Shown piece by piece: positions 1-64,000 of a stretch of 64,000 nt of DNA. Both the position numbers and the translations under genes were made by a program. Numbering within the stretch: position 1 is the stretch's first letter; each line of letters opens with the position of its first letter. Below the pieces are notes generated by a model, which ran no database searches, was not told the origin of the DNA, and saw nothing but the letters and a program-made list of their open reading frames with translations. The DNA comes from Paraphysomonas bandaiensis (lineage: Eukaryota; Protista; Chrysophyceae): positions 124,001 to 188,000 of the forward strand of contig CBFFRP010000362.1 of the NCBI GenBank assembly GCA_965644295.1, read 5' to 3'.

Positions 1-3000
1 ACTCGAAGTTTGCAGGACACCGACCAATCAGTTTGACGCGCTCCATCTTAGACGCTTCAAGACGCTGTCTCTCTTCTTCACGCAGACGCTCTTTCTTAGC
101 TTTCTCGGCTTTTTCTATAGCTTCTTCTATCAATCGACGACGTTCCTCTTCCTCTTCGATACATCGAATTAATTCGGTTACGTTGGGTAATAGTATACAA
201 CACTGTCGACGCAGCATCAGCGAGACTCTATCCGGAGAACTAGATACTTTTCGTGCTACCATAGCAGTCAACTCCTCAGGAATATTTTGGCTTCGGAGAA
301 TATCCCTTGTAACATAAATACTGTATCCCATTTCAGCCAATGCAGAGTCCAGTGCATATAATACATCGTCGTCTGAGCAGTTAATCTCCTCTACCGCTTC
401 CATATCCTCGATATTTTCTTTACAGTCCTCAGTAGGCAACTCTCCAAATGATATATTTTCCATTGTTTGGATACTGGGAACTCCAGAATCACATTGTACT
501 GCCTCACATATAGCGTCGGGTGCATTGAATCTTATAGTTTCACAGTCTCCCTTGTGTGGGGTTGAGTCCATAAGTGGGCGTTGGCTGCGCATGTCCAGCA
601 GGGCCGTGGTAATATCCTCTTCCGTGTAAGTCCCCTCAACAACCCCGTTCTCGTCACATCTCCCCTCACGAGCCGACATCATTTTATCATGAAGGGTAAC
701 GACGTCACCAGCATTCCCCCAACCGTCCCGATGACTCAGGTCTGCAAAACCGTCCAATAGAACACTATGATACGCCTCTGGCAAACGGTTACCTTCTCGA
801 TTACAAAGTTTCGATAGCAAATTCAAGCAGTCATGTGGGGTCCATGCCTCAAAGGGGATTTTTTCTGTGATTCTCCGTCTCAACCCTTCGTTAGAACGGA
901 GGAGCTTATCTATGTCAGCAGCATATCCAGCCAGAATGACGATCATGTTTCCGGCATACTTTGGATCGGTCATATTAGCCAGAAGTTTTTCCACCGCATC
1001 CCGCGAGAATGCAGAACGAGAGGAGTCCAGACCATATGCTTCGTCAATGAATAACACTCCGCCACGTGCCTCATCCATTTTAGCATTTACGAGCGGTGCT
1101 GTCTGTCCAACATAGGAACCGATGAGGTCCATGGCCTTTACCTCTACAACATCTGAGCTGGACAGGAGTCCCAAATTATGAAACACTTCTCCAAAGGCCC
1201 GCGCCACAGTAGTCTTGCCTGTGCCAGGAGGACCAACAAAGCAGAAGTTTTTTAATATATTCTTAGGCTCTTTTCCGTTATATCGAGCCACTTTAATTCT
1301 CTTCTCGATTTTCGTTATGTAATTTCGGATGTTGTCCATGTTGCATAGGTGATCCAACACAGCCACAGCACTGCCCTCACTGGTCACCTCAAACAAATCT
1401 CTGTCTACCAGCACCCATCGACCGTCCTTCTTCTCCCTGTCTGGGCGATTCATCATGCGCTCCTTTCCATGGTCTAGGAGATTGTTAACAGCGCCAGCAT
1501 TTCCAAAGTTTGGCTTTGCGCGTTGCTTTGCGAGAACTTTGACGACGGCTTTCTGGGCCAGCTCTTGAGTTAAATACAGCCCTGTCTTTAGTGCCTTCTC
1601 CATCATGATACTTACCAACTGATCGTCATCGTAATCATCGAAGTGAAATGCATCTTCATACCTAAAGCGACGGGCTAGACCTAAATATATACACATAACT
1701 ATTGGAATAGATAATTTCTCAAAATACAAAGTCGTAACCTGGATTTCCATCTCGAATCATAGCGGACATTTGATCTTTATATCCACATAAAATGACAGCG
1801 AAATCTTCTCCGGGGGTCCCCTGCACCCTTTCTACCAGCACATCTAGAGCTTCTCGACCATACGTCGTTGTGGAAAGGACATAGGCTTCATCAATTACAA
1901 GAACTTTACCCTTAACTGAATCTAGCAGACTGTTAACTTGTTGCGCTGTAGCGCCCACAACTGAGCCTGTCATTTTGCTTGCACCGATTACCGTCACCTC
2001 TCCTATCGAGAGATATCCTAACTCGCACAAAATACGGCCATATATACCGGCAACAGTCGTCTTGCCAGTGCCAGGATTCCCCAGAAACATTCTATGCAAA
2101 CAAATATCCAGTACGCCTTCTCCTCGCAATTCGCTCTTGTAATTTTCTTTTGCGATTTCTAAAATTCCTAACACTGACTGTTTGACCATATCTAATCCGG
2201 ACATTTTCATCAATGACTGAACCACTTCAGAGGAAGAAGGGTCAAGCGGAGGAGAAATCACATCTGGAAGAGTTAATGTTATGCTGTGATGATCAGGCAG
2301 CTTCTCTCCTCTGGCAGCTGCATCTAGAGTTTCTTTTTTCTGCCTTTTGCTCGCAATTCGCATGGCATTTTCAACCATTACTCGAACAGATCGGGCATTA
2401 GCAAATCCTTTGCGACTAGCACTTCTTGAAAGGCGTCGGGCAGCTACACTTGCAACGTCAACTGATGATGTGGGGTAATCAACAGGATTAAAGTTTTCTA
2501 TGTGCCATTTGAATTTAGATTTTACCATATCAATAAAAATAGTACGCAGTTCGTTTTCATTGAAGTCGTCAAACGTTATCTCCATTGGAAAGCGAGAAGA
2601 TATTCCTGAGTTAGAATATACCCATTTCTCCCGCACATCATCCCGGTACCCTGCCACAATAACTGTCAGCTTGTCGCGGTCATTCTCAGTGGCTTCCATA
2701 ATAGCATTGGTAATGGCGCGCCCTTCCTGATTATTCTTAGGATCTAACTGATATACTTCATCTATAAACAAAATCCCCGGTGTAGAATTCTTTAGCAAAG
2801 TACTAAACTTAGAGGAACCGTCTTGGAGTAATTTCTGGCCTGATGTCTCAACAAATTTGTCAGCTACTCGCAATCCAACGGCGGACAATATCTGGCCAAA
2901 TATCCTTGCGGCTGTAGTTTTCCCGGTCCCCGGATTACCGTAAAATATAAAGTTCATTGACTGTCTTGAGCTAACGCGAGACTCCACAGGGCGTTCCATG

Positions 3001-6000
3001 TCTCGTCGCAGAGACTGAAATAAATCAAGGGCCAGATCTTTGACTCGCCGCAAGCCAGTCATATTCATCAGTTGATCAAGTGGCGGACAACTAGCCGCAT
3101 CGAAAAACTTTGCGGCTGCCCAAGAATGAGAGGGATCGCATGACTTATCAGTCAATGCGTTAGTTGCAGCATTTTCTATGTCATCAGCGCATTGTTCCAG
3201 TGTGCTGCGGATTGGGTCTCGAAGTACAATATCCAAAAACGACTTATGGGCTTTGTTCACAATATGCCAACAACTAAGAGGAAACAGGAACCGTATAACA
3301 TCAACCGCACCGTTTTCAGAGGCAGAAAGCAGTGGTGTATTCCCAAGATCGTCCCTCTCGTTTATATCTGCTCCACTCTTCAATAGACCCATAACTGTCA
3401 TAAGGTCGCCTCTGCAAGCAGCCAAGTGCAGCGCGCTCCCTCCTGTGGATGGCACCTTTACCGGAGCTGCGCTCTCAGAAAGAGTAGTGCCATTGCTATA
3501 TTCTGAAAGCACACTATTCCTCATTTTATTTTCGGTTACTTTTTCGCTAACGGCCTGATAAGTTTCAGTAGTCACCTTACGTCTCCTTTCATTCGCTTCA
3601 GCCATCTTTTTCTTAACATATCTAGCCCTTGCAACGGAATCAAGTAGCTCGTTCAATTTTTCAGGATCAAAATGATAAAAAGATTTCAGAGAAGGTGCAG
3701 AGTCCAAACGACTAGCAGCATCGAGCAAGTCAACAGCCTTATTAAGATCCTGTAAAGGCGATAAATTCACTGATACTAAATCATCAGATCCTCCAAGATA
3801 GCACAAGGCAGTGCTGATAAGTGCATCTCGTCTAACGGAATCTGCATTATCACAGTACTCATGACAACGAGATAGCCATAAAGTAGCCTCTCGCAGCTTT
3901 CCCAGAGAAATATTCGCTTGTCCAAGTAACAAATATATATTCGTCAAGTAGGAACAGTACTCGCTCTGACGGGCTTGAGCAACAAGCATAGCTTGAAGGC
4001 ATTCCACAGCCGCCCCTGAGCGGCCTGCAGAGATATCCGCCACAACTGCACCGAGGCGATGCTCCATTTGTCTAGCGAAGAATGTTCGTTGCATGGTACG
4101 CAGTGCGATTCGCACACAAACATCGTATCGGTAAGTTCCAAGTATAGTTTCACCACACTCTGGACACGAAGGTATTCGAATAGTTTCGTTGCCAATCGCA
4201 TCAGCTACAAACAAGGATAGCAAATTAGAAAATAATGATTAAATCTATGGCATGGTAGACATACAAACCTGATTTCGCTCTTAAACAATCCAATAAACTG
4301 ATATCAAACGCATGTCCACAGCGCAGTTCAATAAACCGACGACATGGAATCAGACCAGTTGGAAGATGAAGTAATGAAGCATAAGGTTTGCTAAAGAGGG
4401 AAAGGCTCTTTTCCACGTCCTCCGGTTTGCATTTTTCACAAAGACGTGGGCACCTCTCACCACATATTCCCATACAAGCATGTCCACAAGGAAGAGTTTT
4501 AGAACAGGGGTATTCACAAAGACGCACCAATTCGGATGAGATATGCTCGTCTTCGTTATTTCGTGGAATGAGTTTGTGCTCTTCATGGCATTTCGCAACA
4601 CATTTAAAGTGCTCGCACGAATACGAACACGGCTCCAAACACGTGTCACACTCTTCGCCGCATAACCGTGAACATGGGCCATGCGAGCAGCTGTAGGTAC
4701 ACGGCTTAGAGCATGGAGGACAAGCAGAATTATCGCCACATATATGCATGCCGCGACATTTATGATTGCAAAGCAGCGACCGGGAGCAATTCTTCGTACA
4801 CGGTGGGTGGCGCGTGGAATCAACCATACCATTACAATTACAATCACTACAGCTTCCGCCACAAGCATGGCCGCAGTAAAGGAGTTCGCCACAAGCTTCA
4901 GAACAGAGCATACCACTGATATCTTCCGAACAAAATACTTCTTTGAAATGCCTTGGAGAGAATTTGCAGTACGGAATTGTTTTTTTCACCAGCACTTCAC
5001 AGTATTCGTTACAAGGTAGACCACACCTTAGCGTACATTGATGGCCACACTTTAATACTTTTGAGCAAATTTCTGTGCACTCTACAGATAATACATCCTC
5101 GAAGCACTTTAATGTCACCTCATGTCCACAAGGAAGGGCTTTTCTAACAGGAACCAAACAATCTCCACATCTTTCATAACACTTTTTGGGGCATTGATGA
5201 CTGCACGTGGGCCGTGTGCGGGCACAGGGTTGCTTGCATTTGTGTTCCACGCTATCGTGCCCAGTGCGACTACATGCCGCGTTGCAGGCATGACCACAAG
5301 GCTGCTTAAAACCGCACTTAGCTGGACATCCATACGAAGCTGAGTCTACGTCAGTACCGCAAGATACTTTAACTGTGTGACCACAAGAGGTTCGCAACTT
5401 TTCCATTATGACTGGGCATGGACCACAATCTTCCCAGCAACTCTTTCGGCACAGGTGAGTACAATTATCTGGTCGTGGTTTACGACAAGGCTGACAACAA
5501 CGAATATCGTTGTGTGGGATCGGGTGACAAAGAAGGGGGCATATATGACCACACGTCAATTTTGTGCTACACGGCTGGGTGCAACCACCGTAAGGGCATT
5601 TGTCAAAATCATCTGCACAAGACGCTTCCACCAAAGGTGCATCGGCATGATTCGGACACTGAAGCTGCAAAGACTTTCCGAAAAGATTCTTACTCTTCAT
5701 AAGCCTGCAAATTGTGCTCCACAAGTCGCTCGATTCGCAAAACATATCAAAATCTCCCATGACATACATCCCGTGCCGTGCTCTGGACAGTGCAACGCAT
5801 ACGCGATTGTGAACTTTCACGAAACCAGAAGTCATTTGAGCATTTGATCGTACTAATGACAAAAGAACTATATCACTTTCCTCTCCTTGGTAATTGTCTG
5901 TAGTAGTCATGCGAACCTTTTCTGGTGTTTCCTTTAAAAACGAGCTAAATTTACCACATTAAATAAAAATTCAAAAGCAAGCCAAAACTATTTGTACCTT

Positions 6001-9000
6001 GAAACTCGAGAAGACATTTCATTCGCAAGCCGTCGAAGTAGCATAAGTTGACCCTTATACATGGTTAGAACAACAATGTTTGATGCACGATAACCGTTGA
6101 GAAGAAGAAAATAAACTAGGCGTATCAAATATGCTGCCTCGTGATAATTGGATTTGCTCGCTGATATATCTAATCTAGAGGGGTGATATGCCGCAGCTCC
6201 TTTTATGGAACTGCAACTCTTGGACAACTCTCCGTCTTCCGGCACCTTGTGATTGAGAAAGAAGAGGCGATGTTGCACTCCAGAGACAGGGGGGTACAGG
6301 GATACAGATGGATCATTAATGAGATTGGAATAAATACTGGGCGTGATGAGTGCCGAGATATCTGGGTGCATTCGCCTTTGCGTTGTGAGAGTAACGTGTG
6401 GTACGCCTAAGCGAATCAGCCTTTCAAATAAAGATACATCCAAACCGTTATAGCGTCCAATATTGAATTCAGACACCTGTGGTCGGAGTTGCAAATGATC
6501 TCCAATTAAAATTAAATGCTTCGTTGATGGTGTTAGGGACGCTATCACACTTGCTTCTAGCACCTCAGCCGCCTCCTCAACTATAATTACCTCTGCGCCA
6601 AGTGCACGCAATAACGAATTGTGTTTCGCTGCACCATTGGCTGTCAATCCAATGACGGCTGCATTCTTTAAAACTTCCGCGTCATGAACAGCTTTGAACT
6701 TCAATTCAACGTCAGCAGCGTCTCTAAACATCTTCGTGAACCTCATGATATCCGAGCCTCCGTCTTTATCGAGAAGCCCGGCCCAGTATTTCGCTATTTT
6801 TTCCCGACTTTCTCGCGATATCTTGTAAATCCCAGATGTCGGACCAATATTATCTAGGCTAATAGGAATTAATACTGGGCGTTGTTGAATAATACGGACT
6901 TTAGCTTCATCACTAGTCATGCCGTTCTGAGATGTATCAAGCACAAAGTAGTCATCCCAATCCTCATCTAATATGCGGCTTGAGATTTCAGTTTCTTCGA
7001 TACCATCACTTTCAAAAAGCGGCTTTCTTTCAACTGATTCATCGATCGTCACAGCACTTTCATCAACGCATGCATCCTCGGCTCTAATATCACCCACAGT
7101 TTGCCACTCCTCCGTTGCACGATTCTTCTTCCTCTTGACATTAGCATTTCTTTGTCTCCAACTGTCTATTATTTGTAGCTCTACAGGTGCACGGTCCTGC
7201 GGGGTGTAAGTAGCCATATAGAGAAGGCGCTCATCGACAGACAGGTTCAACCAAGCGGAAAAATCTGAAACCCAGTCGGGGAGAAAATTTTTGCTTTTTT
7301 CATCGGTTTTTTCCATGACGACCGCAGAGCATATAGTCCAAGCATTTTTCTGGACCTCGTAAGGACACCCTATAACTAATTCGTCAATTACACCTCCACG
7401 ACCATTTCCTGTGCTCTCTAGAATAGTTTTGAGTCGCCCAAGTGAACTATTGGGGAAAGAATACAGACTTGTACAATCCTTAGATAAGAGACCACGCTGC
7501 AAGACGGACGCTTGCAAAGCAAGTAAGCTAAATCTCATTCGAGTAAGGGCATCATATTCATCAGAATCACGTTTGTGACATCGTGAATTGGATGCATTCC
7601 TCAAAGACAATCCCTGCATCAGAGTGGACTCAGATCGACCTCCAATTCGGATAATACTCGGCTCAAACTGATAAATCAGTTCTAACATCTGGTCGAGGGC
7701 ATGATTTGTTCCACATATATAAACCACAGGTTTTGGGGCCCTAATCTTCCTGTTTGAGAGCAATATACGCGATATTACCACACCAACGAATGTTTTCCCG
7801 GTACCAGGTGGCCCTTGTATCAGTGACACCCTCTTCGACAGAGCCAATTCAATAGCTCTACGTTGGCTATCATCCAACGAGATATCATCTCCATCCAGCA
7901 AAGGAAGACATGGTGTCGAGAGTGGATTCCAGTATTTCGTCCCGTAACTCTCATTAAAATCAGGGAAACAAGCGGACATGTCCCAACCCCGGGTATCAAT
8001 AGGCGGAGACCTCGAGAGCTGCGATTTACTGTTCGAATTCGATGCCCGCAGGTAAGACGGAGGGCCAATCAATTGACTTTGGCCCAGCAAAATCGTCTTG
8101 AAGGGAAGCATCGCATCTATTCCATGCTTTTGCAGGGCTATCAGCACTGGATAATAGGCCTCAAAGAATACCTTCGATTCAACCATGACATACGACTGAA
8201 GTGGATTGAAGCACTTTTCGCTCCTCGCATCAATAGTTATTGTCACCATAGGTATATTGTTCCTCAGTTGAACACCCCGCAGCACAGTGGCCACAACTAT
8301 AGTGTCTACATTGAAAGTTCCATCAGATGACAGACAAAGTAAACTGCCATTCATAAAACGGGAAGATCGGCTCCAGTCAATAGATTTGTTTTTGCCCAGA
8401 ACTGTAAAAGATACAGAGTAGCCGATTCTGCAATTCAATTGGACCACTTTCTCCACCGTCACATCACTGTACACACATAGGCTTGTATTGCCACCCATAT
8501 GAAGAGTGTTTCGTGCTATCTTCTCTAGCATTTGAGGGCTCGGGGGATTCTGTACAACACCTTCTATCATGTTTAATTGCCCACGAAGTGAGGCAATTCC
8601 TCGGCGCAACTGGGCGAGACAATCTTCACGGTTGAGTTGAAAATGTGTATTTAAGTAGTGATCGGTATTTCGAAACCTCATTGAAGTTGGTGGAGAGTCA
8701 TTGGTCGAATTCTGCGGGCTTTCCTCTTCTGAACATTCGATTTCGTTGTCAATATAGTTGTCACCAGTCTGTTTTCCCTGCCTTCCAATGCTCAGAACTA
8801 AGTTCTGAGGAAGCGAACTAGGAGCACTAGCTAGCAATTCCTCGGGGTGAGGAACAACATTGCACTCTAAGTAATCTCGGTCACGCGCCGGATCATCCAT
8901 GAACCGTATTCCTCGCCGTGCTCGTTGTTTCTCAAACTGTGCGCGATCGCTCTCTGCTTTTTCATCTTCCATTTTCTGGCGTTGGGTATGCTGTACGACT

Positions 9001-9734
9001 TTGATAGAATTCTGCTGCATATCAATCACTGTGATAAGTTGTTCGTAGAGATAGAGCGCTTTTGAAGTGCACTCCTCCTTTCTATTTGCTCCGATCCCTG
9101 AGATCCAGGTGGCCATGATAGGGTGGACCTCAGAGAAAGTGTCTCCCAGTAGAGTCTTCACCCGCAACTCCAGAGTCTCTATCGGCAACATATTGCGACT
9201 GTCAAGAAAGTAACGCATGACAGTCGCAAAGACACCAACCACAGATAAGGCATACTCCACGGACCTCATCCACAGTGAGCTGCCTCTCCCAGAATCTACC
9301 GCTTCAGATACTTGACTTGGCGAAAGAGGGCCCATTTGAAAATACATGGTCATTGCCATAATACTTTGGGGCGAGTTCAAGGGAACATATAACTTCGAGG
9401 CCAACACATTGTTCATGATGTTCGGATGAGACAGTAATTTGAACACAACAGTGAGCAGGTCTCCCGTCATATCACTCTGAATACCTGAGGGTCCCATAAT
9501 TTCACTCCAATTATCTGCATTAGGACCTCTAAACTCATGAATGATCTGATCCTCGCTCCATTTACTTAATTTATTCTCAAGGAATTCGATCTTACAAGCC
9601 AATGAATTGCCAATCTTATTCCTCTTATCCTTAAACCCTTTCGCCTCCCCTTCCCCTCTTCCACTTCTTCCTGGACGTCTTCCCCCACGTCTTCCTCTGC
9701 CATCTCTTCCACGACCACTCCAACTCGAATACAT
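1..9734 (-). CDS. ZNFX1-like SF1 RNA helicase with NF-X1 zinc fingers, split RING-like motif, TPR-like helices, ankyrin repeats and 3 CbbX/SpoVK-type AAA+ domains; runs off the left edge
   Basis: Four exons joined in frame by GT-AG introns 5945-5997, 4205-4268 and 1681-1738 (exons 9734-5998, 5944-4269, 4204-1739, 1680-<1). Helicase motifs QGPPGTGKT, EEAAE, GDHLQLRP, QRRM, DNYQGEE, VALSRAR; many CGHxC fingers; CGH...CPEC; ankyrin ALHLAA/GNTPL; Walker A/B pairs GNPGTGKT/FIDE, GNPGTGKT/VIDE, GPPGTGKT/FIDE. Confidence 0.9.
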
Positions 9735-10670
9735 CTGTAATTATGAGTATCATGTTGCCTGACTGGGAATGTACGTTATTGTCCATTTGTTGGAGTGACC
9801 GTCCAAGATACTAATAATTTATACTTGGAAAGTGTGTAAACATTGACTTCGTCCTCACATTCCCATATATATTTTTGCTCTTTTTTTACAAAGATACTTC
9901 AGTTCTGTACCATTGTATGGGGATAGAGGTTGCTGTGTATAGAGTACTGTAGCACTCATCAGCAGCAGTATTGTAGCTATGTATACGGCGGTATACCGAC
10001 GGTACACACCTGCTACTATGATCATCTACCTTAAGCAGCAGTGTGCAGAGTTAACAACTACAATCGTTGAAGCGAATGTGGTCTATTATTATCCAGCCCC
10101 ACATGGATCTTGCTCTGAATCTCACACTGCAAGTATGATTGGACGGCATGTGCGTATACAAGTCATTCGTATCTGACCTGGCCCATCATGTGTTTGTAGT
10201 TGGGGGTGTTTCCTCACCACAATGTCTAAACGCTTTGATTTTCTATGAATGGGAAAACTCTCTCTGATGACCTAATATTGTTCTGTTCTTGCTGTCAAGA
10301 ACCAAACGCACTTATTATATCTAGCGCCTTTTCATTGTAGTCAACCCTTCAGTTGTGGTGATAGAACAGCGTATGACTTCAAGCATTAGTCAAGGGAATA
10401 ACGAAAGTACCGTGTACTAGGCTAAATCATTCACACCTTGCACAACTGTCAAAATCTCTTGTAAAATTTTGATGATTGCGTAAATTTGAAAAGTTAAGGT
10501 CACTTTGGTCAATGATTTGTTTTATAATTACGTAAAAGTTGAAACTGTATTAGTTACGTGACTAAAATCTAGTTATAGTATTTATCACGAATGCTCTACA
10601 ACTATTGTACTATACTACAGATTTTTTGCTTTCCTATGTTCGTTGCTCTCAACATTTACCCTTTAGTATA

Positions 10671-11178
10671 TATATATTGAAAGTCTTATTATTAGCAATA
10701 GGCGTTAAAAACCTACACCAACTTAGTAGCTAGATGAATGCTAGACAAACTAGTTAGACCTCTATCTGTAACTAATCAGTACACACTTTTTTATCCTACT
10801 ATTTAACGCTACGGAAGCTGCTTGTGCGTCGCCGCAAGCACCAAGGTGCGACCACTTCCGCTCTGAGTTCTTAAGGTGAACATCCTGGATGCTTGACTTC
10901 AGCAGGCAGCCCAATACCCTGGTTACCCTTCAGGTGGACCCTGTCCCGGATGCCCTTGAGGCCCACCCCGGATGCCTGTTTATTCGTCAGGGCCCAAAGA
11001 CGTCTACACAAGTGACACTTATTGGTGTCCCTTGTACCACACAAGCATTTGGCTATGAGTGGGCAGAAGAATATCTGCTGACTGTGTTTGCGGCTCAGGT
11101 TAGTTTCCCAGAGAGAGTCTCTTCGGTACTTATCCCCCATAACACCACGAAAAGGTGCGAGTCCGACTTTGTTGAGGG
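10671..11178 (-). mobile_element. Full-length ~500-bp non-autonomous retroposon (SINE/SIDE-like), copy 1
   Basis: Similar to copies at 20080, 20648, 54222 and 63633 and to the LINE 3' UTR (45088-45275); flanked by direct repeat ACCCTTTAGTATA at 10658-10670 and 11179-11191. Confidence 0.8.
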
Positions 11179-11603
11179 ACCCTTTAGTATAAAGCCAGAA
11201 TGGTTGCAATTGAAACACATGCAAACTTGCTATGGTGAGATAGGGCTATGTATGTACAATGAATTTTTTGTACTAGCGGCTAGTATATTGTACTCCATGT
11301 ATTGGCTGTGTATATATCGTAATCTAGTGTCATTGTTTAGAAAACTCAGCACTTGATACGTGCTCAGAACTTACATGATTATATTCTAGCGTATACTTCA
11401 ATATAAATGCGAAATATAGCTATATGTTATATGTTATATGTAACCACTGGTTATGAGGAAGTTATATCGTCCCCCCGCTCAAAATTTTGAAACGAAGGCG
11501 AAAAGCCCAAGTTTTAAAATATGGACACTAAATGATTCTCCTTATCCCTAGGTTATACTGTAGCTTATCCATATGATATTGAGAGCTTAGTATGTGTGGA
11601 ATA

Positions 11604-12200
11604 CAGGGCTGCATAACAATTAATTGTCACTTATTGAAATTGGAATAGTTGAAATTGAGACATCAAATGATAATTGCAATTATAAGACTAAAAGAGACTA
11701 CAGCCTGCTTCATATAATAGTCAATTCATAGTAATTAATTGGAATACTTGTACTACTACCATCAATTTGAGTACACGTATGTTAGTTTAATTGATAATTT
11801 GATCAATACGCCTATACACCTGTACCGCTCATTGGCTGTGCAAGTCACAAATTAAATCTGGCTGTTATGCTACTCATCTCAAATGAATATTCAAGGCTGG
11901 TGGATAAGTTTTCAACAAATAATGAGCTCTAAAGAATGCTAGAGAGCTCAAAAAATATATCTCTAATGCGCAGTAATCAAACGAAATACCAAATAGGATT
12001 CCACATTTGCAATGATTGATAGTAGTTGCTTGTATTCGACCACTTGCGATCATGCGTGCTTGTTTCTGAAGTGTTAATTCTATATGACCGCAGCACGAAG
12101 TCATCCTACTGCCCCATCTGTGTTCGTCTTCACAAAGATTACGAGGAATTTCTCATAGTTTTGCAAGACTTATGTATGTAATTCGCACAGATTCTAGTAG
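11604..12200 (+). mobile_element. Degenerate hAT-like DNA transposon remnant
   Basis: Starts CAGGGCTGCATAACAATTAATTG, matching the reverse complement of the terminus at 56383; contains transposase motif IGCASHKLNLAV (~11831-11870), also seen at ~55397. Right boundary approximate. Confidence 0.6.
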
Positions 12201-12980
12201 GGTCATATTCACCTCCTATCACCTAACAAGAAGCTTTTCATGATGATGCATGACTCAATATGGGTTAGCATGTTAGCACAACATTGGCTGAGCCCCCCCT
12301 ACTCCCCAGAGCGAGCAGGGTTCTCGTAAACATGTATTGACCATTCGAGTACAGTGTAGATCTAGTTGCAGCTTGCCTGGCACAACACGCAGAAAACATG
12401 CCGGGATTTTAATAGAAATATCAGCATTACATAGTTTAATCAATACTAGTACTTCACTCTTTACGCACGCTGTCGGAATGGGGCAGAACTAACGTAGTAG
12501 AGTTAGTATATATATGCTTCCTTTGATCACATACACTGTAATAACAGAGTGTAATATTTCACCAAACTCTCAAGTCTTGACAATACAAGCGGCACTAGGC
12601 TCTTGTCCTGTGTAACAATCAGAATAGTTTAAGTTTCTGAACTTTCCTTGACTTCAAATACTTTACAAATTGTTGCTATTAAACCTACGTTCAACACTAC
12701 ATAGTTTCTAGCTCTTACATCATAAAATCAATTCTTATTACGCAATGCATATATTGATTCAAGAAAACGGTTAAAACATTATATTACATCTTTGCCGTAT
12801 CTACACTGAGTCGTAAACCGATGACTTATACTGCGCAAAGCATATAACCTACTCGTAAAACCACCTAGTGCCGAAATCTCACTACATAATGCTGACATCA
12901 ATACAAGTGCTAACCTCGAGCAACACTTGACTACTTACATTTCCTATAAACTTGGCTGCGTAAATAAAACAAAGTAAAGA

Positions 12981-15065
12981 TCACGATATATTACAGCACA
13001 TATTTCCCGGATCAAAAACCGCTATTCTCCCCTAAAAATATAGTAAAAACGAGAGTTACCGCGCCAATATTGATAAACTGATATGTACTCTTACATGTTT
13101 TTCTTCAAATGTTTTGAAGCCAACCACTTCCTCTAGAAATGCATTCGAGCGAATATAGTCCCATCCCTCAAATATTTCCATGTCCAGTGATGTAAGCTGC
13201 AAGGAATCTCCACGTTTGTCTTCAAACTGTCCGATTTCATTCTGAGAGGCAACATGCAATTCTTTGTTCGGCACATACGGCGGTGGAACCTGATCGGCTA
13301 TGTGGGCTTCCCAATTGACATCAGCAAAAAAAGGGTGCTGCATGACTTCTTGTGGTCCTTGCGCGCCTAATCTCTGACGCTCATCTTTACATAGAAGTTT
13401 CTGAATAAAATCTATTGCGGTTTCGTCAAACAAAACGGGATTGAAAGTGGGTTCCATTTCTAACGTTGCAGTGTCCATTGCCTGTTCCCTGCTCTCAATT
13501 CCCTTCCATTTTCTTGCCTCTACAGATCTAAAAGGACATATACCGGAGAGGAATTCATACATCACACAACCGAATGAAAACCAGTCCACCGATAGCCTAT
13601 ATCGAATACGTCGGCCATGCTGATCTCGCCGAAGCATTTCTGGGGCCCAGTAACCTCTACTACCGCACGTCCCTGTCAATTTAGTTTTGTGTTAGAGTTA
13701 ATCGGTAATGCATATTGCGCACAACTGTTTCGTAAAGAGAGAGCATCACGGAATCTAGCACGCAACAAAAAAAGTGTAATACAATCATTATTCATCCCAA
13801 TTATAGTCTCATGGTCTACGCATACCAGTAATGCCGTTCTTGGAGACACGCACAGCCAGGCCAAGGTCAGATAGCTTCGTTTTTCCTGTACCATCCATCA
13901 GAATATTTTCTGGTTTCAGGTCCCTGAAAACAACTCCAAGGTCATGCAGTGCCTTAAGACCGAGCAGGGTTCGGACTCCGTAATACATTGCCTCTTGTTG
14001 TTTAAATGGCCCCCGTTTATATAACGCATAGCCAAGGTCACCCCCAGTCATGAGGTCTAGAATTAGGTACAGCTCTTCCGGCGACGAGAAGGCATACTTG
14101 AGTCCGACCACAAAAGGCGAGTCCAGCATAGTCAATGTCGCTCGTTCGGCGAGGATTAGCATTTCAGCTTTCATTAGCTTGATTCGTTTTCTGTCCATCA
14201 CTTTCATAGCATACAACTTTCCCGTCTGGCGGTGCTTGCATCCATTGACAACTCCAAACCCCCCTCTGCCCAGTACTCTGAACAGTGTGAAATCATCTGC
14301 AGATGCCGGCTGCTCACTGAGAATCATGAAATGCAGATACTCTGTGTACCGCGACGTTTGCTTGAAGTTATCAAAATGATTACATCGCATACATGAAAAC
14401 ACAATGTACTCCAGCTCATCAAAAAGTATCGGAGGATAGTCCTCTTTTCCTTCTTCACAGCTCTCAATAACCTCATGAACTGTCTCCAGAGGACTCCCCA
14501 CAATCTTGAGTATATTACACTCACTTTCTGCGTCAATATATTTTCTCCAGCGCAACGAATCATCGGTCATGGGTTGACTTCGACACAGATTACATGGCAC
14601 AGGAGGATTGCGTTCAACCGGGAACTTGCAACCTGAAGGTGACAAATATCTACTAACTATTACTGCAGCTATCTCCCGTCTTAACATTCGATGCGTTTTC
14701 TATATTGAAATAAGGTCATGATAAAACGGAAAAACAAAAATGATTTTCACCTTATATATCGCGACATCTATCAGGAACTCAGCAAATATAACTTTGCCTA
14801 TATCACGCAGGTACCGCGTAAACTGCACAAAATAAATAAGTATAAATATACAAGAGATATAAAAATAGACCATATAAAACCCCAGACAGTTGCTGCATAT
14901 GCCCTCTAGTTCCAAGCATCTGTCAGGCTTAGTAATAGCAGTTGAAACGTAAGTATCAACATCTTCTGCACTCGGTCGCTTCCAAAACTTCGTCGGCTTC
15001 GGGACCGTATCCTGCACCTCTTTGGAAAATATTGTATCGTCTACATGGTCCTGTAGCTCGTCCAT
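12981..15065 (-). CDS. G-protein-coupled receptor kinase (GRK)-like AGC kinase with N-terminal RGS-homology region
   Basis: Exons 15065-14871, 14822-14751, 14699-13826, 13672-13095, 13031-12981 (GT-AG, in frame). GRK hallmarks RVLGRGGFG, TGKLYAMK, DLMTGGDL, SDLGLA, GYWAPE; predicted C-terminus MCCNIS. Confidence 0.85.
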
Positions 15066-15877
15066 TTTTACCAATAAGACAACTCGTTAATGCATATATA
15101 TGAAAATCATTTCAAAAGCTGCATAGAAACCAAAATATGACCACAATTCAACTCTATGAATAGAGCATAGCGAGTGAGGTCTCCAATTGATACGGAAATA
15201 AAAGAAATGAAATATAAATGAATTTAATATCTCAATCTCATTATATTATGGTTCCATGAGCCTGTGAGGAGCTCGTAACTCGACACTATCATCCTGTGAG
15301 GGGATCGTAGAGAGATGATCCTCATTCCAGGCGTTTCGACTTCGATGAGTTCAAGTGACGCACCTCCTCCACTTTTCCCCTGAACTACAGGACGGTATAT
15401 TGTGGGATACGGTGGGATATATACATTGTAAATACAGAGTATTATGAGAGTAGGAATTCTTAGGAAAAAATAGAAACCTACCGTAAATGGGTTGCTGTGT
15501 ATATGTGGAATTGATGGTTGGTAGTTCACGGTATCCTTATTGCTATCAGAATATATAAACCACAAAAGATAATCCAATGATAGACCTTTATATGAAAATG
15601 ATTGGTTACATATGTGAGCTTTAGAGAGCCATTGATTTGGATTTTATATGAAGCTGTTAGAATCATATGTAATGGAAAGAAAAGATATTTACTGCATGTG
15701 GATATCATATCGTGTAGGTCACGTGAGGTTATCACTATATTATAGATAGGAGATACTGTAATCGATGTACACAAGTTTACTTCACCATACCATTAACTGA
15801 AGCTGAGTGTTTCATCTTCAGAGTTATCACACTCCTTATCGATCACAGGAGCCCTCTGAGGCCATAGGACAAATACC

Positions 15878-18800
15878 ATGCGATTTTCTAACCCTTCAAC
15901 CCAAACTCTAATTAACATTATTGTCGAGGAAATTTTGACTTGTGATAAGTGTGCGAAACCACTGGCCACTTCCAACCCAGAATCACTTCCGAAGACCCTA
16001 GAATGCACTCACACGTTCTGTGTCGCCTGTCTTGAACAAATGCGTATGGGGACTGGTTTATATAGTACAATTACTTGTCCTACATGTGGTATTGAAACAG
16101 CAATAGGGGTTTCTGGGGTAACTGGATTGAAGAATAATCATAAACTTATGTCGCTCCTAAACATATTGGAGACCTTGTGCTGTGAGTGTAAGGCTGAACC
16201 TGCTTCCGTGCGGTGTACAACTATTCAAGAAAGTCATATATATTTATGCAAGTCATGCTTCTCGGCTGCTTACGCTCATGCCGATCAGAAATTTAAAGAA
16301 ATTGCACCTTTTACAACGAAGCGGACAGCGACCATGGCATGTAACCCTTCCCACCATACCGAGAAGACATTATTTGAAGCACAATCCAGCCATAGAGTAT
16401 TGTTACACGGTGGACGAGAATGGAATAGTCAAAATCTGGAGGCGGCATTTGTCGAGGGTGAGCAGTTGGAAGACTCTTGGTCAGATGACCTCACGCTGGT
16501 CGTTTCCTTACCGCATTATGATTCGATGGATCTTTTCGAACAGAGGTAATATTATTTACGTATGTGTTAGTGCATGCACAAGATATTGTATATGACTTAA
16601 ATTCACTATTACATGCTGTCGTACATGTGCTTGATTCAATGCATGAATCTAATGTGTGGTGTAGACACGATGTAGTGCAAACAATTGCATCAGATACGGG
16701 CACAAACATTTTTCTACAAATGAAAAACAACGAGCCTAAAGTGGTCATAAGATGCTTGGATCATTCGTCCAAGAACCAACTAATCGCTGCTCGTGATCGT
16801 ATAATGCAGTTTTTGCATAACCCTCACCGAACACCATCTGGTGGTTTTCGAAGTGGCGGCATCACAATTCCAGAATGTCCTAATGATGCAATTGATGTTG
16901 TTGACACTGTTATGCTTCCAAAGTCACAGTATGCGAAATTAGCTGCTGTTGGTTTTGCGCCAATACAGCGCATATCCCATCGTGTGGGGTGTCGATATGA
17001 TGTCGCTGAAGATTTCCATATGGGTTCGATAACATTCCGTGGTAGCCGTATCCAAGTCGATGAGTCAAAAGAGTTACTCAATCGTGAGCTAAATAAACGT
17101 CCGAATAGTTTTACAGGAAGTTTATTCTCATCAGATTCCCTGTATGACACCAATTCCACTGATGTGAAGCGTCGCCCGCACAGTTTCAACGGTCGCACAT
17201 CACCTTTTCCAGTTCTTGAGCAAGACTCTACGTTCGGAAGTTCACGAATTCACTCGATTCGAAGTACCCCTGTAAATAGCGATTTGACATCAGTGTGTAT
17301 CAATTGCGAGTATGATAGTGTGGGACGTCTTATAGGGGTGAAGGGTAGTCGCATAACTGAGCTTCGCGAAATTACTGGTTGTCGTATCTATGTCCGCAAA
17401 GGGTCGGATGCGTCAACACCATGTGTAGTGGAGATACTGGGAATGGCGAGCGATGTGGCAATAGCAGTCCCATGCGTAAAAATGGTTCTAAGCAGTGGTG
17501 ATCATGCAATGGAAAAAGTACGTGTTATGATGATGCAAAGTAACTCAGCTTTTGGTGCGAATGAGAATGGAGATCGGCATCGACATGCTCCCGTTAGAAG
17601 ACATACATTATCTTGTGCTGCATCTTCACTTGTATCGTCAACTTCTCCCCTTCCTTTGTCGTCGAAGAAGTGTACAGAGTCTTTGATGAGCGAAATGGCT
17701 TGTCAGGGTGCTAATTTAGAGTCCTTTCGTGACGGCACGTTGAGTGTAGTGAAGACTCAACTGGAAGAACCTGCTAGTAACGCGAGTTCAGATCGGCTTC
17801 ATGATGATTACTCAATAGCAATTCCAACCTCTGCATGGGTGCATGGTAATGGGGATTCAGATATTCCAAAGGAGTCTACTTACATGGATCATCACGTGGT
17901 GCAAACGGCAACTCCGGCTCTATCGGTAATATATCCTCAATATTTTATTTCCTCCCCTGGGAAGAAGGCTACAGAGAGTATTGTATGCCCGAGTGACAAG
18001 GTCACGTTTTTTCGCGGTCGACTTTTGACTGAAATTGCCTCCCAGTCTCGGTGCAAAATTACACTTGACGAATCACCGCAGCTACACAGCCCAATGCTTC
18101 ACCTGTATGCTACGAAAGAGCAACGAGAGTTGGCCAAGCTTTTACTTAAGTCCAGTATGAACTTGGCGCATACGTGGTATCCTGGTATGGATCGTTCAGA
18201 TGGGCTTGACTGTACAATGCATAGCATTGAATGCCCTCCACCAATTATTTCCGTGATTATCGGTCCAGGTGGTTCAACAATTGAAGATATTCAGGCGCAG
18301 ACGGGCACAAAGATATTAATAAGCGAATATTCCGAAGAGGTTAGAAAGATGCTCTTGAAATATAGTAATATAGTCACTTTTTCACAGGAATGCTTGTCTT
18401 CCATATATATTATTGGATCCCGGACAGGAGTAGACAGTGCCGCTCATCTGTTGGACAGGATATTAGTGACACAACGATGTCAGTATAGGCAGCACCTGGC
18501 AAACCTCTCGTCGCCCACACGCGTTGACTCAACATCCCCTAATGCGTATGACGCCAAAGCACTAGACGAGGTAGACTCTCATATTAATGAAATGTGTCCC
18601 AACGTAGTACCGACTTATCCACCTTCGTCCCGAGAAGCTGAGCAGACGTCAGTAAACTGCGGGCACCCTGGTGCACTTCTTACAGAAAATGTGCCACAGA
18701 TCAATTCTAATTACTCTGCAACTGCTGAGGCGGCCACTGGGGTGTCTCAATGTACTCTTATGTCGCCCAATCAAAATGATGTGCCTGCCCCGCCTGGAAT

Positions 18801-19446
18801 CACCAGGACACAAGACACCTCACAGCTTGCGCCTCGTGCTTCAAATGCTACAGATGAACCTTCTCTTGGGTATGTTGAGAGTGTGTTCACATGCCCGATG
18901 GATAAAGTTGCCAAGATTATTGGTAGAAAAGGCACCGTCCTACGAGAAATTAGGAAACTTAGTGAATGTGAAATAATCATAGACCAAGATACGAAATCTC
19001 GTTCGAAAAAAAGTTCGACTGGATCTATCTCTGACCAGACTGATTTCTCACCCTACGCAAGCTCTGATAGTTCCCTTCAGGTGATCAAAATTATTGGCAC
19101 ACCAATACAAATTGCAACTGCTCGCAAGCTAATTTCCGATGTAATTGACATTGGTCCAGCTGTTGCATTAGGCATGAAAACAGTAACAGTTGAGTGCCCA
19201 GTTGATAAGGTCCCCTTAATCATAGGGATTAAAGGCCTCACATCAAAGGAAATGATGCGACGGTCAGGGTGTAAGATTCACGTCAATGAAGATACAGCGG
19301 AAAACTTAACAACATGCACGATTGAGTTGACTGGAACAGATGAGCAGCTTGCGCAGGCACAAAAATTAATATCACATGTACTTGAGTTCGGTACGAAGGC
19401 TCTGGGAAAGCGATTCCAGCGTGCTCTAAAGGAACCCAAGGAATAA
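15878..19446 (+). CDS. RING + B-box-like + multiple KH-domain protein (putative RNA-binding E3 ligase)
   Basis: RING CDKC...CTHTFCVAC...CPTC; B-box-like CCEC...C...CKSC; KH GxxG loops IGVKG, IGPGG, IGRKG, IGIKG. Frame-restoring intron predicted at 16546-16664. Confidence 0.8.
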
Positions 19447-20079
19447 ATCAGAAGCTCCTAAAATAAGCGAAATGGCGTGTACAGCGTCATATTTTATGTC
19501 GTTAATTTGTCGATCCTCAGATATGACAAAGGATGCTTTTTTCATCTTTAAGTTGCGATTCATCGCCCTGATTTCCAAATAATTTCACTATCTCTGAGGC
19601 GTTTCATTGTCTCATTTGGATGAAGAATATATATTATGCTCAATTCTGAAATGACTTTAAACATCACCTACAACTCTTGTTGCCCTAAATGCTTTTCGTT
19701 AACTGATGCGTGGTGGTGTCTGTCAACAAATAATATTAAATGAGTATTGATTCAATGGTAATAAAAATATAGTATGAATATCAACGATATCCTTGTAGTC
19801 GTCAGATAACTATATGTAGTTATCTTGCGTTAGCACAAGGTATATGTACTTTTTCTGTAAGATATTAAGCACTCCAGTCGTTGCTAGAAACACAACTGTC
19901 TGACGACGATCTCCTGCGACGTACGAAGTGTTGTAGAGTTGAAACAAGGCAGGGGAATAACATACTAATTGGTTGACCGTCCAAAACAACAGGGTCCAAT
20001 AACACTATAATGCCAGAAAAAATGAAATATAACAATACCTTAAAGACCAATAATAAATATATTGCAATTTCAATATATG

Positions 20080-20476
20080 TCGCACCTCTTCGTGGTGTTC
20101 TGGGGGATAAGTACCGGAGATACTTCTCCGAGAAACTAACGCTTATATATAATCAGCAGATATTGTTCTGCCCACTCATAGACAAATGCTTGTGTAGACG
20201 TTTTTGGGCGTTGACGAGTAAATAGGCATCTGGGAATGGGCTCACCTCAAGGGCACCCGGAGTATTGGGCTTCCTGTTGAAATCAAGCATCCCGGCTGTT
20301 CACCTATAGGACAGAGAGGAAAAGTGGTTGCAACTTGGTGCTTGCGGTGACGCACAAGCAGCTTTCGTAGCGCCAAAGAGTAGGATATCAGAGTTAAGCA
20401 CTAGATAGTTAAATTGTTTTGCAACATTAGTTCTGACTCCTACACACCTATTGCTAATAATCAGACATTCACTACT
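20080..20476 (+). mobile_element. SINE/SIDE-like copy 2 (slightly 5'-truncated)
   Basis: Aligns with 54241-54617 and ends CTATTGCTAATAATCAGACATTCACTACT like the LINE tail. Confidence 0.75.
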
Positions 20477-20647
20477 ATATCAATTTTACAATATATTGAT
20501 AAATTTTGAGCGCTATGAAGAAAACGTTAGCTCAATTGGTAGTAACTAGTTAGTTGAGGTTACAACATGATATATAATGTCTGATTATTGAGCAATAGAC
20601 ATGTTAGTGTTGAAACTCAACAGAAATCTATCTTGTACTTAATACTA

Positions 20648-21043
20648 ATATCCTACTATTCGACGCTACGGAGGCTGCTTGTGCGTCGCCGCAAGCACCA
20701 AGGTGCGACCACCTCCGCTTGAACTCAACCACTCAAAACAAACGCAGCGAGAAAAAGCAAAATGTTCATATACCTGACATCTGCTGACGTCAGGATATTT
20801 GAGTCCTTAAGGTGAACACCCCGATGTATGACTTTAGGAGGCAGCCCAATACCCCGGTTGCCTGTTTATTCGTCAAGTCCCAAAGACGTCTACAAAAGTT
20901 GCACTAATTCGTGTCCCTTGTACCACACAAGCATTTGTCTATGAGTGGGCAGAACAATATCTACTGAGTATATATACGGCTCATGTTAGTTTCCTAGGGA
21001 AATATCTCTAGTACTTATCCCCCAGAACACTTTGTTGAGGGGG
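20648..21043 (-). mobile_element. SINE/SIDE-like copy 3 (inverted; internal indels, no tail)
   Basis: Same sequence as 10794-11178 with a ~80-bp insert near 20720-20800; same 5' end CCCTCAACAAAG. Confidence 0.75.
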
Positions 21044-21069
21044 TTACAACATGATAATGAAAACCCAAT

Positions 21070-21480
21070 AACATTGCAGCAACTAGTACTCTAAGTATTA
21101 CAACTCTTCGTCAATGTCGTCCTCATTCTCGTCATGATCGGACGGCCCATCATCAATGATCTGTTGCACTGTCTTTGCGGTCCACAAGTAACAGCAGTAG
21201 TAAGCTGTCGTCGTAACATCTTGCTCGCTCTGTGACTTTCAAATGCAGCAGCAGCGCTTCTTACATTTGCCACTTAGACGGCACTATCCAGTGATTCAGC
21301 TTCTGCTGCATCCTTTCCAAATCTCGCAACTGCTGCTTCTCTTGACGAGTCAGAGATTCTTCGTAACCATTCTGAATCTTTACAAGCCTTTTGAAGGTAG
21401 GGATTTGAACAATACATATCAATAATTGTAATAGAAGTGTTGGGACGGGCAAAGTATTGCAATTATATTGATGAGACTTT
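21070..21480 (-). pseudogene. hAT-like transposase fragment
   Basis: PTFKRLVKIQNGYEESLTRQEK resembles AFEKTVVKIQCGNQAALTRTEK (55623-56072) and NFENGIAKFQAGEEFELTRYEK (53878-54147). Confidence 0.5.
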
Positions 21481-22189
21481 GCCTTACAATAGCTAATATA
21501 TTGCTCCCTATCTCCGACTTGAAGTACTTCGCCATAAGGTTTTACTAATATAGGCCTATATTAATACTTGGTAAGCATTGTGATGCTTAAAATATTTTCT
21601 CAATGAAAATTAGAATGAATTTCGAAATGATATTGAAAGCAGATAGATATAATAAAACATAGTGTAGGAGCATTCGATTTATTTCAATGCTACTATCCAT
21701 AATGTGAAATTTTGAAGTTCTCATAAACGAAAGTAATAAATAATGCATTGCGATAATATTGTATGTTAAAATATGCATAGTTGAGAACAAATATATAATA
21801 ACGTTGACAACATTTAGGTCAGAAATACTGTTGTAATATATGCTTCCCTATCTTTGGGAAGCTAGACTAGAACTTGCATATCTTATACTACACTCTCGAT
21901 AGACTACCACATACATTCTTTTTAGTCGAACAATAAGTTAAACGTTTACTTTTATTATAAGAAACAAAATTCCAATCAAGACCTTCTTTACACAGTTTTG
22001 CCAAGTTCCTGGCGGAAAAGATCATCAGTACGAAATGTACTTATCTTACAAAGGTGGGCTAATAGATGTTTAATAAGAGCAGATAAACTACTTCTATCCA
22101 AATCATCCCAAAATCCAAATATATTCTACAACACTTAAGTATCATAAGTTTATCATATATTCAAATGTTTATAATGCCATGATGTGAAG

Positions 22190-22680
22190 CTATTTCTGTT
22201 TCTTCTTCTTTATCCCACTGCGTGTTTTTGAACTATTGTCGACAGGCTTTTTATCACATTCTTCCTCTGAGTCGCTATCATCATCCAGGGCAGTCACAAG
22301 TAATCCCTTAGCAGCTAATCTTCTACGTCGAATAAACACTGCGCAGACGCCACAGCAGTTTATCGCAAACACGACACAAAACATAGTGACCGCATTGTCA
22401 TTCCCGCCCCCATTAATAGTGAAATGCAACCACATTGCAGTAGTAATTCCAGCGAATATATTCAGAATCCCAAGGAAAATATCTGGATCACTGAAGACAA
22501 GAAAACAACATCGATTAGCTGATGGATCCTATAGCTCCATGCATGTGCATGTGTGTGTATGTATGTGTATATATGTGTATTCACTCACCCGAAGAGAGCG
22601 CCTAGAAACAGCAGCACACTAACGATAACCGTCAGGCTTGTAGCCCAGTTTACAGCGGTTTGAGGGTTCATTGGTAGCGA
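22190..22680 (-). pseudogene. Possible small membrane-protein gene fragment or pseudogene
   Basis: Hydrophobic segments followed by RRRR and an acidic/basic tail; plausible intron ~22529-22588, but the upstream frame contains a TAG. Confidence 0.3.
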
Positions 22681-22804
22681 GCTAGTACATCTATGCTAGC
22701 TCATGGCCTGCTTATCCTTTAATAGATGTGTATACATAGATGACATATATCCATATCATTCATTTATATATACTAAAATAACGGTGCGTCTACCATCAAA
22801 GGTA

Positions 22805-22908
22805 GCGGGTTTAGCTCAGTTGGCTAGAGCGTCGGTCTCATAATCAAATCATCAATACGACGATAAGCTATCCGGAGGTCGTGAGTTCGAGCCTCACAAC
22901 CCGCACCA
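22805..22908 (+). tRNA. tRNA-Met (CAT), elongator type, with 27-nt intron and genomic CCA
   Basis: Acceptor stem GCGGGTT/AACCCGC, D-arm, anticodon CAT 22839-22841, canonical intron 22843-22869, U31-U39 pair typical of elongator Met, T-arm GTGAG-TTCGAGC-CTCAC, then A-CCA. Confidence 0.92.
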
Positions 22909-22912
22909 CTTC

Positions 22913-22920
22913 TTTTTTTT
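22913..22920 (+). terminator. RNA polymerase III terminator (T8)
   Basis: T-run immediately downstream of the tRNA. Confidence 0.75.
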
Positions 22921-23103
22921 GATGGTCTATACTTTTCAGTTTTTGAGTATGTGTGTCTAGATATACGACACAGGCCATACTGGTATTAACAACAGAGTGC
23001 GTACACTATACACACTCTAAGTGAGTATTCACAACACATCTAGTGATTGTGTAGCAGACGATAAACGTGTTTTGTTTTTCTACCCTGAGAGCCTGTTTTA
23101 AAC

Positions 23104-24251
23104 ATGCTGCTCATTGTCCTGACCATCATTGTCGTTGTATATAAAGCACTTGAAAAGTTTCCACTTGTGTTTAATAAACGCCGTAGATTTCTAGGTAAGA
23201 AAGGGTTCGCACAGGTGATTGCTCATAGAGGCTCTAGAGAGGAAGGCCTCACAGAGAATACTATCGCAGCGTTTGATGATGCAGCTAAAGTAGGAGCTGA
23301 TATTATCGAACTGGATGTGTGGTTGACGAAAGATGAAGAAGTTGTTGTCTTTCATGATGATACACTGACAAGGATGACCAATGGGGCATCCGACAAGTGC
23401 ATATCAGAACTTAATTATAGTGATTTACCTGACTTGGTGCCGTCATCTGAGCAGTCTTACCGTGTCACTGAATACGATGAACATAAATGGAAAAAAATTC
23501 CACTTCTGAGAGATGTCTTAGCAGCTCTACCACCAGATGTCTCTCTCATCATTGAATTTAAAATGAAGTCTGATACTCTGATAAAGAAAGTTATGCAGAT
23601 GCTGGTGGAGAGTAATCATGAAAAGAAAGTGTTTTGGTTCAGCCTAATTGAATCTATAAATGTCAAATTGCGTGAATTCAATCCTAATATTCCTACAATT
23701 ACGAGTGTGCTGGGCATTTTGAAAGTCCTTATTCTTTATTACACCGGGGTTTTACCGTTTGTATCTCTGGATGACGATGTGTTCGGAATCACAATGGAGG
23801 CGGTAAGGCTGCGACGTCTATATCGTATATACACATTATCACTTGAATCATCGAGCATTTTCACCTTTGCTAAGTTGCTATAAATTTTCAGATAACGCTG
23901 AAGGTAATTAGAGAGGAGCGTGCTCTTGCTAGTGTTCCTGATTGGATAAAGGTATGAGTTGCTTACACTATTCTGTTCACGCACTCAGTGCTTACTTTTC
24001 GTTTCTTGAAATGCTGTTAGGTCATTTTGTCATACGTGTTTGCTGGTGTTCCTCCAAAGATAATGCTTGCCCCTGGGTTATTCACTCACTTGCGTAAAAG
24101 AGGGGTACCAGTATGGTTTTTGGGGGTCAATCACGAAGAGCATGTTGAGATGGCCCGCACGTATGGTGCTACGGCGGTGCTGACGGACAGAGTGGACTGG
24201 TTAATGTCTTACATGAAAAAAAATAAAATATCATTCAGTAGAATAGAATAA
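23104..24251 (+). CDS. Glycerophosphodiester phosphodiesterase (GDPD1/GDPD3-like lysophospholipase D)
   Basis: IAHRG...ENT, IELDVWLTKD, VVFHD, IEFK, VLTD motifs with N-terminal TM; introns 23803-23890 and 23952-24020. Confidence 0.88.
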
Positions 24252-24326
24252 TATATCTCATCTGCTATGTCTAGCAGGAATAAATAACTTTGAATATTTT
24301 TAGCCTACCACATTTTTAGATAGTTG

Positions 24327-25472
24327 TAACTAGGGCTGTAGTATGTGATTTCATGCACCTGCTGAATAGCACACAGTATCTATTGAACTATAAAGGAAGT
24401 ACACCTCCTAGAAACAATTGTAGAATAAATTTAAAATTCCCCTAACAGAATAGCGTCGGTACAGATTTAAATACCCTAGTAAGTTCTACCCTGAGAGCAC
24501 TTCGGTTTTCTTTGGCTGCAGAAAACAGCACCCATGCCGATGTTTATTAAGATTTATGGATCGTCTTTGGACCACCCACTCCGGAAACTTATCGTTTCAC
24601 CTACATCTCTTCAGAGTTTCCCTATACATGTTCTTCATTTGATTTGATTTATATGATATTACCCAGTGCACATTATTACTCACTTATGAGGACAAAGTAG
24701 GACCATTGCGCAAAACCGATACTGTTTCTATTTTGACATGTGCTTTGATTTCACCATATTAACGTAATATCATGATAAGTTTAGGCTGCATATGCTCATC
24801 AATCCAGTCATTTAACCCGTTCCATTTTATCTCTCAATCTAGTAATTCCTATATCATTGGTAGTAAATAATATAATATTACAATCTAATAATGTGACTTT
24901 GTGTGTTCTTTGAACGAGTAAATGTTTAATATATAGATGTATCGGGCATCGTATTACCTGAAGAGGTCCTTTAACATGCTTCTACAATATTGTACTGGGT
25001 TCTCACCGCATATTCAGCGCTGAATACGGTGTGATAATGATGTAGCTAGGTGGGTTCAGTAGGTAGCTAGCAAATAACGTATAGGACGTAATCAAGTATT
25101 AGTTAGGTACCCATCCGGCCCCCACCTGGATCTACCTAAGTACGCGCTCAGAATGGAGCATGTAGGAGCCATAAACTAGGCGTATGTCCGAGGTTGTGAT
25201 GATAGAACGATCGATATGCTGTCCTCAACGGGGTGTATGTGGAACTACTATCGTCTGCTTTCACGTCAACCCCCAAAGCCACTTTCTCTATGTATCTACT
25301 TCTTGGCTTCTCGATGCTCTGTACATACTTCATAGTAAAGATACCATACTGTACGATGTGAGACGGACTGCTGTATTCTCAGGTCTACGTGGCCACACCA
25401 CACGGACATGCATGCAGAAACTGGCCGTCTCTTGTCCAAAAAATTAAAGAACGTTTCTGTAGGCATCAAAGT
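24327..25472 (+). repeat. Duplicated segment X, copy 1 (resumes at 28312-28357 after the foldback)
   Basis: Near-identical to 38918-40213, with three small deletions in this copy. Confidence 0.85.
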
Positions 25473-28307
25473 CTAGTGGCGGAAAAAACTGTACCCAGTT
25501 TTTTTCAGTTTATTTCCCATTCCAGACACCGTATTACACACAGTTTCATAGTTAAGGTCCCCTACATATGTCAATCATGTGCTCAAACATTGAGACATAT
25601 CACATAAACACACTGGGTTACCAATAGAACATGCAATTCTGGAGGTGTGGAGTCTAACTTCCACAACTTTTGGTGGAAATTTGATTGTGAGACTGCAATT
25701 GTTATTCTGCATCAAAATTCACAGTTATGGAGAGCTCCTGAACTCACTGTGAGGTACATAGCAGAGACCAGTTGCTGAAAACAATGTTGTGATAGAAAAG
25801 ATGAGATTGTGAATACTGATTCTGGATTCATTAATAAACGGTCAAGAAATATGCACAGGCCATTGTAGGAGGATCTGTCCTAATTGCATCGTCCTTGTTG
25901 CACTTAATGGTCCCATATGCCTTCCAATTCAAGGAATCGTGATCATTCTTAATGTTTGAGTGATATGAAAACTTCATACTGAGTTTCGTCTTTTATTTTG
26001 TTTTAATTAAGTTCTTTCAAAACTCTTTGCTGTATGGGTATCCATGGTCCCAAACCCCTACAACCGCGGGTGTAGTTGTCCTATTTTGCAGTAAATTTAA
26101 CCCCAATGACTGTTTATGATACTGTTATAATGGTTTGATTAATATAAGTGTGCTTTGATGAATATTAAGGTCATATTGGATGAGTTGATACTTTGCAGAT
26201 GCAATATAATACGCACGTATGTCACTTGTGGCGCTATGTCGTATGATATGATATCAACCCTACCCAATCAAATTGGATGCTTGTAATAAGTTATTATAAC
26301 TAGTTTGCTTTATTTTCTTTTTCAGGTTATAATGTCCTTCATTGTTGGTCTGGAATTGCGATTATACGTAGATAACTTATGCGAGTTTATAGAGATACTT
26401 ATGCGAGTTACGACCGTATAAAAATGGCAGACAACAGTTTTAGCGACTTGTAGAATACGTAACCCCTTTATTATTGATCCTTAGATAGTGTGCCTTCATA
26501 ATATTGCAATAAGCTTCTGTATTTTACGATACCAATGAGCAACATTAACATCTCATGAGATACAAATACAAACAGAATATGTCACTAGAGTATATGTTTG
26601 AGGAAATACTGAACAGAAACCGAACCTTATGTGTGGAGGATTATGACAAATTCTGTTTGTATTTGCATCTTATGAGATGTTAATGTTGCTCACATGTGAC
26701 ATGTTTTGTAATTTGGTAATAATGGCTTGTAGTGACACTCTTGTGGCGTTATTAATCTGCATATAACAAGTGACTAGTTAACTCAATTTCGTATAGAATG
26801 TAATGGTAAGAACAAGAAGGTTGTTTTTAAACCACTAATATCAACCAGGCTTGCGTAACCATTAATGGCCATTAATGGCGACGCATTGCTTCCCCCATTT
26901 TTATGGCCATTCATTTTAAAAATCCCACCATTTTTATGGCCATTAATGGCCATTAATGGACCATTTATGGTTTGATTACTATTGCTTTATTGCTTTTTAG
27001 AAAGAAGTAAATGGAAAGTGCTAATAATTAGACTAAGTACTAGCAATTTAACAGCAATGATGAGCAGTTCGTTCCCATGTTACAGTCAGGTCAGATAGTT
27101 AATACGAACAATATTCTTTAACATCATCAGCAACTATAATATCATCAATGGTAACTTCGTTCCATAAGAATTTGTTGCAACGCAAAAAGAGTAGCAGCTA
27201 AACGGTCACGATAACAATAATATATATAGGTTGTGGGTGAGGTTAGCAAAGATGATATGTAACGGTGTAGTGATAGTAGAAGTCATTGGTATCGTAAATT
27301 ACAGAAGCTTATTGCAATATTATGAAGGCACAAGTCGCTAAAACTGTTGTCTGCCATTTTTATACGGTCGTAACTCGCATAAGTATCTCTATAAACTCGC
27401 ATAAGTTATCTACGTATAATCGCAATTCCAGACCAACAATGAAGGACATTATAACCTGAAAAAGAAAATAAAGCAAACTAGTTATAATAACTTATTACAA
27501 GCATCCAATTTGATTGGGTAGGGTTGATATCATATCATACGACATAGCGCAACAGTGACATACGTGCGTATTATATTGCATCTGCAAAGTATCAACTCAT
27601 CCAATATGACCTTAATATTCATCAAAGCACACTTATATTAATCAAACCATTATAACAGTATCATAAACAGTCATTGGGGTTAAATTTACTGCAAAATAGG
27701 ACAACTACACCCGCGGTTGTAGGGGTTTGGGACCATGGATACCCATACAGCAAAGAGTTTTGAAAGAACTTAATTAAAACAAAATAAAAGACGAAACTCA
27801 GTATGAAGTTTTCATATCACTCAAACATTAAGAATGATCACGATTCCTTGAATTGGAAGGCATATGGGACCATTAAGTGCAACAAGGACGATGCAATTAG
27901 GACAGATCCTCCTACAATGGCCTGTGCATATTTCTTGACCGTTTATTAATGAATCCAGAATCAGTATTCACAATCTCATCTTTTCTATCACAACATTGTT
28001 TTCAGCAACTGGTCTCTGCTATGTACCTCACAGTGAGTTCAGGAGCTCTCCATAACTGTGAATTTTGATGCAGAATAACAATTGCAGTCTCACAATCAAA
28101 TTTCCACCAAAAGTTGTGGAAGTTAGACTCCACACCTCCAGAATTGCATGTTCTATTGGTAACCCAGTGTGTTTATGTGATATGTCTCAATGTTTGAGCA
28201 CATGATTGACATATGTAGGGGACCTTAACTATGAAACTGTGTGTAATACGGTGTCTGGAATGGGAAATAAACTGAAAAAAACTGGGTACAGTTTTTTCCG
28301 CCACTAG
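25473..28307. mobile_element. Non-autonomous foldback DNA transposon, 2,835 bp, ~1-kb TIRs, 4-bp TSD AAGT
   Basis: 25473-~26538 is the reverse complement of ~27283-28307 (ends CTAGTGGCGG...CCGCCACTAG); AAGT at 25469-25472 and 28308-28311; empty site CATCAAAGTGTATTC in the paralogous copy at ~40158-40172. Confidence 0.9.
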
Positions 28308-28355
28308 AAGTGTATTCTTTTTTGCCATGTGTTTTACATACACAGCAACAATTCC

Positions 28356-28356
<1 letters not shown>

Positions 28357-28386
<30 letters not shown>

Positions 28387-28580
28387 TGTATGTATGTATG
28401 TATGTATGTATGTATGTATGTATGTATGTATGTATGTATGTATGTATGTATGTATGTATGTATGTATGTATGTATGTATGTATGTATGTATGTATGTATG
28501 TATGTATGTATGTATGTATGTATGTATGTATGTATGTATGTATGTATGTATGTATGTATGTACTGTATGTATGTATGTAT
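28357..28580. repeat. (TATG)n microsatellite
   Basis: Near-perfect tetranucleotide array of ~220 bp. Confidence 0.98.
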
Positions 28581-28740
28581 TTACAACAAAAAACCTGGGA
28601 TTTTTTAGCCTGATCGAAATATTCACCCACAAACAGTTCCCACCCCTGAACCCACCCCCGAACCCATTGTCTCCCCTTTATTAACCCATAGAAATTCCCC
28701 TAATATTAAAAAATTTTGTGGGCGTTATAAGAAATCCAAA

Positions 28741-29223
28741 ATGTCAGTACTGGAAGGAGATACACAGCAGTATGAAGTATATCTTTACGTTCCTTTCTTG
28801 AGAACAGATATCGATTATAATGATTTTATACGCAAAGTCATTGCAGGTGTACAGCAATATAACATTAATGTGACAGTGTACTACAAAGACACCATAAGTA
28901 ATTGTCCGCCTGAAAAAGAAGTAATTTTGGTTGCACACGGAAATGCAGAGGTTGATAAGTTGTTTTCAAAACAAGAGAATGGTATGAAAATTTCTAAGGA
29001 TTCGGTGATTCGTCGTCTGTCAACATATGGGATCCAGATATACCGATATCTCTCATGTGGTACTTCCGTAGCAGATGGTGGTGTCTTGTTTCTGCTCGAT
29101 ATCACTGAAGGTATCGCGATTGAGGAAATTAAGAAGTATGTTGGCCTTCCCTCATATACTCCTGATACGGATGGTCATTGGGACGTCAAAGACGAACTTG
29201 AACGACCAAATCATAAGTCTTAG
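28741..29223 (+). CDS. 160-aa hypothetical protein, possible caspase-hemoglobinase-fold (C80/CHAT-like) cysteine peptidase
   Basis: Clean intronless ORF; strand-His VILVAHG and strand-Cys YRYLSC motifs 40 residues apart. Confidence 0.5.
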   Translation: MSVLEGDTQQYEVYLYVPFLRTDIDYNDFIRKVIAGVQQYNINVTVYYKDTISNCPPEKEVILVAHGNAEVDKLFSKQENGMKISKDSVIRRLSTYGIQIYRYLSCGTSVADGGVLFLLDITEGIAIEEIKKYVGLPSYTPDTDGHWDVKDELERPNHKS

Positions 29224-29882
29224 CTAGCCATATCCTAAGCGGGCATGCATTCGTAGCCAATAACATCTTGATATTTACTCATTCTGAAGGCTCGGTTTAT
29301 TTATTTGCGAATTCTCTCAGAATAGATTTGTATTGTCAAGTATGATATGTGGTTGTGACATAAAAATGCCTCATTCCGAGAGCGTACCCTAGTACAGTGC
29401 TCGTGTTGATTAAGCTAAGTAACGTGTAAATCTCAGCGTATTCTTTGTGTGTCGGCACCAAGAAAGCTCTAGTTAGATCTACACTATACTTGCATGGCCT
29501 ATATGTATCAAGTTTTGACATCATAAGTGACGCAACTAGGGGTTTGAGCATCACTGGTAGAGTTATCAATGATAGTATCTTCCTCCTCCATGTACACAGA
29601 TGGTCTGAATAATATCTCTTATAGTTTTTTATTCTTCGCAGCTCTTTTGTCAGATAGTACTCTGGCCCGTAAAGCGTCAGCTAGCTGTACTTTAATTTGA
29701 TAGTACTCCATGTATTGAAATTTAATAATATATCAGAAGTTGATATTATTTGCTAAGGTTTACTATTCTCAAATGATAAGATGAAATTATAAACATTACA
29801 TGATAAAGAACCTAAGTTGTGTTCGATGTGTTCAGTACCATTCATTTTTTACTATAGTGTACAAACCACACACTCAGTGATC

Positions 29883-30139
29883 GTATTAGGAGTCATTGAT
29901 TCACGTATATCTCTTAACGCGTGAATACAACACACGTATACAATGAAATACCAAATAGACTGAATAATTACCAAATTATACATGATACGCGACTGTACAA
30001 GATACGCACACGTGTGGTGCTAACGCTCTGCTCAAACATGTCTTGCTATTATACTATTAGGCCTTATCGTTCAATCTTTATCTCTAATAATATCAAGTAT
30101 ATTCTTACTAAATATCAAGACTAACCTTAAATCTTAGTT
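29883..30139 (+). repeat. Copia 5' LTR
   Basis: Identical by eye to 38611-38867. Confidence 0.93.
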
Positions 30140-30157
30140 TGGTAGCGGATGGTAGTT
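30140..30157 (+). other. Primer-binding site, probably initiator tRNA-Met
   Basis: TGGTAGCGGATGGTAGTT is complementary to a tRNA 3' end ...CTACCATCCGCTACCA with U72/A73, typical of iMet. Confidence 0.7.
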
Positions 30158-30308
30158 CTAAGACTAACAGTTACGATAACTCCGACTCCGACTCATCGGA
30201 CAAGAGGAAGGATTCCATGCCACCCTTCGACGCCAAGAACTTCTCAAATGGCAGAAGAAAAGTAGAGCCTGGTTCTTTCGTAAGCCCAAGATAGTATACA
30301 TCCTAAAA

Positions 30309-30348
30309 TCTCAACGCCTATTGCTAAATAATCAGACATTCACTATAC
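30309..30348 (+). mobile_element. 40-bp 3' tip of the LINE/SINE family inserted in Copia gag
   Basis: Matches 45238-45274; flanked by 14-bp TSD TATACATCCTAAAA (30295-30308, 30349-30362). Confidence 0.85.
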
Positions 30349-32357
30349 TATACATCCTAAAAAACGATGCGCCAGAGGAGCCTATACGTCAAGAGGAAGA
30401 AACAGAAGAGGACTACCTATACAGGAAAAAACGCCTACGATGAAAATATGCAGTATTTCGAGGAGGGCAACAATTACCTATGGTCACTTCTATCCAGCGC
30501 GGTGATTGGCCAAAACGAGGAAGCAGAGGATATTATCGAAACAGTCCCTGAAGGAGATGGAAAAAGGGCATGGTCAGAGATCGAAAAGCATTTCAAAGAC
30601 AAGACCTCAAATGATACGATAACCGACCTCATTGGCCAACTGCAATCAATCAAAATCAAGCAAGCTCAAACAAGCAATCAATTCCTGGACGAAGTCGAAA
30701 AATTGCGATTAAAGCTCGCTACACACGGCCACAAAGTCTCTGAACAAGACCTCATTTCAAGAATACGACAAGGGATGGTCTCAAATGAGAACCAGACCTA
30801 TAAGGACCTGGCAATCAACCTCCAAATGAACCCAATTGATGATTATAAAACGCTGATAAGAAGATTGAGAGCATTCGAGCATTCCACTGTAGGCTCCCTA
30901 CTATCACAAAATACGGAAACTAAACGGGATAGCGCAAACTACAGCTCAACAGGCAAACAGCCGTTTAACCCCCATCTATCGAAAAAGAAAAAGCACAACG
31001 GGCAGCGAAATCCAGCAAAACACAAGAAATTCAACAAATCCAGCAGAGCTACAAGTGCAAAGTCGCACGAAGTTAAGTGTTTCAGATGCAATGGATCCAA
31101 CCACATTGCAGCAGAGTGCAAGCACTCGTGGGAACACATACAACAGATGCAGAAGTCCACAAACAAACGAAACGACGACAAAAGAGGGAAAGGGCATCAC
31201 TCAAAGAACACATCATCAAAATACCCAAGAAACAGTCATCGGGATTCGAACTTAAGACTGGAAGACTATGACGATGAGGGGACAAACGATGACAATGACT
31301 ACAGTGCATTCTCTGGGATGATCACAGACAATCACGTCCTACATACGGAATACGAGAAGCAGGAATTTGGCATTCTAGACTCTGGCTGCACAATATCAAT
31401 TACAGCAGCACGAAGCTTACTCTCCGAATTCACTTATGACCAAACCACAATTTACACCGCCAAATCAGGATCAGAAATGCAGGCATTGGGATACGGCAAG
31501 CTTGGACTGATCAGAAAGTGCAAGCTAGTTCCAGATGCGTCAAAGACTTTAATTTCTATCAGCCAGTTGACAACAGACACCGACTGCAACATAGTATTCG
31601 GACAAAACGAGGCACGCATATACCTCGATGGAATTTTGTTAACCACAGCCAGGAAACAAAACGGTATATACGAGGTCAAATTATCCGATTTAGGTTACAT
31701 CCAAGACCAGTGCAACTTGGCATCTACATCAACAAGCGGTTCCTCGATTTCCCTGGCACATCGAAGGTTGACCCACGCATCCATTGGCTTAATTCAAAAA
31801 GCACTAAAATTGAATCTTGTAAAAGGAATCACTATTTCAAAATCCGACCTGAGCTCGCCACAGCTACCAGAAGGCCTTTGTGATGGCTGCGCATAAGGCA
31901 AGGCTCACAGGAGGAAACATAGGCGCGAGACAAGGCAAATAATACCGACAAAAACCAGAAGATCGCAGGAGCTTGGAGGACTTATAGCAGTTGATTTTAC
32001 CGGACCATTTTCACCTGCAGCAATAGTCACAGGAAACACCGTAGTCTTCGGAGCTACCGATGCAGCTTCAAGATACAGTTGAACATTATTCTATGGAAAA
32101 CACAGAACCGAGGATTTTGTCATTGAGTGCATTCAGAAAATTGTGGATTATCTGCATTCGAAAGGCAAACGGCTAGTACACTATCATGCTGATGGTGGTC
32201 GTGAGCTAGTATCACATCGTGTACTGAACTTGATGAGAAAATTAGGATCAACCTGGACCTTCAACGCTCCATACACGCCTGAAGACAACCCCATTCAAGA
32301 ACGACCATGGCGCACGACCAAGGAAAGAACGCTTGCATCCATTTGCAACTCAGGCCT

Positions 32358-35300
32358 GTGTGGGATTCTATGAGGAGCTACGAGATTCTCTTAGACACAT
32401 AAAGATTATGGAGTGGAGGAAAGTGACAACTGTCACGTTCGAACAGTTTTACTTCCAACAGTTGAAACTTATTGATTTGTTTCGAACCATGTTATCCATA
32501 ATGCTGGAGTTTAATAACATTGTTCTTACACTTGCGTGTTTGTGTGGTATACCTGTACTGCGAGCAGTGATTCTGGTTATCAAACCGGGTTGCGTCATAG
32601 TAAATATTTACTTATTTGCTCGCACAAGAATTCTTGTGATTAATTCTTGATACACATCATTTAGATAGACCTGTCTGTGTGACTTGCTTGTGTGCGTTGT
32701 GCAGGGGTGTCTTGTGTTAGTGTGTTGAGTGGTGTCTTGGTGTCTTGGTGGATTCTTACGCAGGTCTGTGGATTTGTAAGTTTCTTCCGGGGGACTTGGG
32801 ACTGGATTTAAGTTATTTCATTGAGACCTGTGAGCGAATTTTCAATTCCCTCCTTGTCGATCTTTGTTAGTCTCTGAAACCAAGGAAGCTGCGTAGCTCT
32901 GAGGTGGAAAATCTGCTGGTGTGCATAAATATAGAACCGTTGTGAGCGGAGCGCTTGATTTACGAGCGAACCCCACATATTAGGCAATATATATATAATC
33001 ACTGTGTGGGTATATAAACTAAAGAGTGTAACAGCAACTAAGGTGGAAGATGCAAACTCCCGTTGGTAGGAGTAGCCCTAAGAGCCATAATATCCATTCT
33101 CGGTTGATGTGATATGTACTTGCCCCCCTATAGGGTAGTATGGGTAATGCCAGTACGTATTCCTATGGAAGTATACACTGCAACTGCTACACTGGAATAC
33201 TGACCCACATAACTTTATTATATATTTGTGGCAGGTTTCACATTGCGTGAAGTCACCATCAGCAGATCGTAGTGTACATCATCATCAGCAGATAAAGTGG
33301 ACATCACACCTGAACGTTGATTCCGTGTGTAAGTACATCACAGCTCATTACCCCCTCTTAATGAGTATAACATAGAATATGCATCCTAGACATGGTATGG
33401 GGTCCTGATAATATAATGTTCTTGATATAGGGTCCTAAACTAATATCACAGGGTCAATGAAAACCCGGTTAGCCATGAAGGAAGCACTTATTCCCATAGT
33501 GCGCAACCTAAAACCACCGGGGGCTCGCAGTGCTATTGGAATTGATGCAGTGGAGATTACACCACATGGCAAGGACGGTTACACTCATATCAATGTGATA
33601 GTGAACCTTCACACAAAGCTCGTTTTTCTGGAACCAGTAAAAGGAGTAACGGCTTTGAATTTAGCGAATACTGTGTGGAAGTATTGGTCCTATTACGGTC
33701 ACACGGACGTCGTGATTTCGGACCAGGGTCCGGATTTAACTTCGGATCTATTCCAACAGCTAACGGAGTACATGGGAATGCGCCATACGTTCAGTATAGC
33801 CAACCGACATGCGAATGGCTCAGAACGTATCATTGGTGAGGTAGTTCGTCACCTACGAGCTCTAGTATATGATGCTAGCGAGCGTCAAGAGCGCAAGGAT
33901 GTTTTTGAAGATCCTAGCTGGATCGCCAGTGTCCAACACATTCTTAACTCTGAAGTGTCATCTGAGACGGGATTCTCACCATTCGAGTTAACTTTTGGAT
34001 CGGAGGGCAAGCGTTATTTTAACGTGGACACCGACTCTCTTTCCCAGGATGCGCATGCACGACTTAAACGTTTTAATGATAACCTTCGTGAGCTCAGGGC
34101 AGCTTCGCATGCTTATCAACAGCGTCTTGTGCAAGAGCGGGCTAGCCAAGGTATACCGGCCGACAAGCAGAACAGATATCAGCCGGGAGATCTTGTTTTG
34201 TTTGACAAGGGTGCTAAAGTCCATCCTAAGATGTCTCACCGTTATATGGGTCCTTTCAAAGTCATATCTCAATATAAAAATGACATTGATTGCAGACATT
34301 TGGTGACTGGACAAGTTGTGAAAGTCGATGTGCGGGAGGTTAAACTTTTTGCGGGTGATCAAGACACAGCGTATAACATGGCTTGTAGAGACCATGAACA
34401 GCATGTGATTGACACGATTCTATACTACAGAGGTGATAGAGACACCAGAACCTCTCTAGTTTTCACTGTGAAATTTCAGGATGGTGATGTTCGTGACATT
34501 CCATTCAGTAAGGATATTTTTGACTCTATTCCATATGCCGATTTCTGTTCTAGGAAAAGATATTTATATCATCTTATTTATCCGGTTAAAGAGGCAAAGG
34601 AATATATTGCAAAAATCCGTAAACAGCCTATCACTAGTTTTCAGCCAGGTGATGAGGCTTATGTTGACTTAAGAGTTTTCGGGGACCTGTGGTATGAAAG
34701 CCTGGAGTTACCGGATTCTCATTTGATTACTTATGTTGCACGTTTTGTCTTCACACATTGGTATCACAAAAGTTCCAAACGGATACTTTCAACTAAAAAT
34801 GTGTTGACTAAACAAACTTTCCGACTTGATAATTACCATATTCATTGTTTTGCCCATAAAGAATTCGATTCTTCCACAATGGTCTTGGTAGACGAGGATT
34901 TTGCCAGCAAATTTCCACAAGTTAATCAGTCGGTATAGAGTGTTCCTACTCTACAATTTACGATGTGAAATTTTCCAGTATTCTCCGAATTACATCTATA
35001 ATATGATAATAAAACTCCATGGTGGTTCGTTTTGATGGCTATTTCAAACCTAGTCCCATTGACATGTGTGCGACCATGGATTTCTCACAAAAAAGAGGGG
35101 GGGGAGGCAGTGTGACCACACGTGGCATTTCCTATGCCCTATCTACGTGGCTATAGTACCAGAACTGCATGCATTGCCCATTCAGGACCCTGTGATATTA
35201 GTAGAAGTATCTTCCTCCTCCAACAATTCTCTTACAGACTCATCCCGCCAAGGAGTGCGATAGTGCTCCGCCAGATTATGCAGAGTAGAGTATCTCCTTG

Positions 35301-35639
35301 TATCACGTTTCTTTACCGGTTTCGGCAACGTGTCAGGAACAGTAGGTGTTCCTTTCGTAACTGTTTCATCTGCCCCTGGGATATTTTGATCTTCCCTTAA
35401 AATCGTGGGGCTCTGCGCTCTAGAGCCGACAGGTGTACCTCTACGTGAGGCTCGCTCTTCGAGTCGCGTGACTCTGAACGTTAAGTCATCTATTCTCGTA
35501 TCGAATTTCCTTTCCAAGGCATCGAAACGTGCAAGAATGATTTCGAGCATTGAAGGCTCTAGATCCTCCTTAACACTGTCTTTAACACTGCCTTCAGAAC
35601 CAGAGTGGCTCTTAGGGCTACTCCTACCAACGGGAGTTT
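32358..35639. mobile_element. Rearranged Ty3/Gypsy-derived insertion interrupting the Copia integrase
   Basis: Flanked by GCCT (32354-32357, 35640-35643); removal restores Copia NSGLPPNFWEQA. Contains gag pieces in both orientations, an integrase, PPT (~35090-35107) and a split LTR. Confidence 0.85.
33457..34938 (+). CDS. Gypsy-type integrase core with GPY/F motif and chromodomain-like C-terminus (N-truncated)
   Basis: IGID, ISDQG, NGSER (DDE), TGFSPFEL, YMGPF; followed by a PPT and TGTGAC LTR start at 35111. Confidence 0.85.
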   Translation: MKTRLAMKEALIPIVRNLKPPGARSAIGIDAVEITPHGKDGYTHINVIVNLHTKLVFLEPVKGVTALNLANTVWKYWSYYGHTDVVISDQGPDLTSDLFQQLTEYMGMRHTFSIANRHANGSERIIGEVVRHLRALVYDASERQERKDVFEDPSWIASVQHILNSEVSSETGFSPFELTFGSEGKRYFNVDTDSLSQDAHARLKRFNDNLRELRAASHAYQQRLVQERASQGIPADKQNRYQPGDLVLFDKGAKVHPKMSHRYMGPFKVISQYKNDIDCRHLVTGQVVKVDVREVKLFAGDQDTAYNMACRDHEQHVIDTILYYRGDRDTRTSLVFTVKFQDGDVRDIPFSKDIFDSIPYADFCSRKRYLYHLIYPVKEAKEYIAKIRKQPITSFQPGDEAYVDLRVFGDLWYESLELPDSHLITYVARFVFTHWYHKSSKRILSTKNVLTKQTFRLDNYHIHCFAHKEFDSSTMVLVDEDFASKFPQVNQSV

Positions 35640-38610
35640 GCCTACCACCCAACTTCTGGGAACAGGCCATGTCCACCGTCACGCACATGAAAATCGCCTG
35701 CCATGCGCCTCTGCAAAGGGATTCATATCACCGTATCAGTTCATCCACGACGAGGCCCCCGATTTATCTTACGCCAGGATTTGGGGCTGCAAATGCCATA
35801 CATTCATAGACAAGTCTCAGAGAAGAAACGATTGGTCTCCACACAGCCATATTGGGTACTTCATGGGATACCGAGAGGATGGACCAGGGTACGTCATATA
35901 TGAACCTTCACTCAAGGACTTTGTTATCTCAAGTCACGTCTTTTTCAATGAGTGCATCCCCGACGTCAAAGAAAACTATTACGCTGAAATCGAATCATCA
36001 CTGAGAAAAGAAAATTCAGAGAATCGAACAACCGAGAGCTTCCAATACCTCGTTGGAATGACCCACACAGATCCACAGGATGGCCTCCAATACATCACGA
36101 CAAGAATCACAGTCATCAAAGGCCACGTGGCTGCTTACAGAGGATTGGCCCCACGAGAAAATGAAGGGCGGGTCATCGAGTTAAATGACCCAATACACGC
36201 TGCGGACATCGAAAGATACACCGCCGAGAACTTTAGTTATCAGAACGCGGTATCACCCCCGCAAGAGGAACCAGGATGCCCCGTGGAAGGAACAGCTCCA
36301 GGGAGGAGCAGTTCAACTGATAGCCATCATGACGCCACACGGGGCGGGAGTCACAGCCATTTGAGAGGACCCTACTCAAATGAAAAGGAGGCAAGGCCTC
36401 GCCGCACAGCAGAAGCTCAGCGGAATACAGTGCCGAAGGAGGCACGGGGTGACAACAAGTGTGATCACCCTGCTCGTAAGGTCAAACGAGCTATCAAGAC
36501 TGTGAATTCCCAGGGTGACAGGAGCCGGCAAAGCCCGGATGGCACAATTACGGGTGTAAGGACACCCCACCGTCACAAGGTGAGCCGTTGCGTAAAGAAA
36601 AGTCTCCACAGCAAGAGGCAGACCAGAAATAGGGTAATCATGAATGTACACAAATTCGGTGACAATATATACCACTGTGATGTTGATAAACGATATCTGT
36701 ACAACCACAAAACACCTGATAAACATGATAGTTACAGAACATTATACATGAATGATGTTGACATCATTATGCATGCAAATGACACATGTAGCAATGATGT
36801 ACCTGACACACCTAACAATGTTGGTGAGGCACTATCAGGCAGGTACAAGGAACAATGGCTGAGAGCCATCAACAAAGAAATCAAGTCTCTAGAGAGCAAA
36901 GGCTGTTGGAGGATAACGACACCACCAGCAAATTCCAACATCATAAGGGGAAAATTCGTGTTTAGGGTAAAGGTCAAGCGAGATGAGGTTACCTTCAAGG
37001 CGAGGTTAGTGGCTCAAGGTTTCTCCCAGGTCGAAGGTAAAGACTACAACGAAACCTACAGCCCAGTCGCAAAGGCCACATCAATGAGAACAGTCATAGC
37101 ACTAGCAACTATACTTGGGTTGGAGCTTCACCAGGTAGATTTCTTCACTGCTTACATCAATGCAGACCTCCAAGAGGAAATTTACATGTATCCGCCCGCT
37201 GGTCTCAATGTTCCAAACGGTAAAGTCCTCAGACTTCTAAAGAGCATCTACGGACTCAAACAGCCCGGGTTAAATTGGTATAAATGTTGTACTAATTATT
37301 TGTTAGACTGTGGTTTCACCAGATTAGTGTCCGACCCGTGCATCTTCCAGAAATCAATTGATGGTCGACTTATCATTCTGGCAGTTTACGTCGATGACAT
37401 CATCATCGCCCCTAAAAATAAAACTGACATCACCCAAATCAAGAATTCGTTAGCTGAAAAATTCGACATTCATGATCTCGGCCTTCTAGATTACTACCTC
37501 GGCATATTCGTCAAACAGGATATACAGAATCGAACTACGACACTACATCAATCTCAATACATACGGAACCTACTCCACAGATTCAGCATGGAAGATTGAA
37601 AGCCACGTAGTCACCCCCCATGACAACAAATTTCCATATAGGAATTCCTAGACATCATTCTCGAAAAGAAACAACTATCCCAAGAAAATCAAGAATTTGT
37701 CCAAAATTTTCCTTACAAGGAACTCATAGGTTCACTTATGTATATTGCTGTGTGCACTAGACCTGATATTGCATATGCTATAAACACCCTTGCTCGTTTC
37801 AGCACTAACCCAAATCTAACTACATGCAAAGCCGCATTAAACATACTTAGGTACCTCAAAGGCACCATCGATCAAGGTCTACAGTACTCCGGGAAGTCTG
37901 TTACCTTAACTGGATTCGCTGACAGTGATTGGGCACGCTGCAACTTAACTCGCAGGTCGACCACAGCGTTTTGCTTCTTTATTGGAAATTGTCTCATTTC
38001 CTGGCAATCACGACTCCAGACCACTGTAGCTCTATCCTCTACAGAAGCGGAGTACATGGCACTATCAACAGCATGTCAAGAAGCTATTTGGCTTCTCTCG
38101 GAATTGGGCTTCCACATGCCATACTCAACAACCATATGGTGTGACAACAAAGGTGCAATTCAACTATGCCTAAACCCCGTACACCACCGACGAACAAAAT
38201 AATCGCCATCAGATATCACTTCATAAGAGAACAAGTCGCATCGCACTCTATTATTGTTGATTACATGCCTACAAACGAGATGCTGGCCGACATTCTAACT
38301 AAACCCCTCACATCAAACACGTTCCACAGATTGCGGGATTCACTAATGGGGGGGGAGGTATCAACATACCTGCTAGCAATAAAAGAGCAAAAGTATCTAT
38401 CCCACCGGCAGAGAACTCAACCAAGAGACCACGATGGATGACTTAGAGATCTACGGAGTTTCCCACGAGTATGCTGTATGTTGACATCAGTGTAATCCAC
38501 AATCTGTGATCACACTCGTGGGTTTTACCCTCAGTAGAACTATGTCCAAAAATATACACCTATATTCATATATCTATGTATACGTCATATGATTATTTCA
38601 TTGAGGGAGA

Positions 38611-38867
38611 GTATTAGGAGTCATTGATTCACGTATATCTCTTAACGCGTGAATACAACACACGTATACAATGAAATACCAAATAGACTGAATAATTACC
38701 AAATTATACATGATACGCGACTGTACAAGATACGCACACGTGTGGTGCTAACGCTCTGCTCAAACATGTCTTGCTATTATACTATTAGGCCTTATCGTTC
38801 AATCTTTATCTCTAATAATATCAAGTATATTCTTACTAAATATCAAGACTAACCTTAAATCTTAGTT
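38611..38867 (+). repeat. Copia 3' LTR, preceded by PPT GAGGGAGAG
   Basis: Identical to the 5' LTR; purine tract 38603-38611. Confidence 0.93.
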
Positions 38868-38917
38868 ACACCTCTTACAACGTTCTTAATCATCTGAAAA
38901 TGGTCATTTGTCAATAG

Positions 38918-40213
38918 TAACTAGGACTGTAGTATGCGATTTCATGCACCTGCTGAATAGCACACAGTATCTATTGAACTATAAAGGAAGTACACCTCCT
39001 ATTAATTTTTCTAGAAACAATTGTAGAATAAATTTAAAATTCCCCTAACAGAATAGCGTCGGTACAGATTTAAATACCCTAGTAAGTTCTACCCTGAGAG
39101 CACTTAGGTTTTCTTTGAAAACTTAAAATTGTTTTTTAGGACTTGCTGCTAACTTTTAGTTAGCATAGGAAAGGTGAGTAAAATATTATTATGTGATGGC
39201 TGCAGAAAACAGCACCCATGCCGATGTTTATCAAGATTTATGGATCGTCTTTGGACCACCCACTCCGGAAACTTATCGTTTCACCTACATCTCTTCAGAG
39301 TTTCCCTATACATGTTCTTCATTTGATTTGATTTATATGATATTACCCAGTGCACATTATTACTCACTTATGAGGACAAAGTAGGACCATTGCGCAAAAC
39401 CGATACTGTTTCTATTTTGACATGTGCTTTGATTTCACCATATTAACGTAATATCATGATAAGTTTAGGCTGCATATGCTCATCAATCCAGTCATTTAAC
39501 CCGTTCCATTTTATCTCTCAATCTAGTAATTCCTATATCATTGGTAGTAAATAATATAATATTACAATCTAATAATGTGACTTTGTGTGTTCTTTGAACG
39601 AGTAAATGTTTAATATATAGATGTATCGGGCATCGTATTACCTGAAGAGGTCCTTTAACATGCTTCTACAATATTGTACTGGGTTCTCACCGCATATTCA
39701 GCGCTGAATACGGTGTGATAATGATGTAGCTAGGTGGGTTCAGTAGGTAGCTAGCAAATAACGTATAGGACGTAATCAAGTATTAGTTAGGTACCCATCC
39801 GGCCCCCACCTGGATCTACCTAAGTACGCGCTCAGAATGGAGCATGTAGGAGCCATAAACTAGGCGTATGTCCGAGGTTGTGATGATAGAACGATCGATA
39901 TGCTGTCCTCAACGGGGTGTATGTGGAACTACTATCGTCTGCTTTCACGTCAACCCCCAAAGCCACTTTCTCTATGTATCTACTTCTTGGCTTCTCGATG
40001 CTCTGTACATACTTCATAGTAAAGATACCATACTGTACGATGTGAGACGGACTGCTGTATTCTCAGGTCTACGTGGCCACACCACACGGACATGCATGCA
40101 GAAACTGGCCGTCTCTTGTCCAAAAAATTTATTCAGGTTGAAGGACGTTTCTGTAGGCATCAAAGTGTATTCTTTTTTGCCATGTGTTTTACATACACAG
40201 CAGCAATTCCATA
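38918..40213 (+). repeat. Duplicated segment X, copy 2 (uninterrupted)
   Basis: Aligns with 24327-25472 plus 28312-28357; identical 61-aa translations at 25148-25333 and 39832-40017. Confidence 0.85.
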
Positions 40214-40507
40214 CGTGGCAGCTGGAACTACTGTGCTGCTGCTGGTGAGTCCTATACCATATGTTGCACACAGCCAGCAGTATATGGCATACATGTATAC
40301 CATATACGTACAGGGAAGTGAATCAAATGACAGTGGTGTCCGTTCGTACGAATATTCGTTTCAGTGGTGGCAATTGGCCCCACAACGCCCAACACGCACC
40401 GCACTTTCCAAGTGTATCATTTAATAAAAAAAGTAAGTCCACAACAAGTACGTGAATATACTCACAATTAGAAGAGAGAGAGCTCTTGTGGTCTACAGGC
40501 TTTTAAC

Positions 40508-41636
40508 ATGGGAAAAGGGGGAAAATCTAATGAAACAACCGGCATGCGGAATGATTTCTTCACATCTTATACAGATGAGGTAAAGTCATCACTCTCTTCT
40601 ATCAATCATATGATCTGATAGTGTCTCTATAGCCTCATGCATCAAGAAGGAAAGAGATCTTGAAGAAATATCCTGAAGTGAGTTGTTACAATCATATGAA
40701 GCCTGTCATAATATTATTAATAGATAGAAAATCTCTTCGGTTCAGACATACGTCCCCTTCCTTTCGTCGTGGCGATCATTCTCTCTCAGCTCTATCTTGC
40801 CTATGTATCACAGGGCTGGTCATGGCCATTCTTCCTGTTAATTGCCTGGTCATATGGAGGAGTAGCCAGTCATGCGCTCTCTCTTATGACTCATGAACTC
40901 TCCCATAATCTTCTCTTTAAGACACCAATCTGGAATGATTACATGGGGATAGTGTGTAACATTGGCATGGGTGTTCCCAGCTCGACGTGAGTAAAAATTT
41001 CTGTGACTTATATGTGTATGTGATGATGTGTGTAGTCTGTTCAAACGGTATCACATGGAACATCATCAATACCAGGGTGACAAGATTAAGGACACTGACA
41101 TTCCCACAGATTGGGAGGGCCGTTTCTTCACCAACACACCGCTGAAGGCCCTCTGGCTATTAATGCAGCCCCTTTTCTACGCTCTGCGACCAACACTCGT
41201 CCGCCCCAAGGCCCCCCGCAAGCTTGATATGCTCAACACTGCTGTTATAGTCGTCACTGATGCATTGATTGGTTATTTTTGGGGCCCCGGTGCAGTTCTC
41301 TACTTAGTACTGTCCACTCTTCTTGGAATGGGTTTCCACCCTGTTGCTGGGCATTTCATTTCTGAGCACTACGTTTTCACACCTGGACACGAGACCTATT
41401 CCTACTATGGGCCTCTTAACTATGTCTGCTGGAACGTGGGCTACCACAACGAACATCATGATTTCCCTCGTGTACCGGGATGGAAGCTTCCGATGGTAAA
41501 AAAAATCGCTCCTGAGTACTATGAAGACCTTCCCCAGTACACGTCTTGGACAGGGGTATTGTGGAAATATGTCACCGACCCGACCATCGGTCCATTCAAT
41601 AGAGTCATACGCAATGGTAAGGCCAAGGGAGAATAG
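40508..41636 (+). CDS. DES1: Sphingolipid delta-4 desaturase
   Basis: N-terminal DEPHASRRKEILKKYPE; His boxes HELSH, HMEHH, HNEHH; introns ~40580-40632, 40678-40723, 40987-41035. Confidence 0.93.
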
Positions 41637-41954
41637 AAAGCTGGGCGTGGAGATGTATACACAGATTTCGTACATGCACTGTTACACCTGTTACTAGAGT
41701 ATATGAATCCCGTTCCCATGAGCCAAACGCTATTATTTTCTGTTATTCGATTGTAGACTTCGCTGTTGGCTTGCATTGATGTGATGCGTCGCATTGCCTT
41801 CATCTCCATCACATTTAGTATTACCAATATCTGTATGTGACTTTATATACGGGGGCCATTCTTGAATGTAATCAGTAAGAAGATTTTGGTGATAATATGA
41901 CTTGGTTTGTTTATATGTATAGCAAGAAGCAGCAATAAAGCCAGCTGTGCTGCA

Positions 41955-42003
41955 TTAGTTCTGACGTCTATTGCTAGTAACAAGACACTAGACATTCACT
42001 ACT
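41955..42003 (+). mobile_element. Degenerate 3' tail of the SINE/LINE family
   Basis: TTAGTTCTGAC...CTATTGCTAGTAA...AGACATTCACTACT, compare 20427-20476. Confidence 0.55.
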
Positions 42004-42270
42004 AACCGACTATTTCTTGAAGTGTTTGATAATCTACTTTTGAAAATTGAATTATCGTTGTGCTTAGCCTAGGGACAAAATGATTGTTGAGTTCTGCAAT
42101 ATGATGTGATATATATTGTGCAATTGAAGTGAGTTAATAGTGTACAATAGGTGAAGTCAAGAAGTCAACCCATAGCCCATAGGTGTAACGGGTAATTATA
42201 GGTACAAAGGAATTAAATTCAGTTACTGAAGTGTGACTATACAAGATATAGAACTGACTGATAAACATAT

Positions 42271-42450
42271 GATAAACAGATGTTCAATTGCTAAGAACAG
42301 ATGTTTCAACATATGTTACACGAATATGTAGTGAAGAGTGAAGTGCTCAGAATAATAATCATAATTTCTTACTTAAAAGTGCATTGTGTTCAACATAGCA
42401 AGGTTAAGGTTTACGTGTTAAGGTTTACTTCAGTGAAATGACCAATTCGA
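42271..42450 (+). repeat. Dispersed ~180-bp repeat, second copy at ~54612-54790
   Basis: Shared GAATATGTAGTGAAG...ATAATTTCTTACTT...AGTGCATTGTGTTCAACA...TTCAGTGAAATGACCAATTC. Confidence 0.7.
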
Positions 42451-42751
42451 ACAGATATGAATAAAATATCATTTAAGGACTAAAATTCTGTATACTAAAA
42501 TTTAGTACACCCACAAAACACTAAACGAGCTACATACTACATACTCACCATCGTCCAGTGTGGATATATATTTGTAGTTTGTAGAAAGTGGAAACAAGAT
42601 TTATTACTAGTCTTAGCGATTAATGAAATATATATATCGTATTGTTTAGAATGTAAAGATTGATTATAATAAACTCCACATCAATAAAGCTTAATAGTAT
42701 AATGTATAATAGCAAGATACGGTTGAATAGAGCATTAGAACCTATCACACA

Positions 42752-43545
42752 TTAGCGTATCTTGTATAGTCGATTGATATTTCATTGTATTATCTTATTG
42801 ATTCGCGCTTTATGAGATATACTTGAATCAATAAATCTTAGTATGTAGTTCACTGCAATTTCGAATAAACACACATATTTTACTGGTGCTATTCACACTC
42901 ATGGCAAGTTCATAATATATATGTTATTACACACTTCTCGAGCACGAAAATAAACACGGTTAAAAGTAGGCTAGCCGCTAGCGAAAACTAGCCCATACTA
43001 CCCATAAGCTAGATATAATAACTATTATAGCATGGTATCGTACACCACGCAGCTGATGAAAGCAGGCAGTGTTACAGACACAGTAGATGCATATCAACTG
43101 CAGGCACAACTGAGGGCACTGCATGATAGGCTCCACTGAGTACAAACTGACAAGTACAGACATTAATCCTCTTCGACCTCCTCTGCTATAGATTCTGTCA
43201 TAGAACCTCTCGTGGATCTTCTCTTCCCCCTGCCTCTAACCGGTCTTTCAGCACCACGCTTTTTTGCAGCAGAGGCAGGTGAAGCCGACGTAGCCAGTGA
43301 GGACGGAGTGGATGGGGCGACATGGGCCTCTGAGATTACACTTTCAGCATCGTCTCCATTTGCACCAAGCTCACGGGACAAACGTGCTGCCATCGGTGAC
43401 TCACTCGGTCCACGGTCTGCAGAGCTTGTAGAATCGGGGTAGTGGTTGAGATTCAGCGTAAGTACGCGGCTGGAAACACTGCACACGATATGACAATTAC
43501 AAATATTTCAGTATACAACGGACCAACCTCTCTATATCCTTACAA
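42752..43545 (+). repeat. 794-bp direct repeat, left copy (duplicate of SMC1 last intron, last exon and 3' flank)
   Basis: Identical by eye to 45276-46069 (offset 2524); identical ORF translations 43163-43486 and 45687-46010. Confidence 0.93.
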
Positions 43546-45275
43546 CACGCATTCCCGAACACATAAGAAGCCACACAGACTGTCAGGCAGTGTGCACCCG
43601 TACTGAGGAAGCACTCTCCACAAGACGCAGAGCTCTCGGTCACCGTGCAAAAGGGGTACTACTCGAAAGCATCGCGGCCAGTAGAGATTGCAAACGACAG
43701 GTGACCTGGGTGAGGTCCCATCCCGAACGACGTACCACAGATGAAACGGAGTGGACGTTTGAGGACAAGGGCATCTATATCGCGGACGCAGTCGCGGGTG
43801 AAGACTGGCATGAAGTCGATCGCATCCTTGGAAAAAATAACTACACTGTCTGTACAATTGCGATTGACAGTGCCATTGAACGCTTACTAACCGCTGGATT
43901 ATGGCACTGGCGTTTGCACAGTACAAGACGGCCATACTACTCTAGCCCACTCCTTACTGATTTCCAAGATCTCTGCGACCTAAGGACACTTGAGAACTAC
44001 ACTTCAACCAGAGATCAACGCTACGGAAACAATCCTGATCGAGCGCCTGGCTACTGGACCAATAGCGGAGTACACCTCCCGCGCAAACTAGCTCAAGCGG
44101 ATGGCAGTGCATCCAAAGACAAACTCAGCTCAAATCTACGCCAAAGAATTCTCAACACGGCACTGACATGGGACAAATCTTTCTGCATAGGGAGGAACCG
44201 GGCCAAAACCAAACAGGGGCTTGACCTGACCAAAGCCGCATGCTCTGACTGCGGGTTTCGACTAGATTCCCTAAAACATATGTGCCTCGACTGCACACAT
44301 GAATCCATCACCCAAATAAGGGAAACTGCATTTCAATCGCATAAAAATGTGCTACACGAAATACAGAGAACTCAGACCTTACCCAACTGGATCACATCTG
44401 CACTACGGAGACTCTCCAGCAGAGCCTGGAATCCCTCCATCCCACAGGTCGAGAGATACTGGACTGGAACCATCACAGCAGCCCAACTGGAAACGGTCTT
44501 CGGAGATGACATACACAACCACCTGACGGCTCACAGTCTACGGAACCTAGAAACAGTGGTTATTAATCTCCTGCAACCGCTTTACACTGCAGCGAAGCTT
44601 ATGTTACAGGATCGCGGTTGTCGCTATATCACCATGTCCAAAAGGCCGCCCAGGCTACTCCCGAGACCCCGTCCGAAACGCAGTCAGTCAAGACAACGTC
44701 CGAGAGTCCTTCGACTACTAGGGGTCCAACGAAGACCCCCCACAGCGTATCCGACTCCAGACACACGTGCACACCTCACAGGTCCTACCCGACAGAGCAC
44801 TGGACTGCCCAGACCTCCACAACGCCGACGGCTTCGACAACTCTATCTACACCCGCGGCCCCACAGGAGCACAGTAACACATACTACAAACCCAACTCCT
44901 CCTCCCAACAATCCCCACCACTCCCAACCCACACATCTGGAACTAGGTGCACTCAGGACCCTAATTCAGAATGCTGAGCCCCCTCCAAAACCAATGGAGA
45001 CCCATCCCAAAGGGAGACCCCCAGATCAAAAGCGCCGGTGAGTCCACGGACACACGATAAAGGCGAATTTCATATCACACAAAAAGAACGGAAGTGGTTG
45101 CACCTTGGTGCTTGCGGCGACGCACAAGCAGCTTTCGTAGCGTTAAATAGTAGGATAAAAGAGTTTGTATTGATTAGTTACGGGTAGTGGTCTAACTAGT
45201 ATGACTAGCATTCTTCTAGCCACTAATTGATGCAAGGTCTCAACGCCTATTGCTAAATAATCAGACATTCACTAC
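43546..45275 (+). mobile_element. 5'-truncated non-LTR retrotransposon (RNase H + CCHC zinc finger + 3' UTR)
   Basis: ORF 43590-45041 with RNase H-type WVRSH...GIYIADAVA and C-x2-C-x8-H-x4-C; 3' end GACATTCACTAC shared with the short-element family. Confidence 0.82.
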
Positions 45276-46069
45276 TTAGCGTATCTTGTATAGTCGATTG
45301 ATATTTCATTGTATTATCTTATTGATTCGCGCTTTATGAGATATACTTGAATCAATAAATCTTAGTATGTAGTTCACTGCAATTTCGAATAAACACACAT
45401 ATTTTACTGGTGCTATTCACACTCATGGCAAGTTCATAATATATATGTTATTACACACTTCTCGAGCACGAAAATAAACACGGTTAAAAGTAGGCTAGCC
45501 GCTAGCGAAAACTAGCCCATACTACCCATAAGCTAGATATAATAACTATTATAGCATGGTATCGTACACCACGCAGCTGATGAAAGCAGGCAGTGTTACA
45601 GACACAGTAGATGCATATCAACTGCAGGCACAACTGAGGGCACTGCATGATAGGCTCCACTGAGTACAAACTGACAAGTACAGACATTAATCCTCTTCGA
45701 CCTCCTCTGCTATAGATTCTGTCATAGAACCTCTCGTGGATCTTCTCTTCCCCCTGCCTCTAACCGGTCTTTCAGCACCACGCTTTTTTGCAGCAGAGGC
45801 AGGTGAAGCCGACGTAGCCAGTGAGGACGGAGTGGATGGGGCGACATGGGCCTCTGAGATTACACTTTCAGCATCGTCTCCATTTGCACCAAGCTCACGG
45901 GACAAACGTGCTGCCATCGGTGACTCACTCGGTCCACGGTCTGCAGAGCTTGTAGAATCGGGGTAGTGGTTGAGATTCAGCGTAAGTACGCGGCTGGAAA
46001 CACTGCACACGATATGACAATTACAAATATTTCAGTATACAACGGACCAACCTCTCTATATCCTTACAA
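45276..46069 (+). repeat. 794-bp direct repeat, right copy (native SMC1 3' end)
   Basis: Identical by eye to 42752-43545. Confidence 0.93.
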
Positions 46070-49000
46070 ACGCCCACGAGCCTGTCCGCATGCTCAAAGA
46101 ACATATCTTTCAGAGATATCACAACGCACTGGAAATGCTTCGAGCGCTGTCTGATATAATTGCACACCTGTAGATGTACGTACACTTAATACAACTCACA
46201 CACATATGAGTAAAGACCTTTTGAACATTAACGTTATCCAGGGCGGCATCCACTTCATCAAGGACAAAAAAAGGTGCCTGGCGGAAGCTACCAGTACACC
46301 ATCAACTAGTATACAGGTCACTTCGCAGCACACGTACCTATGAATGCTGAACAGAAGCGCAAGTGCGGCCACAGTCTTTTCCCCGCCTGACAATTGATCC
46401 ATATCCCTACGTGCACCAATGTAAAAGCACGAGATGATAGAGACAACAAATGCCAATGCGCAACCACCCAAATCATATCAAAGAACACACATAGACCACC
46501 TAAAGCGTTTGGACGGTGGCATCGCTGTATATCGTATGCCCCCACTAAATGGTTCCTCAGTATTATCAAGGGTAAGGTATGCATTGCCACCTAGTAGTGT
46601 CAGACCATGTGTGAGACAATGACAAATAGGCATCAAGTTTCTCACCCAGTGGATGCTTGGAGCTACGAGTAAGATCTTTATAAATGACAGCCAGTGCCTC
46701 AGAGACATGATCGAAACAAGCCTGAAATAGTCTCTGTCGAGTCTCTCTTACTTCATCAAACCTACACTCAGGGTCAACATGTGCTTTGCACTATGTCCAG
46801 AGAGAAGTCGAACCTGGCTGTTATCTCCTTTGCCTCATCTCTGACATGATCAAGGTCCGCATTACAGTCCTTGAGTTTCTCGACAACTCCATCATATCTG
46901 CGAATAAGTTTGAGTATATACCATAGACGTATCAAACGAATATATTTATAAAATATTACATACGGACAACCATATATATACATCCAATATATTATAAATA
47001 TTTCAGTAGACAACCTCTCCATAGCATGCATGTTCGGCTGCATGCTCTCAATCTCCTCTTGCAACTCCTGGATCTGTCTTCTTAACGCCCCCTCTCGCTC
47101 CATTTGAATATCTCGCCTGTGCGCCCCCGGCAGGGCACGAATTGCCGACAAGTCCACTGTAGAGACTCGTTCAGCGTCTCTCGCAACAACAGGGTTGTCA
47201 CTCTCATCGAAATGAGCAGAAGGGGTGATATCAGATTCCTGCTGTTGGCTCTCCACCCGACGACTCCTTCTTCTTCCACCACTGTTACTTGAACTGTCTC
47301 CACTGCTCCTAGAGTGAGTGGTACTTCCCCGCCATCTGAGTTCAGAATCCTCTCCATGTCCCTCCACCGCTGGAAGAGCGATTTCTTCTACCTCAGCTTT
47401 TTGGAGTGTTTCATGTAATTGGGAACGAAGGCGTTCAATAGCAATCTCTTGAGCAGCAACTCGTTTCAGGGCACTCTCTTTCTCACTTGCCAGCGCGTTC
47501 CTCCTCGATTGAAGCGTTTTCAGCTCTGTCTCGATCTCCTTCTTACCTTTCTTCAGTTCCTCTCGTTTGGCAACTAATCCCTCACATTGTACTCTCAGTT
47601 CCTCTGATTGAACAGTTAATCTTTTCATCTCCTCCTCAACATCAGATATTTCTCGAACCGTCCCTTCAAGTCGTCTACAATGGTTAGACAAGGCGCCTTT
47701 GAAGTCTCTCTTTAACTCATATTCCATTTGGGCTCTTAAAGAGGCCCGTTGCTCCGCTACTTCACTCTTCCTAGCTATCAACTCTTTGTGATGTCTCAAC
47801 CTTGTCTCTTCAAAGTGACGAATATTTTCTACTCCCATACGTCTAGAAAATGGACCAAAGATTTCACTTTCAACTACTCGGACTTCCTCCTGTAGAGATT
47901 TCAGGCGTGCTTGCTTCTTCTCACACTCTTTTTCCACAGACTGGCGCTCCTTGCGCAGTGCTGTGCAATGCTTATTCCGGATTTCTTCCTGTTGTACCAG
48001 TTGCGCCAGCTTCTCTTCGCATACTTTCGAGTCTGCATCACATAGATTAATCCGAGTTTGGAGGGTCCTCAATCGGGTCTCTAGCTCAATTGCACGCTGT
48101 CGACCTGGGATGCGGCGTTTATTTGCCCCAATTTCTTCCTCCAGTTCGACTTTTTTCTTACGAAGGCGTTCAATTTCTTTCTCCTCCCATCTGTTTCCGC
48201 CCTCCCTTACCAAGGCACCACCTGTCATAGTTCCTGCTTTACTAATAACATGTCCAGTCAAGGTCACCACTTTTACTCGCTCTCCCCGAGTAAAACAGAG
48301 CTCTCGCGCCTCCTCCAGAGAATCACACACCACTGTCGATCCAACAGCATAGAGCACAGCTGGGCGGAATATATCACTATCTGTATCAATCAAATCTGCG
48401 CATACTCTGAATCTACCTCCAAGAGCGCGCAGTCGATCTGGTACATCCTGTGTGGATATATTATCCAGTGGAAGAAAAGAGCACCGGCCGATACGCTGGT
48501 CTTTCAAATATCGAATGCAATCAGCAGCTGTCTGACGAGTGTCAACAACAATAGCATCCATGTGCTTTCCTCCGGCCACGGACACAGCTTGAGCATATTT
48601 TCTTTGTACAGGGCGACACAAGTCCACTAATCGACCGTGTACACCTGGAAAAATACTCTGCATTGTCTCCAGGGCTTCTGCCAGGCGCTCTTCTTGCCTG
48701 ACAAAACAAGCAGCAAGTCAGAGTGTACATGCACAAGTTACAGATTTCTAGAACACTTGAAGCAACGCATACGTTTAAACATATAGGTACTGGGATACAA
48801 GCTAGTGTATCGGGCGCACCTAGTTGCTCGTCGTGCATCACCGGCATCTTGAAGCGTGCCACATACTTCGGCATACTGATTGTCCAGCAACCTTCCCTTT
48901 TCTTCACACTCAGCTGTCAGTCGAAGTAGTTCATCCTTCTCCCGCTCAAGAGCTAACTTATCCTCTTTTCCTTCAGAAAGAGAAGCTGTGAGTTTTTCCA

Positions 49001-50564
49001 GACGATCCCTGTACTCCGACATCATTCCATCTGCAGCCTCTCGCTCACCCCGAGCGAATGACTCCTGGGAAGATAACTCCTCGATCCGGGCCCGCATACT
49101 TGAAACTTCCTGCTCCAGAAGCAGACTTTCAGAACGTTCTTTAGCAGTCCTGGCGGATGCAGCTTCTCGAAGGGCGCTATATTCCTCCAATTCCTTACCA
49201 CCCTAAATTTACATTAGAAAAGTGAGCACCACCTCATATCACATCGTGAACACCTATATTATATTCGTGATAGATACACATGATAACTACTCATTATAAT
49301 AGAAATTAGTTTATGTCATTTCGAACCATGTGTAGTCCCCCGGTTTTGCTTTCATCTTGAAGCTGTTTCTCGAGGCCCTCTTCGGCGTCTTCTAACAGAG
49401 CAATGTCATCCCTCAATCCCTCTAAGCTCTCCTCCTGAGCGGCTAAATCAGCCTCAAGCTTACCCTTAGCTTTTTCCTGATCAGTTTTCCGCTTCTCTAG
49501 TTTTCGCAGCTTCTCGCGCGCAACCGAGAGTTTAGGCGCAAGAGCACTAAGAAGCTTTTCCTTTGTGGCACATTCTTTTTCAGATGCAGCCACCTGTTTA
49601 CTGAGTCTGCCTAAAGAGCGCTTCTTATCGACCATATCTCGCTCGATTTCACTCTCAGCGGCGGCTGCCTCGTCTCCTTCTTTCGCTGCCTCTGCGCGAT
49701 TCTCTTGACACACCTCCATCTCACTTGTCAATCGCAAGATCTGCCATAACACTAGCTCCGTCTACAGTGGGAGGTTAGGCATAAGCATTAGTTAGGAATC
49801 AACATCTGTTGCGTGTGGGTACCTGCAGCTCATCCAGAGCATCACATTGCTGCTGAAAGTGCTCTGCTTCGTCTTTCTGTGCCTTTACTTCCCGTCTTTG
49901 AGTAACATACATCTTCCGCTTCTGCATTGAAAATATGGCGTTTTCTTCTGCAGTTTCCTTGCGCTGCTTCAGCTCTTCATACTCACGCTGCAGCTGGTCT
50001 GAACCGCATATTTGCTCAATCAACTTCGATAGCTCCAATGGCGACTATCACACAGCACATATAATTACGTTACGTAAAACACACTTCTTAAAATCACACC
50101 TTTGAGGCCACTGACTCGACGTCACCTTGAAACACCAGGAAATTACGAGCTTTCACCAGCACTCCTATTTTCTGAAGTACCTCCTCATAATCCTGGAAAG
50201 TAACTTCACCCCCATTGAGTCGGTAGGTCGACACACCAGATGCAGACACTGTGCGAGAAAATATAATCTCATCCCCCTCCTCCGTCCCTGATAGCTCCCC
50301 TCCTGAGGCCTCATACACCAATTTCACACTCGCTCGACGCTCTGGGGGGGAGTTCACATCCCTCCTGTATATCAGCTCCTTCAAATGGGAAGAGCGAAGG
50401 TGTCTCGACTGCACTCCAAGGACAAAACTAATCGCATCCATTAAATTGGATTTACCCGCCCCATTTGGCCCAATCACAGCAGTAAAATCATCGAATGGGC
50501 CAATGATCTGCACTCCCAAGTAAGATTTAAAGTTTTCAAGCTCTAGTCTCCTCAGACGGCCCAT
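45687..50564 (-). CDS. SMC1: Cohesin subunit SMC1
   Basis: ENFKSY, GPNGAGKSNLMDAISFVLG, NFLVFQGDVE, hinge GVHGRLVDLCRP...GTMTGG, LSGGEKTVAALALLF, LDEVDAALD, VVISLK; multi-exon with short GT-AG introns. Confidence 0.95.
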
Positions 50565-51160
50565 TGTGTATCTATATAATCCAGTAGTAAACAACAATTA
50601 ATGGAATATATAGATATATAAATCGTAATAATTCTACTATGAAAAGCCTCACCTTCAGACCCCCCCTTATGATAGTATGCAAATCTACCTTCACTCACAC
50701 GAGGTATTGAAGTGGAAGTGACTATAATATTCACTGACACAGTCTTCGAGGAGACTTCTTTAACTTACTTCTCACTTCGTCTTCCAATAGTGGAATATGA
50801 CCTGACTTCACGTGATGGGTATCCTTTTATGCAAGTCCAGTAAACCACTCCACTGTGTATAATGCCTCTTGCAATTGATATTGGCGTTATCCCTAAAAAT
50901 CCCTAAAATATATATAAAAACATACAAATTGGAGAAAATTGTACCACCATATTGAAAACAGGTTTAAAAAAACTGGTTTCAAGCACCTCAGAGCACCATG
51001 CACCACACACAGCAGGAACTCACCACCAGCACACAGCATCATATATACACATATACATATAACTCTAAACTCATTGCTATTTCCCCTTCCGTCATATGCA
51101 AAGAGGGAATTATTAAGCTTTGCTAGTGGTTCTGCATTAATATTTTGGTAGTGCTAAACC

Positions 51161-53613
51161 ATGTTAAAAATAGTAGGCTCATCAGGCCGAATGCGATGGC
51201 TGAATGCAGCTCAGGCCCGCAAATATATCACCACCCCTCTAGCTGCCGTATCAGCTCATGCGCCTCCGAAACATACCTTTAAACGCCATCTATCTACTTC
51301 TCAGAATCACTTCCGGGAGTGGGTAGATGAACAGAATGCAAGTTCTTATACTTATTTGACTTCAAAACTGAAAGCGAGCGACCCCATATCACATGAAGTA
51401 TATAGTTATAAAGTAGATTTTGAGGCCACATGTTCGGATGTGCAGTTTGCTCAAGAAGGTGCATACTTAGAAATAACGAATGCTGAAATGGAGAAGTATT
51501 TTCCTGAAGGTCTGGCTGGTGAAATGAAGGAAGAGATTACTGACACTGGGCGGAATGCGTGGATGGTCCGCAACACAGGGAAGGTCCTCTGCAGGTACCA
51601 TCGACTGCATTTTATGCATAGGAGCTTATATTAATGCGTTGTAGAGTAATTGAGGACTTTGAGCACAACATGAAATACGGTTCTTCTGCACCTATCCCTG
51701 AAGAGGGTCTCAGATTTCCTGTCGAATTGCATGACCTAACTGATGGTCCAGCATTGTGGGACAACTCCAAATTCCAGGTGATATAGGACATGACGCTGTT
51801 ACTCAACTCTATCTTATCACTATCCATCAGGTGTTCTCCTACAGTAACAAGAATTTGATAGACGTCCAGGACCCTGTGAAGAAAGGATTGAAGGTGGTGC
51901 GTGGGCCAGAATCCATAGTAGAAAAAACTCTTGAAGCGGTACGGAATCAGAATAACGGCTCCCTACCCAGCAAAATTATGCTCGCAGGTGCTTTGTACTG
52001 CATATTATAAATGTTATACATCCTACCTATACATACTGTGCTGAATTGGGGATACAGGAGAAAGGGGAGTGGGAAAATCAGCTGCATTGTGCCACGCAGT
52101 GTATCATGCTCGTAAACGTGGTTGGATCTGTGTTTATATCCCCAAAGGGTATGACCAGGTGCGTTTCCACAGCCAAATACATTGACTGTTAACACCGTAA
52201 CATTACGAAAAAGTCGCGTTTGTGATTACGAAGCATGCGTATACATGTTTTATAAATGTCTCTATGTGCAGGTCAACGGAGGCCTTTTTATTGAACCTGT
52301 GAGTAATACAACCGGGGAGACCGACCTCTTCGATAATACGATGATGTCTGCGGCCGCTTTGCGCAACTTGTGGAAGGCTCACCACCATGAACTCAAGGAT
52401 ATCCCTATCCGTAACCGGGAGAGGATAAATAAATACACTGGGGCCGTTTACAAGCTGCGAGAGGCCATTCAAAGAGAAGTGAAAGGCGCAGAACTGGCAG
52501 CTCGGGTGAGAATTTAAGCGTATTCAAACTAACGTATATATACATGCTATTTAACACGTTAACAGTATATGCTCCATCGCGTTTGTATTTAGCTAACAAT
52601 TGCTTCAGAAATTTACTGAATTGAGAGCAAATGAAATTGGCGAGGAAGATACCTTCTGGGAAGAGGATATACTGGATAGCCCCATCATTGATGATATGAA
52701 TAATTTCAACATCCATACTTTCGAATTAAATACCCTCGAGGATTTGTGCTTGATGGGCATCGCATTTCGGGATTACGCCGGGATTTCCTTTGTGGACGTT
52801 TTGGAGGAATTAAGGGCAATGGATGACCCGAATCGGCCAGTGCTAATCGCCATTGACGAGGTGAACTACTGGGACATGCCGACAGTGTACCAGTACCATG
52901 GTCGGAAGATCCGCTCTCCGGATATGTGTGTCCCTCACGCGACGAAATTTCTTTCACCACGCAAAAGTGACAATGACTCCGTTATGGGCAAGCATGTACT
53001 CTGTATAGGCGCTACCAGCATGCGCTACCCCGCCAAGAAGACTGACATGGTCACGTACATGAACTGCCGTAGCTCTCTTCCTTTCACCATTAAGGTCCCA
53101 TCCTACACACACGTTGAGTTCTTGGCTGCCATGAAGTACTACCTTGCACATAATTTGCTGGACCGCGGTGTGACCAACCAACAGCTTCTGGCTTATCGTA
53201 TGCATGTAGGGAACAATCCCCGCTTGGCCCGCAAAGAGGCGACGAAGTTTTTCCTTCCTATCATGGCAGACCACACATCTCGTATGTACTTAACTCAAAT
53301 TTCTCATGGGATCGACATTGTGCCCCCTGCAACTGATCTAGATGAAATTGGGGATGATAAGGTTTCTGACATGCACTATGAGGTGGTCAGTGAGTCCACT
53401 GCTGAAAAAGTGTACGGCACCCATGCTAAAGATATCGATGTGGATATATCACGTATGAGCCAGGCAGAGATCGAGCAAGAGTTCAATAGCCTCACAGATG
53501 TTCCTGATCTTGATGATTTAAAGAAGTGCGACGCCAGCCCTCTGGTATCACGTAATGGTGACCTTGACATCTCCGATATTCAAGATCTGGAGCGTGACCA
53601 GGATATCGTTTAA
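51161..53613 (+). CDS. DAP3: Mitochondrial ribosomal protein mS29 / DAP3
   Basis: Mitochondrial-type presequence, P-loop GERGVGKS (~52058-52081), GWICVYIP, PVLIAIDEVN; several short introns. Confidence 0.78.
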
Positions 53614-53877
53614 GTTGGAATGCTGCATAATAGGGTAGCACCATGAAGTTATAATATAGCTAGAATTGTACGGTGTGGTACATAATAATTGCAGTTGCAA
53701 TCTTGTCTGACACTGTAGATTGTAACAATATTTAATGCATTTCGTTCCACTGCATCAAACAATGAGATAAGAAAGTGTAATCGTAATACGCTGCTGTCAT
53801 GACTAGTATGTCAGTATATCAGGGCCTGTCAAGTTATGACACAATTGGATGATTTACTAAGTTAACTGGACGTGTAT

Positions 53878-54150
53878 TCACTCATTAAGCTTAACAGCAT
53901 CTTTCTCATATCTTGTCAATTCAAATTCTTCACCTGCTTGGAATTTTGCAATTCCATTCTCAAAATTCGGATCATTGACAATGGAACTGTTTTTCTTTAA
54001 AGCAGATAGTGGATACTTCGCCCCGAAGTCCCACAATAAGCCACCAAAAATGTCCCGGCATTCATAACGATTCACTTGACTAGGTCGTCCGTGTACACAC
54101 CGGACTCCAAAAATAGCGGTTATGTCCCTACTTTTGTATGCATTCATCGT
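53878..54150 (-). pseudogene. hAT-like transposase fragment
   Basis: SIVNDPNFENGIAKFQAGEEFELTRYEK, homologous to the 55623-56072 fragment. Confidence 0.55.
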
Positions 54151-54221
54151 TCAGAGTTCAGATCTCTCGTCTTATCACTATATGATATATATTTGTATTA
54201 AGAGAATTACTGTATGTGTAC

Positions 54222-54617
54222 ATCCCTCATCAAAGTCGGACTCGCACCTTTTCGTGGTGTTCTGGGGGATAAGTACCGGAGAGATTCTCTCTGGGAAACT
54301 AACGTGAGCCACAAACATAGTCAGCAGATATTCTTCTGCCCACTCATAGCCGAATGCTTGTGTGGTACAGGGGACACCAATAAGTGTCACTTGTGTGGAC
54401 GTCTTTGGGCCCTGACGAATAAACAGGCATCCGGGAATAGGCCCACCTCAAGGGTATCCGGGACAGGGCCCACCTGAAGGGTAACCGGGATATTGGGCTG
54501 CCTGCTGAAGTCAAGCATCCGGGATGTTCACCTCAAGAACTCAGAGCGGAAGTGGTCGCACCTTGGTGCTTGTGGCGACGCACAAGCAGCTTCCGTAGCG
54601 TTAAATAGTAGGATAAA
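54222..54617 (+). mobile_element. SINE/SIDE-like copy 4 (5' complete, tail missing)
   Basis: High similarity to the reverse complement of 10794-11178; internal ~27-bp repeats GCATCCGGG...GGCCCACCT. Confidence 0.8.
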
Positions 54618-55049
54618 CAGGTGTTGCTGTAAACAGATGATTTACCAGATGTTAGATGAATATGTAGTGAAGTATTCAGATTAATAATTATAATTTCTTA
54701 CTTGAAAGTGCATTGTGTTCAACAAAGCAAGGTTAAGGTTTACGGTTTACGTGTAGAGCAAAGTTAACTTCAGTGAAATGACCAATTCTAACACCATGTA
54801 AAGAATTTTATGTCGGCATCTGTAACACCCTTCTATTGGTGTCAGCATCATGTAATACAATAGCGAGTTCAATTTCTTTGACGCGCTGCTCATCAACACT
54901 CGATATCGACTGTTGTTCTTCAATAATAATTGCTCTGATCCTTCTCAGAGCTATATGAAACAAACTAGAGTCATGAACCTCCATTTTAGGTTCTCCCTCC
55001 ATAGTAATAATAGATAAATAACAATGAACATGTCTACAACTACAATACT

Positions 55050-56383
55050 ATCTACAAGCAAATTCTAGAGTACAGATATTGCAACTTATTACCAGTAATC
55101 AATATATACATATGATTCCCAGGCCAGAGGAAGGAACATTACTTTGCTGTTTTTGCAACATGGACCGATGCCAATGAAGTACAGGAGGTGCTACTTTTCT
55201 GTCGTGCAAGATGAAGATGAAGACTCGGACATGGATTTCACTGCTGAGCCACTACGAGATTACTTATTCGATGAGTTGCAGCTGGTTGGGTGTGATTTCC
55301 ATGCAATTGAATTCATATCGGGTGACAATACAAGTTGTAATCCGAAATTGGCACGTCTTATTGGTAATTTAGTTTTGACAGACCTGTTCCTCTCATAGGC
55401 TGTGATAGTCACAAATTAAATCTGGCTGTTATGCTTCATATTTTTCTAATGGGTATTCAGGCCTGGTGGACAAGTTGACTGATTTGTGCCAACAGCTACG
55501 AAGAATGCTAGTAAGCTCCGTAAGAAAGGTCTTCTCTGTGCATTAATGAAACAAGATACCAGGCGGGGCTCCACATTCGCAATGATAGACCGCTACTTGC
55601 TTCTATCTAATCATTTGCGATCATGCGAGTTTGGTTCCGACGTGTTATAAGTCTAATACCAAGTGAAATGGAGCATGCCAAGCTCGTGCAATTAAGGGAG
55701 GAATTGGAATTCTTTCAACTAGTGCCCATATACAATTACAGAAGGAAAGTGAACACCAGCTCGACCTCCACGACGTTCGCCTATTGTTTGACGAACTTAC
55801 CATTAGACACCCAATTATCAGCGTCATCTCTGGGCAGCAATGTCGCTATTATTCATAACGCTGCTTTCGAAAAGACAGTCGTGAAGATTCAATGTGGCAA
55901 TCAAGCCGCACTAACTCGGACGGAAAAGGGTCTAATTAAAATATTTTTGCTCGATGAGGATGAAGAAGATGATGACAGTGAGAATCTAGTTCAGAATGAC
56001 GACGCAGCGCAACGTTTGATTGATGATAGCAGACAGCGGAAGCGAGCACGTCTTAACCAGCAAACTCATTAAGCACTTGCATGCCACAACCGATAAGGTT
56101 GAAAGGTTATTCAGTAGAGCTAAGATTGTTATGACGGATTTGCACAAGAGTATGACTCCTCGGCATTTGGGGTTACTGATGCTTTTACGCATGAACCGTC
56201 GCCTCCGGAATGAAAAGACAGTTGATGTAGCTATAATGGCAGCTGATATAGTTTAGTATTAAATAATTGCAATTAATTGCAATAGTTGAAATTGAAACAG
56301 CAAGTAATAATGGCAATTATAATTGACTACAACCTGCTTCAATTAATTGACAATAATTGACAATTAATTGATACGCAGCCCTG
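55050..56383 (+). mobile_element. Degenerate hAT-like transposon with right TIR
   Basis: Broken transposase (FISGDNTSCN, GCxSHKLNLAV, VERLFSRAK..MTD); terminus CAATTAATTGATACGCAGCCCTG. Left boundary uncertain. Confidence 0.75.
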
Positions 56384-57362
56384 CTAATGAAATACATAAG
56401 TACTGCTGTATTACTGGATAATCTGGCAATACACGTTATCAGCGTGGATATCAAACCCGGAATTCTACAGTAAAATTCTCCAGCCTTAAGCATCAATATA
56501 TATATATAATAATATATTATACATATATTCATATATATCATCATAAAATATCTTCATCATTATACTTCATTATTGGTCATTCTGTCTGTCTTTGTCTTTT
56601 GAATAGATGTATAAGTATCAATGATAAGCATGATTTGTCATAGTCTTAAAATATCATATAGCTGAATGTGGAATTTGGTTATAATAATAGTAATCAACCT
56701 ATGTTGCACATATAGTATGTACAAACTTAAGCATATACAATAGAGAATTCACATAGTATAAAATAACCAGATAGCTGGTTATTACACATCATGTAATATA
56801 TCCTAACTTAAGTGCGTAGGCTATTTATATAAGCATGTGTCCCAAAGAGTTAGAATGTTATTTGCCTCATTTTGGACAGCTAAAATGCTAATTGGAATAC
56901 TGGCAACATATGCATCGGCACGCAATAGCCGTCAATCTACTTTGGCAAAATACCTCGAAGCTAATTATACCATTGTTGCATGTATATGCTATATCTTAAG
57001 GATAAGATGAATTAGCAATTCTTAGTAAATGCGTACGAGTGTTAAAGAATCTCAGCTGTAGCAAGAAGACAAATAAACATTTAAATCTCCTCATAATATA
57101 TTATCATGCAGCGAATAAAAATACTATGGATATAAATAAAGATGTAATAACAGTTCCACGGAGATGTGTAAGAGTGTCATCAAAGCATCACAATCACAGA
57201 TTAATTAATTGTTACATCACCTTTGTGTTTCATGCCCAATATGAACATTGTCGCTCTTCGTGCGAACTGCCATACACTTACACAGCACGGTTGGTATCTA
57301 ATTGCACGTATCACACTACTAAACATGCATCATATCATCTAAACAACAGTACCAGTTGCGTT

Positions 57363-58211
57363 TTATAACAATTCCGCACACTGAGGTGGGATCGGATAGC
57401 CAAGGCATTCCCACTCGTATTTGTACAACTCCGACTGACACATCATCCGCACTCCTTTATCGGACAGGAACGTTGAATTGTTTAAATCTTTATCGATCTC
57501 CTTATGAGTAAGCGGAAGAGATCTTGGCAATGGGGATCTTAGCCTACCACTGCGATTTTTTGATACATACTTTTCTATTTCTTTGACAACTACCCCCCAA
57601 TCTACAGCAATATTCTCCAAAGCACCAACATACGACAATGGCAAAAACTTGCCGTCAAGATCCTTCGTAATCAATCTGTAGGTAGACGGCTGGAGATGGG
57701 TATTTACCCATTTACCAGGACTTTCCGAGTGTAGTTTAATCTGCATTTCCAGTACTTCATCACCTGTCATGTTACGCAACGCAGGGATATAATTCCGAGC
57801 TTCCCGAACACCAGATTCGAATTTGTGAACAGGGTCACGAGCAAAAGCATATATAAATTTGTTTTGTAGTTGCTCTGTCGTATAACACGTAGACATGTGA
57901 CGAATAACGCCACCATGGACACACTTGGGACTGATTCTATGCCCCACAGAGTGTCGAGGGACCTCCCACTTGGCACCAAACGACCTCTCCATCTCACGAC
58001 GAACAGATCGTGTTCCAGTCTTTGGATTATCCATAAATATCACTCCACTATTTAGCGCTGGGATCAGATGGTCTATTTCCCAGTTCTTCTCTGGAAACCG
58101 TAACTTCATACTGCAGTTGTTAAGTAAATGAGCCCGAGAAAAACCATCTAAACCTGATACTTCCATTGCGATAACAAGCACCAGTACGCATAAATACCTT
58201 AATCGTGACAT
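57363..58211 (-). CDS. Sulfotransferase (Sulfotransfer_2/CHST-like)
   Basis: Signal anchor; PAPS motifs NPKTGTRS and FARDPVHKFESG; HLQP; VGALENI. Confidence 0.8.
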   Translation of the reverse strand: MSRLRYLCVLVLVIAMEVSGLDGFSRAHLLNNCSMKLRFPEKNWEIDHLIPALNSGVIFMDNPKTGTRSVRREMERSFGAKWEVPRHSVGHRISPKCVHGGVIRHMSTCYTTEQLQNKFIYAFARDPVHKFESGVREARNYIPALRNMTGDEVLEMQIKLHSESPGKWVNTHLQPSTYRLITKDLDGKFLPLSYVGALENIAVDWGVVVKEIEKYVSKNRSGRLRSPLPRSLPLTHKEIDKDLNNSTFLSDKGVRMMCQSELYKYEWECLGYPIPPQCAELL

Positions 58212-58277
58212 GAGTACTCAGTATATCAGATTGATAAGTGTACTGGCATCTTCCTCGAACCAATATCCATCTAGCTC

Positions 58278-58736
58278 TGTATGTATGTATGTATGTATGT
58301 ATGTATGTATGTATGTATGTATGTATGTATGTATGTATGTATGTATGTATGTATGTATGTATGTATGTATGTATGTATGTATGTATGTATGTATGTATGT
58401 ATGTATGTATGTATGTATGTATGTATGTATGTATGTATGTATGTATGTATGTATGTATGTATGTATGTATGTATGTATGTATGTATGTATGTATGTATGT
58501 ATGTATGTATGTATGTATGTATGTATGTATGTATGTATGTATGTATGTATGTATGTATGTATGTATGTATGTATGTATGTATGTATGTATGTATGTATGT
58601 ATGTATGTATGTATGTATGTATGTATGTATGTATGTATGTATGTATGTATGTATGTATGTATGTATGTATGTATGTATGTATGTATGTATGTATGTATGT
58701 ATGTATGTATGTATGTATGTATGTATGTATGTATGT
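58278..58736. repeat. (TATG)n microsatellite
   Basis: Perfect array of ~460 bp. Confidence 0.98.
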
Positions 58737-58913
58737 GTTGTTCTTGTTGCTGTCCATTGAACGGTAGTGTCAGATCATATTGTCCTCCTTCCACATCATG
58801 GCATCATCTCATTGCATTATATGATGGTATTCTGTCAGCATATGCTGTTTGTTATTTGAGTGTTGTTGTGCGGTGTATGCGTCAGGTGTTGTTCGGGTAT
58901 ATCTTCAGAGGGG

Positions 58914-61900
58914 ATGATTTCCAACTTATATAAACGATCAGCCGCACAGCGCTTAGGTATAACAGCTGCTCTCCGCCTTTCAAGCTTGCCGACGAAATCA
59001 GTTCATCTCAAGCATTGTGTGGATATATCTGTGAAAGAGAACATAAAGGTCGTTAAGGTCTTCCCATCTCATGAAGATATTGATACCGGCCAGAGTCGTG
59101 CAGTTACAATGCAGAGAATGAAAGTAAAGTCATTAGATTTGTGCATTAATGAAGTTTTGGACTCTATGGATGGAAAGGATTGGATTGGTTCCTTGCAACG
59201 ACTTGTTTTATTTCATTCTGATATGAGATGTGACGATACCCAGCGCGCATTAGATGTTCTTTTGTCGAAACTGCGAAAGAACTCACACGGTTTTACCCTC
59301 CATGATTTTTGTCTTGGGTTTTCAGGTTTGGAGAAGCTGCACAGTGCAGGTGTGGATGTTTCTCAATGTAGTGAAGCTCTATCTGAGTGTACTTCACGCT
59401 ACCAATGCTCATCGCAGTATGCTATTGATGGCAACGGCCTCGCAAGATTGGTCAATAGTCTTCAGATCCTTTCGGGTACTCTTCCAGGGTCCCGTGTGTT
59501 AGTTAAAAAGATTGCAGAGGAGGTCAATGCCAGTACTGCCCAATGGAGTGTCAAGCAACTGGGGATTTCGCTTGCAGGACTACAGAACTTATCAAACAAG
59601 CATGCCGAGGTCCGGTCGCTAATTGAAGCGATTGTTCAGCACTGTGATACCCACAAACTCAGAATTGATGGCCCCTTACCCCACGATGCATTTGTTTGTT
59701 TCAGAAACATGTCTACAGTCTGCCCTGAAATTTCAAGTCTCGTTAAGCTGCTGACGAATATAGTAGTAGTGGCGCCCAATTGTCTTGCGCATCCTACCCC
59801 GAAGACTATATGTGAGGATATATTGCCTCATATTACCAATCTCCCACAAAATGATCCCAGTGTGTCCAGACTACACGACGTACTCTGTGCGTCGATTTCT
59901 TCTAGCATTGAGGTACACCGTAATCCTCGTCACTTGTCCATTTCCGGTATTTCAAATACACTAGATTGTTTAAATGACATGTGCATTTCTTCTGAAAACT
60001 TGAGAACACTACTTGTTTTTCTCTGTGGTCAAATTAAAGATTCAAAGGGTGCAGTCACTGATGCCCTCATTAAGTCTTCTTTTCGCATACTTTCACACAA
60101 GAATGTTTCTCCGGAAGTATCGTATACTATCCTCGAAGCTATCAACCACAAGCTTCGTTTGTTTCTGGATGATCATGCTGATGCGAACTTAGCGAGAGCT
60201 CGACTTCCATTTCCATTTACGTCAGAGGCATGTGCGGCTGTGTGTGGTAGTATGCATGTCATGACCAGCAGAAAGGAAGTTGTTCAAGAGACCCTGTTCA
60301 CACTTGCCAGACTTATGGAGTGCACCCAGTCAAAGCATCTTGGCACATCCAGTATGCTGCATGCAATTGCCGGCCTGCATGAAATGAATGCAGTCCATCC
60401 GGGAGTCTCTGATTTTTTATATATGATAAGTAATAAACTCCGGTGCTCTATTAGTATTAAACCGCCTCATGAAGTGACTGTGGAGAATGTTGTGAATGCC
60501 TTCCGAGGATTGCAGAGGGTACACAACCCCGATGGTAGTGTACATGATCTTTACACTGTTCTTGTGGACTGGCTAAATAAAGTTACATCTCCTGATGTGA
60601 GTGGAAATCGACCGGTGATGACCAAGCAACAGATGTACGCTGTATTGAGATCAATTTTACCGAAGGTTGACAGTAGAACACCGTGCCTTCGTGTGCTAGT
60701 GGATACGCTTCTATCAACTGTTGATATCACCACTAGCCCACCTGTGGGCGACTCGGAATCCATCTGGAGAGTAGTATCTGCTCTCAATAAGTTGCACTCT
60801 TCTCATCCCTCAATGCACCCATTAATTAACGTTGTTGCATCAGACCTGAGGAAGTCCGATACGTTACCATCGACACTAGATGTTGAGTTCTTTGCATATG
60901 GCCTTCGTGGTCTTAATTCTAACCGTGCGGAAGCACGTAATCTACTGCGTAGCCTTAGCACCAAACTTCAAGTCTACGATGGTGCGATTAATCCCAAGCG
61001 ATTACCAATAGTTCTTCAGGGAATGTCGTATATGAACAGTGATCATATCGAGGTTCGAAAGTATATATGCGCATTGACTCCATTGCTACAACGCCTGCCT
61101 CCATTATCTGTTCCATTGCGAGACATAGAACATTCTATCCATTCGCTACGCAATCTCAGTAGTGAACATGAGGAGGTCACATTACTTGTTCAGTCTTTAG
61201 TTAATGTCCTCTCTACTGATAGCCGCTATGGACGGAATATTGTAGCGGACAGTTTGTTAGGGTTTCAACGATTAAACCTTGCGCATCCTGCTGTCGCTAA
61301 ATTATTTGAACTCGTTCTTGAGGCGGTTGAGGATCCTAATGCTGACGTAAAGTTTAACTATTTGGTGACATCCTTGCGTGGACTTGCAGGATTCAACAGC
61401 ACATGCAACTCCGTGAGGCGTATGGTTAATGCATTGGCGAGTATTCTGAACTCAAGCGACAGTGAAATTCCACTGCGACATTTATGTGGTGCTATATATG
61501 GCTTGACGTCCATGACTAGTGATTATCCTGAAGTCCGTAAATATATCAGTGCACTATCAGATAAGTTGACATATCACTGCAGTGGCAAGCTGACATCAGC
61601 AGACGTTGATAAAGCTCTGATCGGCCTCCGCGGTCTCAAATCCGAACATGATGAAGTCAGAGTGCTGATTCGAGCACTTTTACCCCGTCTGGAAGTGTGC
61701 AATGAAAGCGGGTCGGCGGATTATCTTGGCCCTTGTATTTATGGTGTCCAGAATATGTCTGTTGAGTATGAAGAGGTGCGTGACCTGCTTATGTTTCTCG
61801 CACACCGTGTTCGCCGGAGTCAGGGTAGCATGAGCATGGCGAGCATAGCGAACAGCTTGTTTGCCATTCGTCACATGGGATTACATAGCAGTCATCTTGA

Positions 61901-63227
61901 AAGCTCTGATCAACCCCAGAGTAATGTGGTGTCAGTTATTCTTAGTGCTCTATCACAAGTTATGTATAAGGCAGAGTTCAACGCACAAGCTTTAGCAATT
62001 GCGCTGTCTGGACTGCGTGACAAAAATAGCGAACATGCTTCGGTTCGAAAAGTAGTGAAAGCTCTGGGGAAATTAGTTGAACGTGCTCCGCCTGGAGAAA
62101 TGACTCTTCAGCAGTTGGCCATGGGTCTGTCTGGTCTCAACAAATGCAATCCATCCCATGTGGAGGTGGAAAGTCTGCTGGCTAGTCTTGTTCCTCTGTT
62201 CCACACATGTACAGATTCCGGGCGCATATCTGGGAAAGATGTACGCAACGTATTATTAGGGCTTAATATTACTGATTCAGGGCAGCATAAATGCTCTTTG
62301 GATTGTGTTAGTGACATTGTTGATGTAATTGCGGATGCGGTTCAGGATTGTGTTGACGACTGTGTATGGACTCCTGTGGATATTTCGAAGTCTATGAGTG
62401 CTTTGAAGTTTTTGGGTCATAAACCATTTTATTCCGATTCTTATTTTAAGCTTATGACTGCAATTCTGAATCACATGGACCGAATACCAGCCGAGCAATT
62501 CACACACCAAGATGTGTCTAAAGCTGCTACAGGCTTGCGCGAATTGCCTCCTCATCATCCCACAGTACAGATGTGCATTGACTGCTTCGCAGACAAGATG
62601 AAGTTATGCAAGGGCTCATTTAGTGGAACAGATATCAGCATTTTAGTAGTATTTGTGAGGCAGTTTTCGAATGAGTACAACGGCGTAGACGTTTTACATT
62701 CAGAAGTAGGTAGACGAATCAAAGCTAATGTTCACTTAACGTTCTCTGAAATTGCCGATATATCTTATCAGCTGAGGTATTGTCAGTGCACAGAAAATGT
62801 GTGCGAGATTATTATGCCATTGATTTCACGTCTTGATATGCTAACTCGTACACCCTGTTCAGAACCCCTAGCCGGGGCGGACATCTCTAAACTAGTATCT
62901 GGTGTTAGCAGCATGAGCTCAAATGAACAAGGAACTCGAGACTTTGCGCGTGCTCTTGTTGGTGTACTGGATTGGTGTGGTGATATTTCAATAACGAGCT
63001 CGGATGTAGGCAGAATGTTTCAGGCCCTGCGGTGTATGAAGTCAGACAATGAGGAGTCATTAATGCTTCTCACGAGGATTACCGACTGTTTAAAACGCCA
63101 TCCAGATATGAAGTTCAATAGTGATGAGTTATATAGTGCATTGCAAGGATTGCAGAATATGTCCAGGAGCGTTGGTATCGTTCAGTCAGCTGCAGATATG
63201 ATAGAGGAAGCATCTTCCTGGGATTGA
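58914..63227 (+). CDS. Large alpha-helical repeat protein (~40-41-aa repeats), probably organelle-targeted
   Basis: Intronless ORF from first ATG 58914; repeats such as AIYGLTSMTSDYPEVRKYISAL and ALIGLRGLKSEHDEVRVLIRAL; basic, Ser-rich N-terminus. Confidence 0.8.
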   Translation: MISNLYKRSAAQRLGITAALRLSSLPTKSVHLKHCVDISVKENIKVVKVFPSHEDIDTGQSRAVTMQRMKVKSLDLCINEVLDSMDGKDWIGSLQRLVLFHSDMRCDDTQRALDVLLSKLRKNSHGFTLHDFCLGFSGLEKLHSAGVDVSQCSEALSECTSRYQCSSQYAIDGNGLARLVNSLQILSGTLPGSRVLVKKIAEEVNASTAQWSVKQLGISLAGLQNLSNKHAEVRSLIEAIVQHCDTHKLRIDGPLPHDAFVCFRNMSTVCPEISSLVKLLTNIVVVAPNCLAHPTPKTICEDILPHITNLPQNDPSVSRLHDVLCASISSSIEVHRNPRHLSISGISNTLDCLNDMCISSENLRTLLVFLCGQIKDSKGAVTDALIKSSFRILSHKNVSPEVSYTILEAINHKLRLFLDDHADANLARARLPFPFTSEACAAVCGSMHVMTSRKEVVQETLFTLARLMECTQSKHLGTSSMLHAIAGLHEMNAVHPGVSDFLYMISNKLRCSISIKPPHEVTVENVVNAFRGLQRVHNPDGSVHDLYTVLVDWLNKVTSPDVSGNRPVMTKQQMYAVLRSILPKVDSRTPCLRVLVDTLLSTVDITTSPPVGDSESIWRVVSALNKLHSSHPSMHPLINVVASDLRKSDTLPSTLDVEFFAYGLRGLNSNRAEARNLLRSLSTKLQVYDGAINPKRLPIVLQGMSYMNSDHIEVRKYICALTPLLQRLPPLSVPLRDIEHSIHSLRNLSSEHEEVTLLVQSLVNVLSTDSRYGRNIVADSLLGFQRLNLAHPAVAKLFELVLEAVEDPNADVKFNYLVTSLRGLAGFNSTCNSVRRMVNALASILNSSDSEIPLRHLCGAIYGLTSMTSDYPEVRKYISALSDKLTYHCSGKLTSADVDKALIGLRGLKSEHDEVRVLIRALLPRLEVCNESGSADYLGPCIYGVQNMSVEYEEVRDLLMFLAHRVRRSQGSMSMASIANSLFAIRHMGLHSSHLESSDQPQSNVVSVILSALSQVMYKAEFNAQALAIALSGLRDKNSEHASVRKVVKALGKLVERAPPGEMTLQQLAMGLSGLNKCNPSHVEVESLLASLVPLFHTCTDSGRISGKDVRNVLLGLNITDSGQHKCSLDCVSDIVDVIADAVQDCVDDCVWTPVDISKSMSALKFLGHKPFYSDSYFKLMTAILNHMDRIPAEQFTHQDVSKAATGLRELPPHHPTVQMCIDCFADKMKLCKGSFSGTDISILVVFVRQFSNEYNGVDVLHSEVGRRIKANVHLTFSEIADISYQLRYCQCTENVCEIIMPLISRLDMLTRTPCSEPLAGADISKLVSGVSSMSSNEQGTRDFARALVGVLDWCGDISITSSDVGRMFQALRCMKSDNEESLMLLTRITDCLKRHPDMKFNSDELYSALQGLQNMSRSVGIVQSAADMIEEASSWD

Positions 63228-63632
63228 TACTATCAGACTTCGTTATGTTATTTTTGTTCTTAACATATTGGTGTATAAAGCTATCTTTAGTATAAATAAT
63301 ATATTCTATTTTTTTATTTACAATCCGTATGATGCAGTGACGAGTTTGGAATTTTTCGTCTCATCATGAGTAGCACCAAGGGTATCGTATCTATTTTATT
63401 TTACTCTACGAAACACGGAATGACCTTATGCTCGAGTCTATACGTATTGAAAACACACCTTTTGTGCGCAACACAATGTAGTACCGATAATCTGGGTGGT
63501 GGATTGACTGCTCTGTACTGTTTCCATCCAACGACAGGTGTTGGTCCGCTACGTACCACAGGCACCACTCTAGATCTCTAGATAAGAGCTTCACTACTAT
63601 ATTTAATTAGGTCTTCAACATCATGAGAATAG

Positions 63633-63794
63633 GTAGTAGTAAATGTCTTATTATTAGCAATGGGTGTTTATGACTCAAGACTACTTTAGAATTGCACTTT
63701 AACTAACTAGTGCTTAACTCTGATATCCTATTCTTTAACGATACAAAAGCTGATTGTGCGTCACCGCAAGCACCAGGGTGCAACCACTCTCGCT
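63633..63794 (-). mobile_element. 5'-truncated copy of the LINE/SINE 3' end
   Basis: Reverse complement of the GCACC..GGTGC/GCTTG..C hairpin region and GACATTTACTACTAC tail. Confidence 0.7.
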
Positions 63795-64000
63795 TTGCAA
63801 ACCTAGATACATAGGTACAAGAAGTATCGTCTTTAAGTAATATTAGTCAAACATGGGGGAAAAGAATCCCACGATTTTTATGCGGTATATGCAGATATAC
63901 GGTATATGGCCGGAGAGTATATTCTTGAATTCTCGACACATAATTACAGAGTTGATACATATATATATATACTGCACACTGTCTTGTTTAAAAAATTCAA

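Follow-up and report, generated by a model that had tools for sequence, protein, structure and literature searches.

A single expressed gene at the left end of the window (the whole stretch of DNA analysed, 64,000 nucleotides) encodes a 3,212-aa cytosolic-type protein of a chrysophyte-like stramenopile. The N-terminal two thirds of this protein are a genuine ZNFX1-family module, and the place of the catalytic RZ finger of animal ZNFX1 is taken by ankyrin repeats, three AAA+ modules, a long helix and a C-terminal knuckle. With moderate confidence we regard the protein as an RNA helicase-AAA+ remodeller that most likely acts, like Hrr1 and ZNFX-1, in RNA surveillance or in small-RNA amplification linked to RdRP.

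The gene lies on the minus strand, and its pieces are the listed ORFs at 5988-9734, 4225-5910 and 1719-4223 together with an open frame at 1680-1, which three introns and four exons join into a single frame of 3,212 codons. Exon 1 (5998..9734; aa 1-1245) carries an RG-rich start, an N-terminal helical region, the ZNFX1 domain, RecA1 and most of RecA2; exon 2 (4269..5944; aa 1246-1804) the end of the helicase, the NF-X1 finger array and the first half of a Z-RING-like motif; exon 3 (1739..4204; aa 1805-2626) the second half of that motif, a helical region, the ankyrin repeats, AAA1 and most of AAA2; and exon 4 (1..1680, continuing for 79 nt past the left edge of the window, L001 1421-1500; aa 2627-3212) the AAA2 lid, AAA3, a linker, a 3-helix domain, a 70-residue helix and the C-terminal knuckle, up to the stop. 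All three introns are GT..AG: intron 1 (5945..5997, 53 nt) cuts AAA_12 (RecA2), intron 2 (4205..4268, 64 nt) cuts the Z-RING-like motif and intron 3 (1681..1738, 58 nt) cuts the arginine-finger motif of AAA2 between NPG and LARRF. The preliminary description had called them in-frame introns, which is loosely put, as their lengths are not multiples of three and they contain stops.

The introns are skipped exactly (CT..AC on the plus strand) in contigs of the public runs X1, X2 and X3, from three studies, whose RNA nature we deduce from these intron-less contigs, and all three are retained in the DNA run X4. The three junctions are all spanned by an 8,758-nt contig of X2 and by one contig of X3, so that the helicase and AAA parts stand on a single transcript contig in both runs, in agreement with the one giant transcript and protein proposed earlier. 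By extrapolation, the transcript contigs end about 45-50 nt before the start codon (ATG, 9734) and so leave the first ~15 residues, which are RG-rich, outside their coverage; no upstream exon was evident in the 1 kb above this ATG, and an in-frame stop lies just upstream of it. The exon 4 frame is free of stops within the window and, when the contig was extended leftwards, could be read to its end 79 nt beyond it. For the genome this means a 3,212-aa gene whose annotation, C-terminus included, is well supported. The HSP70 of the genome, 97% identical to a Paraphysomonas transcript, supports a stramenopile protist as the host. Domain searches were run exon by exon and on spliced peptides, and the whole spliced protein was used in local comparisons.

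The ZNFX1-type helicase and finger array named in the preliminary description were confirmed. The ZNFX1 domain (PF25396; 8172..8489, aa 416-521) reached 61.8 bits in Pfam against a cut-off of 27, and 67.2 bits in a genome scan in which it was the sole such domain. It is followed by an SF1 Upf1-like helicase core (5782..7877, intron 1 included; aa 620-1300; Pfam AAA_11/AAA_12), with Walker A GPPGTGKT at 641 and, at 1049, the deviant Walker B VEEAA of human ZNFX1, whose EEAA form has been described (10.1101/2025.10.14.682297); GPPGTGKT and IVEEAAEVLEA are identical in the two proteins. The best solved match of the helicase in the PDB was human ZNFX1 (9q9z_A, E 1e-87), with Upf1 at E 2e-21. The NF-X1-type zinc-finger array (4417..5664, aa ~1340-1755) contains seven strict NF-X1-type fingers and ten loose C-x-H-x-C starts, with 81 Cys in residues 1301-1835, and aligns at 30-33% with the ZNFX1 arrays of Daphnia, a spider and Ambispora; the Pfam zf-NF-X1 model gave no match to it, and its assignment thus rests on patterns and alignment. 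In one alignment homology to ZNFX1 begins near residue 193. The two proteins share the ZNFX1 domain, the helicase and the finger array, and the hemi-RING of the one is colinear with the Z-RING of the other, whereas the ~1,150 residues that the Paraphysomonas protein adds after its helical region (ankyrin, three AAA+, knuckle) have no counterpart in ZNFX1.

The RING-like motif of the preliminary description (RFIELRCGH...CPECG; 4113..4416 with intron 2 included, aa ~1756-1835) is indeed split by intron 2, and homology to the Z-RING accounts for it better than an RZ finger does. The segment is colinear with true ZNFX1 proteins in the alignment of Daphnia, spider and Ambispora, keeps the C-x-H...C-x-x-C zinc ligands and conserves the flanking motifs RF.xL and RY. 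However, Gly occupies the linchpin position, which is K/R in relatives and Q in human ZNFX1, and the equivalent of the E2-binding Phe falls in an indel-rich loop with no confident alignment (human residues from 10.1101/2025.09.05.674436). The RZ finger (PF20173), the source of the catalytic Cys in ZNFX1 and RNF213 and of a catalytic His in ZNFX1, matched none of the exons in Pfam, and the 79-aa spliced peptide of the split motif, tried as a candidate RZ finger, gave only E 0.055 and 13.5 bits against a cut-off of 27. RZ fingers do occur at two other loci of the genome, one of them in a U-box protein. The earlier term helicase-E3 is not supported for this gene, which lacks the RZ finger and has Gly at the Z-RING linchpin; residual E2 binding or E3 activity of the Z-RING-like motif is conceivable, as its zinc ligands are kept, and may exist.

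Between the Z-RING-like motif and the ankyrin repeats lies a region that is alpha-helical by composition (3498..4112, aa ~1836-2040) and whose conservation is limited to P0001 and P0004, the closest relatives. The preliminary description had seen TPR-like helices here, which we could not substantiate: TPR_8 scored 13.8 bits (E 0.068) against a Pfam gathering score of 25.7. The ankyrin repeats it had listed (3243..3455, aa ~2055-2125) are supported by three Pfam models above their gathering scores (Ank_4, 35.2 bits vs 22.7; Ank_2, 34.2 vs 27.3; Ank, 33.6 vs 21.1).

The three AAA+ domains with Walker A and B motifs reported earlier were also recovered, and their signatures assign them to the SpoVK/CbbX/EccA clade with all nucleotide motifs intact; in the whole protein, Walker A and Walker B each occur four times. 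AAA1 (2238..3065, aa ~2185-2460) has its Walker A at 2227 and Walker B at 2282, the signature AGY...NSGISSRF and no pore-loop aromatic; AAA2 (1355..2210, intron 3 included; aa ~2470-2735) has them at 2513 and 2572, with CGY...NPGLARRF and the pore loop SVVG; AAA3 (575..1342, aa ~2740-2995) has them at 2776 and 2835, with AGY...NEGLRRRI, and is the only module with the canonical Tyr pore loop (SYVGQT, at 2816), as in CbbX. The clade is defined by Walker A/B, a GY sensor-1, an Asn upstream of the arginine-finger region and AAA_lid_6 (PMC11513918); the GY sensor-1 and N-x-G...R signatures of all three modules fit this definition, and the spacing it sets for the conserved Asn, four residues ahead of the first Arg finger, is found in AAA3 only. 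In Pfam, three AAA matches and AAA_lid_6 passed their cut-offs. SpoVK, EccA and CbbX were the top NCBIfam matches for all modules, all below equivalog cut-offs, which indicates clade membership and not orthology. The best PDB matches were CbbX and EccA1, VIA gave a Z of 22.8 to CbbX, and the AF2 model of AAA3 (pLDDT >90) had CbbX as its best Foldseek match; for exon 4 the Protein Atlas returned generic AAA clusters only. CbbX (the red-type Rubisco activase), SpoVK and EccA1 share with these modules the AAA+ fold and AAA_lid_6 as well, but are hexamers from bacteria or plastids that have a single module and small N-domains, whereas here three modules stand in tandem in a eukaryotic helicase protein.

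The comparison with RNF213 drawn in the preliminary description fared less well. Both are giant proteins with AAA+ modules and a RING-like element, and the RZ-finger link to ZNFX1 holds by analogy only; in RNF213 a dynein-like AAA ring of six modules is combined with a RING and an RZ finger, in contrast to three CbbX-type modules and no RZ here. A planar dynein/RNF213-like half-ring of the three modules was considered and rejected, since the AF2 model of the homologue P0005 matched pairs of modules to D1-D2 of NVL, Rix7 and Pex1/6 (~460 residues, rmsd 5.5-6.1 A) instead. Chains of RNF213, dynein or midasin were absent from the best 50 structural matches in Foldseek and VIA. As low-weight evidence, the P0005 model, of a 46%-identical homologue, suggests that the modules may be arranged in the manner of D1 and D2 in type II AAA+ proteins.

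Downstream, the coiled coil noted earlier appears in the AF2 model as one long charged helix (26..235, aa ~3109-3178; helix 482-551 of exon 4, pLDDT ~93). The Cys motif whose start had been seen at the edge of the window could be read to the stop after the leftward extension, and is a conserved 30-residue beta-knuckle (1..25 and L001:1424-1500; aa 3179-3212), modelled as three short strands and a helix (pLDDT ~94). It matched no Pfam family. Its motif, CPxG[FY]xW..GG[WY]RCxGGSH, with invariant C, W, G, C, GG and H, forms the extreme C-terminus of 45 of the 174 retrieved proteins.

Judged by its domains, the protein is a member of a pan-eukaryotic, uncharacterised helicase-AAA+ family, in a distinct ankyrin-bearing clade. 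Helicase and triple AAA are combined in 23 of the best 150 representatives. The fusion occurs in fungi, chytrids, oomycetes, green algae, Amoebozoa, Rhizaria and Euglenozoa, the examples including Neurospora (N. tetrasperma EGO56093), Orbilia, two chytrids, Thraustotheca (T. clavata OQR96792), Spongospora (CRZ09038), Diplonema (KAJ9456884), Cymbomonas (KAK3240587) and Mastigamoeba; Gaertneriomyces (KAJ3187506) is likewise an example. These fusion proteins resemble ours in the helicase, the Cys-rich fingers, the three AAA+ modules and an identical C-terminal motif, and unlike it have no ankyrin repeats. The Pfam ZNFX1 domain was not among the matches listed for P0046 (best 25 of 30) and P0074, the two proteins scanned, and BLAST found no Z-RING-like segment in fusion proteins of this type save a weak match in P0020. 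Eukaryotic fusions of an SF1 helicase with a SpoVK/CbbX/EccA-like AAA+ have been mentioned, with a guessed role in RNA processing (PMC11513918, 2024), and this was the sole mention in the literature searched, where we found no work on ZNFX1 in stramenopiles, fungi or chytrids and no experimental study of the helicase-AAA family. The fusion is less novel than the preliminary description suggested, being pan-eukaryotic and already in PMC11513918; the ankyrin form is otherwise known from environmental sequences only. The gene is single-copy and encodes the only ZNFX1-family or close helicase of the genome, which has one paralogous AAA module elsewhere, two RdRP loci and two Piwi loci (Argonaute genes).

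Most likely, the RNA-bound helicase would deliver to RNPs an AAA+ remodeller with a specific substrate; for the family members, this substrate, the oligomeric state and any dependence on RNA we infer throughout. The helicase would bind RNA and translocate on it, the finger array would be expected to form a stalk as in human ZNFX1, and the ankyrin repeats may recruit a dedicated protein or RNP substrate. AAA3, as the only module with the CbbX-like Tyr pore loop, would thread this substrate while AAA1 and AAA2 serve assembly or regulation, and the output would be ATP-driven remodelling, not RZ-mediated ubiquitin transfer. RNA surveillance or RdRP-linked amplification appears the likeliest setting because the protein is the sole ZNFX1-family helicase of a genome with RdRP and Argonaute; this is circumstantial support, and Hrr1 and ZNFX-1 are known to act together with RdRPs (PMC9276528). 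An antiviral role through the same route is possible.

That the protein exists as one chain could be doubted if neighbouring helicase and Ank-AAA genes had been wrongly joined by read-through or assembly, and stand-alone proteins with Ank, triple AAA and knuckle do exist, sharing the C-terminal module and lacking helicase and finger array: one in Saprolegnia diclina (XP_008609610, 1,430 aa) and the C108 paralogue of the same genome, with a 1,700-aa N-terminus without Pfam match. Such an artefact is very improbable and largely refuted by introns 2 and 3, which lie inside the Z-RING-like motif and AAA2, by one stop-free frame over all exons, by the junction-spanning contigs of X2 and X3, and by the homologue P0005, a continuous intronless 2,902-aa ORF that comes from an independent metagenome scaffold and repeats this domain order, Ank included. 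A more serious alternative is a general remodeller of RNPs or of ribosome biogenesis, its helicase only anchoring an AAA+ chaperone on abundant RNPs, unrelated to small RNAs or defence; the RNA-processing role guessed at in PMC11513918 is of this kind. The characterised members of the SpoVK/CbbX/EccA clade are narrow-substrate chaperones (PMC11513918), the family spans very different eukaryotes, some with reduced RNAi, and the probable RNA runs show a high word depth, although depth is a poor measure. In addition, the two-module arrangement of the P0005 model resembles the ribosome-assembly AAA+ proteins NVL and Rix7, but this likeness is of the generic type II arrangement only (rmsd 5.5-5.7 A), and the characterised ZNFX1-family helicases all act in small-RNA or antiviral pathways (PMC9276528). 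We consider this alternative rather unlikely, and less probable than a small-RNA setting.

The one-protein RNA-sensing immune machine of the preliminary description, in which the RING-like motif ubiquitinates targets and the AAA+ modules remodel them, as in ZNFX1 and RNF213, seems to us unlikely, and we give at least equal weight to a role in small-RNA pathways or in RNP remodelling. It can draw on the homology of helicase, finger array and Z-RING segment to animal ZNFX1, on the retained zinc ligands and on the RZ-independent, allosteric E3 activity that human ZNFX1 keeps via its Z-RING (10.1101/2025.09.05.674436; 10.1101/2025.10.14.682297). However, the gene has no RZ finger, although the genome holds this finger elsewhere, the linchpin Gly and the poorly aligned E2-binding Phe do not favour ligase activity, the AAA modules are CbbX/SpoVK-type and not dynein/RNF213-type, and a single-copy gene with one paralogous AAA module shows no immune-type expansion.

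ZNFX1 and RNF213 are currently studied for the way in which motors driven by nucleotides govern unusual E3 ligases in cell-autonomous immunity. The present protein suggests that the ZNFX1 chassis of helicase, finger array and Z-RING exists without the RZ finger, coupled instead to a CbbX/SpoVK-type AAA+ chaperone. A broader and unlikely reading, which we offer tentatively, is that the ankyrin clade is an RZ-less branch of ZNFX1 in which ubiquitin output was swapped for an AAA+ unfoldase, and that the wider knuckle-ending family performs an ancient pan-eukaryotic RNA-directed remodelling of proteins or RNPs in RdRP-dependent silencing or antiviral defence. If true, it would be a second, non-ubiquitin effector arm of ZNFX1 biology, testable in Neurospora and oomycetes. 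The helicase-AAA family occurs in genetically tractable organisms (Neurospora, oomycetes, chytrids). To know the target of the AAA arm would shed light on how the SpoVK/CbbX/EccA clade selects its substrates, and on whether the ancestral role of ZNFX1-type helicases was to amplify small RNAs or to sense viruses.

Lastly, in the AAA tree the Paraphysomonas protein fell within a separate ankyrin clade (SH-aLRT 99), in which the ankyrin repeats are conserved and whose other members are environmental sequences only, one of them full-length with the same domain order. A word search with exon 1 returned 13 matches, the close ones being metagenome proteins, under a length window that excluded full-length kin.

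Our analysis of the junction sequences indicated that the listed ORFs 5988-9734, 4225-5910 and 1719-4223, together with an open frame leaving the left edge of the window, form one minus-strand gene. Its three GT..AG introns, of 53 nt (5945-5997), 64 nt (4205-4268) and 58 nt (1681-1738), all on the minus strand, interrupt the AAA_12 lobe of the helicase, the RING-like motif and the NPG|LARRF arginine-finger motif in the second AAA+ module (AAA2), respectively. A single reading frame is regained at all three sites once they are removed, and the joined CDS of the preliminary description was correct; calling the introns in-frame was loose, as they contain stops and their lengths are no multiple of three. 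Extending the contig to the left, as had been proposed, reached the C-terminal motif after 26 further codons, with the stop 79 nt left of the window, so that the spliced CDS including this flank encodes 3,212 aa. A stop in frame lies just before the ATG at 9734, and no upstream exon was seen in the 1 kb above this ATG.

Six public sequencing runs contain the stretch: 95% of its words occur in X1, X2 and X3, each from a different study, and 100% in X4-X6. When run contigs were aligned to window 1500-6100, those of X1, X2 and X3 omitted exactly the three predicted introns (CT..AC ends on the plus strand) and that of X4, a DNA run, was colinear genomic DNA. The run types of X1-X3 are not on record; because canonical introns are precisely removed, we infer that they are RNA runs. 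A single X2 contig of 8,758 nt spans all three junctions, as does an X3 contig of 5,946 nt, instead of the separate helicase and AAA transcripts that the preliminary description had named as evidence against the fusion. The X1 and X2 contigs reach 5' to about window 9685-9689, as extrapolated from record coordinates, which leaves the RG-rich start of ~15 residues outside contig coverage. Furthermore, an intronless 2,902-aa ORF with identical domain order (P0005/P0156, in stretch L002) is found on an independent metagenome scaffold.

The N-terminal two thirds are clearly related to ZNFX1. Pfam detected a ZNFX1 domain (aa 416-521, minus strand) and an AAA_11/AAA_12 SF1 helicase, and motif scans placed the helicase Walker A (GPPGTGKT) at 641 and a deviant Walker B (VEEAA) at 1049. 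The top solved relative of the helicase is human ZNFX1 (9q9z_A, E 1e-87; Upf1, E 2e-21), to which the IVEEAAEVLEA and GPPGTGKT blocks are identical, and the EEAA Walker B has been reported as ZNFX1-specific (10.1101/2025.10.14.682297). NF-X1-type fingers (7 strict, 10 loose) lie between helicase and ankyrin repeats, with 81 Cys in residues 1301-1835. The finger array and the RING-like motif align locally with RZ-bearing true ZNFX1 from Daphnia (P0170), a spider (P0167) and the glomeromycete Ambispora (P0171); since this alignment continues through the motif, the latter is predicted to correspond to the Z-RING/Miz-like E2-binding domain of human ZNFX1. The human domain comprises residues 1533-1631, with F1575, a Zn site formed by C1591/H1593/C1619/C1622 and the linchpin Q1623 (10.1101/2025.09.05.674436). 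The RING-like motif keeps the C-x-H...C-x-x-C ligands plus flanking RF.xL and RY residues, and has Gly after the second Cys pair, at the linchpin position, where all aligned relatives carry K or R and human Q.

A Pfam scan of the exons found no RZ finger (catalytic Cys/His) in the gene. Of the proposed helicase-E3, the ZNFX1-type helicase stands, but an E3 function is doubtful because the RZ finger is absent and the linchpin is Gly. RZ fingers are present at two other loci of the genome. One belongs to a large, multi-exon plus-strand gene (L004, G000:C219:170000-179999; ORFs 4048-7239, 7247-8206 and 8185-9858), in which a U-box (E 1.4e-16) is followed by an RZ-type zinc finger interrupted by an intron; this pairing is reminiscent of the bipartite E3 module in ZNFX1, although the gene is distinct from that of the genome's sole ZNFX1-type helicase. 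The other (L005, G000:C186:18000-27999; ORF 6478-6948, minus strand) scored 49.6 bits in the genome scan and adjoins a 968-aa ORF with no Pfam match.

In the C-terminal part, Ank, Ank_2 and Ank_4 all exceeded the Pfam cut-off and three PF00004 AAA domains with AAA_lid_6 were found, so that Pfam and motif scans bear out the described order of ZNFX1 helicase, NF-X1 fingers, ankyrin and three AAA+ modules. The TPR-like helices of that description are unproven as TPR, as the ~200-residue helical stretch after the RING-like motif reached no TPR threshold (E 0.068). Motif scans located the Walker A of AAA1, AAA2 and AAA3 at residues 2227, 2513 and 2776 and their Walker B at 2282 (DEVY), 2572 (DEAY) and 2835 (DEAY). 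In every module the sensor-1 signature reads (A/C)GY and the arginine-finger motif N-x-G-x(1-3)-R-[FI], and all nucleotide motifs are present. AAA1 lacks pore loop 1, AAA2 has VVG there, and AAA3 alone carries the canonical Tyr loop (SYVGQT).

All three modules belong to the SpoVK/CbbX/EccA clade. For every module the top three NCBIfam models were SpoVK, CbbX and EccA, all under their equivalog cut-offs; the PDB sequence search matched CbbX and EccA1, structural comparison matched CbbX (Foldseek, VIA-align; TM 0.7, Z 22.8), and the signatures of the clade as defined in PMC11513918 are present. Exon 4 was modelled with AF2 from the 44-sequence alignment A1 (mean pLDDT 87). The model begins with the AAA2 lid and AAA3; these are followed by a disordered linker, a domain of three helices, a single helix of 70 residues and, last, the C-terminal knuckle, confidently predicted as a three-stranded mini-sheet plus helix (pLDDT ~94). 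For the full-length homologue closest to our protein, the triple AAA region (P0005:1880-2720) was also modelled with AF2 (pLDDT 91.7, pTM 0.80). Two modules of this model superposed on D1-D2 of NVL, Rix7 and Pex1/6 at an rmsd of 5.5-6.1 A over ~460 residues (Z ~15), and no dynein, midasin or RNF213 chain was among its top 50 structural matches. This homologue model, to which we give little weight, hints at modules stacked as tiers and not as an RNF213-like planar ring. Together with the clade assignment, the lack of RNF213 chains among those 50 matches leaves the earlier analogy to RNF213 without support.

Owing to the abundance of AAA domains, exhaustive profile searching with exon 3 gave 69,356 matches, of which the best 150 were screened locally against the spliced protein. 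Among these, 23 proteins of 2,000-3,800 aa combine SF1 helicase, Cys-rich fingers and triple AAA. Named carriers include the fungi Neurospora tetrasperma, Orbilia and two chytrids, as well as Thraustotheca (oomycete), Spongospora (Rhizaria), Diplonema (Euglenozoa), Cymbomonas (green alga) and Mastigamoeba (Amoebozoa), whose protein carries an extra RRM. They are annotated as hypothetical, save generic 'cfxQ-like' or 'AAA+ ATPase domain-containing protein' labels. The C-terminal motif CPxG[FY]xW(5-6)GG[WY]RCxGGSH[FY]V (C, W, G, C, GG and H invariant) lies 25-41 residues from the C-terminal end in 45/174 retrieved proteins. Ankyrin repeats beside the AAA modules also occur in the homologues P0001, P0002, P0004, P0005, P0006, P0009 and others, and stand-alone Ank-AAA proteins exist, e.g. 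Saprolegnia diclina XP_008609610. A quick ML tree was built for the triple AAA region, with 59 rows, a midpoint root and SH-aLRT as the sole support measure; it was restricted to the first 58 representatives covering that region, with P0004 outside. In it, our protein grouped with P0001, P0005, P0009, P0006, P0007 and P0002 (SH-aLRT 99). These are environmental sequences only, nearly all with ankyrin, and their clade is distinct from an ascomycete clade and from a mixed protist/chytrid/oomycete helicase-fusion clade; P0001 and P0009 of this clade, like P0004, have the Z-RING-like segment in common with our protein. The helicase-AAA fusion as such is not new, since it was mentioned before (PMC11513918), and the protein adds a new ankyrin-bearing form to a pan-eukaryotic helicase-AAA+ family that is already known, though uncharacterised, and for which no experimental study was found in the literature searched. 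It is a clean example of a ZNFX1 chassis joined to a non-ubiquitin effector, which would not surprise specialists knowing this family.

As to function, the helicase would bind RNA with the finger array serving as stalk, as in human ZNFX1, and the effector would be a CbbX/SpoVK/EccA-type chaperone, for which the ankyrin repeats may recruit a substrate that AAA3 would pull through. Characterised members of that clade have one dedicated substrate each and do not feed a protease (PMC11513918). Characterised ZNFX1-family helicases act in RdRP-linked small-RNA amplification (Hrr1, ZNFX-1) or antiviral RNA sensing (PMC9276528). The genome scan found one ZNFX1-domain gene and no other close helicase, along with two RdRP loci (C355 and C96) and two Piwi/Argonaute loci (Piwi on C119 and C212). 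From these family roles, and from a lone helicase of this type coexisting with RdRP and Argonaute genes, we consider RNA surveillance or a small-RNA pathway the more likely setting, on circumstantial grounds. The RdRP domain on C355 (G000:C355:114848-116518, plus strand) lies within a 2,752-aa open frame, which makes for a very large RdRP protein. Additionally, a paralogous triple CbbX-type AAA gene (L003, G000:C108:120500-130499; ORFs 1974-4784 and 4887-9989, minus strand) ends in the same knuckle (CPMGYTWHREGNGWRCAGGSHRVNDF); it has a 1,700-aa N-terminal region with no Pfam family and an intron interrupting its first Walker A.

Regarding the host, an HSP70 ORF (C426) shares 97% identity with an MMETSP transcript of Paraphysomonas, compared with 84-86% for other chrysophyte transcripts; the former value places the genome among chrysophytes, and the host is a chrysophyte-like stramenopile. 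Near-full-length copies of cytosolic HSP70 number at least four in this genome (C264:1614-3425 and 7592-9403, in tandem; C426:321018-322829; C290:62073-63884).

Lastly, the window also contains a protein kinase exon (13812-14687, minus strand), a multi-KH-domain protein (16564-19446, plus), a GDPD phosphodiesterase (23104-23883, plus), an SMC hinge exon (46777-48663, minus) and a mitochondrial ribosomal DAP3-like protein (52600-53613, plus). A 1,455-aa ORF (58860-63227, plus) had no Pfam match at E 1e-5, and three consecutive ORFs at 30367-37599 (plus) carry the gag-pre-integrase, integrase core, RVT_2 and SH3-like domains of a Ty1/copia-type retroelement.
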